This document shows, piece by piece, positions 1-64,000 of a stretch of 64,000 nucleotides of DNA. Source of the stretch: a virus; IMG/VR virus record IMGVR_UViG_3300042558_000825, positions 1 to 64,000 of that record. One strand, given 5' to 3'. Position 1 is the stretch's first letter. Each line of letters begins with the position of its first letter. Made by a program: the position numbers and the translations under genes. A model generated the notes under the pieces. That model was not told where the DNA came from, ran no database searches, and saw only the letters and a list, made by a program, of their open reading frames with translations.

Positions 1-89
1 AAGCACATATGAGGCTCGCCTGGTACTTCTCGGAAAATTACAGCTACTTTTCTGTCCCCGTGTTTCCCTACGTGTCTTGTAAAACTCAT
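1..89 (-). CDS. Hypothetical phage protein, N-terminal part only (runs off window start)
   Basis: ATG at 89, AAGGAG RBS just upstream, TAAATA at 119-124; translates MSFTRHVGKHGDRKVAVIFREVPGEPHMC. Confidence 0.75.
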   Translation of the reverse strand, partial: MSFTRHVGKHGDRKVAVIFREVPGEPHMC

Positions 90-163
90 ATTATGTTCTC
101 CTTGTAATATGCTAAAGTTATTTAATAAGAAATTTGTTCTCTACAAAATTTCCATATGCCCAT

Positions 164-415
164 TTATGACCATTTTAACTCATAAAAAGTTGCTTCTTGC
201 GGGTCCTCAAATGCAATACAACTAGGAGAAATTAACTCAATAATACTAGTTGAAATTGTAGGATATGTAATACTAAATCTTCCAGTCAATTTATCCAATA
301 CCCATTGTTTAGATTCAGGTGTGCATGGATGTGATGTTACTATAAAATGTTTAGGAGTATATGTCAACTCTCTTTCACTAAACCACGTAATAGGATCTAA
401 CTGATATTCAATCAT
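164..415 (-). CDS. Hypothetical protein (83 aa)
   Basis: ORF coupled to upstream gene by ATGA overlap; ends in FEDPQEATFYELKW, a tail pattern common in small jumbo-phage proteins. Confidence 0.75.
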   Translation of the reverse strand: MIEYQLDPITWFSERELTYTPKHFIVTSHPCTPESKQWVLDKLTGRFSITYPTISTSIIELISPSCIAFEDPQEATFYELKWS

Positions 416-843
416 TTTGTTAAATTGTCCAACATCTTATATTTTTCCCAGGCTTCTACTACTGCAGGGGTTGAGTTATCGTTAGTAGGAACCACTTGCA
501 TCCACAATCCTTGACCTAATTTAGCTGGATGATTATACAGGTAACTATGTCCAGCTCTGCGACCTTCATCATCAAATACTCTAGGTTGATGTATCCTACC
601 CGAGAAATATAATCTAGTAGCTAATGCCTTTACATCAGTCAGGTCATACTCGCCTAAGGTACTCAGATTTGAACGGCGTTGATATGGATTACCTTCTGCG
701 TAGTATTGTTCTACTACTTGCATAAAGGTATCGTAATCAGGACACAATGTACGTGTTACAATGAACATAACATCATCCTCGGACACTTCGTTATGCATAA
801 TACTAACTAGACAACCACCAAGACTAGTACCAATATACATCAT
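412..843 (-). CDS. Hypothetical protein (143 aa)
   Basis: ORF with ATGA overlaps on both sides. Confidence 0.8.
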   Translation of the reverse strand: MMYIGTSLGGCLVSIMHNEVSEDDVMFIVTRTLCPDYDTFMQVVEQYYAEGNPYQRRSNLSTLGEYDLTDVKALATRLYFSGRIHQPRVFDDEGRRAGHSYLYNHPAKLGQGLWMQVVPTNDNSTPAVVEAWEKYKMLDNLTK

Positions 844-1214
844 ACAATCATCTTCCTATCTTGCTTAACGTAATCACTATATACTTTTTTACCATTAGTT
901 CTAATCCATTTTACGATAGGCTGTGGATTATCATTAAATGCTTCCTTAAGTTCATCATACTCAACAGTACTATTGAATTCATAAATCTCATATGCACGTT
1001 GACTATTTGCACTCGCACGAAGGATCATCATTTGTAATGGTATACCCGATGGTTGGTTGGGTATACGTTCTTCTTTAAGAATAGCAATAATTTTCTGTTG
1101 TTCCCATTCATTGTATTTTTTCATGTGCAAGTCAACATCATGTAGACTTTCAAGACCTTGCATATCCCACATTGCTAGATAGTGCTTAGTTTTGTTCTTT
1201 TTTGAGTAGGACAT
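840..1214 (-). CDS. Hypothetical protein (124 aa)
   Basis: ORF in tightly packed operon. Confidence 0.75.
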   Translation of the reverse strand: MSYSKKNKTKHYLAMWDMQGLESLHDVDLHMKKYNEWEQQKIIAILKEERIPNQPSGIPLQMMILRASANSQRAYEIYEFNSTVEYDELKEAFNDNPQPIVKWIRTNGKKVYSDYVKQDRKMIV

Positions 1215-1443
1215 ATACCATCTCTGCTTTGTTAATTGCGTTTGCTAATGCAGGTTCTGTTTCTGCTAGTTTAAGAATTTCTTTCCACTCATGCCATTTA
1301 GCAATACTTTTTCTTTCGGGATCTTCTCTAATTAAGGTGCGGTCAAGAGACCCACTTTTACGTGAATAGATCGTTTTGCCACCATCAGGGCTTTCGTAAA
1401 TTAAATCAGGGCTTTCGTAAATTAATATTGAATCATTAGTCAT
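1186..1443 (-). CDS. Hypothetical protein (85 aa) with IYESPDGGKT motif
   Basis: ORF in operon; carries an in-frame 21-bp tandem duplication. Confidence 0.75.
   Translation of the reverse strand: MTNDSILIYESPDLIYESPDGGKTIYSRKSGSLDRTLIREDPERKSIAKWHEWKEILKLAETEPALANAINKAEMVYVLLKKEQN
1384..1425. repeat. Exact 21-bp tandem duplication (LIYESPD x2)
   Basis: atcagggctttcgtaaattaa at 1384-1404 and 1405-1425. Confidence 0.95.
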
Positions 1444-1552
1444 CGTGTTTTGATAAGGTATCTAATGCATAGGATAGTAGTCTAATAAAAATATACAAGA
1501 CTACTCCTAGTACCAATACTATAAAGCCATAGCCAAGTATATCTAATATCAT
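1436..1552 (-). CDS. Small single-pass membrane protein (38 aa), not in ORF track
   Basis: MILDILGYGFIVLVLGVVLYIFIRLLSYALDTLSKHDD; ATGA overlap with the VWA gene stop, and its own stop overlaps the next start. Confidence 0.7.
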   Translation of the reverse strand: MILDILGYGFIVLVLGVVLYIFIRLLSYALDTLSKHDD

Positions 1553-2835
1553 GTTGATGACGACTCATCATAAATTGCATACGTACCGAATGGGGGATTG
1601 GGATTCTTGTCACCATGAATGATCCATGTCGTATCACAATAATCAGCATCACCCCAACTACCAAAAGGATAGCCATCAGTGAAACAAATCAATCGTTTAG
1701 GTACATTGCCAATGTCTTTCAAGTATTTAAAGATACAATCAAAGTCAGTGCCGCCGCCGCCCATTGGCTCATATTCTTCAATGAGGTCCATGTTCTCACT
1801 ACTGAAGTCTTTCGGGTTATATGTCTCAGTATCAAAACAGAATACATGGACCTTGTAACCATCAAACGCATCCATCATGCCACCCACTTCACCTAAGAAT
1901 TGCTGTGCTTGTTTGTTACTGATACTACCTGACATGTCAATAGCAACAACAACATCAATTTCTTCACCGGGATTCATGCCGGGCATAATAGCATCCATAT
2001 GCCAACCTCTACGTGAGGGACGCATCCATGAATAATCTGTACGAATAGCACTTGTCAAATTCGTTTGAATCAGTTCACGCCAGGGCATAACTGGGTTAGT
2101 TGCTTGCTTAATCAAACGTTCAACACCTAAAGGCAATGAACCTGCTTCAGCACTGCTTGCGGCATTGATAATAGCTTGCTTAACTTCCTGACGTACACGT
2201 TCACGTTCTTCAGGACTCATTGTTGGGCGTTTGCTTTTGCCTTCACTATCTCCGTTACCTTCACCATCATTCTCACCTTCACCATCCATGTGATCGTCAA
2301 TCATCTGGTCAAGTAAATCATCAATGGAGATTTTCTGAACATTCTTCATCAAATCATCATAGATTTCTTCTGCGGCTTTACCATCATACTTCTGCTCATA
2401 CAAGCAAGGTACTGTTTTAATAAACTCACCCACTTTATGACGTTTCAAATCAGCATTAACAGCATAGTCATCAGCAATATTCCAGATCTCAGGATCACGA
2501 TTACCTCTACGACCCATGTGGTCATAGACAACGTGTAACACTTCATGCCCAACTAAGAATTCAACTTCTTTAGGCTTCAACATCATAATGAAACGACTAT
2601 TGTAATAGAATTTCAAGCCATCAGTTGCCGCTGTACTACACCATAGATCAGCATTAATCAATTGCATACGAGTAGCAAGATTGCCGAAAAAGCTATGACG
2701 TAACAATAGACCAATACGTGCGGTAACTAATTTTTCACGTGCTTGATAGTCAATCTTACTATCTGTAGGTCCTACAAGATTCTCAAATTTCTTACTGCGA
2801 CTACGTTTCTTACTGGGATTAATTACTTCACTCAT
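1549..2835 (-). CDS. Putative metallopeptidase + VWA domain protein (DUF2201-type), MoxR partner
   Basis: HEVLH (HExxH); MIDAS elements DMSGS, GGGT, FTDG; acidic linker; near a MoxR-like ATPase. Confidence 0.9.
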   Translation of the reverse strand: MSEVINPSKKRSRSKKFENLVGPTDSKIDYQAREKLVTARIGLLLRHSFFGNLATRMQLINADLWCSTAATDGLKFYYNSRFIMMLKPKEVEFLVGHEVLHVVYDHMGRRGNRDPEIWNIADDYAVNADLKRHKVGEFIKTVPCLYEQKYDGKAAEEIYDDLMKNVQKISIDDLLDQMIDDHMDGEGENDGEGNGDSEGKSKRPTMSPEERERVRQEVKQAIINAASSAEAGSLPLGVERLIKQATNPVMPWRELIQTNLTSAIRTDYSWMRPSRRGWHMDAIMPGMNPGEEIDVVVAIDMSGSISNKQAQQFLGEVGGMMDAFDGYKVHVFCFDTETYNPKDFSSENMDLIEEYEPMGGGGTDFDCIFKYLKDIGNVPKRLICFTDGYPFGSWGDADYCDTTWIIHGDKNPNPPFGTYAIYDESSST

Positions 2836-2861
2836 ATTGGTCCTTTGTTGTTTATGTCTCT

Positions 2862-2890
2862 ATTGTAACAGAGATTGTATTAATTGTCAA
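2862..2890 (-). promoter_or_regulatory. Sigma70-type early promoter
   Basis: TTGACA-17 bp-TACAAT upstream of the VWA gene. Confidence 0.85.
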
Positions 2891-3233
2891 CTGCAATGAA
2901 TTCACAAGCATCACTGGGGAATGAAGCGTTATTCAGTTCTTTTTCAGTACTATACAATTCATAGTATTTTGTACCGAGATGAATCAATACAATTTTTTCT
3001 TGTTGTTTCTTAGTAAAAGAAGTTTTATAACCACAAGAGCCTGCTAGTCTATCCATACCGATACCACGAATATTAGCAGGAGGGTCAAGCTTAATACCTT
3101 CAGGTGAGCCACCATAAATACCATCAACTACATTACCGTATTCAGGGCTACGAATGACGTTACCTTCTTTAAGAAGATTCTCAACCATTTTAAGAATAGC
3201 TTTACCACGATATGTTCTAAATTGTAATAACAT
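2880..3233 (-). CDS. Hypothetical protein (117 aa)
   Basis: ORF with GAGG RBS and its own sigma70 promoter. Confidence 0.7.
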   Translation of the reverse strand: MLLQFRTYRGKAILKMVENLLKEGNVIRSPEYGNVVDGIYGGSPEGIKLDPPANIRGIGMDRLAGSCGYKTSFTKKQQEKIVLIHLGTKYYELYSTEKELNNASFPSDACEFIAVDN

Positions 3234-3261
3234 TTTGTTCCTCTGTATAAGTTAAAGATGT

Positions 3262-3290
3262 ATTGTAGCAGACCATGGATTTATTGTCAA
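3262..3290 (-). promoter_or_regulatory. Sigma70-type early promoter
   Basis: TTGACA-ATAAATCCATGGTCTGC-TACAAT (17-bp spacer). Confidence 0.85.
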
Positions 3291-3292
3291 AA

Positions 3293-3457
3293 TTACATTG
3301 ACAGTTTGCGATAACCTTTATCAAAGTAAATCCTTGCGTAAGGTTCCGCACCTTTAGTATACAGTTCCTCGGCTTCACTTTTGTTCAATCCACGATCACG
3401 GGCACTTTGACCCATTGCGTAGAAATACTTCTTTCCAGTTAAAATCTTTGTTGCCAT
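3293..3457 (-). CDS. Small basic hypothetical protein (54 aa), not in ORF track
   Basis: MATKILTGKKYFYAMGQSARDRGLNKSEAEELYTKGAEPYARIYFDKGYRKLSM; starts 1 nt after the ATPase stop. Confidence 0.75.
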   Translation of the reverse strand: MATKILTGKKYFYAMGQSARDRGLNKSEAEELYTKGAEPYARIYFDKGYRKLSM

Positions 3458-3458
3458 A

Positions 3459-4559
3459 TTAATTACCTGCATCTACAATGTACTTGCCGTATTTCTTATG
3501 GAAGTCATCAAAGTTCTTCAATTGTGAAGGTTCAATCGGTAACTTGTATGTCTTAAGAGCAATCTTAGCACCCATAACAACTAGTTCAGTCTCAAAGTTT
3601 GCCATAATGTAACTGAAGAAATTATCAGCCATTGTGTGAAACTCTTTACTAGAAACTTTCTTTGTTTCTAGTGCATCACGCAATTCATAGCACATTGAAA
3701 TAGTCAATGAGTACATTGCAGAAATTTCTTTAACTGCGAGGTCCTTAACTTTACCTGACAAAATGTCTGAGGGTTCTGGCATACGACCTGCTACTTTACG
3801 ATGTGCCGCAAACTTAACAGCAAGACCTTCACCAACTGCACCTGAAATCAAATTGAACAATGTATCACTATCTGTGTCATCTTCATCATTCAACAAATCA
3901 CTAACAAAACACCATGAACGAGGTGTAGCAAATGCACGTGAACTAGATTTAGCATCAAAATCGTACAAATCTTGTTTAGCGAATGATAGATAACCCACAA
4001 CATCTTTGTGAATACCTTTGTTCACAGCCCAATTCTGCCATGATGTAAAATCGGCTCGCATTTCTAAGTGTAAGAAACGATTAGCTAGGGGCATCGGCAT
4101 TCTGAAAGTAACACCTTTGTCAGAGTCACGATTGCCTGCCGCAACAATCACAACGTTATCAGGAAGTACATACTTACCAACTCTACGATTTAGAATAAGT
4201 TGATAGCCAGCCGCTTGTACTGCGGGACTTGCACTATTCATTTCATCTAAGAATAGAACAACAATCGGGTACTTGCTTGCTAGTTCTTCATCAGGCAAGT
4301 CAACAGGTGCCGCCCAGTCCATTTTATTAATATCACGATTGAAATACGGAATACCACGAATGTCTGTAGGTTCCATTTGTGCCATACGCAAGTCAATCAT
4401 AAAGCCACCTAGTTCATCTGTGACTTCAGAAACAACTTCTGATTTACCGATGCCGGGAGGGCCCCACAAGAAAAGCGGGCGTTTAGCTTTGAATGCTTTA
4501 AGCATTGCTTTGCGAGTTTGTACACTAGTGATAGTGAGATTGTCTGATACTGATGCCAT
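3459..4559 (-). CDS. MoxR-like AAA+ ATPase
   Basis: Walker A GPPGIGKS, Walker B LFLDE, AAGN sensor, NRF arginine finger, TPRSW. Confidence 0.92.
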   Translation of the reverse strand: MASVSDNLTITSVQTRKAMLKAFKAKRPLFLWGPPGIGKSEVVSEVTDELGGFMIDLRMAQMEPTDIRGIPYFNRDINKMDWAAPVDLPDEELASKYPIVVLFLDEMNSASPAVQAAGYQLILNRRVGKYVLPDNVVIVAAGNRDSDKGVTFRMPMPLANRFLHLEMRADFTSWQNWAVNKGIHKDVVGYLSFAKQDLYDFDAKSSSRAFATPRSWCFVSDLLNDEDDTDSDTLFNLISGAVGEGLAVKFAAHRKVAGRMPEPSDILSGKVKDLAVKEISAMYSLTISMCYELRDALETKKVSSKEFHTMADNFFSYIMANFETELVVMGAKIALKTYKLPIEPSQLKNFDDFHKKYGKYIVDAGN

Positions 4560-4592
4560 TAAGTGCTCCTGTTGAAAATTTAATATGTATGA

Positions 4593-4621
4593 AGTATAGT
4601 CTAAAACTGATTTATTGTCAA
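4593..4621 (-). promoter_or_regulatory. Sigma70-type early promoter
   Basis: TTGACA-17 bp-TATACT upstream of the ATPase. Confidence 0.85.
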
Positions 4622-4630
4622 ATTTTGTGT

Positions 4631-4648
4631 TGTTGTTTATTTACAACA
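4631..4648. promoter_or_regulatory. Palindromic operator-like site
   Basis: TGTTGT-TTATTT-ACAACA, about 10 bp upstream of a -35 box. Confidence 0.45.
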
Positions 4649-4693
4649 GATTGTGGATTGATAAAGAGATAGTTTTCTAGCTTCAATATGAGT

Positions 4694-4722
4694 ATTGTAT
4701 CATTGATTGGATTTATTGTCAA
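4694..4722 (-). promoter_or_regulatory. Sigma70-type early promoter (tandem)
   Basis: TTGACA-17 bp-TACAAT with TG extension. Confidence 0.85.
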
Positions 4723-4723
4723 A

Positions 4724-4978
4724 TTATTTCATTAGATTAGCCATTAGTAGTAGCTTTTCTAAGTGATTGATTGCTGTATTGATATCGGCAACCCTATCGT
4801 TTAACATTTCGTATTTGCCCGTTCTACGTAGATTGACTTCCAGTTTACTTAGTTCACTTACCATTTTGTCAATGTTTTTGTGCATACGATGTAAGTCTGG
4901 ATTGTAGCCAATCCCATTCATTTGACTTGATAAGTTACTACTAACTTGATTCCAATCTAAAGCACGTTCTATTTTCAT
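4724..4978 (-). CDS. Hypothetical helical protein (84 aa), probably leaderless
   Basis: ORF whose ATG lies 6 nt after the -10 box. Confidence 0.75.
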   Translation of the reverse strand: MKIERALDWNQVSSNLSSQMNGIGYNPDLHRMHKNIDKMVSELSKLEVNLRRTGKYEMLNDRVADINTAINHLEKLLLMANLMK

Positions 4979-4984
4979 ACGATG

Positions 4985-5013
4985 AGTATAACAGACTATG
5001 GAATTTATGTCAA
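4985..5013 (-). promoter_or_regulatory. Sigma70-type early promoter
   Basis: TTGACA-17 bp-TATACT with TG extension. Confidence 0.85.
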
Positions 5014-5014
5014 C

Positions 5015-5039
5015 AAAAAAGGCTCCTGAGAGCCTTTTT
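5015..5039 (-). terminator. Intrinsic terminator (GGCTC/GAGCC family)
   Basis: AAAAAAGGCTC-CTGA-GAGCCTTTTT. Confidence 0.9.
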
Positions 5040-5063
5040 ATTTTAGTGTTGTTAATTTTATTG

Positions 5064-5987
5064 TTAACCGTAGGCTGCGGCTGCTAATCCGTATCTTGCA
5101 GTACCAACACCTGCAGTATCAGTAGCTACTACCCCGGTGTTTGATACTTTGTTGGTTAATGAATATGGAATATAAGGTCCCTCAACCAAACCATATCCAA
5201 ATATAGCTTTATCATTGCCATAACCTGCGGCCGCCAAAAAACTTCTAACAGTACCAACACCTGCAGTATCAGTAGCTACTACCCCGGTGTTTGATACTAG
5301 GTTAGTTATTGATGTAAAAGCAGGATCCCGTCCATATCCAAATATAGCCTTATCAGTGCCATAAGTTGCGGCTGCAAGGGCTTGTCTAGCAGTACCAACT
5401 CCGGTAGTATCTGTAGACACCACCCCGGTGTTTGATACTAGATTGGTCATTGATCCCTGTGAGTTAATCACTTGCCCATATCCAAAAATAGCTTTATCAG
5501 TTCCATATCTTGTGGCTGCTAATGCAGTTCTAGTAGTACCAACACCTGTAGTATCATTAGCAACTACTCCGATATTTGATACTAGGTTAGTTATTGCTGT
5601 CTGACTAGAGCCAGCAAGTCCATATCCAAATATAGCTTTATCGCTACCGTAACCCGCGGCCGCCAATCCATATCTAGCAGTACCGACACCTGCAGTATCA
5701 TTAGCAACTACTCCGGTATTTGATACCAAGTTAGTCAATGATTTATCTCCTCCGCTTCCAGTGCCATATCCAAATATAGCCTTATCTGTACCATAACTCG
5801 CCGCTGATAATCCCCATCTAGCAGTGCCAACACCGGTAGTATCATTAGCAACTACTCCGGTATTTGACACTAGATTAGTCATTGATACTGTCTCTCCATA
5901 TCCAAATATAGCTTTGTTTCCCGCCGGCGGAGGTGTTATTGCGAATCCGCCAGCAAATGTTACGCCCGAAAATGTCATATCTGCCAT
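5064..5987 (-). CDS. Beta-propeller-repeat virion adhesin-like protein
   Basis: Six ~46-50 aa repeats KAIFGYG-(variable)-TNLVSNTGVVAxDTxGVGTARxxLAAAxYG; short Gly-rich N-terminal motif; late promoter. Confidence 0.75.
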   Translation of the reverse strand: MADMTFSGVTFAGGFAITPPPAGNKAIFGYGETVSMTNLVSNTGVVANDTTGVGTARWGLSAASYGTDKAIFGYGTGSGGDKSLTNLVSNTGVVANDTAGVGTARYGLAAAGYGSDKAIFGYGLAGSSQTAITNLVSNIGVVANDTTGVGTTRTALAATRYGTDKAIFGYGQVINSQGSMTNLVSNTGVVSTDTTGVGTARQALAAATYGTDKAIFGYGRDPAFTSITNLVSNTGVVATDTAGVGTVRSFLAAAGYGNDKAIFGYGLVEGPYIPYSLTNKVSNTGVVATDTAGVGTARYGLAAAAYG

Positions 5988-6006
5988 AATATATTATCCT
6001 TTATAG

Positions 6007-6012
6007 TATTTA
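6007..6012 (-). promoter_or_regulatory. T4-like late promoter core TAAATA (representative of about 18 copies)
   Basis: TAAATA lies about 4-30 nt upstream of starts at 119, 6007, 7284, 8892, 9642, 10850, 12356, 20687, 21065, 21384, 25528, 29860, 40229, 42426, 43212, and about 45 nt upstream at 11836 and 30861; full TATAAATA at 11836 and 16857. Confidence 0.75.
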
Positions 6013-6032
6013 GCAAAAAAGATTAGATAAAG

Positions 6033-6054
6033 AAAAAGGCTCCGAAGAGCCTTT
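6033..6054 (-). terminator. Intrinsic terminator (GGCTC/GAGCC family, UUCG loop)
   Basis: AAAAAGGCTC-CGAA-GAGCCTTT. Confidence 0.9.
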
Positions 6055-6071
6055 AATATGTATAATACCTT

Positions 6072-7265
6072 TTATGATAGCGAATAGCCTGCTGCCGAAG
6101 GATTAAATCTAGTTTGACCGACAATTGTAGTATCAGTTGCAACAACCCCTGTGTTTGATACTAGATTAGAGTAATCATATAAGGGATCTCCGTACGCAAA
6201 TATAGCTTTATCATTACCATAACTTGCGGCTGCTAATTGTCCTCTACTAGTGCCCGCGCTAACAGTATCACTAGCAAAAACACCGGTATTTGATACTAGA
6301 TTAGTATCTCTTCCTGGGCTACCAAATATTGCTTTATCACCGCCATAACCTGCAGCCCCTAAAACATATTTAGCAGAAACTGCTTCAGTAATATCATTAG
6401 CAACCACACCTGTGTTTGATACTTTGTTGGTTATTGATACTGTAGCAGACCCGTTATAACCAAATCCAAATATAGCTTTATCTAATCCATAACCTGCGGC
6501 CGCTAATCCGTATCTAGCAGTACCGACACCTGAAGTATCACCGGAAACCACACCTGTATTACTTACTAAGTTAGTTACTGATGTTACTACAGGACCACCG
6601 TATCCAAAAATAGCTTTATCTGTACCATAGGCCGCAGCCGCTAGTAAAGTCCTACTAGTACCCACACCCGCAGTATCGTTAGCAACAACACCAGTATTTG
6701 ATACTAGATTGGTCAATGATACGTAACCAACTGAACTCTGTCCATATCCAAATATAGCTTTATCAGTACCATATCCTGCGGCTGCAAGGCCATCCCTAGC
6801 AGTACCTACACCTGTTGTATTACTTGCAATTACACCAGTATTACTTACTAGATTGGTTACTGAGAAACGACCAGAATTGTTTGCACCATAGCCAATTATA
6901 GCCTTTTTAGTTCCGATTATAGGATTATTTGTTGTAACACTATTACTTGCCGCACTTGGACTACTTGTACCTACATTATTAGTAGCAGTTACTGTAAATG
7001 TATAACTTGTACTACCAGTTAATCCAGTTACATTAATAGTACCACTACCTGCTTGATTTAATGTACCTGTGACATTACCCGGACTACTTGTTGCCGTATA
7101 GCTTGTAATTGTTGCACCTCCATTGTTAACCGGAGCAGTAAATGTTACTGTTGCAGTTGTCTCACCTGTAGCTGTTGCCGTTCCGATAGTTGGTGCACCG
7201 GGTACTGTAGGTGGTGCTGTAAGATTCATTCCACCTGATAAAGTCATTCCACCTGTAAAATTCAT
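6072..7265 (-). CDS. FN3 domain + beta-propeller-repeat virion adhesin-like protein
   Basis: N-terminal MNFTGGMTLSGGM; FN3 (PGAPTIGTAT...YTFTVTATN...S.ASNS); KAIFGYG repeats paralogous to 5064..5987. Confidence 0.8.
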   Translation of the reverse strand: MNFTGGMTLSGGMNLTAPPTVPGAPTIGTATATGETTATVTFTAPVNNGGATITSYTATSSPGNVTGTLNQAGSGTINVTGLTGSTSYTFTVTATNNVGTSSPSAASNSVTTNNPIIGTKKAIIGYGANNSGRFSVTNLVSNTGVIASNTTGVGTARDGLAAAGYGTDKAIFGYGQSSVGYVSLTNLVSNTGVVANDTAGVGTSRTLLAAAAYGTDKAIFGYGGPVVTSVTNLVSNTGVVSGDTSGVGTARYGLAAAGYGLDKAIFGFGYNGSATVSITNKVSNTGVVANDITEAVSAKYVLGAAGYGGDKAIFGSPGRDTNLVSNTGVFASDTVSAGTSRGQLAAASYGNDKAIFAYGDPLYDYSNLVSNTGVVATDTTIVGQTRFNPSAAGYSLS

Positions 7266-7316
7266 AAAATATATCCTTTGTTGTATTTAACAATATAGTA
7301 ACAAAAATTTAGTATT

Positions 7317-8873
7317 TTATTGTCTACCGGTACCGGCCATTTGAACACGTGGTCCACTTAGTGGTCCTCGTATACTTGCAATACCAGTATCATTGGCATA
7401 GGTGATACGTTGAACAGTAGATAATCTATTAGTAGCTCCTGGACCCGGGGCATATGCTCCGCCGAACCACCCATATGTACTATCTCCCGAAGTTGCGGAA
7501 TCTGAAATTCCACTGTTAAAAGTTCCTCTATTAGTTGATGTTACTGTATCTGTTGCATATGTTATCCGAGTTATTGTACTAACCCTCCCGGAGCCAGGCA
7601 TATACCCTCCACCAAACCATCCATAATTAAGGTTACCTATTGCCGCAAGACCCTCTGAATTTATAGTTAACGGGCCGCGAACGCTTGCAGTAGCGGTATC
7701 TGTTGCATATGTTATTCTATCCACTGTAGATAAATCTTGTCCGGTATCGCCATCTCTTCCGCCACCAAACCAACCATCAGTGGTATTCCCAATTGCAGCT
7801 AATATTAATTTGGATTGGCTTAACGGCCCCCTGTAAGTAGCAGTAGCAGTATCAGTTGCATAGATTATTCGCTGTACACTTGATCTATAACTGCCTGCAC
7901 CATACCAACCATATGTAGTGTTATCAGAAACCGCTCCCATACCAAAGTTACCGGCGGCAATTAACGGTCCACGAATACTAGCAGTAGAAGTATCGGTTGA
8001 GTAATTAATGCGATCTACCGTAGTTCTATTACCTGCATTATTACCACCGGCTACCCATCCGTCATATCCTGTTCCAGCAGATGCTGCCTGATATCTATTT
8101 GAACTTAACGGGCCACGTACACTTGCCGTAGCCGTATCTGTTGCATATGTGATTCTGTCTACTGTTGAGTATATTATAGTTCCTGTTCCCGGTGAAAAAT
8201 AAGTTCCACCGGCAAACCAACCATACGATAATGCCGGAGCCGGTACTGAAGGATCAGTAGTAATACTATTACTTGCCGCACTTGCACTACCTGTACCTGC
8301 AATATTAGTAGCAGTAACGGTAAATGTATAACTTGTGTTTGCTGTTAACCCGGAAACAGTAATAGTACCAGATCCTGCTTGATTTAATGTACCTGTAACT
8401 CCACCGGGACTACTTGTGGCTGTATATGATGTAATTGTATCCCCACCATTACTAACAGGGGCAGTAAATGCTACAGTCGCTGTTGTCTGACCAGTTGCTG
8501 TTGCAGTTCCTATTGTAGGAGCTCCGGGTACCGACGGTACTATATCATTTGTAGCATTTGAATTTGCAGAAGAATTTCCGTAACTGTTAGTACCGGTTAC
8601 TACACAACGTATTCTATAGTTAACGTCTGCTTGAACCAAAGTATACGTGCTACTATTTGCACCTAATATATTACTATATGATCCTCCACCTCGTTGCCAT
8701 TGATATGTATACGTTATTGTGGCATTACCAGTCCATGTGCCATCAGTAGTTGATAGTGTTGAACCAAACGTCTCGGTTCCGCTAACTACCGGGGCCACAG
8801 TATTTACCGGTGCGGTTCCTGACACTACAATACTCATTCCACCTGATAAAGTCATTCCACCTGTAAAATTCAT
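7317..8873 (-). CDS. Ig-like + FN3 + Kelch-like propeller adhesin-like protein
   Basis: Same N-terminal peptide; Ig-like domain (TYTYQWQR...YTLVQAD...CVVT); FN3; six YGWFGGG...STVDRITYATDTATASVRGPL repeats. Confidence 0.8.
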   Translation of the reverse strand: MNFTGGMTLSGGMSIVVSGTAPVNTVAPVVSGTETFGSTLSTTDGTWTGNATITYTYQWQRGGGSYSNILGANSSTYTLVQADVNYRIRCVVTGTNSYGNSSANSNATNDIVPSVPGAPTIGTATATGQTTATVAFTAPVSNGGDTITSYTATSSPGGVTGTLNQAGSGTITVSGLTANTSYTFTVTATNIAGTGSASAASNSITTDPSVPAPALSYGWFAGGTYFSPGTGTIIYSTVDRITYATDTATASVRGPLSSNRYQAASAGTGYDGWVAGGNNAGNRTTVDRINYSTDTSTASIRGPLIAAGNFGMGAVSDNTTYGWYGAGSYRSSVQRIIYATDTATATYRGPLSQSKLILAAIGNTTDGWFGGGRDGDTGQDLSTVDRITYATDTATASVRGPLTINSEGLAAIGNLNYGWFGGGYMPGSGRVSTITRITYATDTVTSTNRGTFNSGISDSATSGDSTYGWFGGAYAPGPGATNRLSTVQRITYANDTGIASIRGPLSGPRVQMAGTGRQ

Positions 8874-8939
8874 AAGATATACCCTTTATCTTATTTATCA
8901 AATAACTATCAATGTTTTATGAATGGAATTAACAATATA

Positions 8940-9611
8940 TTATTTTGTTCTTTTTATTTTCTTTTTAGCAACAGGTGTTTCTAACTCTTTTGGTGCATCC
9001 ACTACTGTTGTAGTTGGTTGATTAGTTAATTCTAACATAATATCTTTCTGTTCCAACAATACAGTATTTTGCGGGACAAGACCTATTTGAATCAATGATT
9101 GTAATGTTTGTGGATTACTCATAGCATTCAATAATTTAGCTGGACTAGGTCTGCCCATAGCTATGATTTCAGATTGAATCTCACGACCAACTGTTACTGT
9201 GAATTCATAGTTAGCATTAGCTTCAAACATTTCATCATCGGTGTATGGTGTACCATCTGGATGTTTAAGTCTTGTTGGTTCTACTTCAGCATAGAGTTCA
9301 GCCATATATTTTTCTAATATTTTAATCTCTTTGCGATTAAGTTCAAAAGCGTGTTTTTGGTCATCTAAATGTGATTCCAACTCAATAATTTCTGCTTGTA
9401 AATTAAGCAGAATATGTGGTAGTGCTGGAACTGTTTTTAGATGTTTTAGTTCTTCAAGTTTAGCTTGATATTTGAGTTCAGCTACTTCTTCTAGCACAGC
9501 CGCTCGTTTGCGACCGACATAGAAGCCTTGAAGTGTTTTGATTTTTTCCCATGGGGTACTACCGATAACCTGGTAACGATAGTTAAATTCTGAATTTAGA
9601 TTTGAAGCCAT
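8940..9611 (-). CDS. Hypothetical coiled-coil protein within the adhesin cluster
   Basis: 223-aa helical ORF with late promoter and basic C-terminus. Confidence 0.8.
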   Translation of the reverse strand: MASNLNSEFNYRYQVIGSTPWEKIKTLQGFYVGRKRAAVLEEVAELKYQAKLEELKHLKTVPALPHILLNLQAEIIELESHLDDQKHAFELNRKEIKILEKYMAELYAEVEPTRLKHPDGTPYTDDEMFEANANYEFTVTVGREIQSEIIAMGRPSPAKLLNAMSNPQTLQSLIQIGLVPQNTVLLEQKDIMLELTNQPTTTVVDAPKELETPVAKKKIKRTK

Positions 9612-9673
9612 TTTTTTCTCTCTATAAGTTGTGTATAGAGATATTTAATGACTTATTTGCCTGTCTAAAAATT

Positions 9674-10828
9674 TTATAAATCGCCTGTGTTAGTTGAAGG
9701 GAATGCTCTTCCCGCACCCCAAATTATACGTACTGCTCCACCATTATCAACAGATGACCCGTCAGCGTTTGCACTAAGTCCGGCACCACCGCCATATGTT
9801 CCACCTCTAGGTAATCCATTTGAACCCGGAAATCCCGGGCCACCCATTGGCCAAGGTTCTATACCTGCACTAGTGTTTGTGCCATATCCATAACCACCTG
9901 CACCACTAGCTCCTTGACCTAGTAAACCTACACCACCACCGTTGCCAGCATAGCTAAATTGTCCTCCGGAAGCTCCGCCTCCGCCGCTTCCACCGGTACC
10001 TGCACTACCAGTGCCGCCCCTAGCAAGATATGAGGGGGCACCGGTGCCTCCTGTTCCAGAATAACCACCTGCACCGCCGTGGCCGCCATATATTAATGTA
10101 GGAGGGCTAGCTCTGTATATTCCACCCTCTCCACCTTCGCCACCACCATCTCCATTAAACCAGCCACCTCGGCCGCCTTGTACAAAATCGGCACTAGTAG
10201 TAGGTATACCATTGCCGCCATCGCCCCATAAGGTGCTTGTACTAATAAAATAACTTTGTCCACCTTTAGTAGGGTTGAATATGTTCCTACCCGCACCAAC
10301 TACAACAGTATATGATTGTCCGGGAACTACAGTAATATTATTTTTCCATCCTAATCCGCCTCCACCCGCGCTGCCTGTGCCTCCACCCCCGGCACCAACA
10401 ACAACAGCACACACTGATGTTATACCGCCGGGTGCTACCCATGAATATGTTCCGGCAGTTGTAAATGCCACCTGACCCGTTGGAGGAGCATTGGTTGTAA
10501 TTGAATTACTTGCGGCACTTGCACTACCTGTTCCTATATTATTTGTAGCAGTAACTGTAAATGTATAACTAGTACTTGCCGTTAAGCCGGACACTGTAAT
10601 AGTGCCTGAACCCGCTTGAGTTAATGTACCAGTAATATTACCTGGACTACTTGTTGCTGTATAACTTGTAATTGTTGCACCTCCATTATTAAGTGGGGCA
10701 GTAAATGCTACTGTTGCTGATGTTGCACCTGTAGCAGTTGCTGTACTAATAGTCGGTGCTCCTGGTACTGTTGGTGGAGGTGTTATACTTACACCTGCTC
10801 CTAATGTTATGCCTGGTCCAATATCCAT
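9674..10828 (-). CDS. FN3 + glycine-rich domain virion/tail-fibre-like protein
   Basis: N-terminal MDIGPGITLGAGVSI; FN3; FTTAGTYSWVAPGGITSVCAVVVGAGGGG...GGAVRIIWG Gly-rich module. Confidence 0.8.
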   Translation of the reverse strand: MDIGPGITLGAGVSITPPPTVPGAPTISTATATGATSATVAFTAPLNNGGATITSYTATSSPGNITGTLTQAGSGTITVSGLTASTSYTFTVTATNNIGTGSASAASNSITTNAPPTGQVAFTTAGTYSWVAPGGITSVCAVVVGAGGGGTGSAGGGGLGWKNNITVVPGQSYTVVVGAGRNIFNPTKGGQSYFISTSTLWGDGGNGIPTTSADFVQGGRGGWFNGDGGGEGGEGGIYRASPPTLIYGGHGGAGGYSGTGGTGAPSYLARGGTGSAGTGGSGGGGASGGQFSYAGNGGGVGLLGQGASGAGGYGYGTNTSAGIEPWPMGGPGFPGSNGLPRGGTYGGGAGLSANADGSSVDNGGAVRIIWGAGRAFPSTNTGDL

Positions 10829-10864
10829 GTTAAATATCCTTCTTTATTGTATTTATCAAACAAC

Positions 10865-10890
10865 AAAAAAGGCTCAAATTGAGCCTTTTT
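10865..10890 (-). terminator. Intrinsic terminator (GGCTC/GAGCC family)
   Basis: AAAAAAGGCTC-AAATT-GAGCCTTTTT. Confidence 0.9.
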
Positions 10891-10908
10891 ATACAATCTC
10901 AATGGAGA

Positions 10909-11790
10909 TTAGAAGCGATGTGTTACACCAACCCCAACTTGTTTTACGTCATTTGCTGTACCAGTAGCATCAACATTACGATAGTTGACACCTAATGCAG
11001 TACGCTTACTGAAGTTATAATCAGCACCCATTGCATAAGCTTTAACATTAGTATTTGTTTTACCATAGCTAGCTTTAGCAGTTACTGGACCAAATGCTTG
11101 ACTTGCACCAAACAAATCACCTGTACGTGCTACAGCACCTTTGTCATCACTATGTGAGTAAAATACTTGTGTATTGCCTAATTTTGCGCTACCAGCATAT
11201 ACTGTGCTTTTCTCAATACCTTGAGTATATTGTGCAACTGTTGCGTTAATGCCAAACAATTTTGCACTTGCACTATAGCTACTTGCTTCTGTGCCTACAC
11301 CATTTTGTGTGCGGTCATATGTTGCAGTTACACCTTTGACTGGTGTCAACCCAAAGAATGTACCATTGCTCATTCTTAAACCACGCAAGTTATGTACATC
11401 ACCTGCAACACTACCATACAATGTGCCAAAAGCGTCATTGTTAGTAATTGCTAAGAAGTGACTGTGTAGATTGCGACCTAAATCAATGCTACCAAGCTTG
11501 TTTGCCAAACCAATTGTTGATTGACGATCACCAAGTTTAGTATCTGCACCAGTGATAGGATCATTGGCTTTTAAACTTGTATCTAGTACTATACGAGCCT
11601 TCATACCACCAATGTTTTCATTTACTGAAATAGTGATGTTGCTTGTTGGATCAGTAGCTAGAGTTGTTTTGCTAGTAGCACCAGTCTTAGTATTGTCAAC
11701 AAATTCGCTGATTTTACCATTTAGATTAATTTGTGCTGTTGCAACTAGTGTTGTTGCGGCCAATAATGTCGCTATTGCGATTTTCTTCAT
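10909..11790 (-). CDS. Gram-negative outer-membrane porin (betaproteobacterial type)
   Basis: Signal peptide MKKIAIATLLAATTLVATA; amphipathic beta-strands; R-Q-S-x-I-G-L...G-S-I-D-L-G-R; YNFSKRT; C-terminal GVTHRF with terminal Phe (BAM signal). Confidence 0.88.
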   Translation of the reverse strand: MKKIAIATLLAATTLVATAQINLNGKISEFVDNTKTGATSKTTLATDPTSNITISVNENIGGMKARIVLDTSLKANDPITGADTKLGDRQSTIGLANKLGSIDLGRNLHSHFLAITNNDAFGTLYGSVAGDVHNLRGLRMSNGTFFGLTPVKGVTATYDRTQNGVGTEASSYSASAKLFGINATVAQYTQGIEKSTVYAGSAKLGNTQVFYSHSDDKGAVARTGDLFGASQAFGPVTAKASYGKTNTNVKAYAMGADYNFSKRTALGVNYRNVDATGTANDVKQVGVGVTHRF

Positions 11791-11810
11791 AAGATTTTCC
11801 TTTAAAAATA

Positions 11811-11828
11811 AGCCTGATTCCTCAGGCT
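11811..11828 (-). promoter_or_regulatory. 5'-terminal mRNA stem-loop of porin transcript
   Basis: AGCCTGA-GGAA-TCAGGCT directly downstream of TATAAATA (11836-11843). Confidence 0.55.
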
Positions 11829-11915
11829 AGACTAATATTTATAGTGATTTTTGTTACCCATATAAAATAGTTGTTTACGTAATAACATACGCTTTAACAC
11901 AAAAATAGGCTTAAC

Positions 11916-12329
11916 TTACTCTATTTCAATCCATGAAATTGTATCTTCATCCCATTTGTAAATTTTATCATCCGATGGGTAGGAACCAATCGGTGATTTA
12001 AATGAGCAAGTTATTTCATCAAATATCCAAGATGGATACCCATGTTCTGCCCAATCTTGTTTAATTGCATCTTGCTTTGCTAGTTTTTCTTCATCAGTCA
12101 TTGAACGAACAGTGTGAACATCGGTACAAACTCCATCAATTATTTCATAATGACCACCTACATATATTTCATATACGCCCAAAACACTAGGTTCTGGTTT
12201 ACGCACAAATTCAATAAACTCTTCCGGGAGGTTATTAATATCAATATGAGGGAAAATTTGTATAAAATTTTCTTCAAGTATAGGATGCTCAACTGGTTCC
12301 CCGTTTTGTAATCTAATAAATAATTTCAT
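11916..12329 (-). CDS. Tail-fibre assembly/chaperone-like small protein
   Basis: C-terminal YPSWIFDE...P...P.D...Y.WDE....W pattern typical of proteins beside Gly-rich fibre genes. Confidence 0.6.
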   Translation of the reverse strand: MKLFIRLQNGEPVEHPILEENFIQIFPHIDINNLPEEFIEFVRKPEPSVLGVYEIYVGGHYEIIDGVCTDVHTVRSMTDEEKLAKQDAIKQDWAEHGYPSWIFDEITCSFKSPIGSYPSDDKIYKWDEDTISWIEIE

Positions 12330-12381
12330 TTTATAAATCCTGTTAGTAATTATTATATTTATCTCAAAAAAATAAAGGATT

Positions 12382-12404
12382 AAAAAGGCTCAAAGAGCCT
12401 TTTT
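12382..12404 (-). terminator. Intrinsic terminator (GGCTC/GAGCC family)
   Basis: AAAAAGGCTC-AAA-GAGCCTTTTT. Confidence 0.9.
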
Positions 12405-12421
12405 ATAGTAGTTTATATTGA

Positions 12422-13321
12422 TTACGCTACGAAAGGAGTATACTCAATACCAGTTGTTGCTAAACCAACTAAACCAATAGTTGTTTCAAACGCTGATAAT
12501 TCGCTAGCAATAACTAACACATCAGCTTGACTATACTTATTAGCAGTCATCCAGTTTGTCAATGCTGTTACATCCGCGATTGTAGCTGTAGTACCCATAA
12601 CATTTTTGTAAACATGCTTAATGAATGTCTCATCACTAATACCACCGGCATCAGTTTTGTATGTGTCAGTAGCTAATAGTGCTGTAGCCAATTCTTTGTT
12701 TGTCCAACCTGCATCAGCAAGATAGATACCAATACCTTTGTATGCATTAGTAACATCACTAGTACCTAATGCGGCTGCTAGTAATGCGTATACATCACCT
12801 GCACGTCCTGCGGCATCATAAGCAATAGCTTTGTCTGTAAAGACTACACGTTCATGATCAGCAAGATTAAATTCCATGTTACTAACTAGTGTGCTAGCTA
12901 GTGTTACTTTACTAGCAGTTTTAGTTGTAGTGAACTCTGTACTTGCACCGCCTGCTGTGTAAGTGTCAATACCAGTTGTGCCAGTAACGTCAACTGTAAC
13001 ATCAACTGTACCGTCACCGATACGACCTGTACCTACTACACCAAATGTAGCAATCTTACCTGCTGTACCAACTGTAGCTACTGTAACGATTAAGTTATTA
13101 GCAACTGTGCCGCCTAATGCCGTACCAGCTAGTGTGATTGTGTCACCTGCTAGATAACCACGGCCTGCGCTAGCGGCTAGACTGTCTAACACAACGGAAT
13201 AAACTCCGTTAGTTTTTGTAACATCAAATGCGGCTTCAACGCCTGCACCGCCTGTTAAGCCAGTGATGTTTTGATAGGTAGCGTTTACCGGTTTATCTTT
13301 GATTGTAATTGTTGTTGTCAT
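12422..13321 (-). CDS. Chimeric protein: virion beta-module + DUF4214-like (surface-layer-associated) domain
   Basis: ERVVFTDKAIAYD...AGDVYALLAAALG...SDETFIKHVYKNVMG...GLVGLATTGIEY resembles DUF4214 C-termini; the N-terminus resembles a module inside the 6118-aa protein. Confidence 0.7.
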   Translation of the reverse strand: MTTTITIKDKPVNATYQNITGLTGGAGVEAAFDVTKTNGVYSVVLDSLAASAGRGYLAGDTITLAGTALGGTVANNLIVTVATVGTAGKIATFGVVGTGRIGDGTVDVTVDVTGTTGIDTYTAGGASTEFTTTKTASKVTLASTLVSNMEFNLADHERVVFTDKAIAYDAAGRAGDVYALLAAALGTSDVTNAYKGIGIYLADAGWTNKELATALLATDTYKTDAGGISDETFIKHVYKNVMGTTATIADVTALTNWMTANKYSQADVLVIASELSAFETTIGLVGLATTGIEYTPFVA

Positions 13322-13355
13322 AAATTTCCTTTTATATATAAAAAATAACTCAATA

Positions 13356-13385
13356 AGTATATAGCGTTTCTACTAGTAATGTCAA
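13356..13385 (-). promoter_or_regulatory. Sigma70-type promoter
   Basis: TTGACA-18 bp-TATACT upstream of 12422..13321. Confidence 0.7.
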
Positions 13386-13415
13386 GGTTAATCCTGGCTA
13401 AACGTGTGATCCGGA

Positions 13416-14099
13416 TCACATGTTGGTGTGAAAAATAGCTTTTTTTACCAAACTATCTATGCTATTGACTAAGGGAATACCGTTTTGTTCTGATTCTCTA
13501 ACAGCTAAGGGTAATTCTGTGCAACCCAATACTACAGCACTTGCACCACGACTAATCAAACTATCTACTACAGAAATTAACATGGTATGTGATACAACCA
13601 TATCCCCTGCTTTAATTAAATCTATAGCAGGTTGTACTATGTTATCCATTTCTTCTTGACTAGGAACAATACAATCCCAATCAGTTAAACGGTTTTGATA
13701 TAAGCCTAATTCAATTGTAGCTTGTGTTCCCATTATACCTATTGTGCCTGTAACATTTATATCACGTAATGAATCAGCTACGCTATCTACAATATGTAGA
13801 ATAGGAATTTTAAATTTAACTAATTCATCATACCAGTAATGTGCTGTGTTGCAAGGTATGACAATTGAAGTACATCCAACTGCTTTCAATACTTGCATAC
13901 CTTGTAGTAAGTATGGTAGTGGTCTATCATCACCATTACGTATACTTGTACTACGATCTGGTACACGTGGTTCATTCCATAGTACGAACGGAATATGTTC
14001 TTGGTCACAACTTGCAGGTGTTTGTTGTATAAGTCTAGTTACGAACTCTGCACTTGCGGCTGGACCCATTCCACCTAGTATACCTAATCGTTTGGTCAT
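13416..14099 (-). CDS. Aspartate/glutamate racemase family protein
   Basis: LGILGGMGPAAS, DQEH, PDRS, and catalytic Cys motifs PCNTAH and LGCTELP. Confidence 0.93.
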   Translation of the reverse strand: MTKRLGILGGMGPAASAEFVTRLIQQTPASCDQEHIPFVLWNEPRVPDRSTSIRNGDDRPLPYLLQGMQVLKAVGCTSIVIPCNTAHYWYDELVKFKIPILHIVDSVADSLRDINVTGTIGIMGTQATIELGLYQNRLTDWDCIVPSQEEMDNIVQPAIDLIKAGDMVVSHTMLISVVDSLISRGASAVVLGCTELPLAVRESEQNGIPLVNSIDSLVKKAIFHTNM

Positions 14100-14158
14100 A
14101 TTATAACCAATATGATGATTATGAAAATACCAATAGCTATTACGCTAGGAAGTCTCAT
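14096..14158 (-). CDS. 20-aa hydrophobic membrane peptide, not in ORF track
   Basis: MRLPSVIAIGIFIIIILVII; ATGA overlaps at both ends couple it to the holin-like gene and the racemase. Confidence 0.6.
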   Translation of the reverse strand: MRLPSVIAIGIFIIIILVII

Positions 14159-14757
14159 TTTTTGAATAATAATGCCGAAGCAATAACTAATGCTGTTTGT
14201 GCGGCTTCTACATCAGCTGGTTGCTCTTTCCAACCTACACTAATTTGACCAATGAATACGCCGGGTTCAGCAGGTACACTGATTCTACACATATAGTTAA
14301 CACCATTCTCCCTGTACGCAAATCCAATTAAGCTTTGTGGCTTAAGATAAGGACTACATGGTATCTTACCAGACATTAAACCAATCACATCATTGTTGTT
14401 ATCGTAGTTTTTAGAAAATAATCCAACATCTAATCCATCATGTTGTTTAATTCTTCCACCATTGCGTGTAGCTAAGAACACGATTTTTCTAGTGTTTACT
14501 AGTGTATTAACTTCCATTATGGATACAAGTTCTACTTCTGTATTTTTTAATAAGAAGTTGTATGCGTCATCATACTTGCCGTTCATCTTTGGTAATGCTT
14601 GTTGAGCTTTATACGTTGCCAAGAATGAATCTTTTTCTGTATAAACGATCCAACCAGCAAATCCTAGTATACAGAGAAAGACAACGGTGAATAGACGAAA
14701 TGGACTTTCGCCTATATAAGTTAATAAACTAAAGAGAAAATCTTTAAGTTTGTCCAT
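14155..14757 (-). CDS. Putative T4 T-type holin (single TM + periplasmic GAF-like domain)
   Basis: 200 aa with N-terminal amphipathic helix and one TM. By-eye match to T4 T as recalled: VYTEKDSFLATYK ~ WYRGDSFFEYYK; VNYMCRISV...FIGQISVGW ~ INYMYSCPY...YAGTITMYW; C-terminal helix. Confidence 0.55.
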   Translation of the reverse strand: MDKLKDFLFSLLTYIGESPFRLFTVVFLCILGFAGWIVYTEKDSFLATYKAQQALPKMNGKYDDAYNFLLKNTEVELVSIMEVNTLVNTRKIVFLATRNGGRIKQHDGLDVGLFSKNYDNNNDVIGLMSGKIPCSPYLKPQSLIGFAYRENGVNYMCRISVPAEPGVFIGQISVGWKEQPADVEAAQTALVIASALLFKK

Positions 14758-16021
14758 CCGGTGCTACCTCTTTGTCACAGACAAATGCTGTTACTGCTAC
14801 GTTACCGTGTACATGACTTGCTGTGCGAATCATATCCATTAATGGGTCAACTGCAATCAACAACACTAACACAGCTTCACTTGGAAGTTTTAACAAGTCA
14901 CAAACAACTGCTACTGTAGCAACTGTTAAGATACCTGTTGTGCCTGCACTTGCTAGTCCTGCTAAGATACTACCAAATAACACTACAGCTAATCCAGTTA
15001 AACCTAACGGTGCATCGTAGATGTTAGCAATGAATACTGTAGCAATAGCATAGTAAACAATACTGCCAATACGATTAACAGTGAAACTTAGTGGAACAGT
15101 TAATTCAACTCCGCCTTTATCAAAGTGTAGTCTGTGTAATGATTCTTGTGCGTATGGTATACATGCTAATGAACTGCGTGAGCTAACAGCTACAATCAAT
15201 GTTTCTTTAGTTTCACGGATAACAGTCATTAAACTTAATCCACTACGCATCCAAATTACAACAGTACCTGCAATAACTACTAATAGTCCACCAATAAATT
15301 GTTGCATTACAAAGTCAAACATAGTTAAGAATATACCTACACCCACTTTACCAACTTGTGCTGATATCATTGCTAACAATGCAATTGGTAAAAAGTAATT
15401 TAAGAACTTAAAGATGCTGATACTTGCTTGTTGAATGCTTTTAAGCACTTCTACAAGCATCTTTTGACCTTCTGTTTTAAGATGTCCAAGCGCAACACCA
15501 AATATTAAACAGAAGATAACAATCTTCAAGCTTTCACCATTGTTTAGTGTGTTGAAGATGTTTTCTGGAATAAACTTCTCTGCCATTTTACCTGCATTTA
15601 CTGAGGGTTCTACTGGCATTGGTTCTTTAAGAGTAATGTTTAAGTCTGTCCCACTGTCTTTGTCGTTTACTAGTACACCAAGTTGTGTTTTCTTCTCAGG
15701 TGTCATTTCTGTGCCAGTTATTAGAACAGTACCTACGCCAATAGTTGCGGCTAAGAACATACTACCAACAAAGCCTACAATGATTTTGCGAATCAATTGT
15801 TGACTACCTTCTTTCTGTAGTAAGCCAATGATACCAACTAAGATAGTTGCTAATAAGAATGGTAATACTACAACTTTAAGTAAGCTGATGTAGATGCCTC
15901 CTAAGCTTTCAAAGTTTAAGCTGAACTCAGGAGCATATACTCCACTAAGTATACCAACAATGATAGAACCAAGTATGGTCCACGGGCTTGTTAAAAACGT
16001 TTTTAAATGTGTGGTTGTCAT
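14744..16021 (-). CDS. Dicarboxylate/amino acid:cation symporter (DAACS/SDF family)
   Basis: Multi-TM; IPENIF, VSSRSSLAC serine motif (HP1), PLSFTVNRIG, D-M-I-R-T...V-H-G-N (TM8). Confidence 0.92.
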   Translation of the reverse strand: MTTTHLKTFLTSPWTILGSIIVGILSGVYAPEFSLNFESLGGIYISLLKVVVLPFLLATILVGIIGLLQKEGSQQLIRKIIVGFVGSMFLAATIGVGTVLITGTEMTPEKKTQLGVLVNDKDSGTDLNITLKEPMPVEPSVNAGKMAEKFIPENIFNTLNNGESLKIVIFCLIFGVALGHLKTEGQKMLVEVLKSIQQASISIFKFLNYFLPIALLAMISAQVGKVGVGIFLTMFDFVMQQFIGGLLVVIAGTVVIWMRSGLSLMTVIRETKETLIVAVSSRSSLACIPYAQESLHRLHFDKGGVELTVPLSFTVNRIGSIVYYAIATVFIANIYDAPLGLTGLAVVLFGSILAGLASAGTTGILTVATVAVVCDLLKLPSEAVLVLLIAVDPLMDMIRTASHVHGNVAVTAFVCDKEVAPDGQT

Positions 16022-16030
16022 AGCAGGTCC

Positions 16031-16849
16031 TTATTTCTTTTCTGCTTTATATCTATCCATTAACTTTTTAGTGTCAATGTTACTGTATTCATTTTTGATA
16101 ACATAATCTACAATACTTAGTAACTGTGTAGATTTGTAATTTACTGCTACTGCAATGTTATCTACACTATCACTGATTGTAATTGACTTTGTAGTAATGG
16201 CTGCATCTGGCTTTTCAAAAGCAATTTTCTTAATTTCAAACTCATCTCTATAAGCGGCTGCAATATCACCACGTGTTACTTTATCAATGATTACTTCCCA
16301 TTTATCTTCTGGGAGAAACGTAGCTTTGGGGAAATTAGTACGTGCAAACGTGTCATAGCTTGAGTTACGAATAAAACTTATCTTACCATTAAAATCTCTA
16401 ATGACTTGATATACTTCACGTCCTTGGCTGTTTTGACTTAGCCATAAACGATTGAGAACCAGTGACTGTCTTAGTTTAACATATGGTGTGCTAAATTTAA
16501 CTACTTGTAGTCTAGGGGCTGTAACAGATAATTTACTTACAGCAACATCTGCTCTACCGTCTCGTACTTGTTCAACAACTTCAGCAAAACTTTCAGCATC
16601 TCGTCTAAACTGTACCGGGACTCCAAGCATTACGCCTATTCTTCGTGCAATTTCAACGTCAAGACCTTTGATATCATCCCCTTCACCACTGAAGAAGGGA
16701 GGGTTATCTTTTTTGGTCATTGCCACAATAAGAACGTTTGCTTTCTTAATTGCGGCAATATCAGGGGGTAGTGGTACCGTAGAAGTTGGTAATTGTGCGT
16801 GGACAACTGAACTAATCAGTACGAATAATAATAGTAGTAGTTTTTTCAT
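16031..16849 (-). CDS. Periplasmic amino-acid substrate-binding protein (family 3)
   Basis: Signal peptide; DNPPF, GLDVEIARRIG, GRADVAVS, R...V.FSTPY. Confidence 0.9.
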   Translation of the reverse strand: MKKLLLLLFVLISSVVHAQLPTSTVPLPPDIAAIKKANVLIVAMTKKDNPPFFSGEGDDIKGLDVEIARRIGVMLGVPVQFRRDAESFAEVVEQVRDGRADVAVSKLSVTAPRLQVVKFSTPYVKLRQSLVLNRLWLSQNSQGREVYQVIRDFNGKISFIRNSSYDTFARTNFPKATFLPEDKWEVIIDKVTRGDIAAAYRDEFEIKKIAFEKPDAAITTKSITISDSVDNIAVAVNYKSTQLLSIVDYVIKNEYSNIDTKKLMDRYKAEKK

Positions 16850-16891
16850 AGTACTGTATTTATACTAGGAAAACCCTAACTTACCATAAAA

Positions 16892-17512
16892 TTACTTATT
16901 TGCCAATGGATTATCCATAGCTTTTTGTATTTTGCTATCAACTTCTCTCTTTAATGTCTCTACTTCACGGTTTATTTCTCTACGAGCGGCAGTAAATTCA
17001 CTATTAATTTCTTTACGGGTTGATTCCATATCTTTACGAATTGCAGCCGCTTCGGTTCTGGCCCTTTCTAGGTCTTCTCGCACAGCCTTACGCATATCAC
17101 GCATTTCTAACTCGGTTTCACGTTGGGCTGTCTTAACACTACGTTCCACTTGTTCAGTCACAGATTCATTACGGCGGATATCATTCTTCAAATCAGTTTT
17201 GATATCACGTGTATAATCAGCACCTTTTTGACTATTCTCCTCAATGACCGCTAAACGTTTATCAAATCCAGATAAGTCTGGTGCACTATATTCAGCAATT
17301 TTTTTCTTCATACCCACGTAGTCTTTATAGACTTCAAAGGTTCCGTAAAGCCCACCTAATATAGATGATACAATTGTGGCTGCAACCATTAGTTTAGCTG
17401 GGGTAAATTCATATCCACCAATACTAATAACTGTATCTTTGCTAGCATACTTTTTAGCGGCTGCCTCAAGTTCATCAACCTTAGCATTTACGTTTTTAAT
17501 TTCTTCTGTCAT
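16892..17512 (-). CDS. Membrane-anchored coiled-coil protein
   Basis: One TM (LMVAATIVSSILGGLYGTF) followed by a long heptad region ending KIQKAMDNPLANK. Confidence 0.8.
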   Translation of the reverse strand: MTEEIKNVNAKVDELEAAAKKYASKDTVISIGGYEFTPAKLMVAATIVSSILGGLYGTFEVYKDYVGMKKKIAEYSAPDLSGFDKRLAVIEENSQKGADYTRDIKTDLKNDIRRNESVTEQVERSVKTAQRETELEMRDMRKAVREDLERARTEAAAIRKDMESTRKEINSEFTAARREINREVETLKREVDSKIQKAMDNPLANK

Positions 17513-17533
17513 TGTTTTCTCCTAATTTATTTG

Positions 17534-17623
17534 TTATCTTAATATTAGATATTGCACTATTACAATGAATGCTATAACTATTACCACACCACATACTATA
17601 TCATAAATGAGTTGTCCATTCAT
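17534..17623 (-). CDS. 29-aa single-pass membrane peptide, not in ORF track
   Basis: MNGQLIYDIVCGVVIVIAFIVIVQYLILR; starts 1 nt after the upstream stop, AGGA upstream. Confidence 0.5.
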   Translation of the reverse strand: MNGQLIYDIVCGVVIVIAFIVIVQYLILR

Positions 17624-17624
17624 A

Positions 17625-19445
17625 TCATTGTCCTAACTTATATTGTTGATTGACCATTTCTTGGTGTAATCTATCACTACCCAATCCTCTTAACAATCTT
17701 ACGTTATCAACATTGACTTGATTTTTGTATATCTCTTTTGGTGCATAGAATGCTACATCAGGCATCATTACTGAATATGCTTGATATCCTGCAGGTTGTA
17801 TTGCCATCTTATTAATATCAACAGCTCCAGCCAATTCATTTGGCAATACATTTTTTTTCACTGTTTCTGTCTTTTGTTCTTGTGAATTTGTATTTTGTAA
17901 TATAGTACGTTCTTCTATTGCATCGTTTAATACAGAACGTGTACCCATTTTGATACCTTCATTTTGTGGTAATTCTATTTCAATACTAACTGAGTTTGGT
18001 ACACGTGAAACAAGTAATTCAAATCGTGCAGAGTCACTAGTTGTATTCATATTTTGTAAACCTGATATGTTTTCTATAGAAGGTTGAACGTAGCTATTAT
18101 TAACCATAGCAAGTGATGATGCTGATGAACTAGTATCACTATTAATTGTTTGTTGCGTTGCTGGTTTTAATAATTCAATAGTAAATGCAGTAACTGTTGT
18201 TGAATTTGATTCTGTTGTTTGTGTTGTATTGTTAGATTTTAATACTTCAACCTTACCTACAGTAGTTTGTGTAGAACCACTGAGTGGACCACTAGAACTT
18301 TGTGCTTGCATTGAACTAGTTGTTGTAGCACTAGTTGTAGTAGTTGTAGTGCTTTGACTAACTGCTGAGGCAGCAACTGCTTCTGCTTGTTCTTGTGCTT
18401 GCATTGCATCTTTGGATGCAGCCGATTCTGCGGCTTGCACTACAGACTTTGCCTCGTTGCCAATTCTAGCCTGATTACTACTAATCATACTTAATACTGA
18501 TCCTAGACTAGGTCCAGCTTTGTTATCACTTGCTGTTTTAGTTTCACTAGGCTTAGATTGTTGACCTCCTCCTTGGGGTTGACTACCGGGTGGAGGTGGA
18601 CCATTTGGATTATTACCCGGTCCTGGGCCTGGTGGGGGTGGACTACCCGGTGGCGGTTCTGTTCCAGGAGGCGGGGGCGGTGCACCATCCGGCGGGGGTG
18701 GAGCATCTCCTGGAGGAACTATTACAGGATTTAGTTTTGCAAGCGCATCATTATATCCTCTACAGCTAGGTGAGTACAATGGATTGTTAGTACACGGATC
18801 AACACTATACTTCAAACTAAAATTAACCGCAGTTATTTCTGGTCCATATGGCCCTGTTAAGTTATTAGTATCTTTACCAATAAATCCGTATACAGCATTA
18901 CCGAGATCAGGCACACCATACGCACTTTTAAAATCTCTGCTAAGATTAAAGTTTCTCCAACCGTATGTATTGTATGTTAGATCCCAGTTATAACCTTCTA
19001 ACACTTTTGAGTTTGTATTGTTGTAGATATTTACATAGGCACTGAAAATGTCGGTCTGGCCATTGTCCCATCCATTACCGTTTTTCGCTTGAAATGTAAA
19101 GTTAAATCCGTTAACTTGTAGGCCTGTACCACTATTAGGCAATGCGTTTTTAATACTAACAATCTGGTATAAATCAGTTGCCTGATTAGAGAAGTTAATA
19201 ACATTGGAACCTGAGCCCCAAGCAGCAACTCTAGGTAATCCACCACAATAACCTTGCCCACCCGGCTCCCAGCAGGTAAGCTGTTGACCAATAGTACCAG
19301 CATTTTGCCAGGTAGAGGTTATACCAGTAGCCTGATTAGTAAAGTTAGTCAGGTTACCGGTAGTAGATATATCTTGACTATTAGAATAACTTGCGGACAA
19401 CAACGCCAAGGATAGCGCCAATGCCAATTTTCTTATAAGTATCAT
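17625..19445 (-). CDS. Exported protein with beta-rich domain, CxxxPLYSPxCxGY motif and Pro/Ser/Thr-rich linker
   Basis: GAGGT RBS; signal peptide RKLALALSLALLSASYSNS; poly-Pro tract. Confidence 0.82.
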   Translation of the reverse strand: MILIRKLALALSLALLSASYSNSQDISTTGNLTNFTNQATGITSTWQNAGTIGQQLTCWEPGGQGYCGGLPRVAAWGSGSNVINFSNQATDLYQIVSIKNALPNSGTGLQVNGFNFTFQAKNGNGWDNGQTDIFSAYVNIYNNTNSKVLEGYNWDLTYNTYGWRNFNLSRDFKSAYGVPDLGNAVYGFIGKDTNNLTGPYGPEITAVNFSLKYSVDPCTNNPLYSPSCRGYNDALAKLNPVIVPPGDAPPPPDGAPPPPPGTEPPPGSPPPPGPGPGNNPNGPPPPGSQPQGGGQQSKPSETKTASDNKAGPSLGSVLSMISSNQARIGNEAKSVVQAAESAASKDAMQAQEQAEAVAASAVSQSTTTTTTSATTTSSMQAQSSSGPLSGSTQTTVGKVEVLKSNNTTQTTESNSTTVTAFTIELLKPATQQTINSDTSSSASSLAMVNNSYVQPSIENISGLQNMNTTSDSARFELLVSRVPNSVSIEIELPQNEGIKMGTRSVLNDAIEERTILQNTNSQEQKTETVKKNVLPNELAGAVDINKMAIQPAGYQAYSVMMPDVAFYAPKEIYKNQVNVDNVRLLRGLGSDRLHQEMVNQQYKLGQ

Positions 19446-20661
19446 CTATCTTTACCTCATCTACTTTTGGTAGTTTTTCTGGGTTTGCTTCCCAAGATGC
19501 TTTAGCTTGTTCACCAATCTTACCGTCGTATGGACAAGGTGTTCCTGCTGCCAACATAGCTTCAAATACACGACGGTCTTGACACATCACAGCAACTGCG
19601 GCTACCTTCATACCCATGTCGTATAGAGTTTTAGACAACTTTAATCTTTCACAATTCATGTCACGTACTGTTCCACCTGAACTTACACCAAATACTTGTG
19701 TCTGTACACTACCAGAACTACCGGTGCTACATAAGTCAGCATTGCCACCACTTAACATAGAGGGTGCAACAGCAGTTGGTGGAGGTTGAATAACTCTTTG
19801 AGTTACTTCAGTTTTATTAATATTAGTATTAGTTACCTCACCGGCTTGAATATTTGTACTTACATTAGTGTTTTGATTAATATTGTTATTAACAGCAGTA
19901 CTAGCACTAGTTGAAGTATTGATATTACGGTTAGTCATATCACCGGTATTGACATTGTTGTTTGTAGCAGTACTACTATTAACATTATTATTGTTGTTGA
20001 CGGCAGTACTAGTATTAACATTATTGTTGTTATATGTCATTGTACCAGTATTTTCATTCTTGTTTACGTTAGTATTGACACTAGTACTAGTATTAACATT
20101 ATTATTGTTATACGTCATTGTACCGGAATTAACATTAAAGTTAGTATTTGTATTTGTACTTGTACTTGTACTAGCATTGTTATTGTTATATGTCATTGTA
20201 CCAGTATTAACATTGTTATTGTTATTTGTAGCGGTACTAGTGCTTGTGCTAGCATTGTTATTGTTATATGTCATTGTTCCGGAATTAACATTATTGTTAT
20301 TATATGTCATTGTTCCCGAATTGACATTATTATTGTTATTTGTAACAGTACCGCTTTGCACATTATTATTGGTGTTTACACTAGTACTATTGTTGTTATT
20401 AGTATTATTGCTAGTACTATTGACTGCACTAGTGCTATTACTATTACTGTTACTAGTTGTATTACTGTTTGAAGTAACCGTACTAGTACTATTACTTGTA
20501 CTGTTAGTGTCTACTAGACTTTTAGAATCATACGTTCCCTGATTAATTAGGGTACTTGTACCTGTAGTTGTGCCACCAGCTGAACTTGAAGTTGTGGTGG
20601 TTTGAGCTTGAATAGTGATTGCCATGCCCATGATGGCACATATAGCGAGAATCTTTTTCAT
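19381..20661 (-). CDS. Exported Asn/Thr-repeat protein with Cys-containing domain and C-terminal hydrophobic tail
   Basis: Signal peptide; NNNNVNSGTMTY repeats; DLC...NCERLKLSKTLYDMGMKVAAVAVMCQD...GTPCP; tail IGIGAILGVVV. Confidence 0.85.
   Translation of the reverse strand: MKKILAICAIMGMAITIQAQTTTTSSSAGGTTTGTSTLINQGTYDSKSLVDTNSTSNSTSTVTSNSNTTSNSNSNSTSAVNSTSNNTNNNNSTSVNTNNNVQSGTVTNNNNNVNSGTMTYNNNNVNSGTMTYNNNNASTSTSTATNNNNNVNTGTMTYNNNNASTSTSTNTNTNFNVNSGTMTYNNNNVNTSTSVNTNVNKNENTGTMTYNNNNVNTSTAVNNNNNVNSSTATNNNVNTGDMTNRNINTSTSASTAVNNNINQNTNVSTNIQAGEVTNTNINKTEVTQRVIQPPPTAVAPSMLSGGNADLCSTGSSGSVQTQVFGVSSGGTVRDMNCERLKLSKTLYDMGMKVAAVAVMCQDRRVFEAMLAAGTPCPYDGKIGEQAKASWEANPEKLPKVDEVKIDDTYKKIGIGAILGVVVRKLF
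19880..20500. repeat. Low-complexity Asn/Thr coding tandem repeats (~36-bp units)
   Basis: Recurrent ttgttatatgtcattgtacc-like blocks encoding GTMTYNNNN. Confidence 0.85.
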
Positions 20662-20724
20662 TTTTATTATTGTCCTCTAGAATTAATATTTAGTTAGATT
20701 TTAGTTGAGAAATATCAAGCTTTA

Positions 20725-21060
20725 TTAAATTTTGATGAGTATGTCAGAGTTTGGAGTTAATGATGGCACGCCAGGCCAAACTGTTTTTAACTGAAATTTT
20801 AGAGTACTGTCACTTATTCTTCTCAGTCCTAAGGCAGTTTCGCTTGACCAATCGTAAACCCAAAACCTTTGTCCAGATGGGATTTTTTGAAGTTTGCGTA
20901 ATACTTTAGGTAATTGTTTTTTTATAATATAATCTACAGCGTGGGGAGATACCCCACGATCTTTGGCACGATCTATTGCATGTTGGTCTACTATGATTTC
21001 TAAATCATTAGTAATTATAGTACCCATAGCCGCTTCTGTTATAACTTCATTAATACGCAT
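20725..21060 (-). CDS. Late small protein with MRINEVITE leader, possibly head-packaged
   Basis: TAAATA 4 nt before ATG; N-terminal (I/V)xE motifs resemble T4-type prohead protease sites. Confidence 0.7.
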   Translation of the reverse strand: MRINEVITEAAMGTIITNDLEIIVDQHAIDRAKDRGVSPHAVDYIIKKQLPKVLRKLQKIPSGQRFWVYDWSSETALGLRRISDSTLKFQLKTVWPGVPSLTPNSDILIKI

Positions 21061-21073
21061 ATACTATTTATGC

Positions 21074-21100
21074 AAAAAGGAAAGGCTCCTGAGAGCCTTT
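21074..21100 (-). terminator. Intrinsic terminator of tmRNA gene (GGCTC/GAGCC family)
   Basis: AAAGGCTC-CTGA-GAGCCTTT; 20 bp identical to the terminator at 5018-5037. Confidence 0.85.
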
Positions 21101-21376
21101 ACTGAGTTTCTGTTACGAGGTATGTCTTACCCTAGGTAGCCTTTATCAAGCTGCCAATGCGAACTGTGAGTCGTTTGCGTTTACTTTTTTTGCTTCTACG
21201 ACCGGGAAACCCCTGTCCTACGGCTTCTGCTTTGCCGAGCTGTCCACTATGTTACTCTTTGCCCAATCGATCCTGTGTCATCCCCACCTAAATATACATT
21301 ATACACTTAGGTGGAGATGGCCGGCACTGCCCCGGCGTCTTGAACTTATTTTACATCGTTTCATACAGCAATAACT
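21101..21376 (-). ncRNA. ssrA: Two-piece (circularly permuted) tmRNA gene
   Basis: Acceptor piece first (T-arm GCCGG-GGCAGTG-CCGGC, then CATCTCC-A-CC ending ~21310), a hairpin intervening segment, then the coding piece starting GGGGATG at 21285. Acceptor stem has G3-U70. Tag ORF 21178-21146 = ANDSQFALAA-stop. Confidence 0.92.
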
Positions 21377-24300
21377 TCAATTGTATTTAGTATTAAAATA
21401 CTCTTGCAACCAAGGCCAATCATAACTTAAACGTAATTTATCTAACTCACCATTGACTGATTCATAGTATTCTACAGCATCTAATGCACCATTGATACTA
21501 TATTGGGCAAAATCTCCTTCACCTACAGTTGACCATATCTTTAATCTATGTCTGCTTATAGTACTATCTTCTAATCGTAACTTAATAGCTTCACGGAAAC
21601 TAGTACGCCAGGTACTAAACTCATCAGTATTGTATACTGCTATACCTGAATTAATATTTACGACCTCATGTTCATTATCTAGCGTAAAGTCTAATCCTTT
21701 ACCCATATTAAGTAATGTAATATGTTTATTGTATGCAATCATAGCTTGGTGACCGTATTCTAATCCATTGACCGAGTTAGTTGCATGAAAAATATAATGT
21801 TTAGGTACTTGTAGTCTATCAGGTTGCCATGACCAATCAAATTTATCATTAACACGTAACTTAGCAAATACGGTAAACATCCATGGTGTGTTACTTGATT
21901 CTGCAGCCGCATGATAGGCTGCTACACGACCGTCAACCCCATCAACTCTAACAACACGATTTTTTAGTCCTTTAGTCACTTTCAGTAAATGTTCGTAGTT
22001 CTCGTCAGCACCCGTTTCACCGTTACTTAGGAAGACTATATCCAGTGGCTTTGACTGTCCCATTTTTGTTGATTTAGTAATATATGGATAATCGTACAAT
22101 TCTTTTTCAACATAATTATTAGCTTCTTTTGGTACAACAATACGTGTGCCTCCCGTGTTAGTAATCAATATATTCTTTGACTCACTAGACCACATGCTAA
22201 TAGGTTCATCATTGGTATCCGGTGTAGTTACATTATCACTTGTAGTAAACACTGCATATGGGAAATCGTAAGAATGTTTTTTAAAGTTTAAATGTGTATC
22301 TTGTTCAGTTACAAAATTAGGTGCGGGTAAACGTTTTACTTTTTGATGCTGATTAAAGTTAATCTTCTCTATGTTTTCTAACTTATCTAAATCTTCTACT
22401 AGCTCATGTAGTTTATTTACATTAATAAAAAATGTATCACCAAACTTCTGCCTATCACTAGGGAACACATGCAATTGATCTAATGAGAATGGATCACATA
22501 TATAAGTAAAATCAAAGTTTGTATAATCACATATTGAACTGCAAACCCAAATATAATGATCTTTTTTAGTATCTAACTTATGTAGAATGTTTTTCAATGT
22601 GGTTAAATAATTATTTTCATATTTAATTTTGTGAACATTTAAACGTTTAGTTTTATTTTTAATTAATGATACCGTATCATTGATAGTAGTGTGATTACCG
22701 TAATCAATTAAATAAACATCATATAAACAATTACTAGCAATAGCACGTTTTGTTTTTAAAAAGTTTAAGTTACGTAAGTGTTCAATAATTTTTACATATT
22801 TTGTATCTTCAGCAAAGGTTTCTTTATTGACCATAAAGGTAGTACCCCAATGACTCCATTGTGTTCCAAACACATGTACCATTGACATTTGCCACGGGTT
22901 AGGATAATAATTAAATTCAAAATCAGTATAATCTAATTCACTGTTTAATATCCAACACAATTCAGTTGTAGATTTGTTGATACAGCGATTGATGGTCTCA
23001 ACCCAACTATTTAAGTAACGTGTTTTTTGTAGCGTTGGGAACTGTGTTTTAAGTTGTTCAAATCTAGTTAATGATTCTTTATTACCTTTGTCTACAAAAA
23101 ATGCATCAACTGGTTTAAACAGTTTAGATAGATATTCTTCATCTAATTTTACATTTTCAACAAAGTTTATATCTCTGTAACCGTTATGCCACATTTTACT
23201 GTTAACTAGATATGTGTGTGTTGTTTCGCTATCAGGTGATCCAAACACATTGATATTGAATGCTTGTTCTTTAGTAGGATGCCAATCAAAATTAAATGTA
23301 GTATAATCAATATTTTTACGCAAAGCCCAAAATATTTCATCTTTGTGTGCTTCTATCAATTTTTCTAAGGTGGTTTCAATATAATATTGTGGATATTGAA
23401 TCTTATTATCAGATAATAATACATTTTCTAATAACACAACATGGCCATCATTACCCGGTGTAATATATTTAGGTCCATCTTGTAAATGAATATCCTCTAA
23501 TACTGTACCAAATTGATAGATATAGGCAGGACTAGTAGCATCAGGATGCCAACTAAAGTCAAATTTTGTATCGTCAAATCCTGCAGGTATAATCCAATTT
23601 GTGTTGTCAGGTAATCGTTTAGATTTTAATACATCCAGATACTTAATTGGGGTATCAACTGTAGACCCGGGAGGTGTGTATATAGGACCATTTGTTTTTT
23701 GCCATTGTGTACCAAATTGGTATATTAAAGGATCATCATTAATATCAGGATGCCAACTAAAATCAAACTCGCTAACATCTAATCTAGATGGCACACTCCA
23801 ATATGTCATATCCGGTTTTAGTTTTGCTACAGGATAATCCATGTATTTGATATCGGTTGCGCCATTTGCAATATATTTAGGTCCACCTACTTTATCCCAT
23901 GTACTTGAAAACTGATAGATATAGGCAGGTTCAGTTGAATCCGGATGCCAACTGTAATCAAATTCTTCTACGTTAACAGGTATATCCCAATTTGTTTTAT
24001 CAGAAATACGTTTGGCTTTAAGTATATCCATATATTTTACGGGAGTATTTTCATTACAGCCCGGTGCTGTAAATATAGGACCGTCTGTCTTTTGCCATTG
24101 TGTGCCAAATTGATATACAAAAGGATCATCGTTAATATCAGGATGCCAACTAAAATCAAACTCACTAGAATCTAGGCCGGCTGGAATAGACCAATGAGTC
24201 ATATCTTGTTTAACTGTTGCAATAGGATAATCTAAATATTTTATTTCTGTAGCACCCTCTACAGTGAATTTAGGTCCACCTGTTTTACTCCAGGGACTAG

Positions 24301-25522
24301 GGAATTGATAGATATAGGGAGATTCAGTACTATCCGGGTGCCAACTAAAATCAAATAATTTTTGATCCACATTTCCAGGTATTAACCAATTGGTAAATCT
24401 CCAAGCTATAACTTCTGCTCTAATAACATCTATATATTTAATTTCTGTTGCACCGGGAACTACATATCTAGGTCCACCTGTTTTTTGATGTACCGTTCCA
24501 AATTGATATATGTAGGGAGGATCATTAGGATTAGGTTCCCAACTAAAATCAAAACTATTTTTTATAACATACGGAGGTATTTCCCAATTATCCATACACT
24601 GTTTACGTGTAGCACGTTCTTCCATGTACTTATATTCTGTTGCACCTTCAACAACATATTGAATAGAAATTTTATCTGCAGGGTTATTCCATTGATTCCC
24701 CCATGCATATATAAATGGAGGACTATAAGGGTCAGGTTGCCATGAATAGTCTATTCCATCACTATTTTCTAAATGAGTAAATCTAGCACTGTTGGGCAAT
24801 AACTCTGCCTTCATTGAATCATCGTTAATATATTTTCGTTTAGTAGCTCCTGGTACATGATACTCAACAGTTGGCATAATTTCACCAGGATATAGTGTAT
24901 TACCAAATACATAGATGTATGCGGGTTCATTTGGATCTGGTCTCCAGCTAAAGTCAAATGTAGACTTATCTATAGATTTCCATATTTTCCACTTGTCCCA
25001 TTCAGGTAATAATTCTACATCATCGTACATGTATTTTACAGTAGTAGCACCTTCAACATGATATTCTACACAATGTTTAAGTTCTGTCGGGTAGAATTTG
25101 CAACCCCATTTATATATGTAGGGAGGATCGTATGGATCGGGCTCCCAACTAAAATCAAATTTTAATTCATCTATTTTTTCTAATATTACCCAATTATCAT
25201 TTTTAATGTTTTTTCTATATATAGGTTCAACATCAGCACGATATATAATAGTATCAATATCTTGTTTTGGACATAACCATGTACCACTATCTTTATGACG
25301 GTTGCTTGGCCATACGTTATTATATTCGCTAGTCCAAACTTCGTCATCAGGTAAAAAATCAAAATCCCAATCCCAATCAAATTTAGTATAATCACAATAT
25401 TCATTGATTATCCAAAAATGTTCTGTAGTACATTGCTGTCTAGCGTCAGCTAAATCAATTGCATGTTTTTCTCGGGGGTGTGCGTTAGGTTTATTACCGT
25501 AATAAAATACATCTCTTATCAT
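21377..25522 (-). CDS. Large multi-repeat glycosyltransferase-like protein (1381 aa)
   Basis: About 9 repeats of FDFSWHPD...YIYQFG...GP.Y; C-terminal GT-A-like modules (DIVFLSNGE...RVDGVDGRVAAYHAAA) paralogous to 37095..38048. Confidence 0.65.
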   Translation of the reverse strand: MIRDVFYYGNKPNAHPREKHAIDLADARQQCTTEHFWIINEYCDYTKFDWDWDFDFLPDDEVWTSEYNNVWPSNRHKDSGTWLCPKQDIDTIIYRADVEPIYRKNIKNDNWVILEKIDELKFDFSWEPDPYDPPYIYKWGCKFYPTELKHCVEYHVEGATTVKYMYDDVELLPEWDKWKIWKSIDKSTFDFSWRPDPNEPAYIYVFGNTLYPGEIMPTVEYHVPGATKRKYINDDSMKAELLPNSARFTHLENSDGIDYSWQPDPYSPPFIYAWGNQWNNPADKISIQYVVEGATEYKYMEERATRKQCMDNWEIPPYVIKNSFDFSWEPNPNDPPYIYQFGTVHQKTGGPRYVVPGATEIKYIDVIRAEVIAWRFTNWLIPGNVDQKLFDFSWHPDSTESPYIYQFPSPWSKTGGPKFTVEGATEIKYLDYPIATVKQDMTHWSIPAGLDSSEFDFSWHPDINDDPFVYQFGTQWQKTDGPIFTAPGCNENTPVKYMDILKAKRISDKTNWDIPVNVEEFDYSWHPDSTEPAYIYQFSSTWDKVGGPKYIANGATDIKYMDYPVAKLKPDMTYWSVPSRLDVSEFDFSWHPDINDDPLIYQFGTQWQKTNGPIYTPPGSTVDTPIKYLDVLKSKRLPDNTNWIIPAGFDDTKFDFSWHPDATSPAYIYQFGTVLEDIHLQDGPKYITPGNDGHVVLLENVLLSDNKIQYPQYYIETTLEKLIEAHKDEIFWALRKNIDYTTFNFDWHPTKEQAFNINVFGSPDSETTHTYLVNSKMWHNGYRDINFVENVKLDEEYLSKLFKPVDAFFVDKGNKESLTRFEQLKTQFPTLQKTRYLNSWVETINRCINKSTTELCWILNSELDYTDFEFNYYPNPWQMSMVHVFGTQWSHWGTTFMVNKETFAEDTKYVKIIEHLRNLNFLKTKRAIASNCLYDVYLIDYGNHTTINDTVSLIKNKTKRLNVHKIKYENNYLTTLKNILHKLDTKKDHYIWVCSSICDYTNFDFTYICDPFSLDQLHVFPSDRQKFGDTFFINVNKLHELVEDLDKLENIEKINFNQHQKVKRLPAPNFVTEQDTHLNFKKHSYDFPYAVFTTSDNVTTPDTNDEPISMWSSESKNILITNTGGTRIVVPKEANNYVEKELYDYPYITKSTKMGQSKPLDIVFLSNGETGADENYEHLLKVTKGLKNRVVRVDGVDGRVAAYHAAAESSNTPWMFTVFAKLRVNDKFDWSWQPDRLQVPKHYIFHATNSVNGLEYGHQAMIAYNKHITLLNMGKGLDFTLDNEHEVVNINSGIAVYNTDEFSTWRTSFREAIKLRLEDSTISRHRLKIWSTVGEGDFAQYSINGALDAVEYYESVNGELDKLRLSYDWPWLQEYFNTKYN

Positions 25523-25549
25523 TTGATTATTTAATATCGTATAGTATTA

Positions 25550-26467
25550 TTAAATAATTCTTTTATGTTTCCACAAATCAATAGCCATGTCCAATCCGTC
25601 ATTTAAATTAACTTTTGGACTCCATCCTAATAATCGTTCTGCTTTTGCATGGGTAGAATTTAATACATATATCTCACCATCACGTTTTGGTTTAGTATTC
25701 CAATTAACTAAACCTTTCCAGTTCAACTTACTTGCAATCATATTAACTAATTCTTCAATTGTAACTGCATTGTCGGGTCCACAACAAAAGAATTCTTTAC
25801 GTGATTTATCTGGATTTGCTAGCACTGCTTCATATAAGTCTAGTAAGTCATCAATCCATAAAAAATTCCTATAGGGTTTTCCATACCCCAAATTAATTTC
25901 ATTTGGATTACTTAACATTTGTGTGATAATTTGCTCAACTACAAAGAAATCATTATCGTTTCTACCATATGTATTAGTCTGTCTTAATGCACAGAAAGGG
26001 AAGTTAAATGCCCTACCGGCATATTCTAAATAATGTTCACAAGCAAGTTTAGCTACAGCATACGGAGCATTGGGATGTTGTTTAGTTTCTTCAGTAAACA
26101 CTGGTAATACAAACTCTTTACCATGTTCAATTAAATCACTTTCTGGTTGCCATCCATAGGTTTCCATAGTAGAACTAAATAAAAATAATTCTAGGTTCTT
26201 AAGTTTTCTTGCACATTCAATAAGATTAACTGTGCCTACATAATTAATCTCGCTAAAAGTAATTTGTTCGTAAAAACTCTTTTCAACTTCTGTTCTTGCT
26301 GCCAAGTGTATAATCATGTCTGGATTAACTTCTTGCAAACGCTGGTCTACTTTTGCCAGCTCTAATAAATCACAACCCAAATCATATATTTCATATTTGT
26401 GTTGTAATCTTTTTTGTAGATATCCACCTATAAATCCACTAAGTCCCGTTACTAATACTTTTTTCAT
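25550..26467 (-). CDS. NAD-dependent NDP-sugar epimerase/dehydratase (extended SDR)
   Basis: GLSGFIG, HLAA, SS, YAVAK (YxxxK), NTYG, RNFLWIDD. Confidence 0.92.
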   Translation of the reverse strand: MKKVLVTGLSGFIGGYLQKRLQHKYEIYDLGCDLLELAKVDQRLQEVNPDMIIHLAARTEVEKSFYEQITFSEINYVGTVNLIECARKLKNLELFLFSSTMETYGWQPESDLIEHGKEFVLPVFTEETKQHPNAPYAVAKLACEHYLEYAGRAFNFPFCALRQTNTYGRNDNDFFVVEQIITQMLSNPNEINLGYGKPYRNFLWIDDLLDLYEAVLANPDKSRKEFFCCGPDNAVTIEELVNMIASKLNWKGLVNWNTKPKRDGEIYVLNSTHAKAERLLGWSPKVNLNDGLDMAIDLWKHKRII

Positions 26468-27755
26468 TTTTTAATCCTTTTAAATAATTTTTAAATTCTT
26501 CTACCCTAGCAGACACATGATTTTTATTATGTGTTACAATATCAATCCATTCTTCCGACATTTTATTTAAATCTTTGTTTAAACATATATCTTTAACAAT
26601 TTCTGTTATACGATATACTCGGTGTGAATGATTAGTTATGGTATCATAATCTTCATCCCAAAATTTATCAAATGTTTTATACCCGGCTATCTTAATATGT
26701 TCTAATGCATGTGGCACCGATTGTAATATAAAAGGATGTTCATATAGCATAGCTCTGATAATCTTTTCTGTATAAAAAAATCCCGTTTTCATGTCGGTTG
26801 CTTCGTCAAATCTACTTTCTGATACAATGCTAAAATATGACCTGTCATAATATTCTGCTAAATTTTCTTTATTTGCAAATCCCATCCATGATCCGGTGTA
26901 CGTACTACGGTTTCTGTCTGTCAGTGCTGATTGGTCAAGAACGGATGGTTGCAAATCTATTTCATCAATAATCTTAATCCATTCTTCATTTTTATATGTA
27001 TGTTTTATATAGTCATTCAATGGTAAACTGGTTGAAGTGCTTTCGGCAGGAATTGATATAAACCCATACTTATTTAAATCTTCTTTTGTAAAAGTGACAT
27101 GTGACATCAATCTATCTAATGTGTATCGCCTAGCCAATTTAATAAATTTTTTATCTTTTTCACACTTAGTTGGGTGATACTGTGGTAATTTTTTTAGACT
27201 CCATATTTCAGCCATTGGCATATGTATTAAATTGTTTCTATATAATTCATTTAGTATTCCTAATATGTCCGGGTGAAATATAGAAGTTGACCATATATAA
27301 AAATCCCTACAGGTTCCAAATTCTTTCAGGAACAGATCAAATATTCTATTGATAACATCTATCTCACAATCAGCCCAATTATGCGAAATAATTATTTTAC
27401 ATTTTCCTTTTGTCCATAGTTCAATAATGTTTTTAGGGATATGTTCTATCCAAATTCCTCTACCACTTCCATAATACAATGATATTATATACTTTATATT
27501 ATGTTGTATGTTAATATTATAAACAATAGTTCCTTGTTCAGAGTAATAATCTATGTTATTTACAAGATCACTATGGTGAACATGCATATAATCTATTCCT
27601 AGTATTGCATTTATAGGTGAATCTGTAAAATATGTCATCCCTACCTTCATAGGAGTTTTGTAATAATGTGAGATATATTCATTGTGAGACATTCCCAACG
27701 AGTTGGGGATGGGTCCATGAGGACCATACTCATTAATTGCATAAATTAATTTCAT
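26439..27755 (-). CDS. Putative glycosyltransferase (GT-B/GT10-like C-terminus)
   Basis: YFSIVSES...FFYTEKIIRAMLYEHPFI...GYKTF..FWDEDYD, resembling the TEK motif of GT10-like enzymes. Confidence 0.55.
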   Translation of the reverse strand: MKLIYAINEYGPHGPIPNSLGMSHNEYISHYYKTPMKVGMTYFTDSPINAILGIDYMHVHHSDLVNNIDYYSEQGTIVYNINIQHNIKYIISLYYGSGRGIWIEHIPKNIIELWTKGKCKIIISHNWADCEIDVINRIFDLFLKEFGTCRDFYIWSTSIFHPDILGILNELYRNNLIHMPMAEIWSLKKLPQYHPTKCEKDKKFIKLARRYTLDRLMSHVTFTKEDLNKYGFISIPAESTSTSLPLNDYIKHTYKNEEWIKIIDEIDLQPSVLDQSALTDRNRSTYTGSWMGFANKENLAEYYDRSYFSIVSESRFDEATDMKTGFFYTEKIIRAMLYEHPFILQSVPHALEHIKIAGYKTFDKFWDEDYDTITNHSHRVYRITEIVKDICLNKDLNKMSEEWIDIVTHNKNHVSARVEEFKNYLKGLKNEKSISNGT

Positions 27756-29837
27756 TTAACTTTTCTTTGAAATAGGGATGTCAGCACCACAACTGCATCT
27801 AACAGAATCACATATTACCGTTCTCAATAAACTATTCCAATCTATTTTCTTATGATCTTTTACATTACCAATAATACCACCCACTTCACAATTTCCTCGT
27901 TTAATGTGACCATACTGATGTATAAACATACTTTCAGTACCTATTGCACATCTAAAATCAAAGAAATTTGTTTGTCCTTTGTTAATCAGCATTTGCGGAC
28001 TATTAATTACTTCTGACGTACTATCTTCATATGTAATGACGGCATTACTTGAATATTTCCTAAACAAAGGATTAGTTTCTAATATTTTTACTGCAGTAGT
28101 TTTTGTAGCAACAGTTTTAAAATTCTTAAAAAATTCAGACTGTTCAGGTGTGTACTTAAGATCAACTAGCTTATTTTTAGAAGATCCATATTGGTCATCA
28201 ATGTACACTACTTCTAATCGGGCAGTAGTTTCATTCTTTATTCTATCAATAAACTCAATGCACTTATCCCAATATAACGGATCCATCATCAATCTAACAG
28301 TTACCATAGTTAAATTTGATGCTATCTTAACTTTTTCTATCCATTCATCTGCTGTATTATTTGGAAATTCTTGTGCTGGATGAAAGCTACAACCAGCATA
28401 TGATAGATATTTGAAGTTCTCCTCAATATAGCGTGGTGTCCTAGCTAGATTAGTAGTAATACCTATATATCCACCTAGAGTATGAATTTTTTTAACTAGG
28501 TCCGGGAAGAACGGGCTCAGTGTAGGTTCTCCTCCGCTTAGAGAAAACAATAATTTTTTATTTAAATTAAGTCCGTAGAATAAAAATAGATCGTCTAGAA
28601 ATGGTTCTACTACATCCCAATCAAATAAATGATTTTTACCTTCATGTAATACCGGAGGACAATATCTACAGCTATAGTTGCAAATATCATTTAATATCCA
28701 TGTAATTATAGCCCAACTTTCATTTTTTATTTCTATAATCTTTTTCCCTTGAAGTGGTAATGGGCCCTTCCAATGAGGGATCCTACTAGTAGTAGGATTT
28801 GTATAGGCTGCAGTCATCTGTGTGTCAGATACAATTTCCACAGATTTTACACTTGAAAAGGGAGTTAAATCCATTTTTAACCCGCCGGCATTTTTGTATA
28901 GGTCATCCTCTTGAACTTCATACAAATGACCAATTAATAAATATCCTTCTCTATTGCGATGGTCACCAAACTTCCATCCATGTTGTTCTAATCCTACTTT
29001 TTTAAATCTGTGATATTGTTTTGTTTTATAATCCGGAGTAGCATTGTCAGCACCTAATAATGCCATAATTTCATTTGACCAAGTAGTTTGTAGTACAACG
29101 GCATTTTCTTCTGCGGCGCGGGTGTCTTCATCTAATACAATATGAGAAATATTTTTTCCTAATGTGTTGTAACCTAATACCAAATCGCCAAATCTATAAT
29201 AAGGAAAAAACGATGCGCTATCTTCTTCTGTTATTTCATAATCTAGTCTAGGATCGTAACTCATCAATATATTAACATTTGAGAAGGTTGGTAAGTTATT
29301 ACGTTGTGGTATACTGGTATTAAAAAACATCTCTAACGTATGAATCGTATCATTCAACTGTAAAAAGGTCGTGTGAAATTCTTCATTAAATCGTATACCA
29401 GGCCATCGTACAGCTTGAGGATCGTCCTTATCTAACCGTTTCCATGCATCGTCCCACCAATTTTTAGATAATTTCTCAGCTAATCGGTTGCCATATATTT
29501 CATATTCTTCATGTAGATAATTAAGAGTATCTTGGTCTATTACTGTTGCCCGACGTATTTCTCTATCATAAAAACTATTTAAATAATCAATAATACGATT
29601 AATTTTGTCTATTTTGCCACGATCGGTCAGTGTATCTAACGTATATGTATTACTGCGGGAGAATTTGACACTTTTTTCTCTTATACGTTTTTCACTAAAA
29701 TTCATTTTTTCAAATGCTTTAACCCATTTTTTTGCTAATTCAGTTTCAAATAACCTGAAATATATATCATAGTGTTCCCATGTTGTAGGATTGACGAGGG
29801 TAATCCGTACATTTTTATCTTCTAGAAATCGTGCCAT
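27756..29837 (-). CDS. Radical SAM enzyme with ~350-aa unknown N-terminal domain
   Basis: CNYSCRYC, SGGEPT, TTN, C-terminal Cys cluster. Confidence 0.88.
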   Translation of the reverse strand: MARFLEDKNVRITLVNPTTWEHYDIYFRLFETELAKKWVKAFEKMNFSEKRIREKSVKFSRSNTYTLDTLTDRGKIDKINRIIDYLNSFYDREIRRATVIDQDTLNYLHEEYEIYGNRLAEKLSKNWWDDAWKRLDKDDPQAVRWPGIRFNEEFHTTFLQLNDTIHTLEMFFNTSIPQRNNLPTFSNVNILMSYDPRLDYEITEEDSASFFPYYRFGDLVLGYNTLGKNISHIVLDEDTRAAEENAVVLQTTWSNEIMALLGADNATPDYKTKQYHRFKKVGLEQHGWKFGDHRNREGYLLIGHLYEVQEDDLYKNAGGLKMDLTPFSSVKSVEIVSDTQMTAAYTNPTTSRIPHWKGPLPLQGKKIIEIKNESWAIITWILNDICNYSCRYCPPVLHEGKNHLFDWDVVEPFLDDLFLFYGLNLNKKLLFSLSGGEPTLSPFFPDLVKKIHTLGGYIGITTNLARTPRYIEENFKYLSYAGCSFHPAQEFPNNTADEWIEKVKIASNLTMVTVRLMMDPLYWDKCIEFIDRIKNETTARLEVVYIDDQYGSSKNKLVDLKYTPEQSEFFKNFKTVATKTTAVKILETNPLFRKYSSNAVITYEDSTSEVINSPQMLINKGQTNFFDFRCAIGTESMFIHQYGHIKRGNCEVGGIIGNVKDHKKIDWNSLLRTVICDSVRCSCGADIPISKKS

Positions 29838-29897
29838 CTTAGATCCTTAACTCACTGTGTATTTAATACACTGAGTGCTACTGTCAATTTTTTAACA

Positions 29898-30815
29898 TTA
29901 ATATTGGTTATTAATAGGATAGATTTTTGGCTTTTTGGTATCTGCTGTAATTAATTTATGTTTAGGGTTTGCCGAACACAATGCACATTGTGGTATATGA
30001 GTTTTTGAAATTAAATTGTTCATAAATTTATCTAATTTTTCACCACTCCAGTTATGTTCAGCGGGGGCATAACTATCTATTAACTCTTTTTGATTTGTAG
30101 TAAGTGTTACATGATACTGTTCCATAAATTTTGGTATTACTCCTATAGGAGCACATTTGTACAATTTGCCATCCATCATATGATGACAGTCTTGCATAAT
30201 ACAATTTTTAAAGGCTTCTTTAGGATCACTCTCATGTAGGGAAAATTCAGAATTTTCATATTTTAAACTACTATCTTTAAAATGCCATGAGGGGATTAGT
30301 CTAGATTGTATGTTATTACGGTCTGTATATCTAAACATGGTAACTGAATGATCTTCATTTAAACAATCATTCCATACTTTGTTACTATGAATTTCTTTTT
30401 TTATGTCTTTGTCTAAAAACGATTCTAAATTTGTAAACGCATTTACCCAAGTACTCGGATCATGATGACTAACGTCCAATCCAACCTTACCTTTATATTT
30501 TAAAATTTCTTGATACAAATTAGGAACGTAATTCAATCTTGTTCCGTTGGTTACAATAAGAATATTTGCATTAGGCCATAAGATTTTTAGGCCTTCAATC
30601 CATTTAAAAAGATCCGGATTGAGTAACGGTTCACCACCTATAATGCCAATAGTTCCTATAGTTAATATCTTTGACCAGTTACTGTATGCTTCTTTAGCAT
30701 CGTCCCAACGATGATGGCCTTTAAAGGCATAGTTATTAAATCTATTACAATCTGTACAATTTAAGTTACAAACGTGTGTAATATAAAATTCAGTGTAAAT
30801 TAAATGATGTTTCAT
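29898..30815 (-). CDS. Radical SAM enzyme
   Basis: CNLNCTDC, GGEPLL, TNG, GKLYKC, CALC. Confidence 0.9.
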   Translation of the reverse strand: MKHHLIYTEFYITHVCNLNCTDCNRFNNYAFKGHHRWDDAKEAYSNWSKILTIGTIGIIGGEPLLNPDLFKWIEGLKILWPNANILIVTNGTRLNYVPNLYQEILKYKGKVGLDVSHHDPSTWVNAFTNLESFLDKDIKKEIHSNKVWNDCLNEDHSVTMFRYTDRNNIQSRLIPSWHFKDSSLKYENSEFSLHESDPKEAFKNCIMQDCHHMMDGKLYKCAPIGVIPKFMEQYHVTLTTNQKELIDSYAPAEHNWSGEKLDKFMNNLISKTHIPQCALCSANPKHKLITADTKKPKIYPINNQY

Positions 30816-30833
30816 TAATTTATCCTTCTTTAG

Positions 30834-30861
30834 TTGGAATCTTTTGATTCACATCTCTATT
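30834..30861. repeat. 28-bp direct repeat, copy 1 (copy 2 at 32631-32658)
   Basis: ttggaatcttttgattcacatctctatt is identical at both sites. Confidence 0.92.
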
Positions 30862-30887
30862 ATTTAACAGATTTATTTTTTTGTCTT

Positions 30888-31829
30888 TTAAATTTTAATT
30901 TTGATATGTTTAACAGGATTCCATTTAAAATCCCATTCTCTATTTTTTGTATGATATAGTACTGATCCAATACTGCTACTAGGGTCGCCTGGGTTAGGTA
31001 AACTCCATCTATATTTGAACAACGGTTCTACTACATTTTCATTTGCTCGGCTATTCATAGCACATCCACCCATATAAACTAAACAATCTGCACCTGTTAA
31101 CTGTACAGCTAATTGCATAACTTTACTTACTTCTATTTCAAAACGTTCTTGTACTGATGCGGCAAGGTCACATTGTTCTTCTGTGTGTAATATCCAGTCC
31201 TGCACACCTTTATGAAAATTATAATTTAATTTTAGCGTGTCCGAACCAAAATAATTAGATACTTGTATACGGAATCTTTTAGGATTACCCTGTTCTGCCA
31301 TTTGTTGTAATAAGTATTCGTCTTTAATTGGCGTTAATCCAACAAGTTGTGTAAATGCGCTATAGAATAATCCTAGACTATGTGGATAACCACGACTCCA
31401 TACTTTTTTCATTTCTCCGTGTTTTGCTTCCCAAATAGTAGCACATTCAAACTCTCCTATAGCATCTAGTACAACAACAGCACAATGATTAAAAGTACTA
31501 GTATAATAACCCGCAGCCGCGTGACTAGCATGATGTGGGGTATATCTTACAGGTGCATAATGTAATCTAGTTTTATTAAGATATCTTTTAGGAAGGACAT
31601 TCATATCTAATGCGGTATCATATTGACCGGCATAGACTTGTCTTGCTTTTTTAACCCAAGGTCTTTCATACCAAAAGATATTATTAGGAGCTCCGTAATA
31701 AAGTGCTTCTGTAATAACTGAAGTATCTAATTCATCTGTTGAGCAGTTATACCATGATTTAAGTTTGTTATTATTAAAAATAGCTAAACTTGAACCGTGA
31801 TTAAGAGCATTGATTCCCCAATGTATCAT
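30888..31829 (-). CDS. Carbamoyltransferase NodU/CmcH family, N-terminal (Kae1-like) domain only
   Basis: HHASHAAAGYY, DAIGE, SLGLFYS, GGCAMN, PGD; ends at 313 aa without the YrdC-like domain. Confidence 0.85.
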   Translation of the reverse strand: MIHWGINALNHGSSLAIFNNNKLKSWYNCSTDELDTSVITEALYYGAPNNIFWYERPWVKKARQVYAGQYDTALDMNVLPKRYLNKTRLHYAPVRYTPHHASHAAAGYYTSTFNHCAVVVLDAIGEFECATIWEAKHGEMKKVWSRGYPHSLGLFYSAFTQLVGLTPIKDEYLLQQMAEQGNPKRFRIQVSNYFGSDTLKLNYNFHKGVQDWILHTEEQCDLAASVQERFEIEVSKVMQLAVQLTGADCLVYMGGCAMNSRANENVVEPLFKYRWSLPNPGDPSSSIGSVLYHTKNREWDFKWNPVKHIKIKI

Positions 31830-31939
31830 TTGTATATAAACGGATCTTGTTTACGTAATTCATCAAGACGGCGTTTGCGTTCTTGCCTTGCTTTATACCA
31901 CTTTAGTGGTCTTAAAATATAATAAAAAAATTTATTCAT
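31826..31939 (-). CDS. 37-aa basic peptide ending DPFIYK, coupled to carbamoyltransferase, not in ORF track
   Basis: MNKFFYYILRPLKWYKARQERKRRLDELRKQDPFIYK; GGGGA RBS; ATGA overlap. Confidence 0.75.
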   Translation of the reverse strand: MNKFFYYILRPLKWYKARQERKRRLDELRKQDPFIYK

Positions 31940-31963
31940 AACGTATCCCCATAATAAAAGTTT

Positions 31964-32617
31964 TCATAGCGCCAATTCTTGTAATCCAGGTTGATAATTT
32001 AACACCAACTCAACTAATCTATTACCTACTTTTTTATTTAATTCTTCTGTAAAATGATTGCTATACTCATTTCCTACCAAAGACATATCAACTAGATTTT
32101 CTTTTACAGTCATACCGTTTTTAAATATATATCCATGATCAAAACACCGTAAGTGTATTACGCAGGGAATTTTATAAACTTCTACAAGATCATCTAATTC
32201 TTTAAACCAAGAAACCATTGCCCATTTACAATAATCACGGGACCAAAGTTCTTCATAGTATAATTGTCCGGCTTTAGCAATTGCAAGATTTTTTATTGGA
32301 TCAATGTGTGTTCCCTCAGGATTATAAAATTTACCATTCTGGACACTACGGGAAGTAAGCCCATAATCATAATCATTGGGTATCCTATTAGGTTCAGTAT
32401 GGCATAATAGTAATACTTTTGGTACATGTAATTGTAATTCCTTTAATAGTCGTTTGCGTACGCTCCACCAAGAAGCTCCGGCAAATCCATATCCTCGAGT
32501 TTTTTCATTGCTGTTGGATAATTTTTGAGAAACTATAAACGGCCAATGAGTCGGTAGTGATCGTAATTCGGCAAAACTATCACCTAAAATTAATATATCT
32601 TTATGTTCAAATTTCAT
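31964..32617 (-). CDS. SGNH/GDSL-like hydrolase or acyltransferase
   Basis: ILILGDSF block I, GAS block II, C-terminal NH. Confidence 0.65.
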   Translation of the reverse strand: MKFEHKDILILGDSFAELRSLPTHWPFIVSQKLSNSNEKTRGYGFAGASWWSVRKRLLKELQLHVPKVLLLCHTEPNRIPNDYDYGLTSRSVQNGKFYNPEGTHIDPIKNLAIAKAGQLYYEELWSRDYCKWAMVSWFKELDDLVEVYKIPCVIHLRCFDHGYIFKNGMTVKENLVDMSLVGNEYSNHFTEELNKKVGNRLVELVLNYQPGLQELAL

Positions 32618-32619
32618 TT

Positions 32620-33714
32620 TTAACCAATAATTGGAATCTTTTGATTCACATCTCTATTTTGAGAACCTATAAAATTAAGTTCTCCGCAAATTGCACTGCA
32701 TCTTTCCAATCTAATATCAGAATTAAAAGATTTGTCTAATATACTAAACCAAGGACCGTTTACAATATCATGCAATTTAGTGTGATGTATGTTAGCAAGA
32801 TGCTTTCCGCCAATTGTATCCCACATTGACTGCATCATATATTTATCTGAATGCGATTCTGCTTCTATTCCGTAAAGTCTATCTTGCAACCAACCACATG
32901 GAAATACATTACCGTCTGCACTTATATAAATATGATTTGTTTTCTGTGAATGGCACTCAACTATAGTATTACCAAGATATTGTTTTATAGACCCGTGTTC
33001 AGTTGCAATCTTCTTTTGGTCTACATAAATCATATTTTGATAATCTACATTAGTAGGTAATTCTAAATAGCGTTCTACTACACCTTGTTTATTTTTCACA
33101 GGCCATTGCATAATGAATTCGTGTTTCTTATTGAAGAATCTAGCTGTATATTTTACTCTAAATTCTTTGAAACCTAACTGACTACTTAATTCTCTCGCTT
33201 TATCAACTTGATGTTCATTGTGTCTAAAAATTATAAAATCCCATATAGCTGTGCCACCGTTGTCAATATATATTTTTACATTTTTTATTATCTTTTGCCA
33301 ATTAGTATCGACCCTATATAAATGGTTAGTATCTTCTAATCCATCTATACCGAAACCAATCCAATCTACATATTTGCCTGCTTCTTTCCAAAATGATTTA
33401 GTTTGTAAGCTGCCATTGGTATGCAACGCTACTACTAATTTGGGATTAACTTCTTTTAACCATTGACATATACGTATTAAATCTTTATTCATACAAGGAT
33501 CACCGTATGTTCCACAGAAATAAACTTCTTCTAATTGCTTAATAAACTCAACAGGTAATATAGATTTTGCTGTTTCTAATGTTACATTTATCAACGGCAG
33601 ACTTGATACAGTTGCGCCACCGTAATCATTACGGGGGCATTGCGGGCATCGTGCATTGCAATGAGTAGATATTTCCCACTCAATCTTTTTAATATTGTTA
33701 TAATTAAATGGCAT
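32620..33714 (-). CDS. Radical SAM enzyme with SPASM/twitch-type C-terminus
   Basis: CNARCPQC, GTYGDP, HTNG, IYISADGNVFPCGW, CSAIC. Confidence 0.9.
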   Translation of the reverse strand: MPFNYNNIKKIEWEISTHCNARCPQCPRNDYGGATVSSLPLINVTLETAKSILPVEFIKQLEEVYFCGTYGDPCMNKDLIRICQWLKEVNPKLVVALHTNGSLQTKSFWKEAGKYVDWIGFGIDGLEDTNHLYRVDTNWQKIIKNVKIYIDNGGTAIWDFIIFRHNEHQVDKARELSSQLGFKEFRVKYTARFFNKKHEFIMQWPVKNKQGVVERYLELPTNVDYQNMIYVDQKKIATEHGSIKQYLGNTIVECHSQKTNHIYISADGNVFPCGWLQDRLYGIEAESHSDKYMMQSMWDTIGGKHLANIHHTKLHDIVNGPWFSILDKSFNSDIRLERCSAICGELNFIGSQNRDVNQKIPIIG

Positions 33715-34552
33715 GTTCTAATAACCTTGAAATACAAACTCTATTTACTATACCACCTCGGTTATAATCACTGAATGAATTATCCCCTAAACCAAATATT
33801 ACACAATCTGTTTGTTGAAGATTGTGTGTTTCACATACAGTTTTATACGTTTTTCCATAAGTGTCCCAATTATAATCTGCAGAAAAAGTATTCATTAATG
33901 CTATTGCTAATTGCATAGGTATTTTTGGAGTCATATCTACAGAATTGTATATATCAATTCCATCATCATTGTCATATCGTTGATAACGTATTCCACAACG
34001 CAACCACTGAGCACCATCAAATGCTTTACTTAGACTAAAACAAATGGTATCAATACATGTATAATTCAAATTTAAATTGATATTCTTAGTTATAGGATAA
34101 TAGGCCATGTCTAATAATACAGGTATGCCTAAATCTTCACACTTATCTAGCAACGAGTTCAACTCGGTATGCATAGAACCGGTATCACTAAACGGTACTG
34201 ATATAATCAGTGCATCACCGATCATTAACTGCTCAGTATTTAGCCATTCCCAGTTGAGATTGTGTTTCATTGATGCTCGGTGGTACATGAACTCACCTTG
34301 AAAAAATCTAAAACGTAGTTTGTTATATTTTAAATAAAAATGATCAAATGCTTGAATAGTACCACTTATAAACTTTTTATTTGTGTAAGACTCTATGTTC
34401 TCTAAATGATTATTTTTACTAGCTTTGATCCATTTGTCAAACACATCAATATAAGTATCATATACACTTAGTGTGGCATCAGTTTTTGTTGAATTAATTA
34501 ATTTTACTACATGCTTATTTGGTACAGGAATAGCGTTCTTATTAAACATCAT
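33704..34552 (-). CDS. PLP-dependent (fold type I) aminotransferase-like protein
   Basis: VLLDMAY and FSLSKAF...R.G (PLP-binding Asp and Lys). Confidence 0.7.
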   Translation of the reverse strand: MMFNKNAIPVPNKHVVKLINSTKTDATLSVYDTYIDVFDKWIKASKNNHLENIESYTNKKFISGTIQAFDHFYLKYNKLRFRFFQGEFMYHRASMKHNLNWEWLNTEQLMIGDALIISVPFSDTGSMHTELNSLLDKCEDLGIPVLLDMAYYPITKNINLNLNYTCIDTICFSLSKAFDGAQWLRCGIRYQRYDNDDGIDIYNSVDMTPKIPMQLAIALMNTFSADYNWDTYGKTYKTVCETHNLQQTDCVIFGLGDNSFSDYNRGGIVNRVCISRLLEHAI

Positions 34553-35804
34553 TTAAAATCCTATAGTAATCTGCATACAACTCAGCAAATTTGATAGGTC
34601 TAATAGAATCTAATTTATTGATATAGTCCATAAAAGCCGCGAACTTACTACTTTCATCAACACTATTCATGTATTCAATCTGAGATTTGATTCTATTTTT
34701 CCATCGTTCGTTGTTATTTAACTCAGTAAATGATTCCCAATGTTGAATAATTTTATTTTTAACTTGCACAGGTAATACAGTTGTAGACATATATTTAGGC
34801 CAATGAGTCGTACCAATGGACATTAATCCCTGGTTACGTTTACATATCTTTTTCCAATCGCGGCCTATAATACTTTGTGCAAAATCAGGTATATAATATA
34901 TATTCATGGCATGCACTGTGGTTAATAGGCTAACTACAATGTTATTTCCAGTTTCGTCTAACCTATCAAGATTTTTTGAAATTACATTCCAATCAGCAGG
35001 ATATCTAATGTAATCATTACGGGTACCCCAATCATCTAAACTAACCATGATTTCTACTTCTTTAAAGTTATTCCATAACTCAATAAACTTCTCATTCAGT
35101 ATAGTACCGTTAGTATGGTAACGTAATTCAATATTTTTGCTAGCACCGGACTCTACTAATTTAGTAATGAATCTTTCGTGGTCTTTAATTAATAATGGTT
35201 CACCGCCACCGAAGATAATATGTCTAATGTCACCTATAAACTCATCTAATGAATTTTGTGTTTCTAATCTTTCAAACCAATCAAAACAATCAGTAGTAGT
35301 GATACTATTTGCTTTGTACTGCCAATCTCCTTTAGCTTCATGGTTAACTAAAATAGTAGATAATTTCTTACTATCTTGTAGCCACTTACTACTATCTCTA
35401 GGACGACACATTACACATTGTAAGTTACATGTGTTTCCTAATCGTAAATCTAATGATAAGGGTTTGAAATCTACACTACCGTCTGGGTTAGTTGATGTGA
35501 TCAATTGTTCAATGTATTCAGTGCTTATTTTACGTTGCCATAAGCCATTTTCTATTATTCTATGACTTCTAATGCCACTAGCTTCTTCTTTCCAACAGCT
35601 ATTACATTGCGGTATCTTTTCACCGGCTAAAAATTTTAGTCTAGCGGATTTGAATTGTTCGCTGTTCCATACTTCACTGGGAGTTTGTTGATTAAGATTT
35701 AATCCAACCTCAGGTGATGCAATGCAACAGAGCGGTACATTGCCATCGTTCCAGCTAGCTAAATGAATCCAGGGCTGGATACAAAAGTTTTCGTTATCAA
35801 TCAT
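34542..35804 (-). CDS. Radical SAM enzyme with N-terminal twitch domain
   Basis: FCIQPW...LCC...CNSC; DLRLGNTCNLQCVMC; GGEP; TNG. Confidence 0.9.
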   Translation of the reverse strand: MIDNENFCIQPWIHLASWNDGNVPLCCIASPEVGLNLNQQTPSEVWNSEQFKSARLKFLAGEKIPQCNSCWKEEASGIRSHRIIENGLWQRKISTEYIEQLITSTNPDGSVDFKPLSLDLRLGNTCNLQCVMCRPRDSSKWLQDSKKLSTILVNHEAKGDWQYKANSITTTDCFDWFERLETQNSLDEFIGDIRHIIFGGGEPLLIKDHERFITKLVESGASKNIELRYHTNGTILNEKFIELWNNFKEVEIMVSLDDWGTRNDYIRYPADWNVISKNLDRLDETGNNIVVSLLTTVHAMNIYYIPDFAQSIIGRDWKKICKRNQGLMSIGTTHWPKYMSTTVLPVQVKNKIIQHWESFTELNNNERWKNRIKSQIEYMNSVDESSKFAAFMDYINKLDSIRPIKFAELYADYYRILNDV

Positions 35805-37101
35805 TCATAAGCCCTGCTATTCTAGGGTCTAAATCTTTAATAGTTTGATTTCTATGTTGGTCAAGACTTAAGGTAAACGTCCTAAAGCGTTCTACTTCTT
35901 CTTTCCAATTTTCTGTTCTAGGTTGTTGCAATAATCCTATTATTCCGTTTAAACTATTCATGGTCATATGATTATGAACCTGCATATAATTATCTCTATA
36001 AGCAACTAACTCATCTAATGCTTCTTTTTTAAGTTCATTTGGTAATATATTTACATTTAAATGATGAGGATGAGTATTCACTAAAAAATCTATAAAGCTA
36101 TTTTTATTAAATTTGTTATTTAAATCCTCTACCCATTTAATGATGTTAACCAAATCAAACACATTATATACTTGTACTGTAGGGGTAATGCCTAAATGTA
36201 CATTTGGCATCTGTGCTAATTTTTCAATATTACTGCTAATCTGTGTCCAATCGCTAGGTGCACGGATATATTCATTTACTATACCCACACCGTCTAAACT
36301 AGCATTAATATTAACAGTATCAAACTGACTAATTAATTCTAAAAAGTTCTTATTGATATTGGTACAATTTGTATTGAAAAACAACACAATATCTTTTCTT
36401 CCCTGCTCAATACAACTTTTCATAAATTTAAAGTTGTTCTTAATTAATGTAGGTTCTCCACCAGTCATATACACTTTTTTAAGATGAGGGATCAGACTAA
36501 TAACTTGATCCCACATTATGTCATGGTCAAACCATTGTTGATCATCCATTACATTAGTAGGGAATTTACCAAATGTTTTTTTCCAAACATCCGTATATGC
36601 AGTATTATTCTCAGCAATTTCTATATGTTCTTTAAAAATTTGACTGCTATTCCAGGGATTGCACATCCTACATTTAAGATTACATAGATTACCTAATCTT
36701 AAATCTAGGTACACTAATTCGTCATCTAACTTGCCATCGTTTTTTATAGCTTGCTGAACCCGATCATTTAATTTTTCTTTGCCTAAACGCCATTGCCATT
36801 CGTTAATAGAATGCTGTCTATTACTAGTCCTACCATTTTCTTCTTGCATGTAGCAGACAGCACATCCTTCAATCTTATCACCGGCTATCATAGACTTACG
36901 AATGTTTTGCATATCTTTGCTATTCCATGCATCGTGTATGAAATTGTCTTTGCATGTATAAAATGATTTATTATCTTCTTTTTTTAATTTGTTATGTGAA
37001 CCTTTAACCATACAACAGTATCTAACCGTCGTATCAGTATTGACCATAATACTAACAAACGGGACAGCACAAAAGCTTTTATTATTTTTATCCATTACCA
37101 A
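35797..37101 (-). CDS. Radical SAM enzyme with N-terminal twitch domain (paralog)
   Basis: FCAVPF...YCC...CAVC; DLRLGNLCNLKCRMC; TGGEPT. Confidence 0.9.
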   Translation of the reverse strand: MVMDKNNKSFCAVPFVSIMVNTDTTVRYCCMVKGSHNKLKKEDNKSFYTCKDNFIHDAWNSKDMQNIRKSMIAGDKIEGCAVCYMQEENGRTSNRQHSINEWQWRLGKEKLNDRVQQAIKNDGKLDDELVYLDLRLGNLCNLKCRMCNPWNSSQIFKEHIEIAENNTAYTDVWKKTFGKFPTNVMDDQQWFDHDIMWDQVISLIPHLKKVYMTGGEPTLIKNNFKFMKSCIEQGRKDIVLFFNTNCTNINKNFLELISQFDTVNINASLDGVGIVNEYIRAPSDWTQISSNIEKLAQMPNVHLGITPTVQVYNVFDLVNIIKWVEDLNNKFNKNSFIDFLVNTHPHHLNVNILPNELKKEALDELVAYRDNYMQVHNHMTMNSLNGIIGLLQQPRTENWKEEVERFRTFTLSLDQHRNQTIKDLDPRIAGLMND

Positions 37102-38048
37102 CCTTCAATCTTTCTAATTACATCCATCTCAGTTACTAAAGGACCACGATTGTATTTGTCTGCACCGTAATGACGTTTAAAAAATTTACTTTGCAGACTA
37201 TCCAATGTAGCCATTGGCAGTCCTAGTTTATCATGTAGTGCGGCTCCTAGTAACGCTGATTCACGCACAGGATTTCTATTTACATGTTCTTCCCACAATG
37301 TAATATAGTTATCAAACCATTGAACATTAGTGTGATCCCATTGAGTAAGCATGGTCATGTATGTGCCTAGACGTGCGCCGTATATTGCCCATTCACCGTT
37401 CTCAACATCCATACCAACATTATGCCATATGGTCAGATTGTCTAAGTTACGACTTGCTACTGTTTCTTTAAATTGATCCACAGTAGGACGAGCACCTCTA
37501 TCTAAACTCATCTTAACACCTTCACGAAAGCCGGCACGCCATGCTTGAAATGGTGTCATGTTTGGATATGTAGTTGAATAGCAATCCCACATTGCCCAAT
37601 ATAAATTGTCATCTCCGCCCATACAGAAGTCAGCAATACGTGATACGTCACCGTCTTTTTGATGTTCGTGTGTTTTCATATTGGCAACATATTCTTTAGT
37701 CCAACTACTCATGCCACCATTGCCGTAACGTAGTCCGTTAATGTTGTTAATTGCTTTCCAACGAAACTGTGCTCGTTTGAATGATTCATCCTTACCAGTA
37801 AAGTCTAACTGAATGTTGAAGAAACTTTCTTCTGGCATGTTGTCTCCGTCAATTAGAATAAAACGTTCGGTATCACTTGCTTCACCTGCGGCTTTATGTG
37901 CGGCGTCACTACCTTTAACACTATCAACACGTTTAGCCCATGGCACCATATTTTTTATTCTAAGCCAAAATTCTTCTTTTTGTGGTTCATCATAACTGAG
38001 GTAGATGCAGTCTAAATCGGCTACATCAACGATATCATCAGAGTTCAT
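37095..38048 (-). CDS. GT-A fold glycosyltransferase-like protein
   Basis: YLSYDEP...RVDSVKGSDAAHKAA...IDGDN (DxD)...AWRAGFREGVKM. Confidence 0.65.
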   Translation of the reverse strand: MNSDDIVDVADLDCIYLSYDEPQKEEFWLRIKNMVPWAKRVDSVKGSDAAHKAAGEASDTERFILIDGDNMPEESFFNIQLDFTGKDESFKRAQFRWKAINNINGLRYGNGGMSSWTKEYVANMKTHEHQKDGDVSRIADFCMGGDDNLYWAMWDCYSTTYPNMTPFQAWRAGFREGVKMSLDRGARPTVDQFKETVASRNLDNLTIWHNVGMDVENGEWAIYGARLGTYMTMLTQWDHTNVQWFDNYITLWEEHVNRNPVRESALLGAALHDKLGLPMATLDSLQSKFFKRHYGADKYNRGPLVTEMDVIRKIEGW

Positions 38049-38364
38049 ATGTTTTTAATTTCCATTTAGTTATGTTATTATAAGGACTATCTACTACGAT
38101 ACTTAAATCTTCGCTTGCACATTTAGTACCATTGTCATCATGTATTAATTTAGACACAATCGTTCCTGTTCTATAACCGGCTATTTTGCCATCAATAACT
38201 TTGATGTCAGGCCTCCCTCGGGCATATGTGTCAGTATCTATTACAATATAGTTACCTTCAGGTTTTTCGCACGTGTAAAATAACACATTACCACGTTCAT
38301 CATAATATAATCTGAACTCGGGTTTAATGATAGGAGGAGCCTCCCAAATTATAAACTCTTCCAT
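38038..38364 (-). CDS. Hypothetical protein (108 aa)
   Basis: ORF coupled within the glycosyltransferase operon. Confidence 0.75.
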   Translation of the reverse strand: MEEFIIWEAPPIIKPEFRLYYDERGNVLFYTCEKPEGNYIVIDTDTYARGRPDIKVIDGKIAGYRTGTIVSKLIHDDNGTKCASEDLSIVVDSPYNNITKWKLKTYEL

Positions 38365-39111
38365 TTAATAACTTTCTAATATTTTATCACTAAATGTTTT
38401 AATATGATAGTGAAACGGATACTCTTGTGGATAAGTATTGATTCTAATTAGTTTTGGCAATACTTCATATACCAATGTTTTAGTCCAATCTTCACTGGGT
38501 ATACCATTTACATATTGTTTCATATGTATCATACTCATCTCATCAAAGTTGGGTAATGTGGTTTTTTCTACTCCGACAATATGACAAGCCATGGCATATA
38601 CCCAATCAGTTGATACTTCTTCATTAGGATTACATTTAATTATAGATTTATACTCTTCCCAATTCTCAAAAATATCTCTTACTATTGTGTAAAATAACTT
38701 TGCTGTTTCTGATTTTTTAAAATATGTTATACTATTATATGTGTCAGGCAGCATATTTTCATCAATGAATTTTCTATACACTCTAATGTCAGATAATTCA
38801 CCTTTAAAATTTCTGATTTTGGTTGAAACAACTACATCGTTAACATTTAATATCTCCCACCAGTGTTCAATACTACGTGGGATAATCATATCAGCTTCTA
38901 ATTTAATAGTTTCATCATAAGGACTACATTCATAAACTTGCCAATCATTGTGATAGCCTCCCAAATTACCATGTGGTAACATATCACTAGTGATAATGGT
39001 TACATTACTATTAGGCATAACCTTTTTGATGCTCAACTCTAATGCTTTAGCACAGTTAGTATAACTGATTTTATCAGTGTCTTGTGCCATTATTACAAAA
39101 CCTCTGGTCAT
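38365..39111 (-). CDS. GT8-like glycosyltransferase
   Basis: SPYDETIKLEADM, YFKKS, HMK, PFHYH; paralog of 39108..39911. Confidence 0.65.
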   Translation of the reverse strand: MTRGFVIMAQDTDKISYTNCAKALELSIKKVMPNSNVTIITSDMLPHGNLGGYHNDWQVYECSPYDETIKLEADMIIPRSIEHWWEILNVNDVVVSTKIRNFKGELSDIRVYRKFIDENMLPDTYNSITYFKKSETAKLFYTIVRDIFENWEEYKSIIKCNPNEEVSTDWVYAMACHIVGVEKTTLPNFDEMSMIHMKQYVNGIPSEDWTKTLVYEVLPKLIRINTYPQEYPFHYHIKTFSDKILESY

Positions 39112-39911
39112 GCTATTAACTCCATAAAATTACTTTTATTCATAACATGAAAATCCATATCTTTAACTGTTATATATTCTTTACGTATTTTACCACGTTG
39201 CCAACTATCATACATTACTGTATATTCAGTATTAAATTCTGTATCGTTGTTCCTATATATACTTGTGTTTTTTCCCACATGTACTAAGTTCCAGGGGATA
39301 ATGTCTCTTGTATTATCACTATGTCCATTTGCAATACGTAATGCAAGTGTTAGTGCATAGTCATTACGATATACTCCACCTACAAAACTGTGTATATCAC
39401 AATAATGGTCATAATTCTTTTGTACCATTTCTAAACATTCAAAAATTTGTTTAGCCCTATTTGTCTTTTTAAAGGTAACTGCTGTAGCCCATAATGTTTT
39501 AAAACTATATGCACTTAATACTTCCTGTGCTACCCCCGGTTGCATCAAATAACTAGTAGTATCATGGCAACAAAAGTCATCATATATGTTAAATGTTCTT
39601 AACAGTTTATCTGAATTAACCATATAATCAGTATCTAACAATATAGTTTCGTCATATGGACTAAGTCCATATGCTTGATATCTCCCTTTATTAATCCAAA
39701 TATCATGTTCACGTATGTTGTTTTTATCAGCATTAGTAACTATAACTTTGTCAAAGGTATATTGTTGTATAGAGGGTAGTGATTCTTCATCCGTAACTAG
39801 TGTTACTGGAAGATTTAAAAAATAATTAATGCGTTTAGCAGTAGCTACTGCCATTTTATAGTAATTGAACTTTGGGGAGTTAAACGCAAATAATATTGCA
39901 CCTTTGCTCAT
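39108..39911 (-). CDS. GT8-like glycosyltransferase
   Basis: SPYDETILLDTDY (DxD), RNDYA, HVMNK. Confidence 0.7.
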   Translation of the reverse strand: MSKGAILFAFNSPKFNYYKMAVATAKRINYFLNLPVTLVTDEESLPSIQQYTFDKVIVTNADKNNIREHDIWINKGRYQAYGLSPYDETILLDTDYMVNSDKLLRTFNIYDDFCCHDTTSYLMQPGVAQEVLSAYSFKTLWATAVTFKKTNRAKQIFECLEMVQKNYDHYCDIHSFVGGVYRNDYALTLALRIANGHSDNTRDIIPWNLVHVGKNTSIYRNNDTEFNTEYTVMYDSWQRGKIRKEYITVKDMDFHVMNKSNFMELIA

Positions 39912-40213
39912 CGGTTAGTCTCTACTTCTTTCCATTCTTTATACCATTCTAACATAACTTTACTGTATGTCTCTTTTAGTAAAGATAGTAATTGGTCACG
40001 TTTAACTTGTACTGGATTATCAAAGTTATCAATAAGAATTACAAAGTTATCATCCATTGCATTTAAAAAGGCAATGAACTCAGGGGTAGCTTTCCAAAGC
40101 CCACCTTGTTCGGCAATGATAAATTTGCCATCGTATTTGTCTTTGAGTTGCGCTTTTGCGCTATTGTGATTGAAGCGGGCTTTAGCCTCGCTGATTAAGG
40201 TTTTGGTATCCAT
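39908..40213 (-). CDS. Hypothetical protein (likely start ATG 40213)
   Basis: AGGAG RBS and late promoter at 40229; ILIDNFDNPVQV motif. Confidence 0.75.
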   Translation of the reverse strand: MDTKTLISEAKARFNHNSAKAQLKDKYDGKFIIAEQGGLWKATPEFIAFLNAMDDNFVILIDNFDNPVQVKRDQLLSLLKETYSKVMLEWYKEWKEVETNR

Positions 40214-40260
40214 AAACACTCCTGAAAGTATTTAGATGAATACAGTACTGTTGTGAAATT

Positions 40261-41211
40261 TTAAGATCCTGAGCTGGTACCTGCAATTGAAATACTACCC
40301 CATGTATTAGAAAGATATGTTGTTTCCGGTGGTCTGACTGTGACAGTAGTTGCGGAGCCAGTTGTTACAGTTAATCCATTTGGTATTTCATCCCACACAG
40401 TATAAATTGTAATAATATTACCTTTATCTCCATTAGATCCAACCGTACCATTAGTCTTTACAAATATATTAATATTTGTACTTAGATAGCCGGCCGGGCC
40501 GGTTGAAGCTGTTTGATAAAATACATTTGCATTAGCAGTTGTCCAAGCATAGTAACCACTATTAGTACTAATAGTAGGTGTACTACCACCTCCACCTATT
40601 TTAGTTACACCATTGTACGATGTACCCGTAACAGTTACAGCACCCGAAGTAGGAGCACTCAATACTACCGTACCGACGTTACTAGCTAACCCGTTTAACA
40701 ATAAATTAATACCGGTGCCACTGGGATGTGTACAAGTAATTGCAAGTTGACCGCCTGAGTTAAAGAAGTATCTAGTTGCATCGCCATTGGCAAAAGTAAC
40801 AGTGTGTGTAAATGTAACTGCATTAATCCATGTACTGCCATACGTGGCAGTATTTGCAGTAGTTCCACTTTGTGATACTGCATTTAATCTGTTAGTGTAA
40901 ATTGTTTGTAAATTAGTAACAACGTTTGCGTTATATGTAATTGTATTTCCTGCAGAAGGTGCAGTGACACTAGTAATACTTGAGCTTTGATGTGACGCTG
41001 AGTTTGCAGTTTTAGTAATCAAATTAGCCCATTTTGCAGCGGTTACAGTATCACCGACAGCTACATTAGCCTCAGCCGTTTGTCCATACCCTGAGGCTGC
41101 AGAACCAATTGACCAAACTGCATTTAATGTATTAGCTGTAGCACCGGGCGATGCCCCCACAAAACCATTGTAGTCTGAAGCTTGGATTGTTCCATATTGT
41201 GCGTAACTCAT
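40261..41211 (-). CDS. Virion structural protein (tail/baseplate associated)
   Basis: MSYAQYGTIQASDYN, GYGQ, RYFFNSGG; Thr/Gly/Ser-rich; structural operon context. Confidence 0.7.
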   Translation of the reverse strand: MSYAQYGTIQASDYNGFVGASPGATANTLNAVWSIGSAASGYGQTAEANVAVGDTVTAAKWANLITKTANSASHQSSSITSVTAPSAGNTITYNANVVTNLQTIYTNRLNAVSQSGTTANTATYGSTWINAVTFTHTVTFANGDATRYFFNSGGQLAITCTHPSGTGINLLLNGLASNVGTVVLSAPTSGAVTVTGTSYNGVTKIGGGGSTPTISTNSGYYAWTTANANVFYQTASTGPAGYLSTNINIFVKTNGTVGSNGDKGNIITIYTVWDEIPNGLTVTTGSATTVTVRPPETTYLSNTWGSISIAGTSSGS

Positions 41212-41214
41212 CTT

Positions 41215-42402
41215 TTATCCTTTAATTGAAACAAACGCTTCTACTGTTCCGACACCGTCTGTTGTTTTATTTGCTAAAGCACGACCAATTACATTGAAAG
41301 ATGTTGCTTCACCTAATGTGGCTGCCCGTGCAATTCCATTCCCTGCACTTACCAAACGTTGACCTTTACGAACTTTACCCGTAACTTTAACTTGCACACG
41401 ACCACCAACAGCGATCGGTGGATGAGAAGAATCATTTCCTGCACCTGCATTCATTAAATATGCCGCAGTGTTTGATACTACACCAAATACATCTTCGCTT
41501 AATTCAGATACTACTGCAGTAATTTCGGCTTCTCCGCCCAATTCAACAACAGTGCCTGCATCATATATAGCATCTGCTTCAAAACGTTCTGCCAAGTCAG
41601 CATATGATGCTTGCAATCTTGCACCGCTACCTAGTAGCCATATTCCATTAATATTTCCACCGCCAGAAATATTACTTGTAGTAATACTGCTAGGCTGTAG
41701 TGTTCCTGTATATGTTGGTAAATATAATGCTACGTTAGCATTACCATAAGATCCTGTTGGGTTGAAAGGTGTACCATTTGCATAGTAATAGTTGTCAGTT
41801 TTAATACCAGTTACTGCAACTAAGTTACCGTTAGTAATAATCATTGTATTACCTGATGCACCACCATTTGCTGTCCAAGTACCAGTAATTGTTCCGGTAT
41901 TAGTATTTGCTGCGCCTGCATTAATATTTGCTGTATTTAATGTAGTAACGTTACCTATAGTGATGTTAGCATTTGCAATTGTTGCATTAGCTGTTATTGT
42001 GGCTAAACGTACGGTAATGGTGTCGCCAGTAAATGCATTGGCAGCAGTGATATTATTTGCTTGTAGATTTCCTGTAACGGTAACTGATCCAAAAGTTGTT
42101 GTACCTGAACCACCTGACTGTGCTAATATAATCCAAGAACTTGCTGTTGTAGTTCCGTCTGCAGGGCATACACACAATGTATTAGCATTTGTGTTATACC
42201 ATAATTGACCTCGCAATGGGTTAGATGGAGGAACTGTGTCTGCAAAGTTTTCCATTGCATGAACAAAGTTAGTATCAAGTGATTGACCATACCCGGCGTA
42301 GTTCCTGCCCGGTAAGCCCAATGATGTACTAGTTGTGTTTATAGTACCGTCAGCAATGGTTGTTAGTACTGTTCCATCACTCTTTACAATCGTATATGCC
42401 AT
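41215..42402 (-). CDS. Baseplate/fibre structural protein with C-terminal intramolecular-chaperone-like domain
   Basis: N-terminal G.NY.GYG...ENFA...P.NPL.GQLWY; C-terminal YADLAERF...GTVV..GG..EIT...GRV.VKV.G. Confidence 0.75.
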   Translation of the reverse strand: MAYTIVKSDGTVLTTIADGTINTTSTSLGLPGRNYAGYGQSLDTNFVHAMENFADTVPPSNPLRGQLWYNTNANTLCVCPADGTTTASSWIILAQSGGSGTTTFGSVTVTGNLQANNITAANAFTGDTITVRLATITANATIANANITIGNVTTLNTANINAGAANTNTGTITGTWTANGGASGNTMIITNGNLVAVTGIKTDNYYYANGTPFNPTGSYGNANVALYLPTYTGTLQPSSITTSNISGGGNINGIWLLGSGARLQASYADLAERFEADAIYDAGTVVELGGEAEITAVVSELSEDVFGVVSNTAAYLMNAGAGNDSSHPPIAVGGRVQVKVTGKVRKGQRLVSAGNGIARAATLGEATSFNVIGRALANKTTDGVGTVEAFVSIKG

Positions 42403-42433
42403 ATTAAATTACCCCGATATTCTGTTATTTATC

Positions 42434-43054
42434 TTAAATTGTCACTAAATTAGTCAAGCTTTGAATCCTGACCGTATAATCTATCTGTATTTGTCTATTC
42501 AAACTCTTTTGTACTGGGTGAAAAATCACATGTGTTAACAATCTAGTAATCACATTTCCATCACTATCAGTACCGTAATTTGCCAATAAACCCAACTCGT
42601 CAAAAACATAAGCCGAATCAGTTTGTGTACTGTTATCAAATGCATTTTGTCCTGCAGGCTCACCGTAGTCTAATAAACATTGAACTAAGATGTCAGTATA
42701 AACACGACCAGTAGTATGAGAAACTGTCATTTTATTACGTGTAGGGTCTAAATTGAAAACACTTGTATCGTCAACAATTTTAGCATAGGTTTGATTATAT
42801 AGGGCTGCATTTTGACCAGTAGTATTTGGGGGTAGATATGTGATAACACCTGTTTCATCTACACTTGCACCACCGTTCCCAAATGCCATCTGATAAATCT
42901 CACCGTATCCACGACTGCTTAATGTATCAGCAATGGCTTCAGACATGTTTTCGTAGTTAATCGCATTATGCTTATCTACTAAAACTTCACCGCTATTAGG
43001 GTCATAAATCTTTAAAAACCCTTCTACTTTATATGATAGTGTTATTACTGACAT
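42434..43054 (-). CDS. Baseplate/tail structural protein
   Basis: FDELGL...LLTHVIFHPVQKSLNR.IQIDYTVRI, similar to tail-collar/baseplate domains. Confidence 0.7.
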   Translation of the reverse strand: MSVITLSYKVEGFLKIYDPNSGEVLVDKHNAINYENMSEAIADTLSSRGYGEIYQMAFGNGGASVDETGVITYLPPNTTGQNAALYNQTYAKIVDDTSVFNLDPTRNKMTVSHTTGRVYTDILVQCLLDYGEPAGQNAFDNSTQTDSAYVFDELGLLANYGTDSDGNVITRLLTHVIFHPVQKSLNRQIQIDYTVRIQSLTNLVTI

Positions 43055-43206
43055 TAGTTATCGCCTCTTGTTTGAACCAAAATCTCTTTAGTATTTGGAT
43101 CAGTTATTTTTAGATGAGATGAAAAGTAAAACCCACCATGCTCGTCCGGTTTAGGACCATATTCCTGTACAGGTTTAGACTTATTTTCTTCTATATTATT
43201 ACTCAT
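43054..43206 (-). CDS. 50-aa late protein, not in ORF track
   Basis: MSNNIEENKSKPVQEYGPKPDEHGGFYFSSHLKITDPNTKEILVQTRGDN; TAAATA upstream; TAATG overlap with the next gene. Confidence 0.8.
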   Translation of the reverse strand: MSNNIEENKSKPVQEYGPKPDEHGGFYFSSHLKITDPNTKEILVQTRGDN

Positions 43207-43221
43207 ATATTTATTTATCAT

Positions 43222-46200
43222 TTAAGATATGGTCGTATTTAAGAAATATGCCGCATCAGTCTCGCTAATCTGTAACGGGTCTCCGTCAGTTACGTTATAT
43301 ATGTTGCTATTCCATGTTAAATTATAGTCTACACTAGGTAACAAATTATTAGATAATAATCCAAACATTTCAGAATATAACGGTATATAGCTTAATTCTG
43401 CAGTTCCGTTAGTTCCACGCTGTAATCCAGATATTGCATTTATTGCAATAGCAGTACCTGTACCCATACCTAATCCAGTAGCAGTAAACGTTAATCCTAC
43501 TGTATTGCTTGATGCACCTATACTAGTAAAGTTTGTTGTTCCTACAGTTTCAATAATATACTGTTGTCCAATTTTGAAGTTTCCAGATTGCAATATTGGA
43601 TTAACTGTTGTGAATTTAATTTGTTCTCCGTTAATATAAATTAAATTACCTTCAAGTGTTACAATAGCTAAACTATCACCAACAGTAACTTCATCATATA
43701 TTTCTAGAATTGGAGATAAGTCTATGATTACTATATCATAATTAGTAGAATTTATATAAGCATTTGTCGTATTGTTATAAACAGTAACTTGAGAAATAAT
43801 ATTCTTGTCTGCTGTTAATCCTATACTTGTTATACCATTCACTGCAGCCGGTGCTACTACGTTTTGTGTAATCTGGTCAGTTATTTTAGTTACATCATCA
43901 ACATATATTACTGCATCAGTATAATATATTGGTTGAACTATCCAAGTTCTAGTATTACTATTTGATCGGAATACTGAGCCAGTGCCATTTTTATTAACAT
44001 TTTGTAAATATACTAATTGATTAGGTGTAGCACTAGATATCATACTAGTAATGATGATGTCATCTCCTGTGACAATCTCTGTCAAAATGCTTAAATTATT
44101 ATTAGCATTTAAATACAACTGAGTTGAAGGGACCCGATATCCATTAATAGTAACCCATAATCTATCAACATTACTTTGTTCCCAATCACTATCTACTACA
44201 AATATACCATCTTCCCATATATATCCACCTGATAGATATGTTGATATACTAGTTACTGGATCGTTAACGGCTGATATACTTGATGAGTATGAAGTATTAT
44301 ATAGATCAACTTGAGTACTACTAATCACATGAACATAATATGTATTATTATTTAATTGAACTGAACCTATAGTCCCGTCAATACGTATTAAATCATTTGT
44401 AGTTAAATTATGAGCAGTAGAAGTAGTTACACGAACTGCAGGAGTTCCTCCAACATATGCTAACATAGTACCGGTAGCAGTTCCTGGATTAAAAGTTGAA
44501 CCACTTAATGTTGTTGATATAGTAAACGTACCATCGTACGGATAAGTTACTGATTTCACATAGTAAACAGTACCGTTGGTTAATACATTTCCAAGTTGTG
44601 TTCCTTTAAATATAATTGTTTGGTCAACAATAAAACCACTAGTGTTAGCACATGTTAACAAATTACCAGTACTAGATACGGCAGTTACAATAGTAGATAC
44701 AATAGGTGGTGTAATTTCATTGTCAATATTGATAATAGTTGATACTGTTTTATTTGTTATATCGTATTGAGTATTAAAATATTGACGTTCAGTTAAATTA
44801 AAACTTGTTACAGCAATAGTATCTAATGCTGACGGTGTTAACGGTGTTCCACCAATAAATTGTAAGGTGTCAGTACTACTATTAATGGTATATGCTGTAT
44901 CAAGTAAACGTACTCCGTTTATTTCTACTATAGCATTAGTAGGATTATCACCACCAACAAAGTTTGTTAGAGTGAATGGTCCACTAGTACCATTACCTAT
45001 AATAGTTTGTATTTCTGGGATAGTATAACCATATTGTGACGGATATGTCTCTCCAAATACAGTATATGCCAAATAATCTAACGTAACATCATACTGTGCA
45101 GAAAAAATCATTTTTGCAGAAATACCGTTATCTGCTATACCAAATGAATAGTCATTCGTAATTCCAGTTGCGCCACCTACCGCATCTGAAAGTGTAATAA
45201 CAGTACCACCCAATGTAGCAGAGATAGTAAACTCATTACCATCAAAAATTGATTCAATATAATATACTGTTTGCGGTGTTATGTCATTTCCAAACATTGT
45301 GTCACTAAACACAATTCTATCTCCTACTGCCATTCCACTAGTTGTATTACACGTAATACTATTATTTGAACTGTTAGTTTGTGTGATTCTGTTAGTATGA
45401 CCCAATATCAATTTAGTACCATTATGATATACAATAGGATCACTCCATACTGCACCACTACCGGTTTGTATTACAATATCCATTGAACCAGAATCGGTAG
45501 TTATGATAAATGTAGGTCCAGCTACTCCATCAGTTATTACATCTGAAATTGTAATTTTGTTTGTTACGGTACTAATAGTTTTAACATAATAATGAGTATC
45601 TGCTACTATTCCACCAAACACATCACCTTGGAATATAATTTGGTCATTTAAAGTAAAGTATGCAACATTTTCACACAATATAGTGTTATCGGTACTATCT
45701 GTCTCTGTTGCTATTACATTAATAGGTTCAGTTCCCGGTCTAATAACACCAGATCCAGAAGAACGTGTAGCTGTAAAGTTACAATTTAAATTAATTTCAT
45801 TAAATCCAGTTACTGTATTAATACGAATAGGGTCAGTCTGACTATTAGATTTTTCTAGTTGATCACCGTTACCTACTTCGTAAACTTCTACCACCAGTGA
45901 GTCCCCTGCAGGCAAACTACTAGGTAATGTAATTGTTTTTACCAACCAATCTACAGTGAATGAGGAAGGTGAATATAACCTTGTAGATAATCCAGTTACA
46001 CTATCTACTTGGAATACTGACAATTGCGCTGGGAATTCAACTAAATTATCAAAGCTAAAAGTTAATTGACCAACTGTTGGTGTAATCTGAGTAGATACTA
46101 CATTGTATCCAACATGTTGATATGTTTCAACATCCCAGTTTGTACCTGGACGAGTTGTAACTATCATTGTTAAATTGTCAGATACTACACCAGGTACCAA

Positions 46201-49200
46201 TTCTTCCGGACCATAACCTGACATAAAAGGATCGCCTTGAACGTCATATATTGTAGGTAGTGTGTCAAATACTCCTACATTAATCCAAGTTATTCCGTCA
46301 GCACTTTGTAATATAACATTATTATTACCAGCTATTACAAATTCATTATCAATGTTGTTCCATGTTATGCCATTTAAATTTTCAGTTGTTATATCAGAAT
46401 CAGTTACATCTGTCCAAGTAACACCGTCATCTGATGACGTTAGTATTGCACCTGCTTGTCCCACAATTACAAACAATCCTAAATCACTTGAATATGCAAC
46501 ATCTTTTAAGTTGTAACTTCCTGTTCCTACATTTACCCAGTTACTACTATTAATAGATGTAAATATAGTTCCATTGTCACCTACTATGATAATAGTATTA
46601 TTACCACTAGTTACTCCATATAATGTTTCTGCCGATCCAAAAGGTGTAATATTTGTCCAAGTTATTCCATCTAGGCTATTTAACACAACGCTTTGAGTTA
46701 TTGTTGGTATTACGCTGTAGTCCGGACCATATCCTACTGCCACAAATCCATTAAAGTTATTGATAGTTATACCTGAAATACCGTATAAAATAGAACCGTA
46801 AAAATTATATACTTCTATCCAATTATATCCATCGGTACTAGATACAATATTATTACCAGTAGCAATATATTTTCCGTTTAAGTATGAAACACTATATAAT
46901 TGTGTACTATCTATAGATACCGTACCGTCAACTAAGCCAGTAGTAGCCCAAGATTCTCCGTCAGTACTAATAAAGATAGGAGTTGCCGTGTTAGTAGAAG
47001 TTATTATATATTTTCCATTAAAATAACCAATGTCAGATAATCCTACCGGTTGTTCTGATAATTTATTAGAAGGCCACGATGTACCATTAACACTATTAAT
47101 AATTAATGAATATGTAGGCGTATTAGCAGAGCCAATATAAGTAACTCCATCAAATAATATTGAAGCAGTATCTACTTCTACTGGACTAAATGCTTGGTCC
47201 TGTAATATAGTATCTAATGTGTATTCGTCTGCTGGCGGGAATGCATTACCTTGGTATGTGCTATTTGGATAAGTTATACCTTCTACTAATTGAGTTAAAT
47301 CTAATCCAGGCATATTAGCTGTTGGTTGATAGTAACCCATAATTCTGTCTAACGCATTTAATTTTCTGCTATCGCTAGATAATAATTCCCATTTACCAAA
47401 TATAAACTCAGTATCATTATTACTTACAATACATTGATAAACTCTGTTATTATATTTGACAATACTCTGATTGAAATAGAATGGTTCTGGTAATAACGTA
47501 TAATCACCTGCAGTGTATGGGAAATCTATTCCACTAACTGGAATCTGTAATAAAGGATCACTGTATACTTCACACTCTGTAGCAGATATAACTTTTAAGT
47601 AATATTGTTCAACAGTTTCATTTGGAGTACCAGCGCAAATTACTGATAATATTTCTCCATTAGTATCTATCGTATTGACAGTCATTACTAAATCATTTGC
47701 AGGAGTAGTACCGGCTAATGCAGTTCCTAATATAGTTATAGTATTATTAATAGCATACCCTTCTCCAGCATCTGCAATATTTACGCTATAACCACCTAAA
47801 ACCCAACTTACATCAAATTCAGGAACTAATGTAGGTGCCTGTGTCATTGTTACATTAGCTGACGTATCTGTTAATGGGAATTCCCCGCCCCCTAAACTTG
47901 CTGATACTTTAATATAAGGTTGTCCTGTAATACCCATTGTACCGTTTTCACCGGTTAAATCAACTTCAGTTCCTCCAGGAACATTAGATATTTTAAATTG
48001 AGTACTAGTAATTGGTGATACGATTGTATCTATTATATAATAGGTTGTGTCTAAAACTACACCTCCTAAACCAGTACCAGTAAATGTTACAGGCATTTCA
48101 TTATAGAATCCCGCTGTACTTGTACAAGTTAATACATTGCCTGCGCTAGTAGAGGTTACTGTAGTTTCTACTATCCCATTTGCTACAATCCAATAAGTAG
48201 TTCCACCAGTCAATCCGCCGTAATTACTAGCAAATTCTACTGGCATGTTATTGTATATGTTAGTTAATCCACCACTGGTAGTAGTTACACTTAAATAATC
48301 ACCGTTAGCTAATGCATTATCTATAGTACGTACTAGTAGATTACTGTCAGTTCCAATTAATCCTGTATATGTAGAAGATGTTGGGTAGAATGTAAACTGT
48401 TGTCCTGTAATTTGTCCTGGGCTAACCGGTAAACCGACATTGCAAATCATTGATCCTGTCGCAGTTGTCAGTTGGACAATGTTCTTTTGGTCTGTACCTA
48501 AACATGTGCCGGTTACATTACTAGGGCCAAGATTAAATGCTCCTCCATTAATTACAGTAGAAACTTGAAAATTATTACTATCAATTACCGCACGTACATA
48601 ATAAGTTGTACCACTAATTAAATTACCAAAATCTGAAACTACTGAGCCACTAATCACCATGTCAGTAAATATTATTGGGTCATTAATTGATAAGCCCAAT
48701 GTACCGGTACACGTGATATAATCAGTACTTGCAATCACGCCTGTTACATTAATAATTAACGGGTCCTGCACTGTAGACATAGTAAATGTGGTACTATTAA
48801 CTACTGTAGTCACATAGTATTCTTCATTTTCTATGATTCCACCAAATACACTACCTGTAAAGAATATTGGTAAATTAGTATAGAATCCAGTAGTACCTCC
48901 TAAACCAGATCCCGTTAACGGAATTGTTATTGTATTTGTTACTGCAGTGGTATTAGTGGTATTTAATATGCCAGGATAGAATAATGTAACAACTGCAGTA
49001 TTAGTAACTTCACCTACGTATAACAATAGGCCAGCAGAACTAATTGTAGCAGTATTTAAATTAAATGTGCCTCCACCGATTGCGGCAGATATAGTAATAT
49101 CAGTATCATTCAATATGGTTTTTACATAGTATGTTGTACCATTAACTAATAAACTATTGCCTACTGCACCCTGAAATTTAATTGGCATATCAACATAGAA

Positions 49201-52200
49201 ACCAGTTGTAGGACCAACACCACCTTCATCAGGAGCACCACCGGTTGAAGGAGCAATAGTAATTATATCACTAGTTCCTCCTGTAGTTGATACTACATTT
49301 CTTGTACGTGAGCTCCAATTTAAAGTTTGGTCATTAGTAACACCTTCTATTTCAAACACTGCACCCTGGGCACTAGCTAAGATAGTATCAATTGATGGTT
49401 GAGTAGATTCTAATGTTATACTTGAACTAGATATTCTTACTGAATTGTTGTACAATCCTGCATAAAAACTGCCATAGAATTGTCCACTTTGCCAATCAGA
49501 TAATTCTGAAGTATAACTTGTTCTATCAAATCTCAATGCTATTTTATTTTCTCTAATTGGAACTGCAGTTGACACACAGCTAGCTCTTGCACTAATACTT
49601 AACAAGTTATTAGAACCAGTACCAGTAGTATACAATACAACTCGGTCGGTATCATTGATTGCATCTCTATACGTTGTATATAATGCAATATTAAATGTTG
49701 GAGTTGATTCAAGTACATTAACATAGTAATATTGATTAACTTCTAATCCACCTACTGCAGTTGTATCAGTACCTATAGTATATTTTATTAAATCACCAGT
49801 TTGTAATAAGGGTAACGGTAATATTATTGTATTAGTGAAAGTGTCAACATCGGTTGAGGTAAACGGTAATCCTATAGAAGGGTCAATGACAATTTCTGGT
49901 AACACTACATAACCATCACCCGGATCAATAACATCAATACGTAATATAGAATCTAAATTCATTACGGCTTGTAATATTGCAGGTCTTCTTGGTTCCGGAT
50001 ATATTGACGTATCAATGTATGCTGTTATTCTAGGTGGCTCATTATATGCACGGCCGCCATTTAATAACAATACCGCTGGTAAATCAATTGTTATAATTTC
50101 TCCCGGAATATGTACAGAAATTGGTGTACCATCAACACCGCGTGTTAAGCCAAATAATGTATTATTTGAACGGTCAACTCCTGCATATCCTATTAATTCG
50201 TCACCTATTAATATAGTTCCATTAATGGGGAATCCATATGCATTATCTACGGCAAATGATCCAGAATTCAATGAAATATAAGATGCTAATACAGTGATTT
50301 GATAATCATTAACTCCGGTAATACTTAGTCCGTAATTATTAAACCATTCTTTATACGCACTGGTTTGCCATATAGGGTCAGTGGGTAGATATTGATTAAT
50401 TGCACTTGGATTACTATATACTAATTCAGGAGTAATAAATTGTTGTACGTCAGTATTATATTGTGACGGTAAATCAAAATCAGTAATAGTCCCTGCATAT
50501 AATTCAGAACCTGTATATTTAAATAAGAACTCTTTAATAACTACATGATAAGGTTTAACTTCATTAATATATCCTGCCAAGAAATCTTGATTATCTGATC
50601 GGAATACTTCTAGTGGTAATAATTCACGTATAGTATGGCCAACATCAATAAACGATGTTTTATTTAACCACGGTAAATAATTTTGTGATTCAATTGTTTC
50701 ACTTTGAATATATTCAAATAATAATACTAAACTTTTGTTTCTATAAAGCAATAACTCATTGGTATAAATTTCTTCATTTAATGCTCTTACAATACTACGA
50801 GTTTCCTGCGATGGATATGTATCATACGGAGTGGTGTCAAAGAAATTATCTCCGAATCCTAATCTAGCAGTTGAATAATCCCACAAGTCACTACTAAACT
50901 CAATAGTGCCATCTTGTAGACCTATACGTTCCCACATATTTAAATTAGTATAAACATAGACTTCAGATTTACCATCACCATTAGTAGTGACAGTTACAAT
51001 TAATCCTGGCGTTGCATCTATTGTTGCTAAATCAGCATAGATAGGAACCTGTAGTGCTGATTTGGTGTTATTATCATATCCAGTAGCCCACCAATTAATA
51101 TAATTCCAATAATCGGTTGTATTATACTTAGCACCTTCAGCAAATGCTAAGAATGATGCAGTACCTGTATTTCTACTAGAGCCGGTTGCTGGTCCAGTAG
51201 CAATAAACGTGATACCTGCAGTATTACTTGCGGCGCCTATACTAGTCCAGTTTACATCTCCTACAGTTACAATAGTATATGTTACATTGGCTTGACAATT
51301 GCCTGCAACAATGGTTTCTATAATTGTTGGGTTTTGTGTATTTAAGAAACTAGCATTTCTTGTTTCAGTAATAGGATATTGTGCTAATACATCATTAGCG
51401 TATGTCAAATAATTTTTCAATGCTAAAAATCTATTAACAAAGAAACTTTGTCTTGGTCTAGCATAGATACCGTATTGTACTGGTTTCGGTAGATACGGAT
51501 CAGGAACAACACCGCCTGATTCATCTACTCCGCACAAACTATCTAACATTCTATCATACAACGATTCAGGAACATCCAATCCATTAGTAGTAGGTAATCC
51601 TGGTAAGAAGTCATCCGCATAGTTAGTACGAATTAAGTTATATAAACTATGTGAAACATCATCATTAGTTCCGGTTGAAAAACCAATATGTAATACGGTA
51701 TCATTTGCATTGATATTATCACCGCAATTATATAATCCATATATATCTTGTTCTAGTGGTGCAAAATAACTAATCCCAGAGTTAATAGGAGAAGCAATAT
51801 ATGATTGAATAATACTATCTGCTAAAGTTTTTCCTGTTTTAGTGAATATAATATTAGTATTTCTAACCCAATAGTAATACACTGGAGTCAGTACACCGGA
51901 AGCATTTAAGGTGTATTCAATTGCATATGACTCTACATCAAACACAGTGCCTGGACCAGCATAACTTATAGGAGGAACATCACTTGTTATCCAACTGTAT
52001 ACTGTTACATCACTTCCTGGGAATACTTGACCCCACCATTTGCTATCATATACTATATCATTTTGATGGTAATTTACAAATCGTGTAGTACTTGTATTAA
52101 ACCATATTTGTCCAATTTGTACTGCTCCCCAAACCATTGCACCCTTATTAATATTAGGACTATTATAACCAGCTGGATCAACATTAGATATCACATCAAT

Positions 52201-55200
52201 ATTTTGACGTACAGATCCTAATATTTTACCTTGCAATGGGTCAATATAATCTAAATTGTCTAATGTGTTATTGGTAATTGCACTATATAATTGTATGTTT
52301 TGAATTCTATTGGTATCAACAACCGGGTTTGAATTTCTATACACACTCCAATCAGGGGTACCTGTAGCATTAATATATGTTATAAGTTGTCCTGCAATAG
52401 TATCTGGTTTAAAGTTAGGTGTCCCGATAACTACATGTGATGCGTTAAAATCTATTGCATGTCCAAACATTGGCTGACTGCCATATGTTTCATTAATATC
52501 ATTAGTACTCTGTGCATATACAAAATTACCACAATTTGCTAACGATTCATTATATACTGACAGGTAGTCAAACATGTATACCGCACCAGCATTTCTATAA
52601 GTATCAACCCATTGTGTAGCATTGTTGTCAAACAGTGTGTCATTGTCATAATCTTCGTCATCGGTAGAATCAAATGTTGTCGCTTGATAACGGGTTGCTG
52701 TTGGTGCACTTACTACGAATGAATTAAATTCATTGAATTTAACCACATTACCAAACTGAGTAGTACCTTGTATATGTGGGTCGGTAATAATTTGTGTTTG
52801 TGTATAAGTATTAAATCCTAATTCTGCCCACGTAGATGTATTCAATACAGTAACATTAAGTTTATCATTAACTGATGCCAATGCAGTATTTATTAAGCTA
52901 ATAATTAACTTGCCTGTAGGGATCCCTAAATTATCTAATTGCTCAGATGCTTGTACATTAGTAATATTTGCTTGATTAATTATATTAGCAACGGTTGATG
53001 CATTGCCTGCAGTTAATGTTACTATATAACCATTAATTAAAATAATCCTAGTAGTGGTAATTGCACAATCTGATGTACCAATAATCATACCGTACTTGCC
53101 ACCACCGTTAGTGTAGCGATAGACCGCACCTTCTTGATTTTGACTGTTTAATTCAAAAGGAGCTCCAACTAATATTTCAGTAGCATAGGTGTTTGTGTCA
53201 ACACTATTACCAAACTGTACACCAATTTTAGGTGTTGTTTCAGTAGTAAGAGTTTGACATAATACAAAGTTGTTACCACTTACATTGATGATATCACCTG
53301 CATTTAATGAGCTGTATACATATAATGTTGAATCTATAACTGCATAATTGTTATCAGTAATTATAGTACCATTAACAGTAATTAATAATGGTGTTATTTG
53401 TATTGAGCATGTCATGCTACCGGTAGAAGATGTTAAATTAATAGGAACTACTGAACCTCTAGATGTTGTGATTCTAAATGTAGTGCCTGTTGGTTTATCA
53501 AGTATATAATACACTGTATTAGCGGAAATTGCTCCACTAGATAATAGTCCGGTTGAATTAGCTGTACCTGTTCCTGTTCCGGCACCGGTAGCTACAAAAG
53601 TTTGACCAATTGTGTTAGCGGATGCACCTATTGCTACAAAATTAGTAGTGCCAACAGATGTTATTGTATACGTTTCTCCTATTGCAAAATATCCTGCATT
53701 AGTGCCAGTAGAGAAAACAACAGGATCTCCTACACTAAAACCAGCTGAACTAGTTACAGTAATTCTTTCAGTTGATCCGTCTATAGCAGTAGCAGTTTGT
53801 GTTACTGTAGTAGGTGTCCAAGCTAATGTAAACGTTTGCGGGACATCTGGCAAACTTGTAAATTGTGATTCAACATTTTGTACGGTTCTATCGTATACAT
53901 ATGTGTAGCCCCAGTTTTCAATTGAACCATCATAGTTTTTATCAGGTGTACCGATTACTACTGTGTCACCATAATAATCTGTTGCAATAGAGTAACCAAA
54001 GTTATCATCATTTGTTAAGCCCAAATTAATAGTTGTAGAGTATTCATATTCTTCTGTGATAGTTGAATAACGATACACATATACTAAACTAGTAGACGAT
54101 GTTACTGCTGATATATATAACCAATTAGCGTCGCCGGAGATAGCAATTGCTTTACCCCACTCAGTTACACCAACTGGAGCAGCTATAGCAGATTGTAATG
54201 ACTGTAATTCATCAACTGTTATACTAACTACTAATTGATAAACATAAACTGCAGGAGTACCTGTAGGTTGTGATATAACAAATATATCATTTGCATAAGC
54301 AATAGTTGTACCAAATGAAGATGATGATGTAATTGTTTGTAGCAACTCATATCTATCAAATAGTGTATTATATGAATAACGGTATGCAACTCCTGCGTCG
54401 GCATCACCAATTAAATAACCCAAGGTGTCAGTATACGCTACTGCACTACCAAACGTTTCAGAACCGTTTTTAATTAATTCTGAATCATAGCCGTAATTAA
54501 TACTTTTGCGATATACTGCCCAATCGCCATCATTATTTGTATCTACCCAAACTTTGGTTTTAACAAATTCTGTGTTCAATAAAGGTAAATCAATAATATC
54601 ATTAGGAGTCGCTACACGTTGAGATTGGAATTTAAATCCAATACCCTGACCAAATATAGAAGTGATTGACGGAGCCAATGTTACATTAACCAATACACTA
54701 TTCAAATCAATTACTGTATTAACTATATAATATCCGTTTAAACTATCATTAAAGTTAACAACTGCAAATGGTTGATATTTTGTCAATCCATGAGGATTAT
54801 TAAATGTTATGGTAGCAGTGCCATTTAAATTGTTTTTTGCAAATATTACTTGACCTAAACTAACCGGGGTCATTACTTGCCAAGTACCTTGATAATCGGC
54901 TAACCAAATATATTGCCCTACATATAATTGTGATAAAGGTGTCAACACACCGCGTGGTGATGTGCTAGTTGGTAAATTAGTATAATAGTATGCCGCAATA
55001 CGCATATCATTAAAGTTAGCATAGCCTGCATCTGGTAACAAATACGAAGGGGTATTAGTAGGTAATAATGGCAGTACGTCTGTACTATTTACCGGACGTC
55101 CATAATTATATAAACTATATAATGGTACTTCTTGTTGTACTCCATCAGTAGATATTCCGTTAGTCAACCCAACAATACTTGGATTGCCTGTTAATAGTGA

Positions 55201-58200
55201 TTGATTTAATTTAAAATCAATAAAGTTGCTATTCAATACACCGCCAAATTCACCTGACTTGATAGCCCAGTTTTCATATATATCATAATCAATACCACCC
55301 TGTGGTAAATTAGCTCCCTTAAATGCACTGGCTGCATTTAATGTTCCTTTGTTTTTAATAAAGTTTTTATAAACATTAATTTGTGTAATATCAGTCAAAT
55401 CTGCAAGTGCTAGATAATCACGTGGACGATAACCAATCAAACTAAAACTTAATAGGTCTGCATCATTTTCTAAATTAGCACGATTTACATCATAATAAAT
55501 TGTGCTTTCAAACGAACGTGTGCTTGTATTTGGTAACAAACCTTTTTGTATTTCGTTGTAATCTGTTTGCTTCCACTCACGTTCCTCAAACAATTGTTTA
55601 GGTTGTATAATAGTAGTAGCAATCCAATATTTGTTTTTATATTTAACTATGCTACCTGTTGTATATTTTACTGTTTTATCCCAATCAAGTATGTTATCTT
55701 GATTTAAAATAAATCCTTGAGCATCAATAGTACCGTTCCATTCTGCAGTTTTTGTTCCTCGTACAGTAATGCGGCTTTGTCTTAATCCTGTTGCTAAATT
55801 ATAAATTACATCGTCAAATACAGTAACGTTGTCAAAAACAATACCATGTTCAAAATTACTAATATTAAATTGTCCATAGGCAATAGTATCACCTTGGTTT
55901 AATGGTTGTGCTGTGAATGCAGTACCGTCACGTATAATACTCAAATCAGTACTTTGTATTGGATATAAGTTTTGATTTAGTACAAAATTTTGTCTCTGTA
56001 ATGTTAATGGTTGTACAATATAACTATCTTTATTAATAGAAATTAGAGTAGCGGCTGGATTGATGTTAACAATACTTCCAGACTCCCATCCTGTTTGCGC
56101 CCAATATAAGTATTCGGCAACCATTTGTCTCCAACTAACTTCTAACCCAGATTCAATTTGGTCAAACAATACACCTTGACTTGCCAAATATCTGCCATAT
56201 CCTTCTAAGAACTGCGCTACTTCTTGTATAGTATAAAATTCAGTACCATACGATACAACTGTTGGAGTTGTATAATAATCTTTAGCTAACTGAACACTCA
56301 ATCCCTGAACTGATACTCTGTCATAATTTCCATTTATTTTAGGTAGTAATATTTTAAAATATGCATTAGTTTGACTATTACCATATACTTTATAATAACC
56401 GTTATTTGTTAATTGTATTACTACGCCACTGTATGTAATACGGTCAAAGGGTTGGTTATCATATAGCAATACCTGATAGCTTTCATCAGGAATTAATAAA
56501 CTACTGTTATTGCTATTTGCTGTAGATTTTTCAACATAAAACTTTAATAAGTTTTTATCACTAAAGCCAGCAAGTCTATAAACTAATCTAACATCAATGT
56601 TGTTTAATAAATCACTAACATTATTAGTTGCATCAATGCCTACTTGTTTTTCATAATCAACTACCCAATTAATATAACTTGTTTTAGCAATACCGTTGCC
56701 GTAAATTTGTACATCACTTATTATTAAATGACTACGATTATTTACCAAATACTGATTAAATTCTTCGTTGTATTTGTAATTATCAACATCAACTCCTAAA
56801 TTAAAGAAGTTAGCCGGCTTTGTTAATGCTAGTATACGCATTAAATCAAATGGCCAACTACTACTTCTACGATAACTAAATTCTGCAGGGCCAACATCAC
56901 CGACTACCCAATCACGGTTAAGTGTGTTGTTGCTATAATTACCTACAATAGAAACAAAGGGTGATACTAAATTACCCTGACTATCTACTGGTAATACTTG
57001 TAATAATTCTGGACGAATTGCTTGGGTAATAACAATTGGATTACCATTATTCCAATCAATACCCTGTGCCAAATCATTCCACAAAACTAAGTTATCGCTA
57101 GTATACGGAGCAGAACCATAACGTGTTGCCCACCATGATGGTTGGTCAGTAAAGCCTAACATTTCCCATGGACTAGTATCTGGATTACTAGTATCATAGA
57201 AATATTCATATATACCTCTCCAATACCCCTGTAGAATAACTTGTTGGTTTATCTTGTTACCAGTTTGATTATAATTATAGGTATATTCATTATTGGCATT
57301 ATAGAACTGAGTTTTGTAATTGATTCTATTTTGTCCTACCCAATCTAAAAAGCTAGATGAGTAAATCTGTAAAATTTCGTCATAACTATAATCAGTCTCT
57401 CTAAAGAACCCTGGTAATACTTCATATTCTTGTACAGGAATAACATTACTTAATTTTAAGTTATTGTATACACGTTTCTCATACTCAAACAATACTTGGT
57501 CTCTAAAATCAATTAATATGCCGTTAATGTAATCACCATATAGTTTATTATATGAACCATCATGCCCTACAATAAAATATGTTGGTTGAGCGTAAGCAGA
57601 ATCTAATACAACTGCGGGTATAGTTGATGGATATAAACCTAATTTAGTAGGAGTATTTGGAACATAACTACCATATGTTTGATTATATTCTTTAATAGTG
57701 ATTTGATCACCTGGATCCAAATCTAATGTGACAGTTAATGATGGTGTATCTGTACTTACTGTATAATCAACTCCGCGTATTAATTGACTAATTATTCCGG
57801 ATGTATTAGTTAAGTAAACCAATACACTATTATAATTAGCCGTAGCAAAATTATATACTTTACTTAATGGATATATACTTATATCTAATGCATTTGCAAA
57901 ACTGTATGTATTGGTGATATATGCCGCTTTTGATGGCAACATATCACTCCAAAAGAAACTATTACTATCTGTTTTTGAAGCAGTAATTTTATCTAATGCA
58001 TCATCTAACATAGTTGAAGGAGATAATCTTGTACTAAAATCAGTAGAATTAACTGTATCAATTAATAAAGTTTTAAAAGTAATGTATTCTCTACTGTTAT
58101 ATAATAACGCATTGAATAGATTATGACTCTGTTTACGTAAAAATGCACCAGGTAACACTAAACTTGCGCTATTCTGAATAATCTTATTACCATATGGTAC

Positions 58201-61200
58201 CATATTACCTAAATCACGGTAATTGTTTGCACCAAATACATCACCAGTTGTGTTTGGATTATTGTAAAAGCTACTCTGATATTGACCACGAATATCACCT
58301 ACATTAACTACCGTAATATCTGCATTCAATGGGTTATTGTTTAAATTAGAAGGTATACTATAATATGCAGTTTCACTTACCTGATCACTTAATAATAATA
58401 TTTCAACTACAGTATCTACTAATGGGTCAGGCACTGTGAAGGTTACGATTGTTTGTGACGATGTGGTTTCTACTGTATAGGCGGTTGAATATTGTATTTT
58501 ATTGTTTACAAAAAGTTGTATAGTAGGCCATGCACTATCTGTATTTGCTAGTTTAGCAATATCACATGTATATGTTGTTACAGGATTATTAGCATAGTAG
58601 TTAAATTCAAATATTTGGTATTGTACACTTGGTCCTACTGCTGTTTGCCATCCTAATTGTCTTACCGATGTTGTCAAGTCAGAATAATTATAAATATATC
58701 CCGTGTTAACTTTTTGTGTAATAGGAGTAGTACCACTGACATAGTTGAATGTTGCAGAATTAAGTGATGTGTCAAAGCTAATATCACCTACATTATCAAT
58801 AGAACTATACAATAAAGGGAAGCCCAATATTGCATCATCATTTCCCGATCCAATACCATATGCAAATAGTTTATTACCTGCAAATGATGTACCAATGTAA
58901 ACGGTGCTATCACCAAAACTTATTCCGTTATCATCAAATATATCAAATAAAGGTGGTTGATTTACTGTCGTTTTTTGTTGAGCTTCTTGCCAATCAACAC
59001 CATCAAAGTAAAAATCCATACCTTGATAATTATATCCTCTGAATGCAACTGTTTGCTCATTTGCTAAAACAAGACCATCATCTGCCTGTGTTAATGTAAT
59101 TACTGGACTATCGCCTGGTATTAATGTAGAAAATCTAACAATATATATTTTATTTCGTATGTTTAGATTTTCATCGGCTGCAAAAACAATTCTTGCTCCG
59201 TCAAACACTGCATAACTGTCATTATTAGTATCGTTGGCAATTAATGATGCCACTGCAGTAGATCCTATTGTTTGCGAAAATTCCCACTCTACTGTTAACG
59301 TTATAGTTGTTGTTCCTGAAATATTAGTAATTTGAGTATTTCTTGGAAGAATATTTGTACTATCGTTTATATATTGACCAATTTGAAATGTGCCAGGCCC
59401 AGTTTTTGAGAACACATTACTTGCAAGTATAGTAATAGTTGTGCTAGTACCAGTAGTACCGTTGATAGTGGCATTATATCCAGTATAGACTTCAACGTCA
59501 GGATAATAATTTTCTTGTCCTGCTACTTGATTAGGAGCATCTGTTGTGCGAAAATCAATAAAATCTATAGGTGGTTTTCCAATAATACCCGAATCAAACA
59601 TTCGTAGATTAGGATAAAATTCAATAATAGGACGTTTAGCTTTATTGTCCGAGGTAGCATAAAGGGATATTAATTCCGGATTACTATTGTATGATGCTGT
59701 TGCATTAATTACGTCAATGTGAAACCATCTATTACTACGAGACCATGCGTTTTTATCAATACTATTTCTTGAAATAGTAATATAATCTGGTGTGACAGGT
59801 ATGTATAAATTTATATCATAATTACCTATGTCATACGGGGTTGTGTCAAAGGGAATATAAGTACCAGATGTAAATGGTTCTGGTGCTATCAAATCTGTCA
59901 CTGGAATTAATTCTATTGCAGTACCAACTCCTTCTACATAAAATCTAGTACCTTCATAACTTGAAGGATATATATCTCCGGAGAATATAACTTTTAATCC
60001 ATTAGTAAATACTACACCATTTGGTGCTGTGTAGTTTTGTTTGCCAATAATGTCTGTTAATACATCAATACGATTAGTAGTGTTACTAGAAATTAATCTA
60101 ATTTGTCCTACTTTATTACCTGAGGTACCGTCTTGATAATATAAAGTATCAAGTATAGCACTCATATAAGGTATTAATGATACAGTGTCGCTGGTATTTC
60201 TATAAAATGTTCTACCAATCCATTCTGTACCAAAATTAGCAGTAATTTTTTCTTCAACAGGAATAGTACCGGTATTAACTAATCTAATTACAGGGTCAGT
60301 TGGATCACCTTCATAGGTAATTGTATAAAAAGTAGCTGATATATCTGTGTAATATCCACCTTCTGAGTTTGCAAAATTTGTACTATCACCAGGCGGAGTA
60401 TACGGTGCGCCCCCTACAGGAAATGTAACTGGACCGCTATTAGTACTAACTGTTTGTGTCCCTGAACTTGGTGTTTCTTCATCATAGGTTGTAGTATCAA
60501 AGAATTTTGATATATATCCAGTTAATACAATTGCAGCTCCAGTGCCTGTACCAACACCAGTCGCAATAAATGATTCACCTACTGTGTTAGAAGTTGCACC
60601 AATTAACGTAAAATCAGTAGTACCAAGTGTATCTATAGTGTAAGTGCTACCAACTTCAAATGAGCCGGCATCAACTAATGATTGTACACCGGTATTATAG
60701 AACATTAATGTAAGACCTTCAAGTGAAGTAATACCATCTATGCCGTTTTCTAAGCTACTTACTAATACACCGTTAACTTCATCATATGTTAATGTTGATA
60801 CTACATCTACCCTGTTATTACCGGGAAAAATATATTGATCTTGAGCATTTTTAAAAGGTACAGTAAATGTTACAATACCCACTTCTGCTCCGTTATTGTC
60901 AACACCTAATACATCACGTGTTTGTACATTAAGTTGTGTAGGATCAAATCCGGTTACACCCGGTGCGCCTTGAATCCAAAATTGACTATTTTGATTAACA
61001 CTGAATCTATACGTACCACCACGCAATAAAGTTAATGATGGGTTAGTAGAACCCTGTGCTTGACCATCTGCTGTTATAAGGTAACCATTAGGGTTACTTA
61101 CAACAATATAATCAGTAGCATTATAAACAGTATCAGTACTAACAGTTACCGCTTCAGGACCTTCAGGTATCCAATAGTATTGATTAAAATTAATAATTTT

Positions 61201-61578
61201 ATCTAGGTTAGTAAAACTATCCCATGAATAGAATTGACTTGTGAATAATCTGTTGTTATCATTAACAACACCACCTTCTAATTCTAATCCATCAATAATA
61301 CCCGGGTAGCTAATAAAATCTTGTGCAGTGTTAGTATCTTTTTTAAGGAACGTTACACCCGGATCAAGTTGATAATCAGTTCTTGTTTTGGTAGGTTCAG
61401 TAACATAATAATTTTTAGCATTGACTCCATAACCAAATCTACTTCCTATATAGCCTTCTATGCGTTTAGTATTAGGCTGGTCTACTATTTGATCCAACGT
61501 TGCATTTAAAAATTGACTATTAGTCGGCGTTTTAAATATTTCAGGTAGAAAATTTAATGTTCTAATTCTTGTTGCCAT
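43222..61578 (-). CDS. Giant baseplate/tail structural protein (6118 aa)
   Basis: Uninterrupted 18.3 kb ORF next to the gp6-like wedge; YINEVKPYH motif; FG-GAP-like and BNR-like propeller repeats; repeated G.TYYV small beta-domains. Confidence 0.85.
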   Translation of the reverse strand: MATRIRTLNFLPEIFKTPTNSQFLNATLDQIVDQPNTKRIEGYIGSRFGYGVNAKNYYVTEPTKTRTDYQLDPGVTFLKKDTNTAQDFISYPGIIDGLELEGGVVNDNNRLFTSQFYSWDSFTNLDKIINFNQYYWIPEGPEAVTVSTDTVYNATDYIVVSNPNGYLITADGQAQGSTNPSLTLLRGGTYRFSVNQNSQFWIQGAPGVTGFDPTQLNVQTRDVLGVDNNGAEVGIVTFTVPFKNAQDQYIFPGNNRVDVVSTLTYDEVNGVLVSSLENGIDGITSLEGLTLMFYNTGVQSLVDAGSFEVGSTYTIDTLGTTDFTLIGATSNTVGESFIATGVGTGTGAAIVLTGYISKFFDTTTYDEETPSSGTQTVSTNSGPVTFPVGGAPYTPPGDSTNFANSEGGYYTDISATFYTITYEGDPTDPVIRLVNTGTIPVEEKITANFGTEWIGRTFYRNTSDTVSLIPYMSAILDTLYYQDGTSGNKVGQIRLISSNTTNRIDVLTDIIGKQNYTAPNGVVFTNGLKVIFSGDIYPSSYEGTRFYVEGVGTAIELIPVTDLIAPEPFTSGTYIPFDTTPYDIGNYDINLYIPVTPDYITISRNSIDKNAWSRSNRWFHIDVINATASYNSNPELISLYATSDNKAKRPIIEFYPNLRMFDSGIIGKPPIDFIDFRTTDAPNQVAGQENYYPDVEVYTGYNATINGTTGTSTTITILASNVFSKTGPGTFQIGQYINDSTNILPRNTQITNISGTTTITLTVEWEFSQTIGSTAVASLIANDTNNDSYAVFDGARIVFAADENLNIRNKIYIVRFSTLIPGDSPVITLTQADDGLVLANEQTVAFRGYNYQGMDFYFDGVDWQEAQQKTTVNQPPLFDIFDDNGISFGDSTVYIGTSFAGNKLFAYGIGSGNDDAILGFPLLYSSIDNVGDISFDTSLNSATFNYVSGTTPITQKVNTGYIYNYSDLTTSVRQLGWQTAVGPSVQYQIFEFNYYANNPVTTYTCDIAKLANTDSAWPTIQLFVNNKIQYSTAYTVETTSSQTIVTFTVPDPLVDTVVEILLLSDQVSETAYYSIPSNLNNNPLNADITVVNVGDIRGQYQSSFYNNPNTTGDVFGANNYRDLGNMVPYGNKIIQNSASLVLPGAFLRKQSHNLFNALLYNSREYITFKTLLIDTVNSTDFSTRLSPSTMLDDALDKITASKTDSNSFFWSDMLPSKAAYITNTYSFANALDISIYPLSKVYNFATANYNSVLVYLTNTSGIISQLIRGVDYTVSTDTPSLTVTLDLDPGDQITIKEYNQTYGSYVPNTPTKLGLYPSTIPAVVLDSAYAQPTYFIVGHDGSYNKLYGDYINGILIDFRDQVLFEYEKRVYNNLKLSNVIPVQEYEVLPGFFRETDYSYDEILQIYSSSFLDWVGQNRINYKTQFYNANNEYTYNYNQTGNKINQQVILQGYWRGIYEYFYDTSNPDTSPWEMLGFTDQPSWWATRYGSAPYTSDNLVLWNDLAQGIDWNNGNPIVITQAIRPELLQVLPVDSQGNLVSPFVSIVGNYSNNTLNRDWVVGDVGPAEFSYRRSSSWPFDLMRILALTKPANFFNLGVDVDNYKYNEEFNQYLVNNRSHLIISDVQIYGNGIAKTSYINWVVDYEKQVGIDATNNVSDLLNNIDVRLVYRLAGFSDKNLLKFYVEKSTANSNNSSLLIPDESYQVLLYDNQPFDRITYSGVVIQLTNNGYYKVYGNSQTNAYFKILLPKINGNYDRVSVQGLSVQLAKDYYTTPTVVSYGTEFYTIQEVAQFLEGYGRYLASQGVLFDQIESGLEVSWRQMVAEYLYWAQTGWESGSIVNINPAATLISINKDSYIVQPLTLQRQNFVLNQNLYPIQSTDLSIIRDGTAFTAQPLNQGDTIAYGQFNISNFEHGIVFDNVTVFDDVIYNLATGLRQSRITVRGTKTAEWNGTIDAQGFILNQDNILDWDKTVKYTTGSIVKYKNKYWIATTIIQPKQLFEEREWKQTDYNEIQKGLLPNTSTRSFESTIYYDVNRANLENDADLLSFSLIGYRPRDYLALADLTDITQINVYKNFIKNKGTLNAASAFKGANLPQGGIDYDIYENWAIKSGEFGGVLNSNFIDFKLNQSLLTGNPSIVGLTNGISTDGVQQEVPLYSLYNYGRPVNSTDVLPLLPTNTPSYLLPDAGYANFNDMRIAAYYYTNLPTSTSPRGVLTPLSQLYVGQYIWLADYQGTWQVMTPVSLGQVIFAKNNLNGTATITFNNPHGLTKYQPFAVVNFNDSLNGYYIVNTVIDLNSVLVNVTLAPSITSIFGQGIGFKFQSQRVATPNDIIDLPLLNTEFVKTKVWVDTNNDGDWAVYRKSINYGYDSELIKNGSETFGSAVAYTDTLGYLIGDADAGVAYRYSYNTLFDRYELLQTITSSSSFGTTIAYANDIFVISQPTGTPAVYVYQLVVSITVDELQSLQSAIAAPVGVTEWGKAIAISGDANWLYISAVTSSTSLVYVYRYSTITEEYEYSTTINLGLTNDDNFGYSIATDYYGDTVVIGTPDKNYDGSIENWGYTYVYDRTVQNVESQFTSLPDVPQTFTLAWTPTTVTQTATAIDGSTERITVTSSAGFSVGDPVVFSTGTNAGYFAIGETYTITSVGTTNFVAIGASANTIGQTFVATGAGTGTGTANSTGLLSSGAISANTVYYILDKPTGTTFRITTSRGSVVPINLTSSTGSMTCSIQITPLLITVNGTIITDNNYAVIDSTLYVYSSLNAGDIINVSGNNFVLCQTLTTETTPKIGVQFGNSVDTNTYATEILVGAPFELNSQNQEGAVYRYTNGGGKYGMIIGTSDCAITTTRIILINGYIVTLTAGNASTVANIINQANITNVQASEQLDNLGIPTGKLIISLINTALASVNDKLNVTVLNTSTWAELGFNTYTQTQIITDPHIQGTTQFGNVVKFNEFNSFVVSAPTATRYQATTFDSTDDEDYDNDTLFDNNATQWVDTYRNAGAVYMFDYLSVYNESLANCGNFVYAQSTNDINETYGSQPMFGHAIDFNASHVVIGTPNFKPDTIAGQLITYINATGTPDWSVYRNSNPVVDTNRIQNIQLYSAITNNTLDNLDYIDPLQGKILGSVRQNIDVISNVDPAGYNSPNINKGAMVWGAVQIGQIWFNTSTTRFVNYHQNDIVYDSKWWGQVFPGSDVTVYSWITSDVPPISYAGPGTVFDVESYAIEYTLNASGVLTPVYYYWVRNTNIIFTKTGKTLADSIIQSYIASPINSGISYFAPLEQDIYGLYNCGDNINANDTVLHIGFSTGTNDDVSHSLYNLIRTNYADDFLPGLPTTNGLDVPESLYDRMLDSLCGVDESGGVVPDPYLPKPVQYGIYARPRQSFFVNRFLALKNYLTYANDVLAQYPITETRNASFLNTQNPTIIETIVAGNCQANVTYTIVTVGDVNWTSIGAASNTAGITFIATGPATGSSRNTGTASFLAFAEGAKYNTTDYWNYINWWATGYDNNTKSALQVPIYADLATIDATPGLIVTVTTNGDGKSEVYVYTNLNMWERIGLQDGTIEFSSDLWDYSTARLGFGDNFFDTTPYDTYPSQETRSIVRALNEEIYTNELLLYRNKSLVLLFEYIQSETIESQNYLPWLNKTSFIDVGHTIRELLPLEVFRSDNQDFLAGYINEVKPYHVVIKEFLFKYTGSELYAGTITDFDLPSQYNTDVQQFITPELVYSNPSAINQYLPTDPIWQTSAYKEWFNNYGLSITGVNDYQITVLASYISLNSGSFAVDNAYGFPINGTILIGDELIGYAGVDRSNNTLFGLTRGVDGTPISVHIPGEIITIDLPAVLLLNGGRAYNEPPRITAYIDTSIYPEPRRPAILQAVMNLDSILRIDVIDPGDGYVVLPEIVIDPSIGLPFTSTDVDTFTNTIILPLPLLQTGDLIKYTIGTDTTAVGGLEVNQYYYVNVLESTPTFNIALYTTYRDAINDTDRVVLYTTGTGSNNLLSISARASCVSTAVPIRENKIALRFDRTSYTSELSDWQSGQFYGSFYAGLYNNSVRISSSSITLESTQPSIDTILASAQGAVFEIEGVTNDQTLNWSSRTRNVVSTTGGTSDIITIAPSTGGAPDEGGVGPTTGFYVDMPIKFQGAVGNSLLVNGTTYYVKTILNDTDITISAAIGGGTFNLNTATISSAGLLLYVGEVTNTAVVTLFYPGILNTTNTTAVTNTITIPLTGSGLGGTTGFYTNLPIFFTGSVFGGIIENEEYYVTTVVNSTTFTMSTVQDPLIINVTGVIASTDYITCTGTLGLSINDPIIFTDMVISGSVVSDFGNLISGTTYYVRAVIDSNNFQVSTVINGGAFNLGPSNVTGTCLGTDQKNIVQLTTATGSMICNVGLPVSPGQITGQQFTFYPTSSTYTGLIGTDSNLLVRTIDNALANGDYLSVTTTSGGLTNIYNNMPVEFASNYGGLTGGTTYWIVANGIVETTVTSTSAGNVLTCTSTAGFYNEMPVTFTGTGLGGVVLDTTYYIIDTIVSPITSTQFKISNVPGGTEVDLTGENGTMGITGQPYIKVSASLGGGEFPLTDTSANVTMTQAPTLVPEFDVSWVLGGYSVNIADAGEGYAINNTITILGTALAGTTPANDLVMTVNTIDTNGEILSVICAGTPNETVEQYYLKVISATECEVYSDPLLQIPVSGIDFPYTAGDYTLLPEPFYFNQSIVKYNNRVYQCIVSNNDTEFIFGKWELLSSDSRKLNALDRIMGYYQPTANMPGLDLTQLVEGITYPNSTYQGNAFPPADEYTLDTILQDQAFSPVEVDTASILFDGVTYIGSANTPTYSLIINSVNGTSWPSNKLSEQPVGLSDIGYFNGKYIITSTNTATPIFISTDGESWATTGLVDGTVSIDSTQLYSVSYLNGKYIATGNNIVSSTDGYNWIEVYNFYGSILYGISGITINNFNGFVAVGYGPDYSVIPTITQSVVLNSLDGITWTNITPFGSAETLYGVTSGNNTIIIVGDNGTIFTSINSSNWVNVGTGSYNLKDVAYSSDLGLFVIVGQAGAILTSSDDGVTWTDVTDSDITTENLNGITWNNIDNEFVIAGNNNVILQSADGITWINVGVFDTLPTIYDVQGDPFMSGYGPEELVPGVVSDNLTMIVTTRPGTNWDVETYQHVGYNVVSTQITPTVGQLTFSFDNLVEFPAQLSVFQVDSVTGLSTRLYSPSSFTVDWLVKTITLPSSLPAGDSLVVEVYEVGNGDQLEKSNSQTDPIRINTVTGFNEINLNCNFTATRSSGSGVIRPGTEPINVIATETDSTDNTILCENVAYFTLNDQIIFQGDVFGGIVADTHYYVKTISTVTNKITISDVITDGVAGPTFIITTDSGSMDIVIQTGSGAVWSDPIVYHNGTKLILGHTNRITQTNSSNNSITCNTTSGMAVGDRIVFSDTMFGNDITPQTVYYIESIFDGNEFTISATLGGTVITLSDAVGGATGITNDYSFGIADNGISAKMIFSAQYDVTLDYLAYTVFGETYPSQYGYTIPEIQTIIGNGTSGPFTLTNFVGGDNPTNAIVEINGVRLLDTAYTINSSTDTLQFIGGTPLTPSALDTIAVTSFNLTERQYFNTQYDITNKTVSTIINIDNEITPPIVSTIVTAVSSTGNLLTCANTSGFIVDQTIIFKGTQLGNVLTNGTVYYVKSVTYPYDGTFTISTTLSGSTFNPGTATGTMLAYVGGTPAVRVTTSTAHNLTTNDLIRIDGTIGSVQLNNNTYYVHVISSTQVDLYNTSYSSSISAVNDPVTSISTYLSGGYIWEDGIFVVDSDWEQSNVDRLWVTINGYRVPSTQLYLNANNNLSILTEIVTGDDIIITSMISSATPNQLVYLQNVNKNGTGSVFRSNSNTRTWIVQPIYYTDAVIYVDDVTKITDQITQNVVAPAAVNGITSIGLTADKNIISQVTVYNNTTNAYINSTNYDIVIIDLSPILEIYDEVTVGDSLAIVTLEGNLIYINGEQIKFTTVNPILQSGNFKIGQQYIIETVGTTNFTSIGASSNTVGLTFTATGLGMGTGTAIAINAISGLQRGTNGTAELSYIPLYSEMFGLLSNNLLPSVDYNLTWNSNIYNVTDGDPLQISETDAAYFLNTTIS

Positions 61579-61603
61579 TATTTCTCTCTATGTTATATAG
61601 TAC

Positions 61604-64000
61604 TTATCTTATTTGTAATTGAGCTGGTGTAAGTGCCGCAATCACTACCACATCATTTGCTGTCGCACCATTTGCAAATATTTCGTAAGGAGCAGATTTA
61701 ATTTCATATAAATCTCCAAAACTCATTGTAGGATCATTCGGCACTAATACTGCTGAACTAATTAATTCACCAACTTGGGCATGTAAGTATGCACTTAATT
61801 CACTAAAGTAAAAAGTGTCACCAAAATTCCAATTATTAATATCAAAGTATGCATTCATTGCAGAAAGAACGGCACTGCGAATTTCACTATCACTGGCATT
61901 AGTATTATTTGCTCTAATGACTTTAACAGTTGCTCTTAATAGTTCAGGAGCTTTAGGTCCAAATAATGGCAAAAATACTACGCTATTTAATATAACACTA
62001 TCACTTAACATTTTGTAATCATTTAATGAACCATATGATTGTGATAGTTCATTGATTGTAGGTTTATCTGGCATTGGTACTGTATCAGTAATATCTTGTA
62101 ACCAATTTTGATAAGCAGTATAATAGGATTGTGTTACTAGATATAAATCAATAATATTTGTAGTAGCTGGATCAATACGTGTAGTGTTATTACTATTATG
62201 ACGATATTGGAATTGCAATCCTTGACGTCCCGGTTTCATAATATATTGAGGTTGTTCTGTTACAACATAATAAAGAGTATTGACTGTTTGGTCTTGAATA
62301 GTTCTATAAAATAAATTATCACTGTATGCATAAAATAATTGACCTTCTGGGTACTCATATTTAACTACTTCAATTTGAGTCTTAGTGGGGTATTGGTATA
62401 CCACGGTACTTGATGCTATCAATTGATAACGTGAAAGATTAATAGCATCTTGTATAAGTTCAAAGAAAGTATAAACACCTATATTAGTATTACCAGTTAC
62501 ATAACCAGTAACTTCAGTAAAGAAATCTGGATTACTAACAAGTGTTCTATCATTAACATCTATGCTTGCAATTTCTACTTCAAAGTCATTAATATAACCG
62601 TCACTCTCTACTGTTTGACCAATGATACTAGTAGATACAGGTGCAGCCAATGCATAGTTACTATTAAATTGTGTATTAGTTGCTAATACTTTAACAAAGT
62701 CTTGTAATATTTTTCCACTAAACGGATCATATACTAGTTTGCCAGTTTCAAACGTAAAACGTGTATCAGCCACACTACCAAAGTAATATGTTAATGAGCG
62801 ATATGATATACTGTAACGGTTGTTACCTGAACTTAAAAAGTTTATAAAATAGTTACTAGCATTATATGCACCTATACTCCAACGATCTTGTGCTATAGTT
62901 AAACTGTTATCAAATATTAAACTAAAACTTTGATTAAGTTCCATTCTAACAACGCATTCTTGTATTACAATGTTAGGGAGTGAGTTATCAAATGCAGGTA
63001 ATATAGTAGTTACTATTGCACCTTGTGGTACATATCCGTTTAATGTTACTGGCCCAGTACCATTACTGAATGCGCCCTCACCGTTATTATAACCATCACC
63101 CACTACATTTAATACGGTAGTCCATATATAAGTTTTGTCAGATGGGCTTGCAATACCTGCTATTAAACGGTTTGTTTCACTAAAATAATATCCACTAGGT
63201 GCAACAAATTTAATCATTGCTCCTTTTGTAGCGTATTTCATATTATGAGTAGAGTACGTTCCAATTGGGATAGGAGTATTATCACTACCATTAATATTGT
63301 AGAAATAACCAGTTAAACTATTAGCATCAACTGTTTGTTCTTCCCAATATACTGTTCCATCACCTGATGCTGTATTAACACTATATCGTGTATAGTTTTG
63401 TATATAATATTGTCTTGCACGATTATCTGCTAATAGAACAGCTAATGAGTCTGTTAAAAAAGTAATAATATCGCCGGTGGTAGTAATTGTTAATAATGTA
63501 TTACCATTAGTACTATCTTGGTACATGCCACCATCACTAGCAAATGAATTCGTGCTGGAGTATTTTCCGGTTGGGTCTAACAAGTCTAAGTTTTTTGATA
63601 CACCAACAGAACTACGGTTAATAGCTTTGCTTTTAATAATAGAACTGTATAATGTATATGGGAAATTGTTGTAATCTTCTCCATTAACCATTCTGTTCTG
63701 GGTGTAGTAGCGGGAAGGGGCACGTTGTTTAATGTTTGATAATGTTTCTCTTGCCTGTGCGTTTGACACCGGTGTCTGTAATTCTAATCCTAATGTAAGT
63801 GTTTCTGTTCGTCCTACCCTACTAATATAACTTAATGTAACTGATAGATTTTGCATCTCAGTTGGATCAATAGTATATGTCAATGCATTACCTGCACGTA
63901 CATATGCTCTAAATGTTCCTACTGGAATCTCGGAAAATACTCCATCACCGAAAACGTAACTAACTTGGTCATTGAATCTAGAGCCTACAGAAAATATTCT
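61604..64000 (-). CDS. Baseplate wedge subunit (T4 gp6-like), 5'-truncated by window end
   Basis: Frame stays open to 64000 (RIFSVGSRFNDQVSYVFGDGVFSEIP...); FGDG; ETL..IK.RAP..YYTQNRMV..EDY; YFDINNWNFGDTFYFSEL. Confidence 0.85.
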   Translation of the reverse strand, partial: RIFSVGSRFNDQVSYVFGDGVFSEIPVGTFRAYVRAGNALTYTIDPTEMQNLSVTLSYISRVGRTETLTLGLELQTPVSNAQARETLSNIKQRAPSRYYTQNRMVNGEDYNNFPYTLYSSIIKSKAINRSSVGVSKNLDLLDPTGKYSSTNSFASDGGMYQDSTNGNTLLTITTTGDIITFLTDSLAVLLADNRARQYYIQNYTRYSVNTASGDGTVYWEEQTVDANSLTGYFYNINGSDNTPIPIGTYSTHNMKYATKGAMIKFVAPSGYYFSETNRLIAGIASPSDKTYIWTTVLNVVGDGYNNGEGAFSNGTGPVTLNGYVPQGAIVTTILPAFDNSLPNIVIQECVVRMELNQSFSLIFDNSLTIAQDRWSIGAYNASNYFINFLSSGNNRYSISYRSLTYYFGSVADTRFTFETGKLVYDPFSGKILQDFVKVLATNTQFNSNYALAAPVSTSIIGQTVESDGYINDFEVEIASIDVNDRTLVSNPDFFTEVTGYVTGNTNIGVYTFFELIQDAINLSRYQLIASSTVVYQYPTKTQIEVVKYEYPEGQLFYAYSDNLFYRTIQDQTVNTLYYVVTEQPQYIMKPGRQGLQFQYRHNSNNTTRIDPATTNIIDLYLVTQSYYTAYQNWLQDITDTVPMPDKPTINELSQSYGSLNDYKMLSDSVILNSVVFLPLFGPKAPELLRATVKVIRANNTNASDSEIRSAVLSAMNAYFDINNWNFGDTFYFSELSAYLHAQVGELISSAVLVPNDPTMSFGDLYEIKSAPYEIFANGATANDVVVIAALTPAQLQIR

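What the first reader, a model, noticed from the sequence alone, without database searches (positions are those of the whole stretch)
21101..21389. Phage-encoded circularly permuted (two-piece) tmRNA under late-promoter control
Seen: the 3' acceptor half precedes the 5' half. They are joined by a hairpin (CCACCTAA...TTAGGTGG) that extends the acceptor stem. There is a G3-U70 alanine identity pair, a T-loop GGCAGTG instead of TTCRA, tag (A)ANDSQFALAA, an incomplete CCA (ACC-T), TAAATA at 21384 and its own terminator. Known: two-piece tmRNAs occur in alphaproteobacteria, some cyanobacteria and a betaproteobacterial lineage; as I recall, the GGCRGU T-loop is alphaproteobacterial-like. Inference: the phage supplies its own ribosome rescue late in infection, perhaps against mRNA- or tmRNA-cleaving defences. 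It may be a separate permuted lineage, since the tag looks beta/gamma-like.
Basis: partly seen in the sequence, partly recalled or inferred. Interest (0 to 1): 0.8.

Follow-up and report, generated by a model that had tools for sequence, protein, structure and literature searches.

The report
Two-piece tmRNA gene in giant phage
An uncultured giant phage carries a complete, back-to-front ("two-piece") gene for tmRNA, the RNA that frees stalled ribosomes. Phage genes of this kind are already published, so this is a well-supported new member, from a virus-only branch that mixes features of two bacterial types.

Summary
A circularly permuted tmRNA gene lies on the minus strand at about 21076-21411. 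It scores 109 bits on Rfam tmRNA_permuted (cut-off 47) and 99.3 bits on beta_tmRNA (cut-off 84).

The contig is viral: a 95.5-kb IMG/VR record, about 27% complete. Its baseplate gene order resembles that of 350-490-kb Rak2/Atu_ph07-like jumbo phages.

Bacterial alphaproteobacterial two-piece tmRNAs have GGCRGUA, and betaproteobacterial ones have UUCGAUU.

The gene is a mosaic. The two elbow loops are alpha-type. The stems, the missing CCA, the spacer length, the messenger half and the tag are beta-type.

It belongs to an all-phage clade of at least 20 distinct sequences. That clade shows strong compensatory base changes and selection on the tag peptide, and its tag-coding halves have been exchanged by recombination.

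"Late-promoter control" is not settled. A weak sigma-70-like promoter overlaps the TAAATA motif, and relatives use either type.

No SmpB gene was found. The host is unknown.

Phage two-piece tmRNAs are published (Buchholz et al. 2022). This scan has already met the same branch on other DNA.

Verdict: real, probably functional, a new member of a known kind, of moderate interest.

The parts
21404..21409 (-). sigma-70-like -35 hexamer TTGCAA
   Evidence: It aligns with TTGACA of relatives L004 and L006.
21380..21385 (-). sigma-70-like -10 hexamer TACAAT, 18 nt after the -35 hexamer
   Evidence: It aligns with the TATAAT box of the Rfam beta_tmRNA model.
21384..21389 (-). TAAATA, within CTAAATAC; the phage's T4-late-like promoter motif, overlapping the -10 hexamer
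   Evidence: TAAATAC occurs 25 times on the gene strand and 5 times on the other. TAAATA lies 10-55 nt upstream of 24 of 85 ORF starts.
21310..21378 (-). Acceptor piece: 5' leader, P2 5' strands, T-arm, acceptor 3' strand, A73-C-C
   Evidence: Rfam alignment, coordinates, covariation in P2 and the T-stem. The 5' end is estimated from promoter geometry, not mapped.
21320..21336 (-). T-arm: GCCGG, loop GGCAGUG, CCGGC (alpha-type T-loop)
   Evidence: Two T-stem pairs show compensatory changes across 20 relatives.
21286..21309 (-). 24-nt intervening segment, presumably removed on maturation. It extends the acceptor stem as a hairpin.
   Evidence: The same 24-nt spacer is found in at least 14 related phage genes.
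21076..21285 (-). Coding piece: acceptor 5' strand GGGGAUG (G1 at 21285), D-loop analogue ACACAGGAUCGAUUGGG, P2 3' strands, hairpins, tag frame, 3' hairpins, terminator
21146..21178 (-). Tag reading frame: GCA resume codon to UGA stop, peptide ANDSQFALAA
   Evidence: Four different codon sets encode the same peptide in relatives.
21071..21100 (-). Intrinsic terminator: 8-bp stem, 4-nt loop, U-run
   Evidence: Eight of ten pairs show compensatory changes in relatives (helix 17).
21377..25522 (-). Upstream 1381-aa ORF of unknown function. Its TGA stop (21379-21377) abuts the tmRNA gene, and its last codons contain the promoter elements.
   Evidence: Its homologue lies directly upstream of the tmRNA in L003, L005, L021 and L026.

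Best explanation
This is a functional two-piece tmRNA (ssrA) gene belonging to an uncultured jumbo myophage.

Proposed mechanism:
1. One precursor is transcribed. Transcription starts at the gene's own promoter, and perhaps also reads through from the upstream ORF. It ends at the intrinsic terminator.
2. Host RNase P cuts 5' of G1 (21285).
3. The 24-nt spacer is trimmed back to C75 (21310).
4. The CCA-adding enzyme supplies A76.
5. The acceptor piece and the coding piece stay joined by the 7-bp acceptor stem and the P2 helices.
6. Host alanyl-tRNA synthetase charges the RNA through G3.U70 and A73.
7. With SmpB (host-supplied, unless encoded in the unsampled part of the phage genome) and EF-Tu, the RNA enters stalled ribosomes.
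8. Translation resumes at GCA (21178) and appends (A)ANDSQFALAA. This marks the peptide for ClpXP-type degradation and frees the ribosome.

The likely benefit is to keep ribosomes available while host and phage mRNAs are being cut during infection.

What is shown: gene identity, structure, selection on structure and on the tag, phage residence, and mosaic make-up.

What is inferred: the processing sites, charging, the partner proteins, the timing and the benefit.
For: - Model scores: Rfam tmRNA_permuted 109 bits (cut-off 47) and beta_tmRNA 99.3 bits (cut-off 84), both full length.
- All tRNA-like and tag features are at exact coordinates.
- Structure: on 20 distinct related phage genes, 83.7% of cells pair, against 35-43% when partners are slid. 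25 pairs show changes on both sides, against 7-14 when slid. 0 of 500 shuffles reach the observed values. G3.U70 is invariant.
- Tag: the peptide ANDSQFALAA is kept through synonymous changes in four codon sets.
- Phage residence: the contig is an IMG/VR virus record. It has a baseplate wedge gene (PHROG E 3.5e-133) followed by a giant structural ORF, as in Phosso, Atu_ph07 and Serratia BF.
- Synteny: the same upstream ORF precedes the tmRNA in four other viral contigs.
- Expression signals: terminator and promoter-like sites are present.
- Precedent: two-piece tmRNAs in aquatic phages (PMC9004378); tmRNAs in huge phages (PMC7162821); a permuted tmRNA in the cultured relative Phosso.
Against: - There are no expression, processing or tagging data.
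- No SmpB gene was found in this 95.5-kb fragment, nor in five related viral records. The RNA must therefore fit a host SmpB, and the host is unknown.
- ARAGORN does not call the gene.
- The CCA is not fully encoded.
- A minimum-energy cofold of the two pieces reproduces the acceptor stem but not the covariation-supported P2 helix.
- The gene's own promoter is weak by sigma-70 rules, matching 9 of 12 positions.
Confidence: 0.8

Rival explanations
1. Re-programmed tagging rather than plain rescue. The phage RNA competes with host tmRNA in order to change what the tag does. For example, the S-Q at tag positions 4-5 might weaken adaptor binding, or the phage might steer tagged host proteins to proteases to recycle amino acids. 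Under this reading, tag modules are exchanged between phages to suit each host.
For: One nearly identical tRNA-like core is joined to many different tags in syntenic phage genes: ANDSQFALAA, ANDSKFALAA, ANDSVYSLAA, ANDSLYSMAA, ANDNYYTEELRLAA. There is a sharp break in identity between the window and L003 near 21190: 179 of 189 positions identical before it, 26 of 44 in the tag region after it. Buchholz et al. raise amino-acid recycling as a possibility.
Against: The tag keeps the N-terminal AND and the C-terminal LAA, as ordinary proteolysis tags do. No host or adaptor is known. Tag diversity could simply track host tags.
Confidence: 0.1
2. Decoy or inhibitor. The RNA titrates host SmpB or blocks host trans-translation, as reported for the tRNA-like-domain-only molecule of mycobacteriophage DS6A.
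For: The DS6A-type molecule is reported to inhibit tmRNA (PMC4131195; PMC11915505). No phage SmpB was found here.
Against: This gene has a complete messenger half. Its tag frame is kept by synonymous change, and its post-tag helices covary. A pure decoy would not need either.
Confidence: 0.05
3. A passenger or decaying copy recently captured from a host, or an attachment-site fragment, with no role for the phage.
For: Temperate elements often carry tmRNA fragments. The messenger half resembles bacterial beta-type genes.
Against: The gene is complete, with a promoter and a terminator. It sits at a conserved position in several phage contigs. It belongs to an all-phage clade of 22 sequences outside the bacterial beta clade. 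Compensatory and synonymous changes show continuing selection. No bacterial genome among 185,579 species representatives held this core in permuted form under the pattern used.
Confidence: 0.03

Closest known systems
Two-piece tmRNA (ssrA) of Methylophilales phage Melnitz, pelagimyophages and other aquatic phages (Buchholz et al. 2022, PMC9004378)
   Same: A complete, circularly permuted tmRNA gene carried by a T4-like or large aquatic-type myophage, with its own promoter and terminator, and proposed to maintain translation during infection.
   Different: Melnitz's gene is reported as alphaproteobacterial-type and linked to a glutamine riboswitch. The window's gene is mostly beta-type with alpha-type elbow loops, and no riboswitch was detected. 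No phage in the 50,697-record collection matches it by blastn. ARAGORN, the tool used in that survey, misses it.
Bacterial betaproteobacterial two-piece tmRNA (Rfam RF01850; Rhodocyclaceae such as Azonexus, Dechloromonas, Thauera; Sharkady and Williams 2004, cited)
   Same: Overall architecture; CCA not encoded (ACCC or ACCU); a 25-43-nt hairpin spacer; a short ANDxxFAxAA tag; the post-tag region; a sigma-70 promoter at the same place.
   Different: All 22 bacterial genes sampled have a canonical UUCGAUU-type T-loop and a CUGGUUUCGAC D-loop. The window has GGCAGUG and ACAGGAUCGAU. In the tree the window lies outside the bacterial beta clade.
Alphaproteobacterial two-piece tmRNA (Rfam RF01849; Caulobacter type, Keiler et al. 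2000, cited)
   Same: T-loop GGCRGUR and D-loop AGGAUCGA. The core at 21255-21345 scores best on the alpha model, at 50.6 bits.
   Different: Alpha genes encode the CCA, have a CCGGG/CCCGG T-stem and mostly 12-14-residue tags. The window's messenger half gives no significant match to alpha genes.
Permuted tmRNA of the cultured jumbo phage Sinorhizobium phage Phosso (PV764938.1, 349596-350198; not annotated in the record)
   Same: A jumbo myophage that gave the top-listed baseplate-wedge match (30% identity) and has the same wedge-then-giant-ORF order. It carries a permuted tmRNA scoring 113 bits.
   Different: Phosso's gene is plainly alpha-type: T-loop GGCGGUA, encoded CCA, a 411-nt spacer and tag ANDNVSTKVALAA. 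This matches its alphaproteobacterial host. It lies at a different genomic position.

Membership tests
Permuted (two-piece) tmRNA, Rfam RF04321 | Covariance-model score above the curated cut-off over the full model | tested here: met
   109 bits against a cut-off of 47, model positions 1-213.
Permuted (two-piece) tmRNA, Rfam RF04321 | The 3' acceptor half with T-arm lies upstream of the 5' acceptor half and tag frame, with a removable spacer between them | tested here: met
   The order is read directly from the sequence. The spacer is 24 nt.
Permuted (two-piece) tmRNA, Rfam RF04321 | Alanine identity: G3.U70 in a 7-bp acceptor stem, with discriminator A73 | tested here: met
   GGGGAUG pairs with CAUCUCC, followed by A. 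The pair is invariant in 20 relatives.
Permuted (two-piece) tmRNA, Rfam RF04321 | A tag reading frame with an alanine resume codon, ending in a hydrophobic A-A type C-terminus and a stop | tested here: met
   ANDSQFALAA followed by a stop. The peptide is conserved through synonymous changes.
Permuted (two-piece) tmRNA, Rfam RF04321 | Maturation into two base-paired RNA pieces | not testable with these tools
   Only inferred. P2 and the acceptor helices covary.
Permuted (two-piece) tmRNA, Rfam RF04321 | An SmpB partner is available | tested here: inconclusive
   No SmpB was found in the 95.5-kb fragment, which is about 27% of the genome, nor in five related records. Host SmpB is presumed.
Betaproteobacterial two-piece tmRNA, Rfam RF01850 | Model score above the cut-off; beta-type messenger half | tested here: met
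   99.3 bits against a cut-off of 84. The messenger half alone scores 41.8 bits, E 4e-12. The best bacterial blastn matches are beta genes.
Betaproteobacterial two-piece tmRNA, Rfam RF01850 | Canonical UUCGAUU T-loop and CUGGUUUCGAC D-loop, as in all 22 sampled bacterial members | tested here: not met
   The window has GGCAGUG and ACAGGAUCGAU.
Betaproteobacterial two-piece tmRNA, Rfam RF01850 | Falls inside the bacterial beta clade | tested here: not met
   The bacterial beta genes form a clade (support 0.985) that contains no phage sequence. The window is in an all-phage clade of 22 beside it. This is a rough tree from a short RNA.
Alphaproteobacterial two-piece tmRNA, Rfam RF01849 | T-loop GGCRGUR and D-loop AGGAUCGA | tested here: met
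Alphaproteobacterial two-piece tmRNA, Rfam RF01849 | The whole gene scores best on the alpha model; alpha-type messenger half; encoded CCA | tested here: not met
   The beta model wins for the whole gene and for the messenger half. The 3' end reads ACCU. Alpha blastn matches to the messenger half have E above 0.3.

The most novel reading that the evidence does not exclude
The gene belongs to a virus-only lineage of two-piece tmRNAs that evolves by module exchange. A nearly constant tRNA-like core with an alpha-type elbow is recombined with different messenger and tag halves. Phages could then retune the tag, and so the fate of tagged proteins, to each host. Such phage genes, rather than independent permutation events alone, may have moved permuted tmRNA features between bacterial classes.
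Probability: 0.3. Interest if true: 0.6.

Novelty: new member of a known kind. Interest (0 to 1): 0.38.

Why it matters
It adds a well-supported case of a giant phage bringing its own ribosome-rescue RNA.

It also shows that a whole phage branch of such genes goes unseen by ARAGORN, the program used in the published phage surveys. ARAGORN called 4 of 13 related phage loci and none of 3 bacterial genes with this T-loop. Published counts of phage tmRNAs are therefore probably too low.

The mix of alpha-type elbow loops on a beta-type body, and the exchange of tag-coding halves between syntenic phage genes, give a natural set of chimeras. These could be used to ask which parts of tmRNA must match the host's SmpB, synthetase and proteolysis adaptors.

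None of this changes what tmRNA is understood to do.

Tried and rejected
- ARAGORN on the window and on the whole contig found no tmRNA and no tRNA. This is a detection failure, not absence.
- blastn of the whole gene, and of its core, against 50,697 phage records gave no real match.
That was an artefact of fixing the T-stem.
- [quoted passage not shown] is weakened. The T-stem, acceptor stem, ACCU end and spacer length of the core are beta-like, and only the two loops are alpha-like. Elbow type also switches within bacteria: Methylobacteriaceae alpha genes have UUCAAUU.
- An attempt to name the bacterium with the closest messenger half (L222) by a DNA pattern was unspecific. The host remains unknown.
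- The minimum-energy cofold of the two pieces did not reproduce the P2 helix that covariation supports.
- The papers by Sharkady and Williams (2004) and Keiler et al. (2000) are not held in the library. They are cited only through Buchholz et al.
Full report
**What is there**

The stretch holds a tmRNA gene on the minus strand. Rfam gives two full-length matches above their curated cut-offs:
- tmRNA_permuted (RF04321): 109 bits against a cut-off of 47, at 21146-21370.
- beta_tmRNA (RF01850): 99.3 bits against a cut-off of 84, at 21076-21411.

Read 5' to 3' on the minus strand, the parts are as follows:
- A leader with the P2 5' strand GCUGU (21369-21365).
- T-arm: GCCGG, loop GGCAGUG, CCGGC (21336-21320).
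- Acceptor 3' strand CAUCUCC (21319-21313).
- A73-C-C-U (21312-21309).
- A 24-nt spacer (21309-21286).
- Acceptor 5' strand GGGGAUG, with G1 at 21285.
- D-loop analogue ACACAGGAUCGAUUGGG.
- P2 3' strand ACAGC (21243-21239).
- Two hairpins.
- Tag frame from GCA (21178) to UGA (21146), encoding ANDSQFALAA.
- Further hairpins.
- An intrinsic terminator at 21100-21081 with a U-run.

G3.U70 is present. The spacer extends the acceptor stem into a 19-bp hairpin (fold z-score -3.5). ARAGORN finds nothing.

**Is it a phage?**

The window is part of a 95,534-base IMG/VR virus record that CheckV rates 27% complete. That implies a genome of roughly 350 kb.
- Nearly all ORFs run on one strand.
- The ORF at 61604-63883 matches a baseplate-wedge PHROG at E 3.5e-133.
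- By tblastn it is about 30% identical to the wedge proteins of jumbo myophages of 350-490 kb: Sinorhizobium phage Phosso, Atu_ph07, Serratia phage BF, Xanthomonas and Erwinia phages.
- As in those phages, the wedge gene is followed by a giant structural ORF, here 6118 aa.
- The 1381-aa ORF just upstream of the tmRNA has homologues directly upstream of the tmRNA in four other viral contigs: 82% identity in L003, and 53-58% in L005, L021 and L026.

The gene is therefore a stable resident of a phage lineage and not an assembly chimera.

**Is it under selection?**

A DNA pattern for the T-arm and acceptor strand found 26 viral contigs, and a looser one found more than 118. All 16 of the first set that I scanned carry permuted tmRNAs.

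I aligned twenty distinct close relatives (A2) and counted pairs for the window's predicted structure:
- 83.7% of cells pair, against 35-43% when the partners are slid.
- 25 pairs show changes on both sides, against 7-14 when slid.
- 0 of 500 shuffles reach the observed values.
- The P2 helix and the T-stem are 100% paired, with three and two doubly changed pairs respectively.
- The acceptor stem and G3.U70 never vary.

The structure was derived from the window's own fold, so the slid controls flatter it somewhat. The double changes do not depend on that.

The peptide ANDSQFALAA is encoded by four different codon sets in relatives. This indicates selection on the peptide.

**Alpha, beta or something else?**

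- In 32 bacterial alpha two-piece genes drawn from a class-wide sample, the T-loop is GGCGGUA (22), GGCAGUA (9) or GGCAGAA (1). The D-loop is mostly AGGAUCGAC. The Rfam alpha consensus says the same.
- GGCAGUG itself occurs in many Acetobacteraceae and Rhodospirillales.
- In 22 bacterial beta two-piece genes (Azonexus, Dechloromonas, Thauera, Azoarcus, Methyloversatilis and lake MAGs), the T-loop is UUCGAUU or a near variant and the D-loop is CUGGUUUCGAC. The CCA is mostly not encoded (ACCC or ACCU in 21 of 22), and the spacer is 25-49 nt.

Scoring parts of the window's gene separately gives a split result:
- The core at 21255-21345 goes to alpha_tmRNA, at 50.6 bits.
- The messenger half at 21070-21254 goes to beta_tmRNA, at 41.8 bits, E 4e-12.
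- blastn agrees. The best bacterial match of the messenger half is a beta gene, L222 (46.8 bits), whereas alpha genes give E above 0.3.

Within the core, the T-stem, the acceptor sequence, the ACCU end and the 24-nt spacer resemble lake beta genes such as L117 and L102. Only the two elbow loops are alpha-like.

Elbow type also switches within bacteria:
- Methylobacteriaceae alpha genes have a UUCAAUU T-loop.
- One-piece tmRNAs of Elusimicrobia and CPR bacteria have GGCAGUG.

I therefore read the two loops, which touch each other in the folded molecule (established tRNA and tmRNA structure), as a coupled unit that changes state now and then. They are not proof of a cassette swap.

I built a rough tree from 74 phage, 40 alpha and 17 beta genes, with the spacer removed, using FastTree and a midpoint root.
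- The window falls in an all-phage clade of 22 (support 0.976).
- That clade joins the 17 bacterial beta genes and five other phage genes (support 0.971), to the exclusion of all alpha genes.
- The bacterial beta genes form their own clade (support 0.985), with no phage sequence inside.
- The phage sequences were chosen for having this T-loop, and the RNA is short, so this is indicative only.

**Module exchange**

Against L003, a 116-kb contig with the same upstream ORF, the window is identical at 179 of 189 positions from the leader to 21190. Identity then falls to 26 of 44 in the tag region and 18 of 40 after it. Against L004 the pattern is reversed: the tag region is 40 of 44 identical and the hairpin region 15 of 48.

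Across syntenic or closely related genes, one core carries the tags ANDSQFALAA, ANDSKFALAA, ANDSVYSLAA, ANDSLYSMAA, ANDELFALAA and ANDNYYTEELRLAA. Recombination inside the gene is the simplest reading.

**Promoter and timing**

TAAATA at 21389-21384 is real.
- In this contig TAAATAC is strongly strand-biased: 25 on the gene strand against 5 on the other.
- TAAATA lies 10-55 nt upstream of 24 of 85 ORF starts, and ATAAATAC is among the most enriched upstream 8-mers. That it is a late promoter rests on analogy with T4.

It overlaps a sigma-70-like TTGCAA-N18-TACAAT.
- This site aligns with the promoter built into the Rfam beta model.
- It also aligns with consensus TTGACA-N17-TATAAT, TATACT or TACAAT in relatives L004, L368, L400, L398, L442, L006 and L412.
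- Other relatives (L433, L434, L458, L446, L005 and more) have no -35 box and instead have TAAATA 3-4 nt before the gene.

The upstream ORF's stop codon (21379-21377) abuts the gene with no terminator between them, so read-through is also possible. Timing is therefore open. Buchholz et al. placed Melnitz's gene behind an early promoter.

**Partners and host**

No SmpB gene is found in this fragment or in five related viral records, one of which has terminal repeats. No tRNA genes occur in the 95.5 kb.

The RNA presumably uses host SmpB, AlaRS, EF-Tu, RNase P and the CCA-adding enzyme. These steps are inferred from established tmRNA biology. I could not determine the host.

**What is known already**
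- Buchholz et al. 2022 (PMC9004378) describe the two-piece tmRNA of phage Melnitz. They counted 53 distinct two-piece tmRNAs among 18,146 phage genomes, 50 of them aquatic, using ARAGORN.
- Al-Shayeb et al. 2020 (PMC7162821) report tmRNAs and SmpB in huge phages, also with ARAGORN.
- The 2025 tmRNA database lists 79 phage sequences (PMC11915505).
- ARAGORN called only 4 of 13 related phage loci and none of three bacterial genes with this T-loop, so this branch is under-counted.
- Only three papers in the searchable library mention both "permuted tmRNA" and phage. None describes this mosaic branch.
- The cultured relative Phosso carries an unannotated, plainly alpha-type permuted tmRNA.
- This scan has already reported the same virus-only branch on other DNA. 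Follow-up notes e1-5368519 and e1-5764922 reached the same reading. I saw them after my own tests.

**Unpublished genomes**

The class and order samples included two unpublished genomes, G050 and G176. No sequence from them was analysed. Only the tallies (136 of 141 and 8 of 141 over the cut-off) include them.

**Verdict**

This is a real, probably functional, phage-encoded two-piece tmRNA and a new member of a published kind. Its less ordinary sides are its membership of a virus-only, mostly beta-like branch with alpha-type elbow loops, the exchange of tag modules, and the fact that standard detection misses it.

Noticed in passing
L007, L011, L012, L016 (183-nt spacers); L024 (135 nt); L027 (131 nt); L590 = Phosso (411 nt): Related phage permuted tmRNAs have very long intervening segments between the acceptor strands. 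Earlier notes of this scan report small protein or homing-endonuclease genes in such spacers. In Phosso's 411-nt spacer all three forward frames contain stop codons.
   Followed up: partly
PV764938.1 349596-350198 (L590, L591): The cultured Sinorhizobium jumbo phage Phosso has an alpha-type permuted tmRNA (113 bits on RF04321). It lies in a gap with no annotated feature in the GenBank record.
   Followed up: yes
L034, L043 (Elusimicrobia); L030, L032, L040, L042, L054 (Gracilibacteria); L036, L048, L050, L058 (Saccharibacteria); L047; L059: One-piece tmRNAs of these groups carry the same GGCAGUG T-loop. The Elusimicrobia genes also have the AGGAUCGAC D-loop. ARAGORN missed the three I tested (L034, L036, L042).
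   Followed up: partly
L495, L514, L562 (Methylobacteriaceae and relatives): These alphaproteobacterial permuted tmRNAs have a canonical-like UUCAAUU T-loop and a GGGUUCGAC D-loop. This is the reverse combination to the window's gene.
   Followed up: no
window 43222-61578 (-): A 6118-aa ORF lies directly downstream of the baseplate wedge gene. This matches the position of the 10-13.7-kb 'virion structural protein' genes of Phosso, Atu_ph07, Serratia BF and XbC2.
   Followed up: partly
window 21377-25522 (-): This 1381-aa ORF has no Pfam or PHROG match. It is internally repetitive, giving several offset tblastn alignments to its homologues, and it is syntenic with the tmRNA in four other viral contigs.
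   Followed up: partly
whole contig G000: Besides ATAAATAC, a second upstream motif, TTGACAAT(AAA), is enriched: 7 of its 11 copies lie within 80 nt of ORF starts. It may mark early, sigma-70-type promoters.
   Followed up: no
window 14744-16849 (-): A sodium:dicarboxylate symporter gene (Pfam SDF, E 9e-66) lies next to a family-3 solute-binding protein gene inside the phage.
   Followed up: no
L006 (IMG/VR 101-kb contig): A related phage carries its tmRNA about 2.5 kb from a block of 24 tRNA genes. The window's 95.5-kb contig has none.
   Followed up: no
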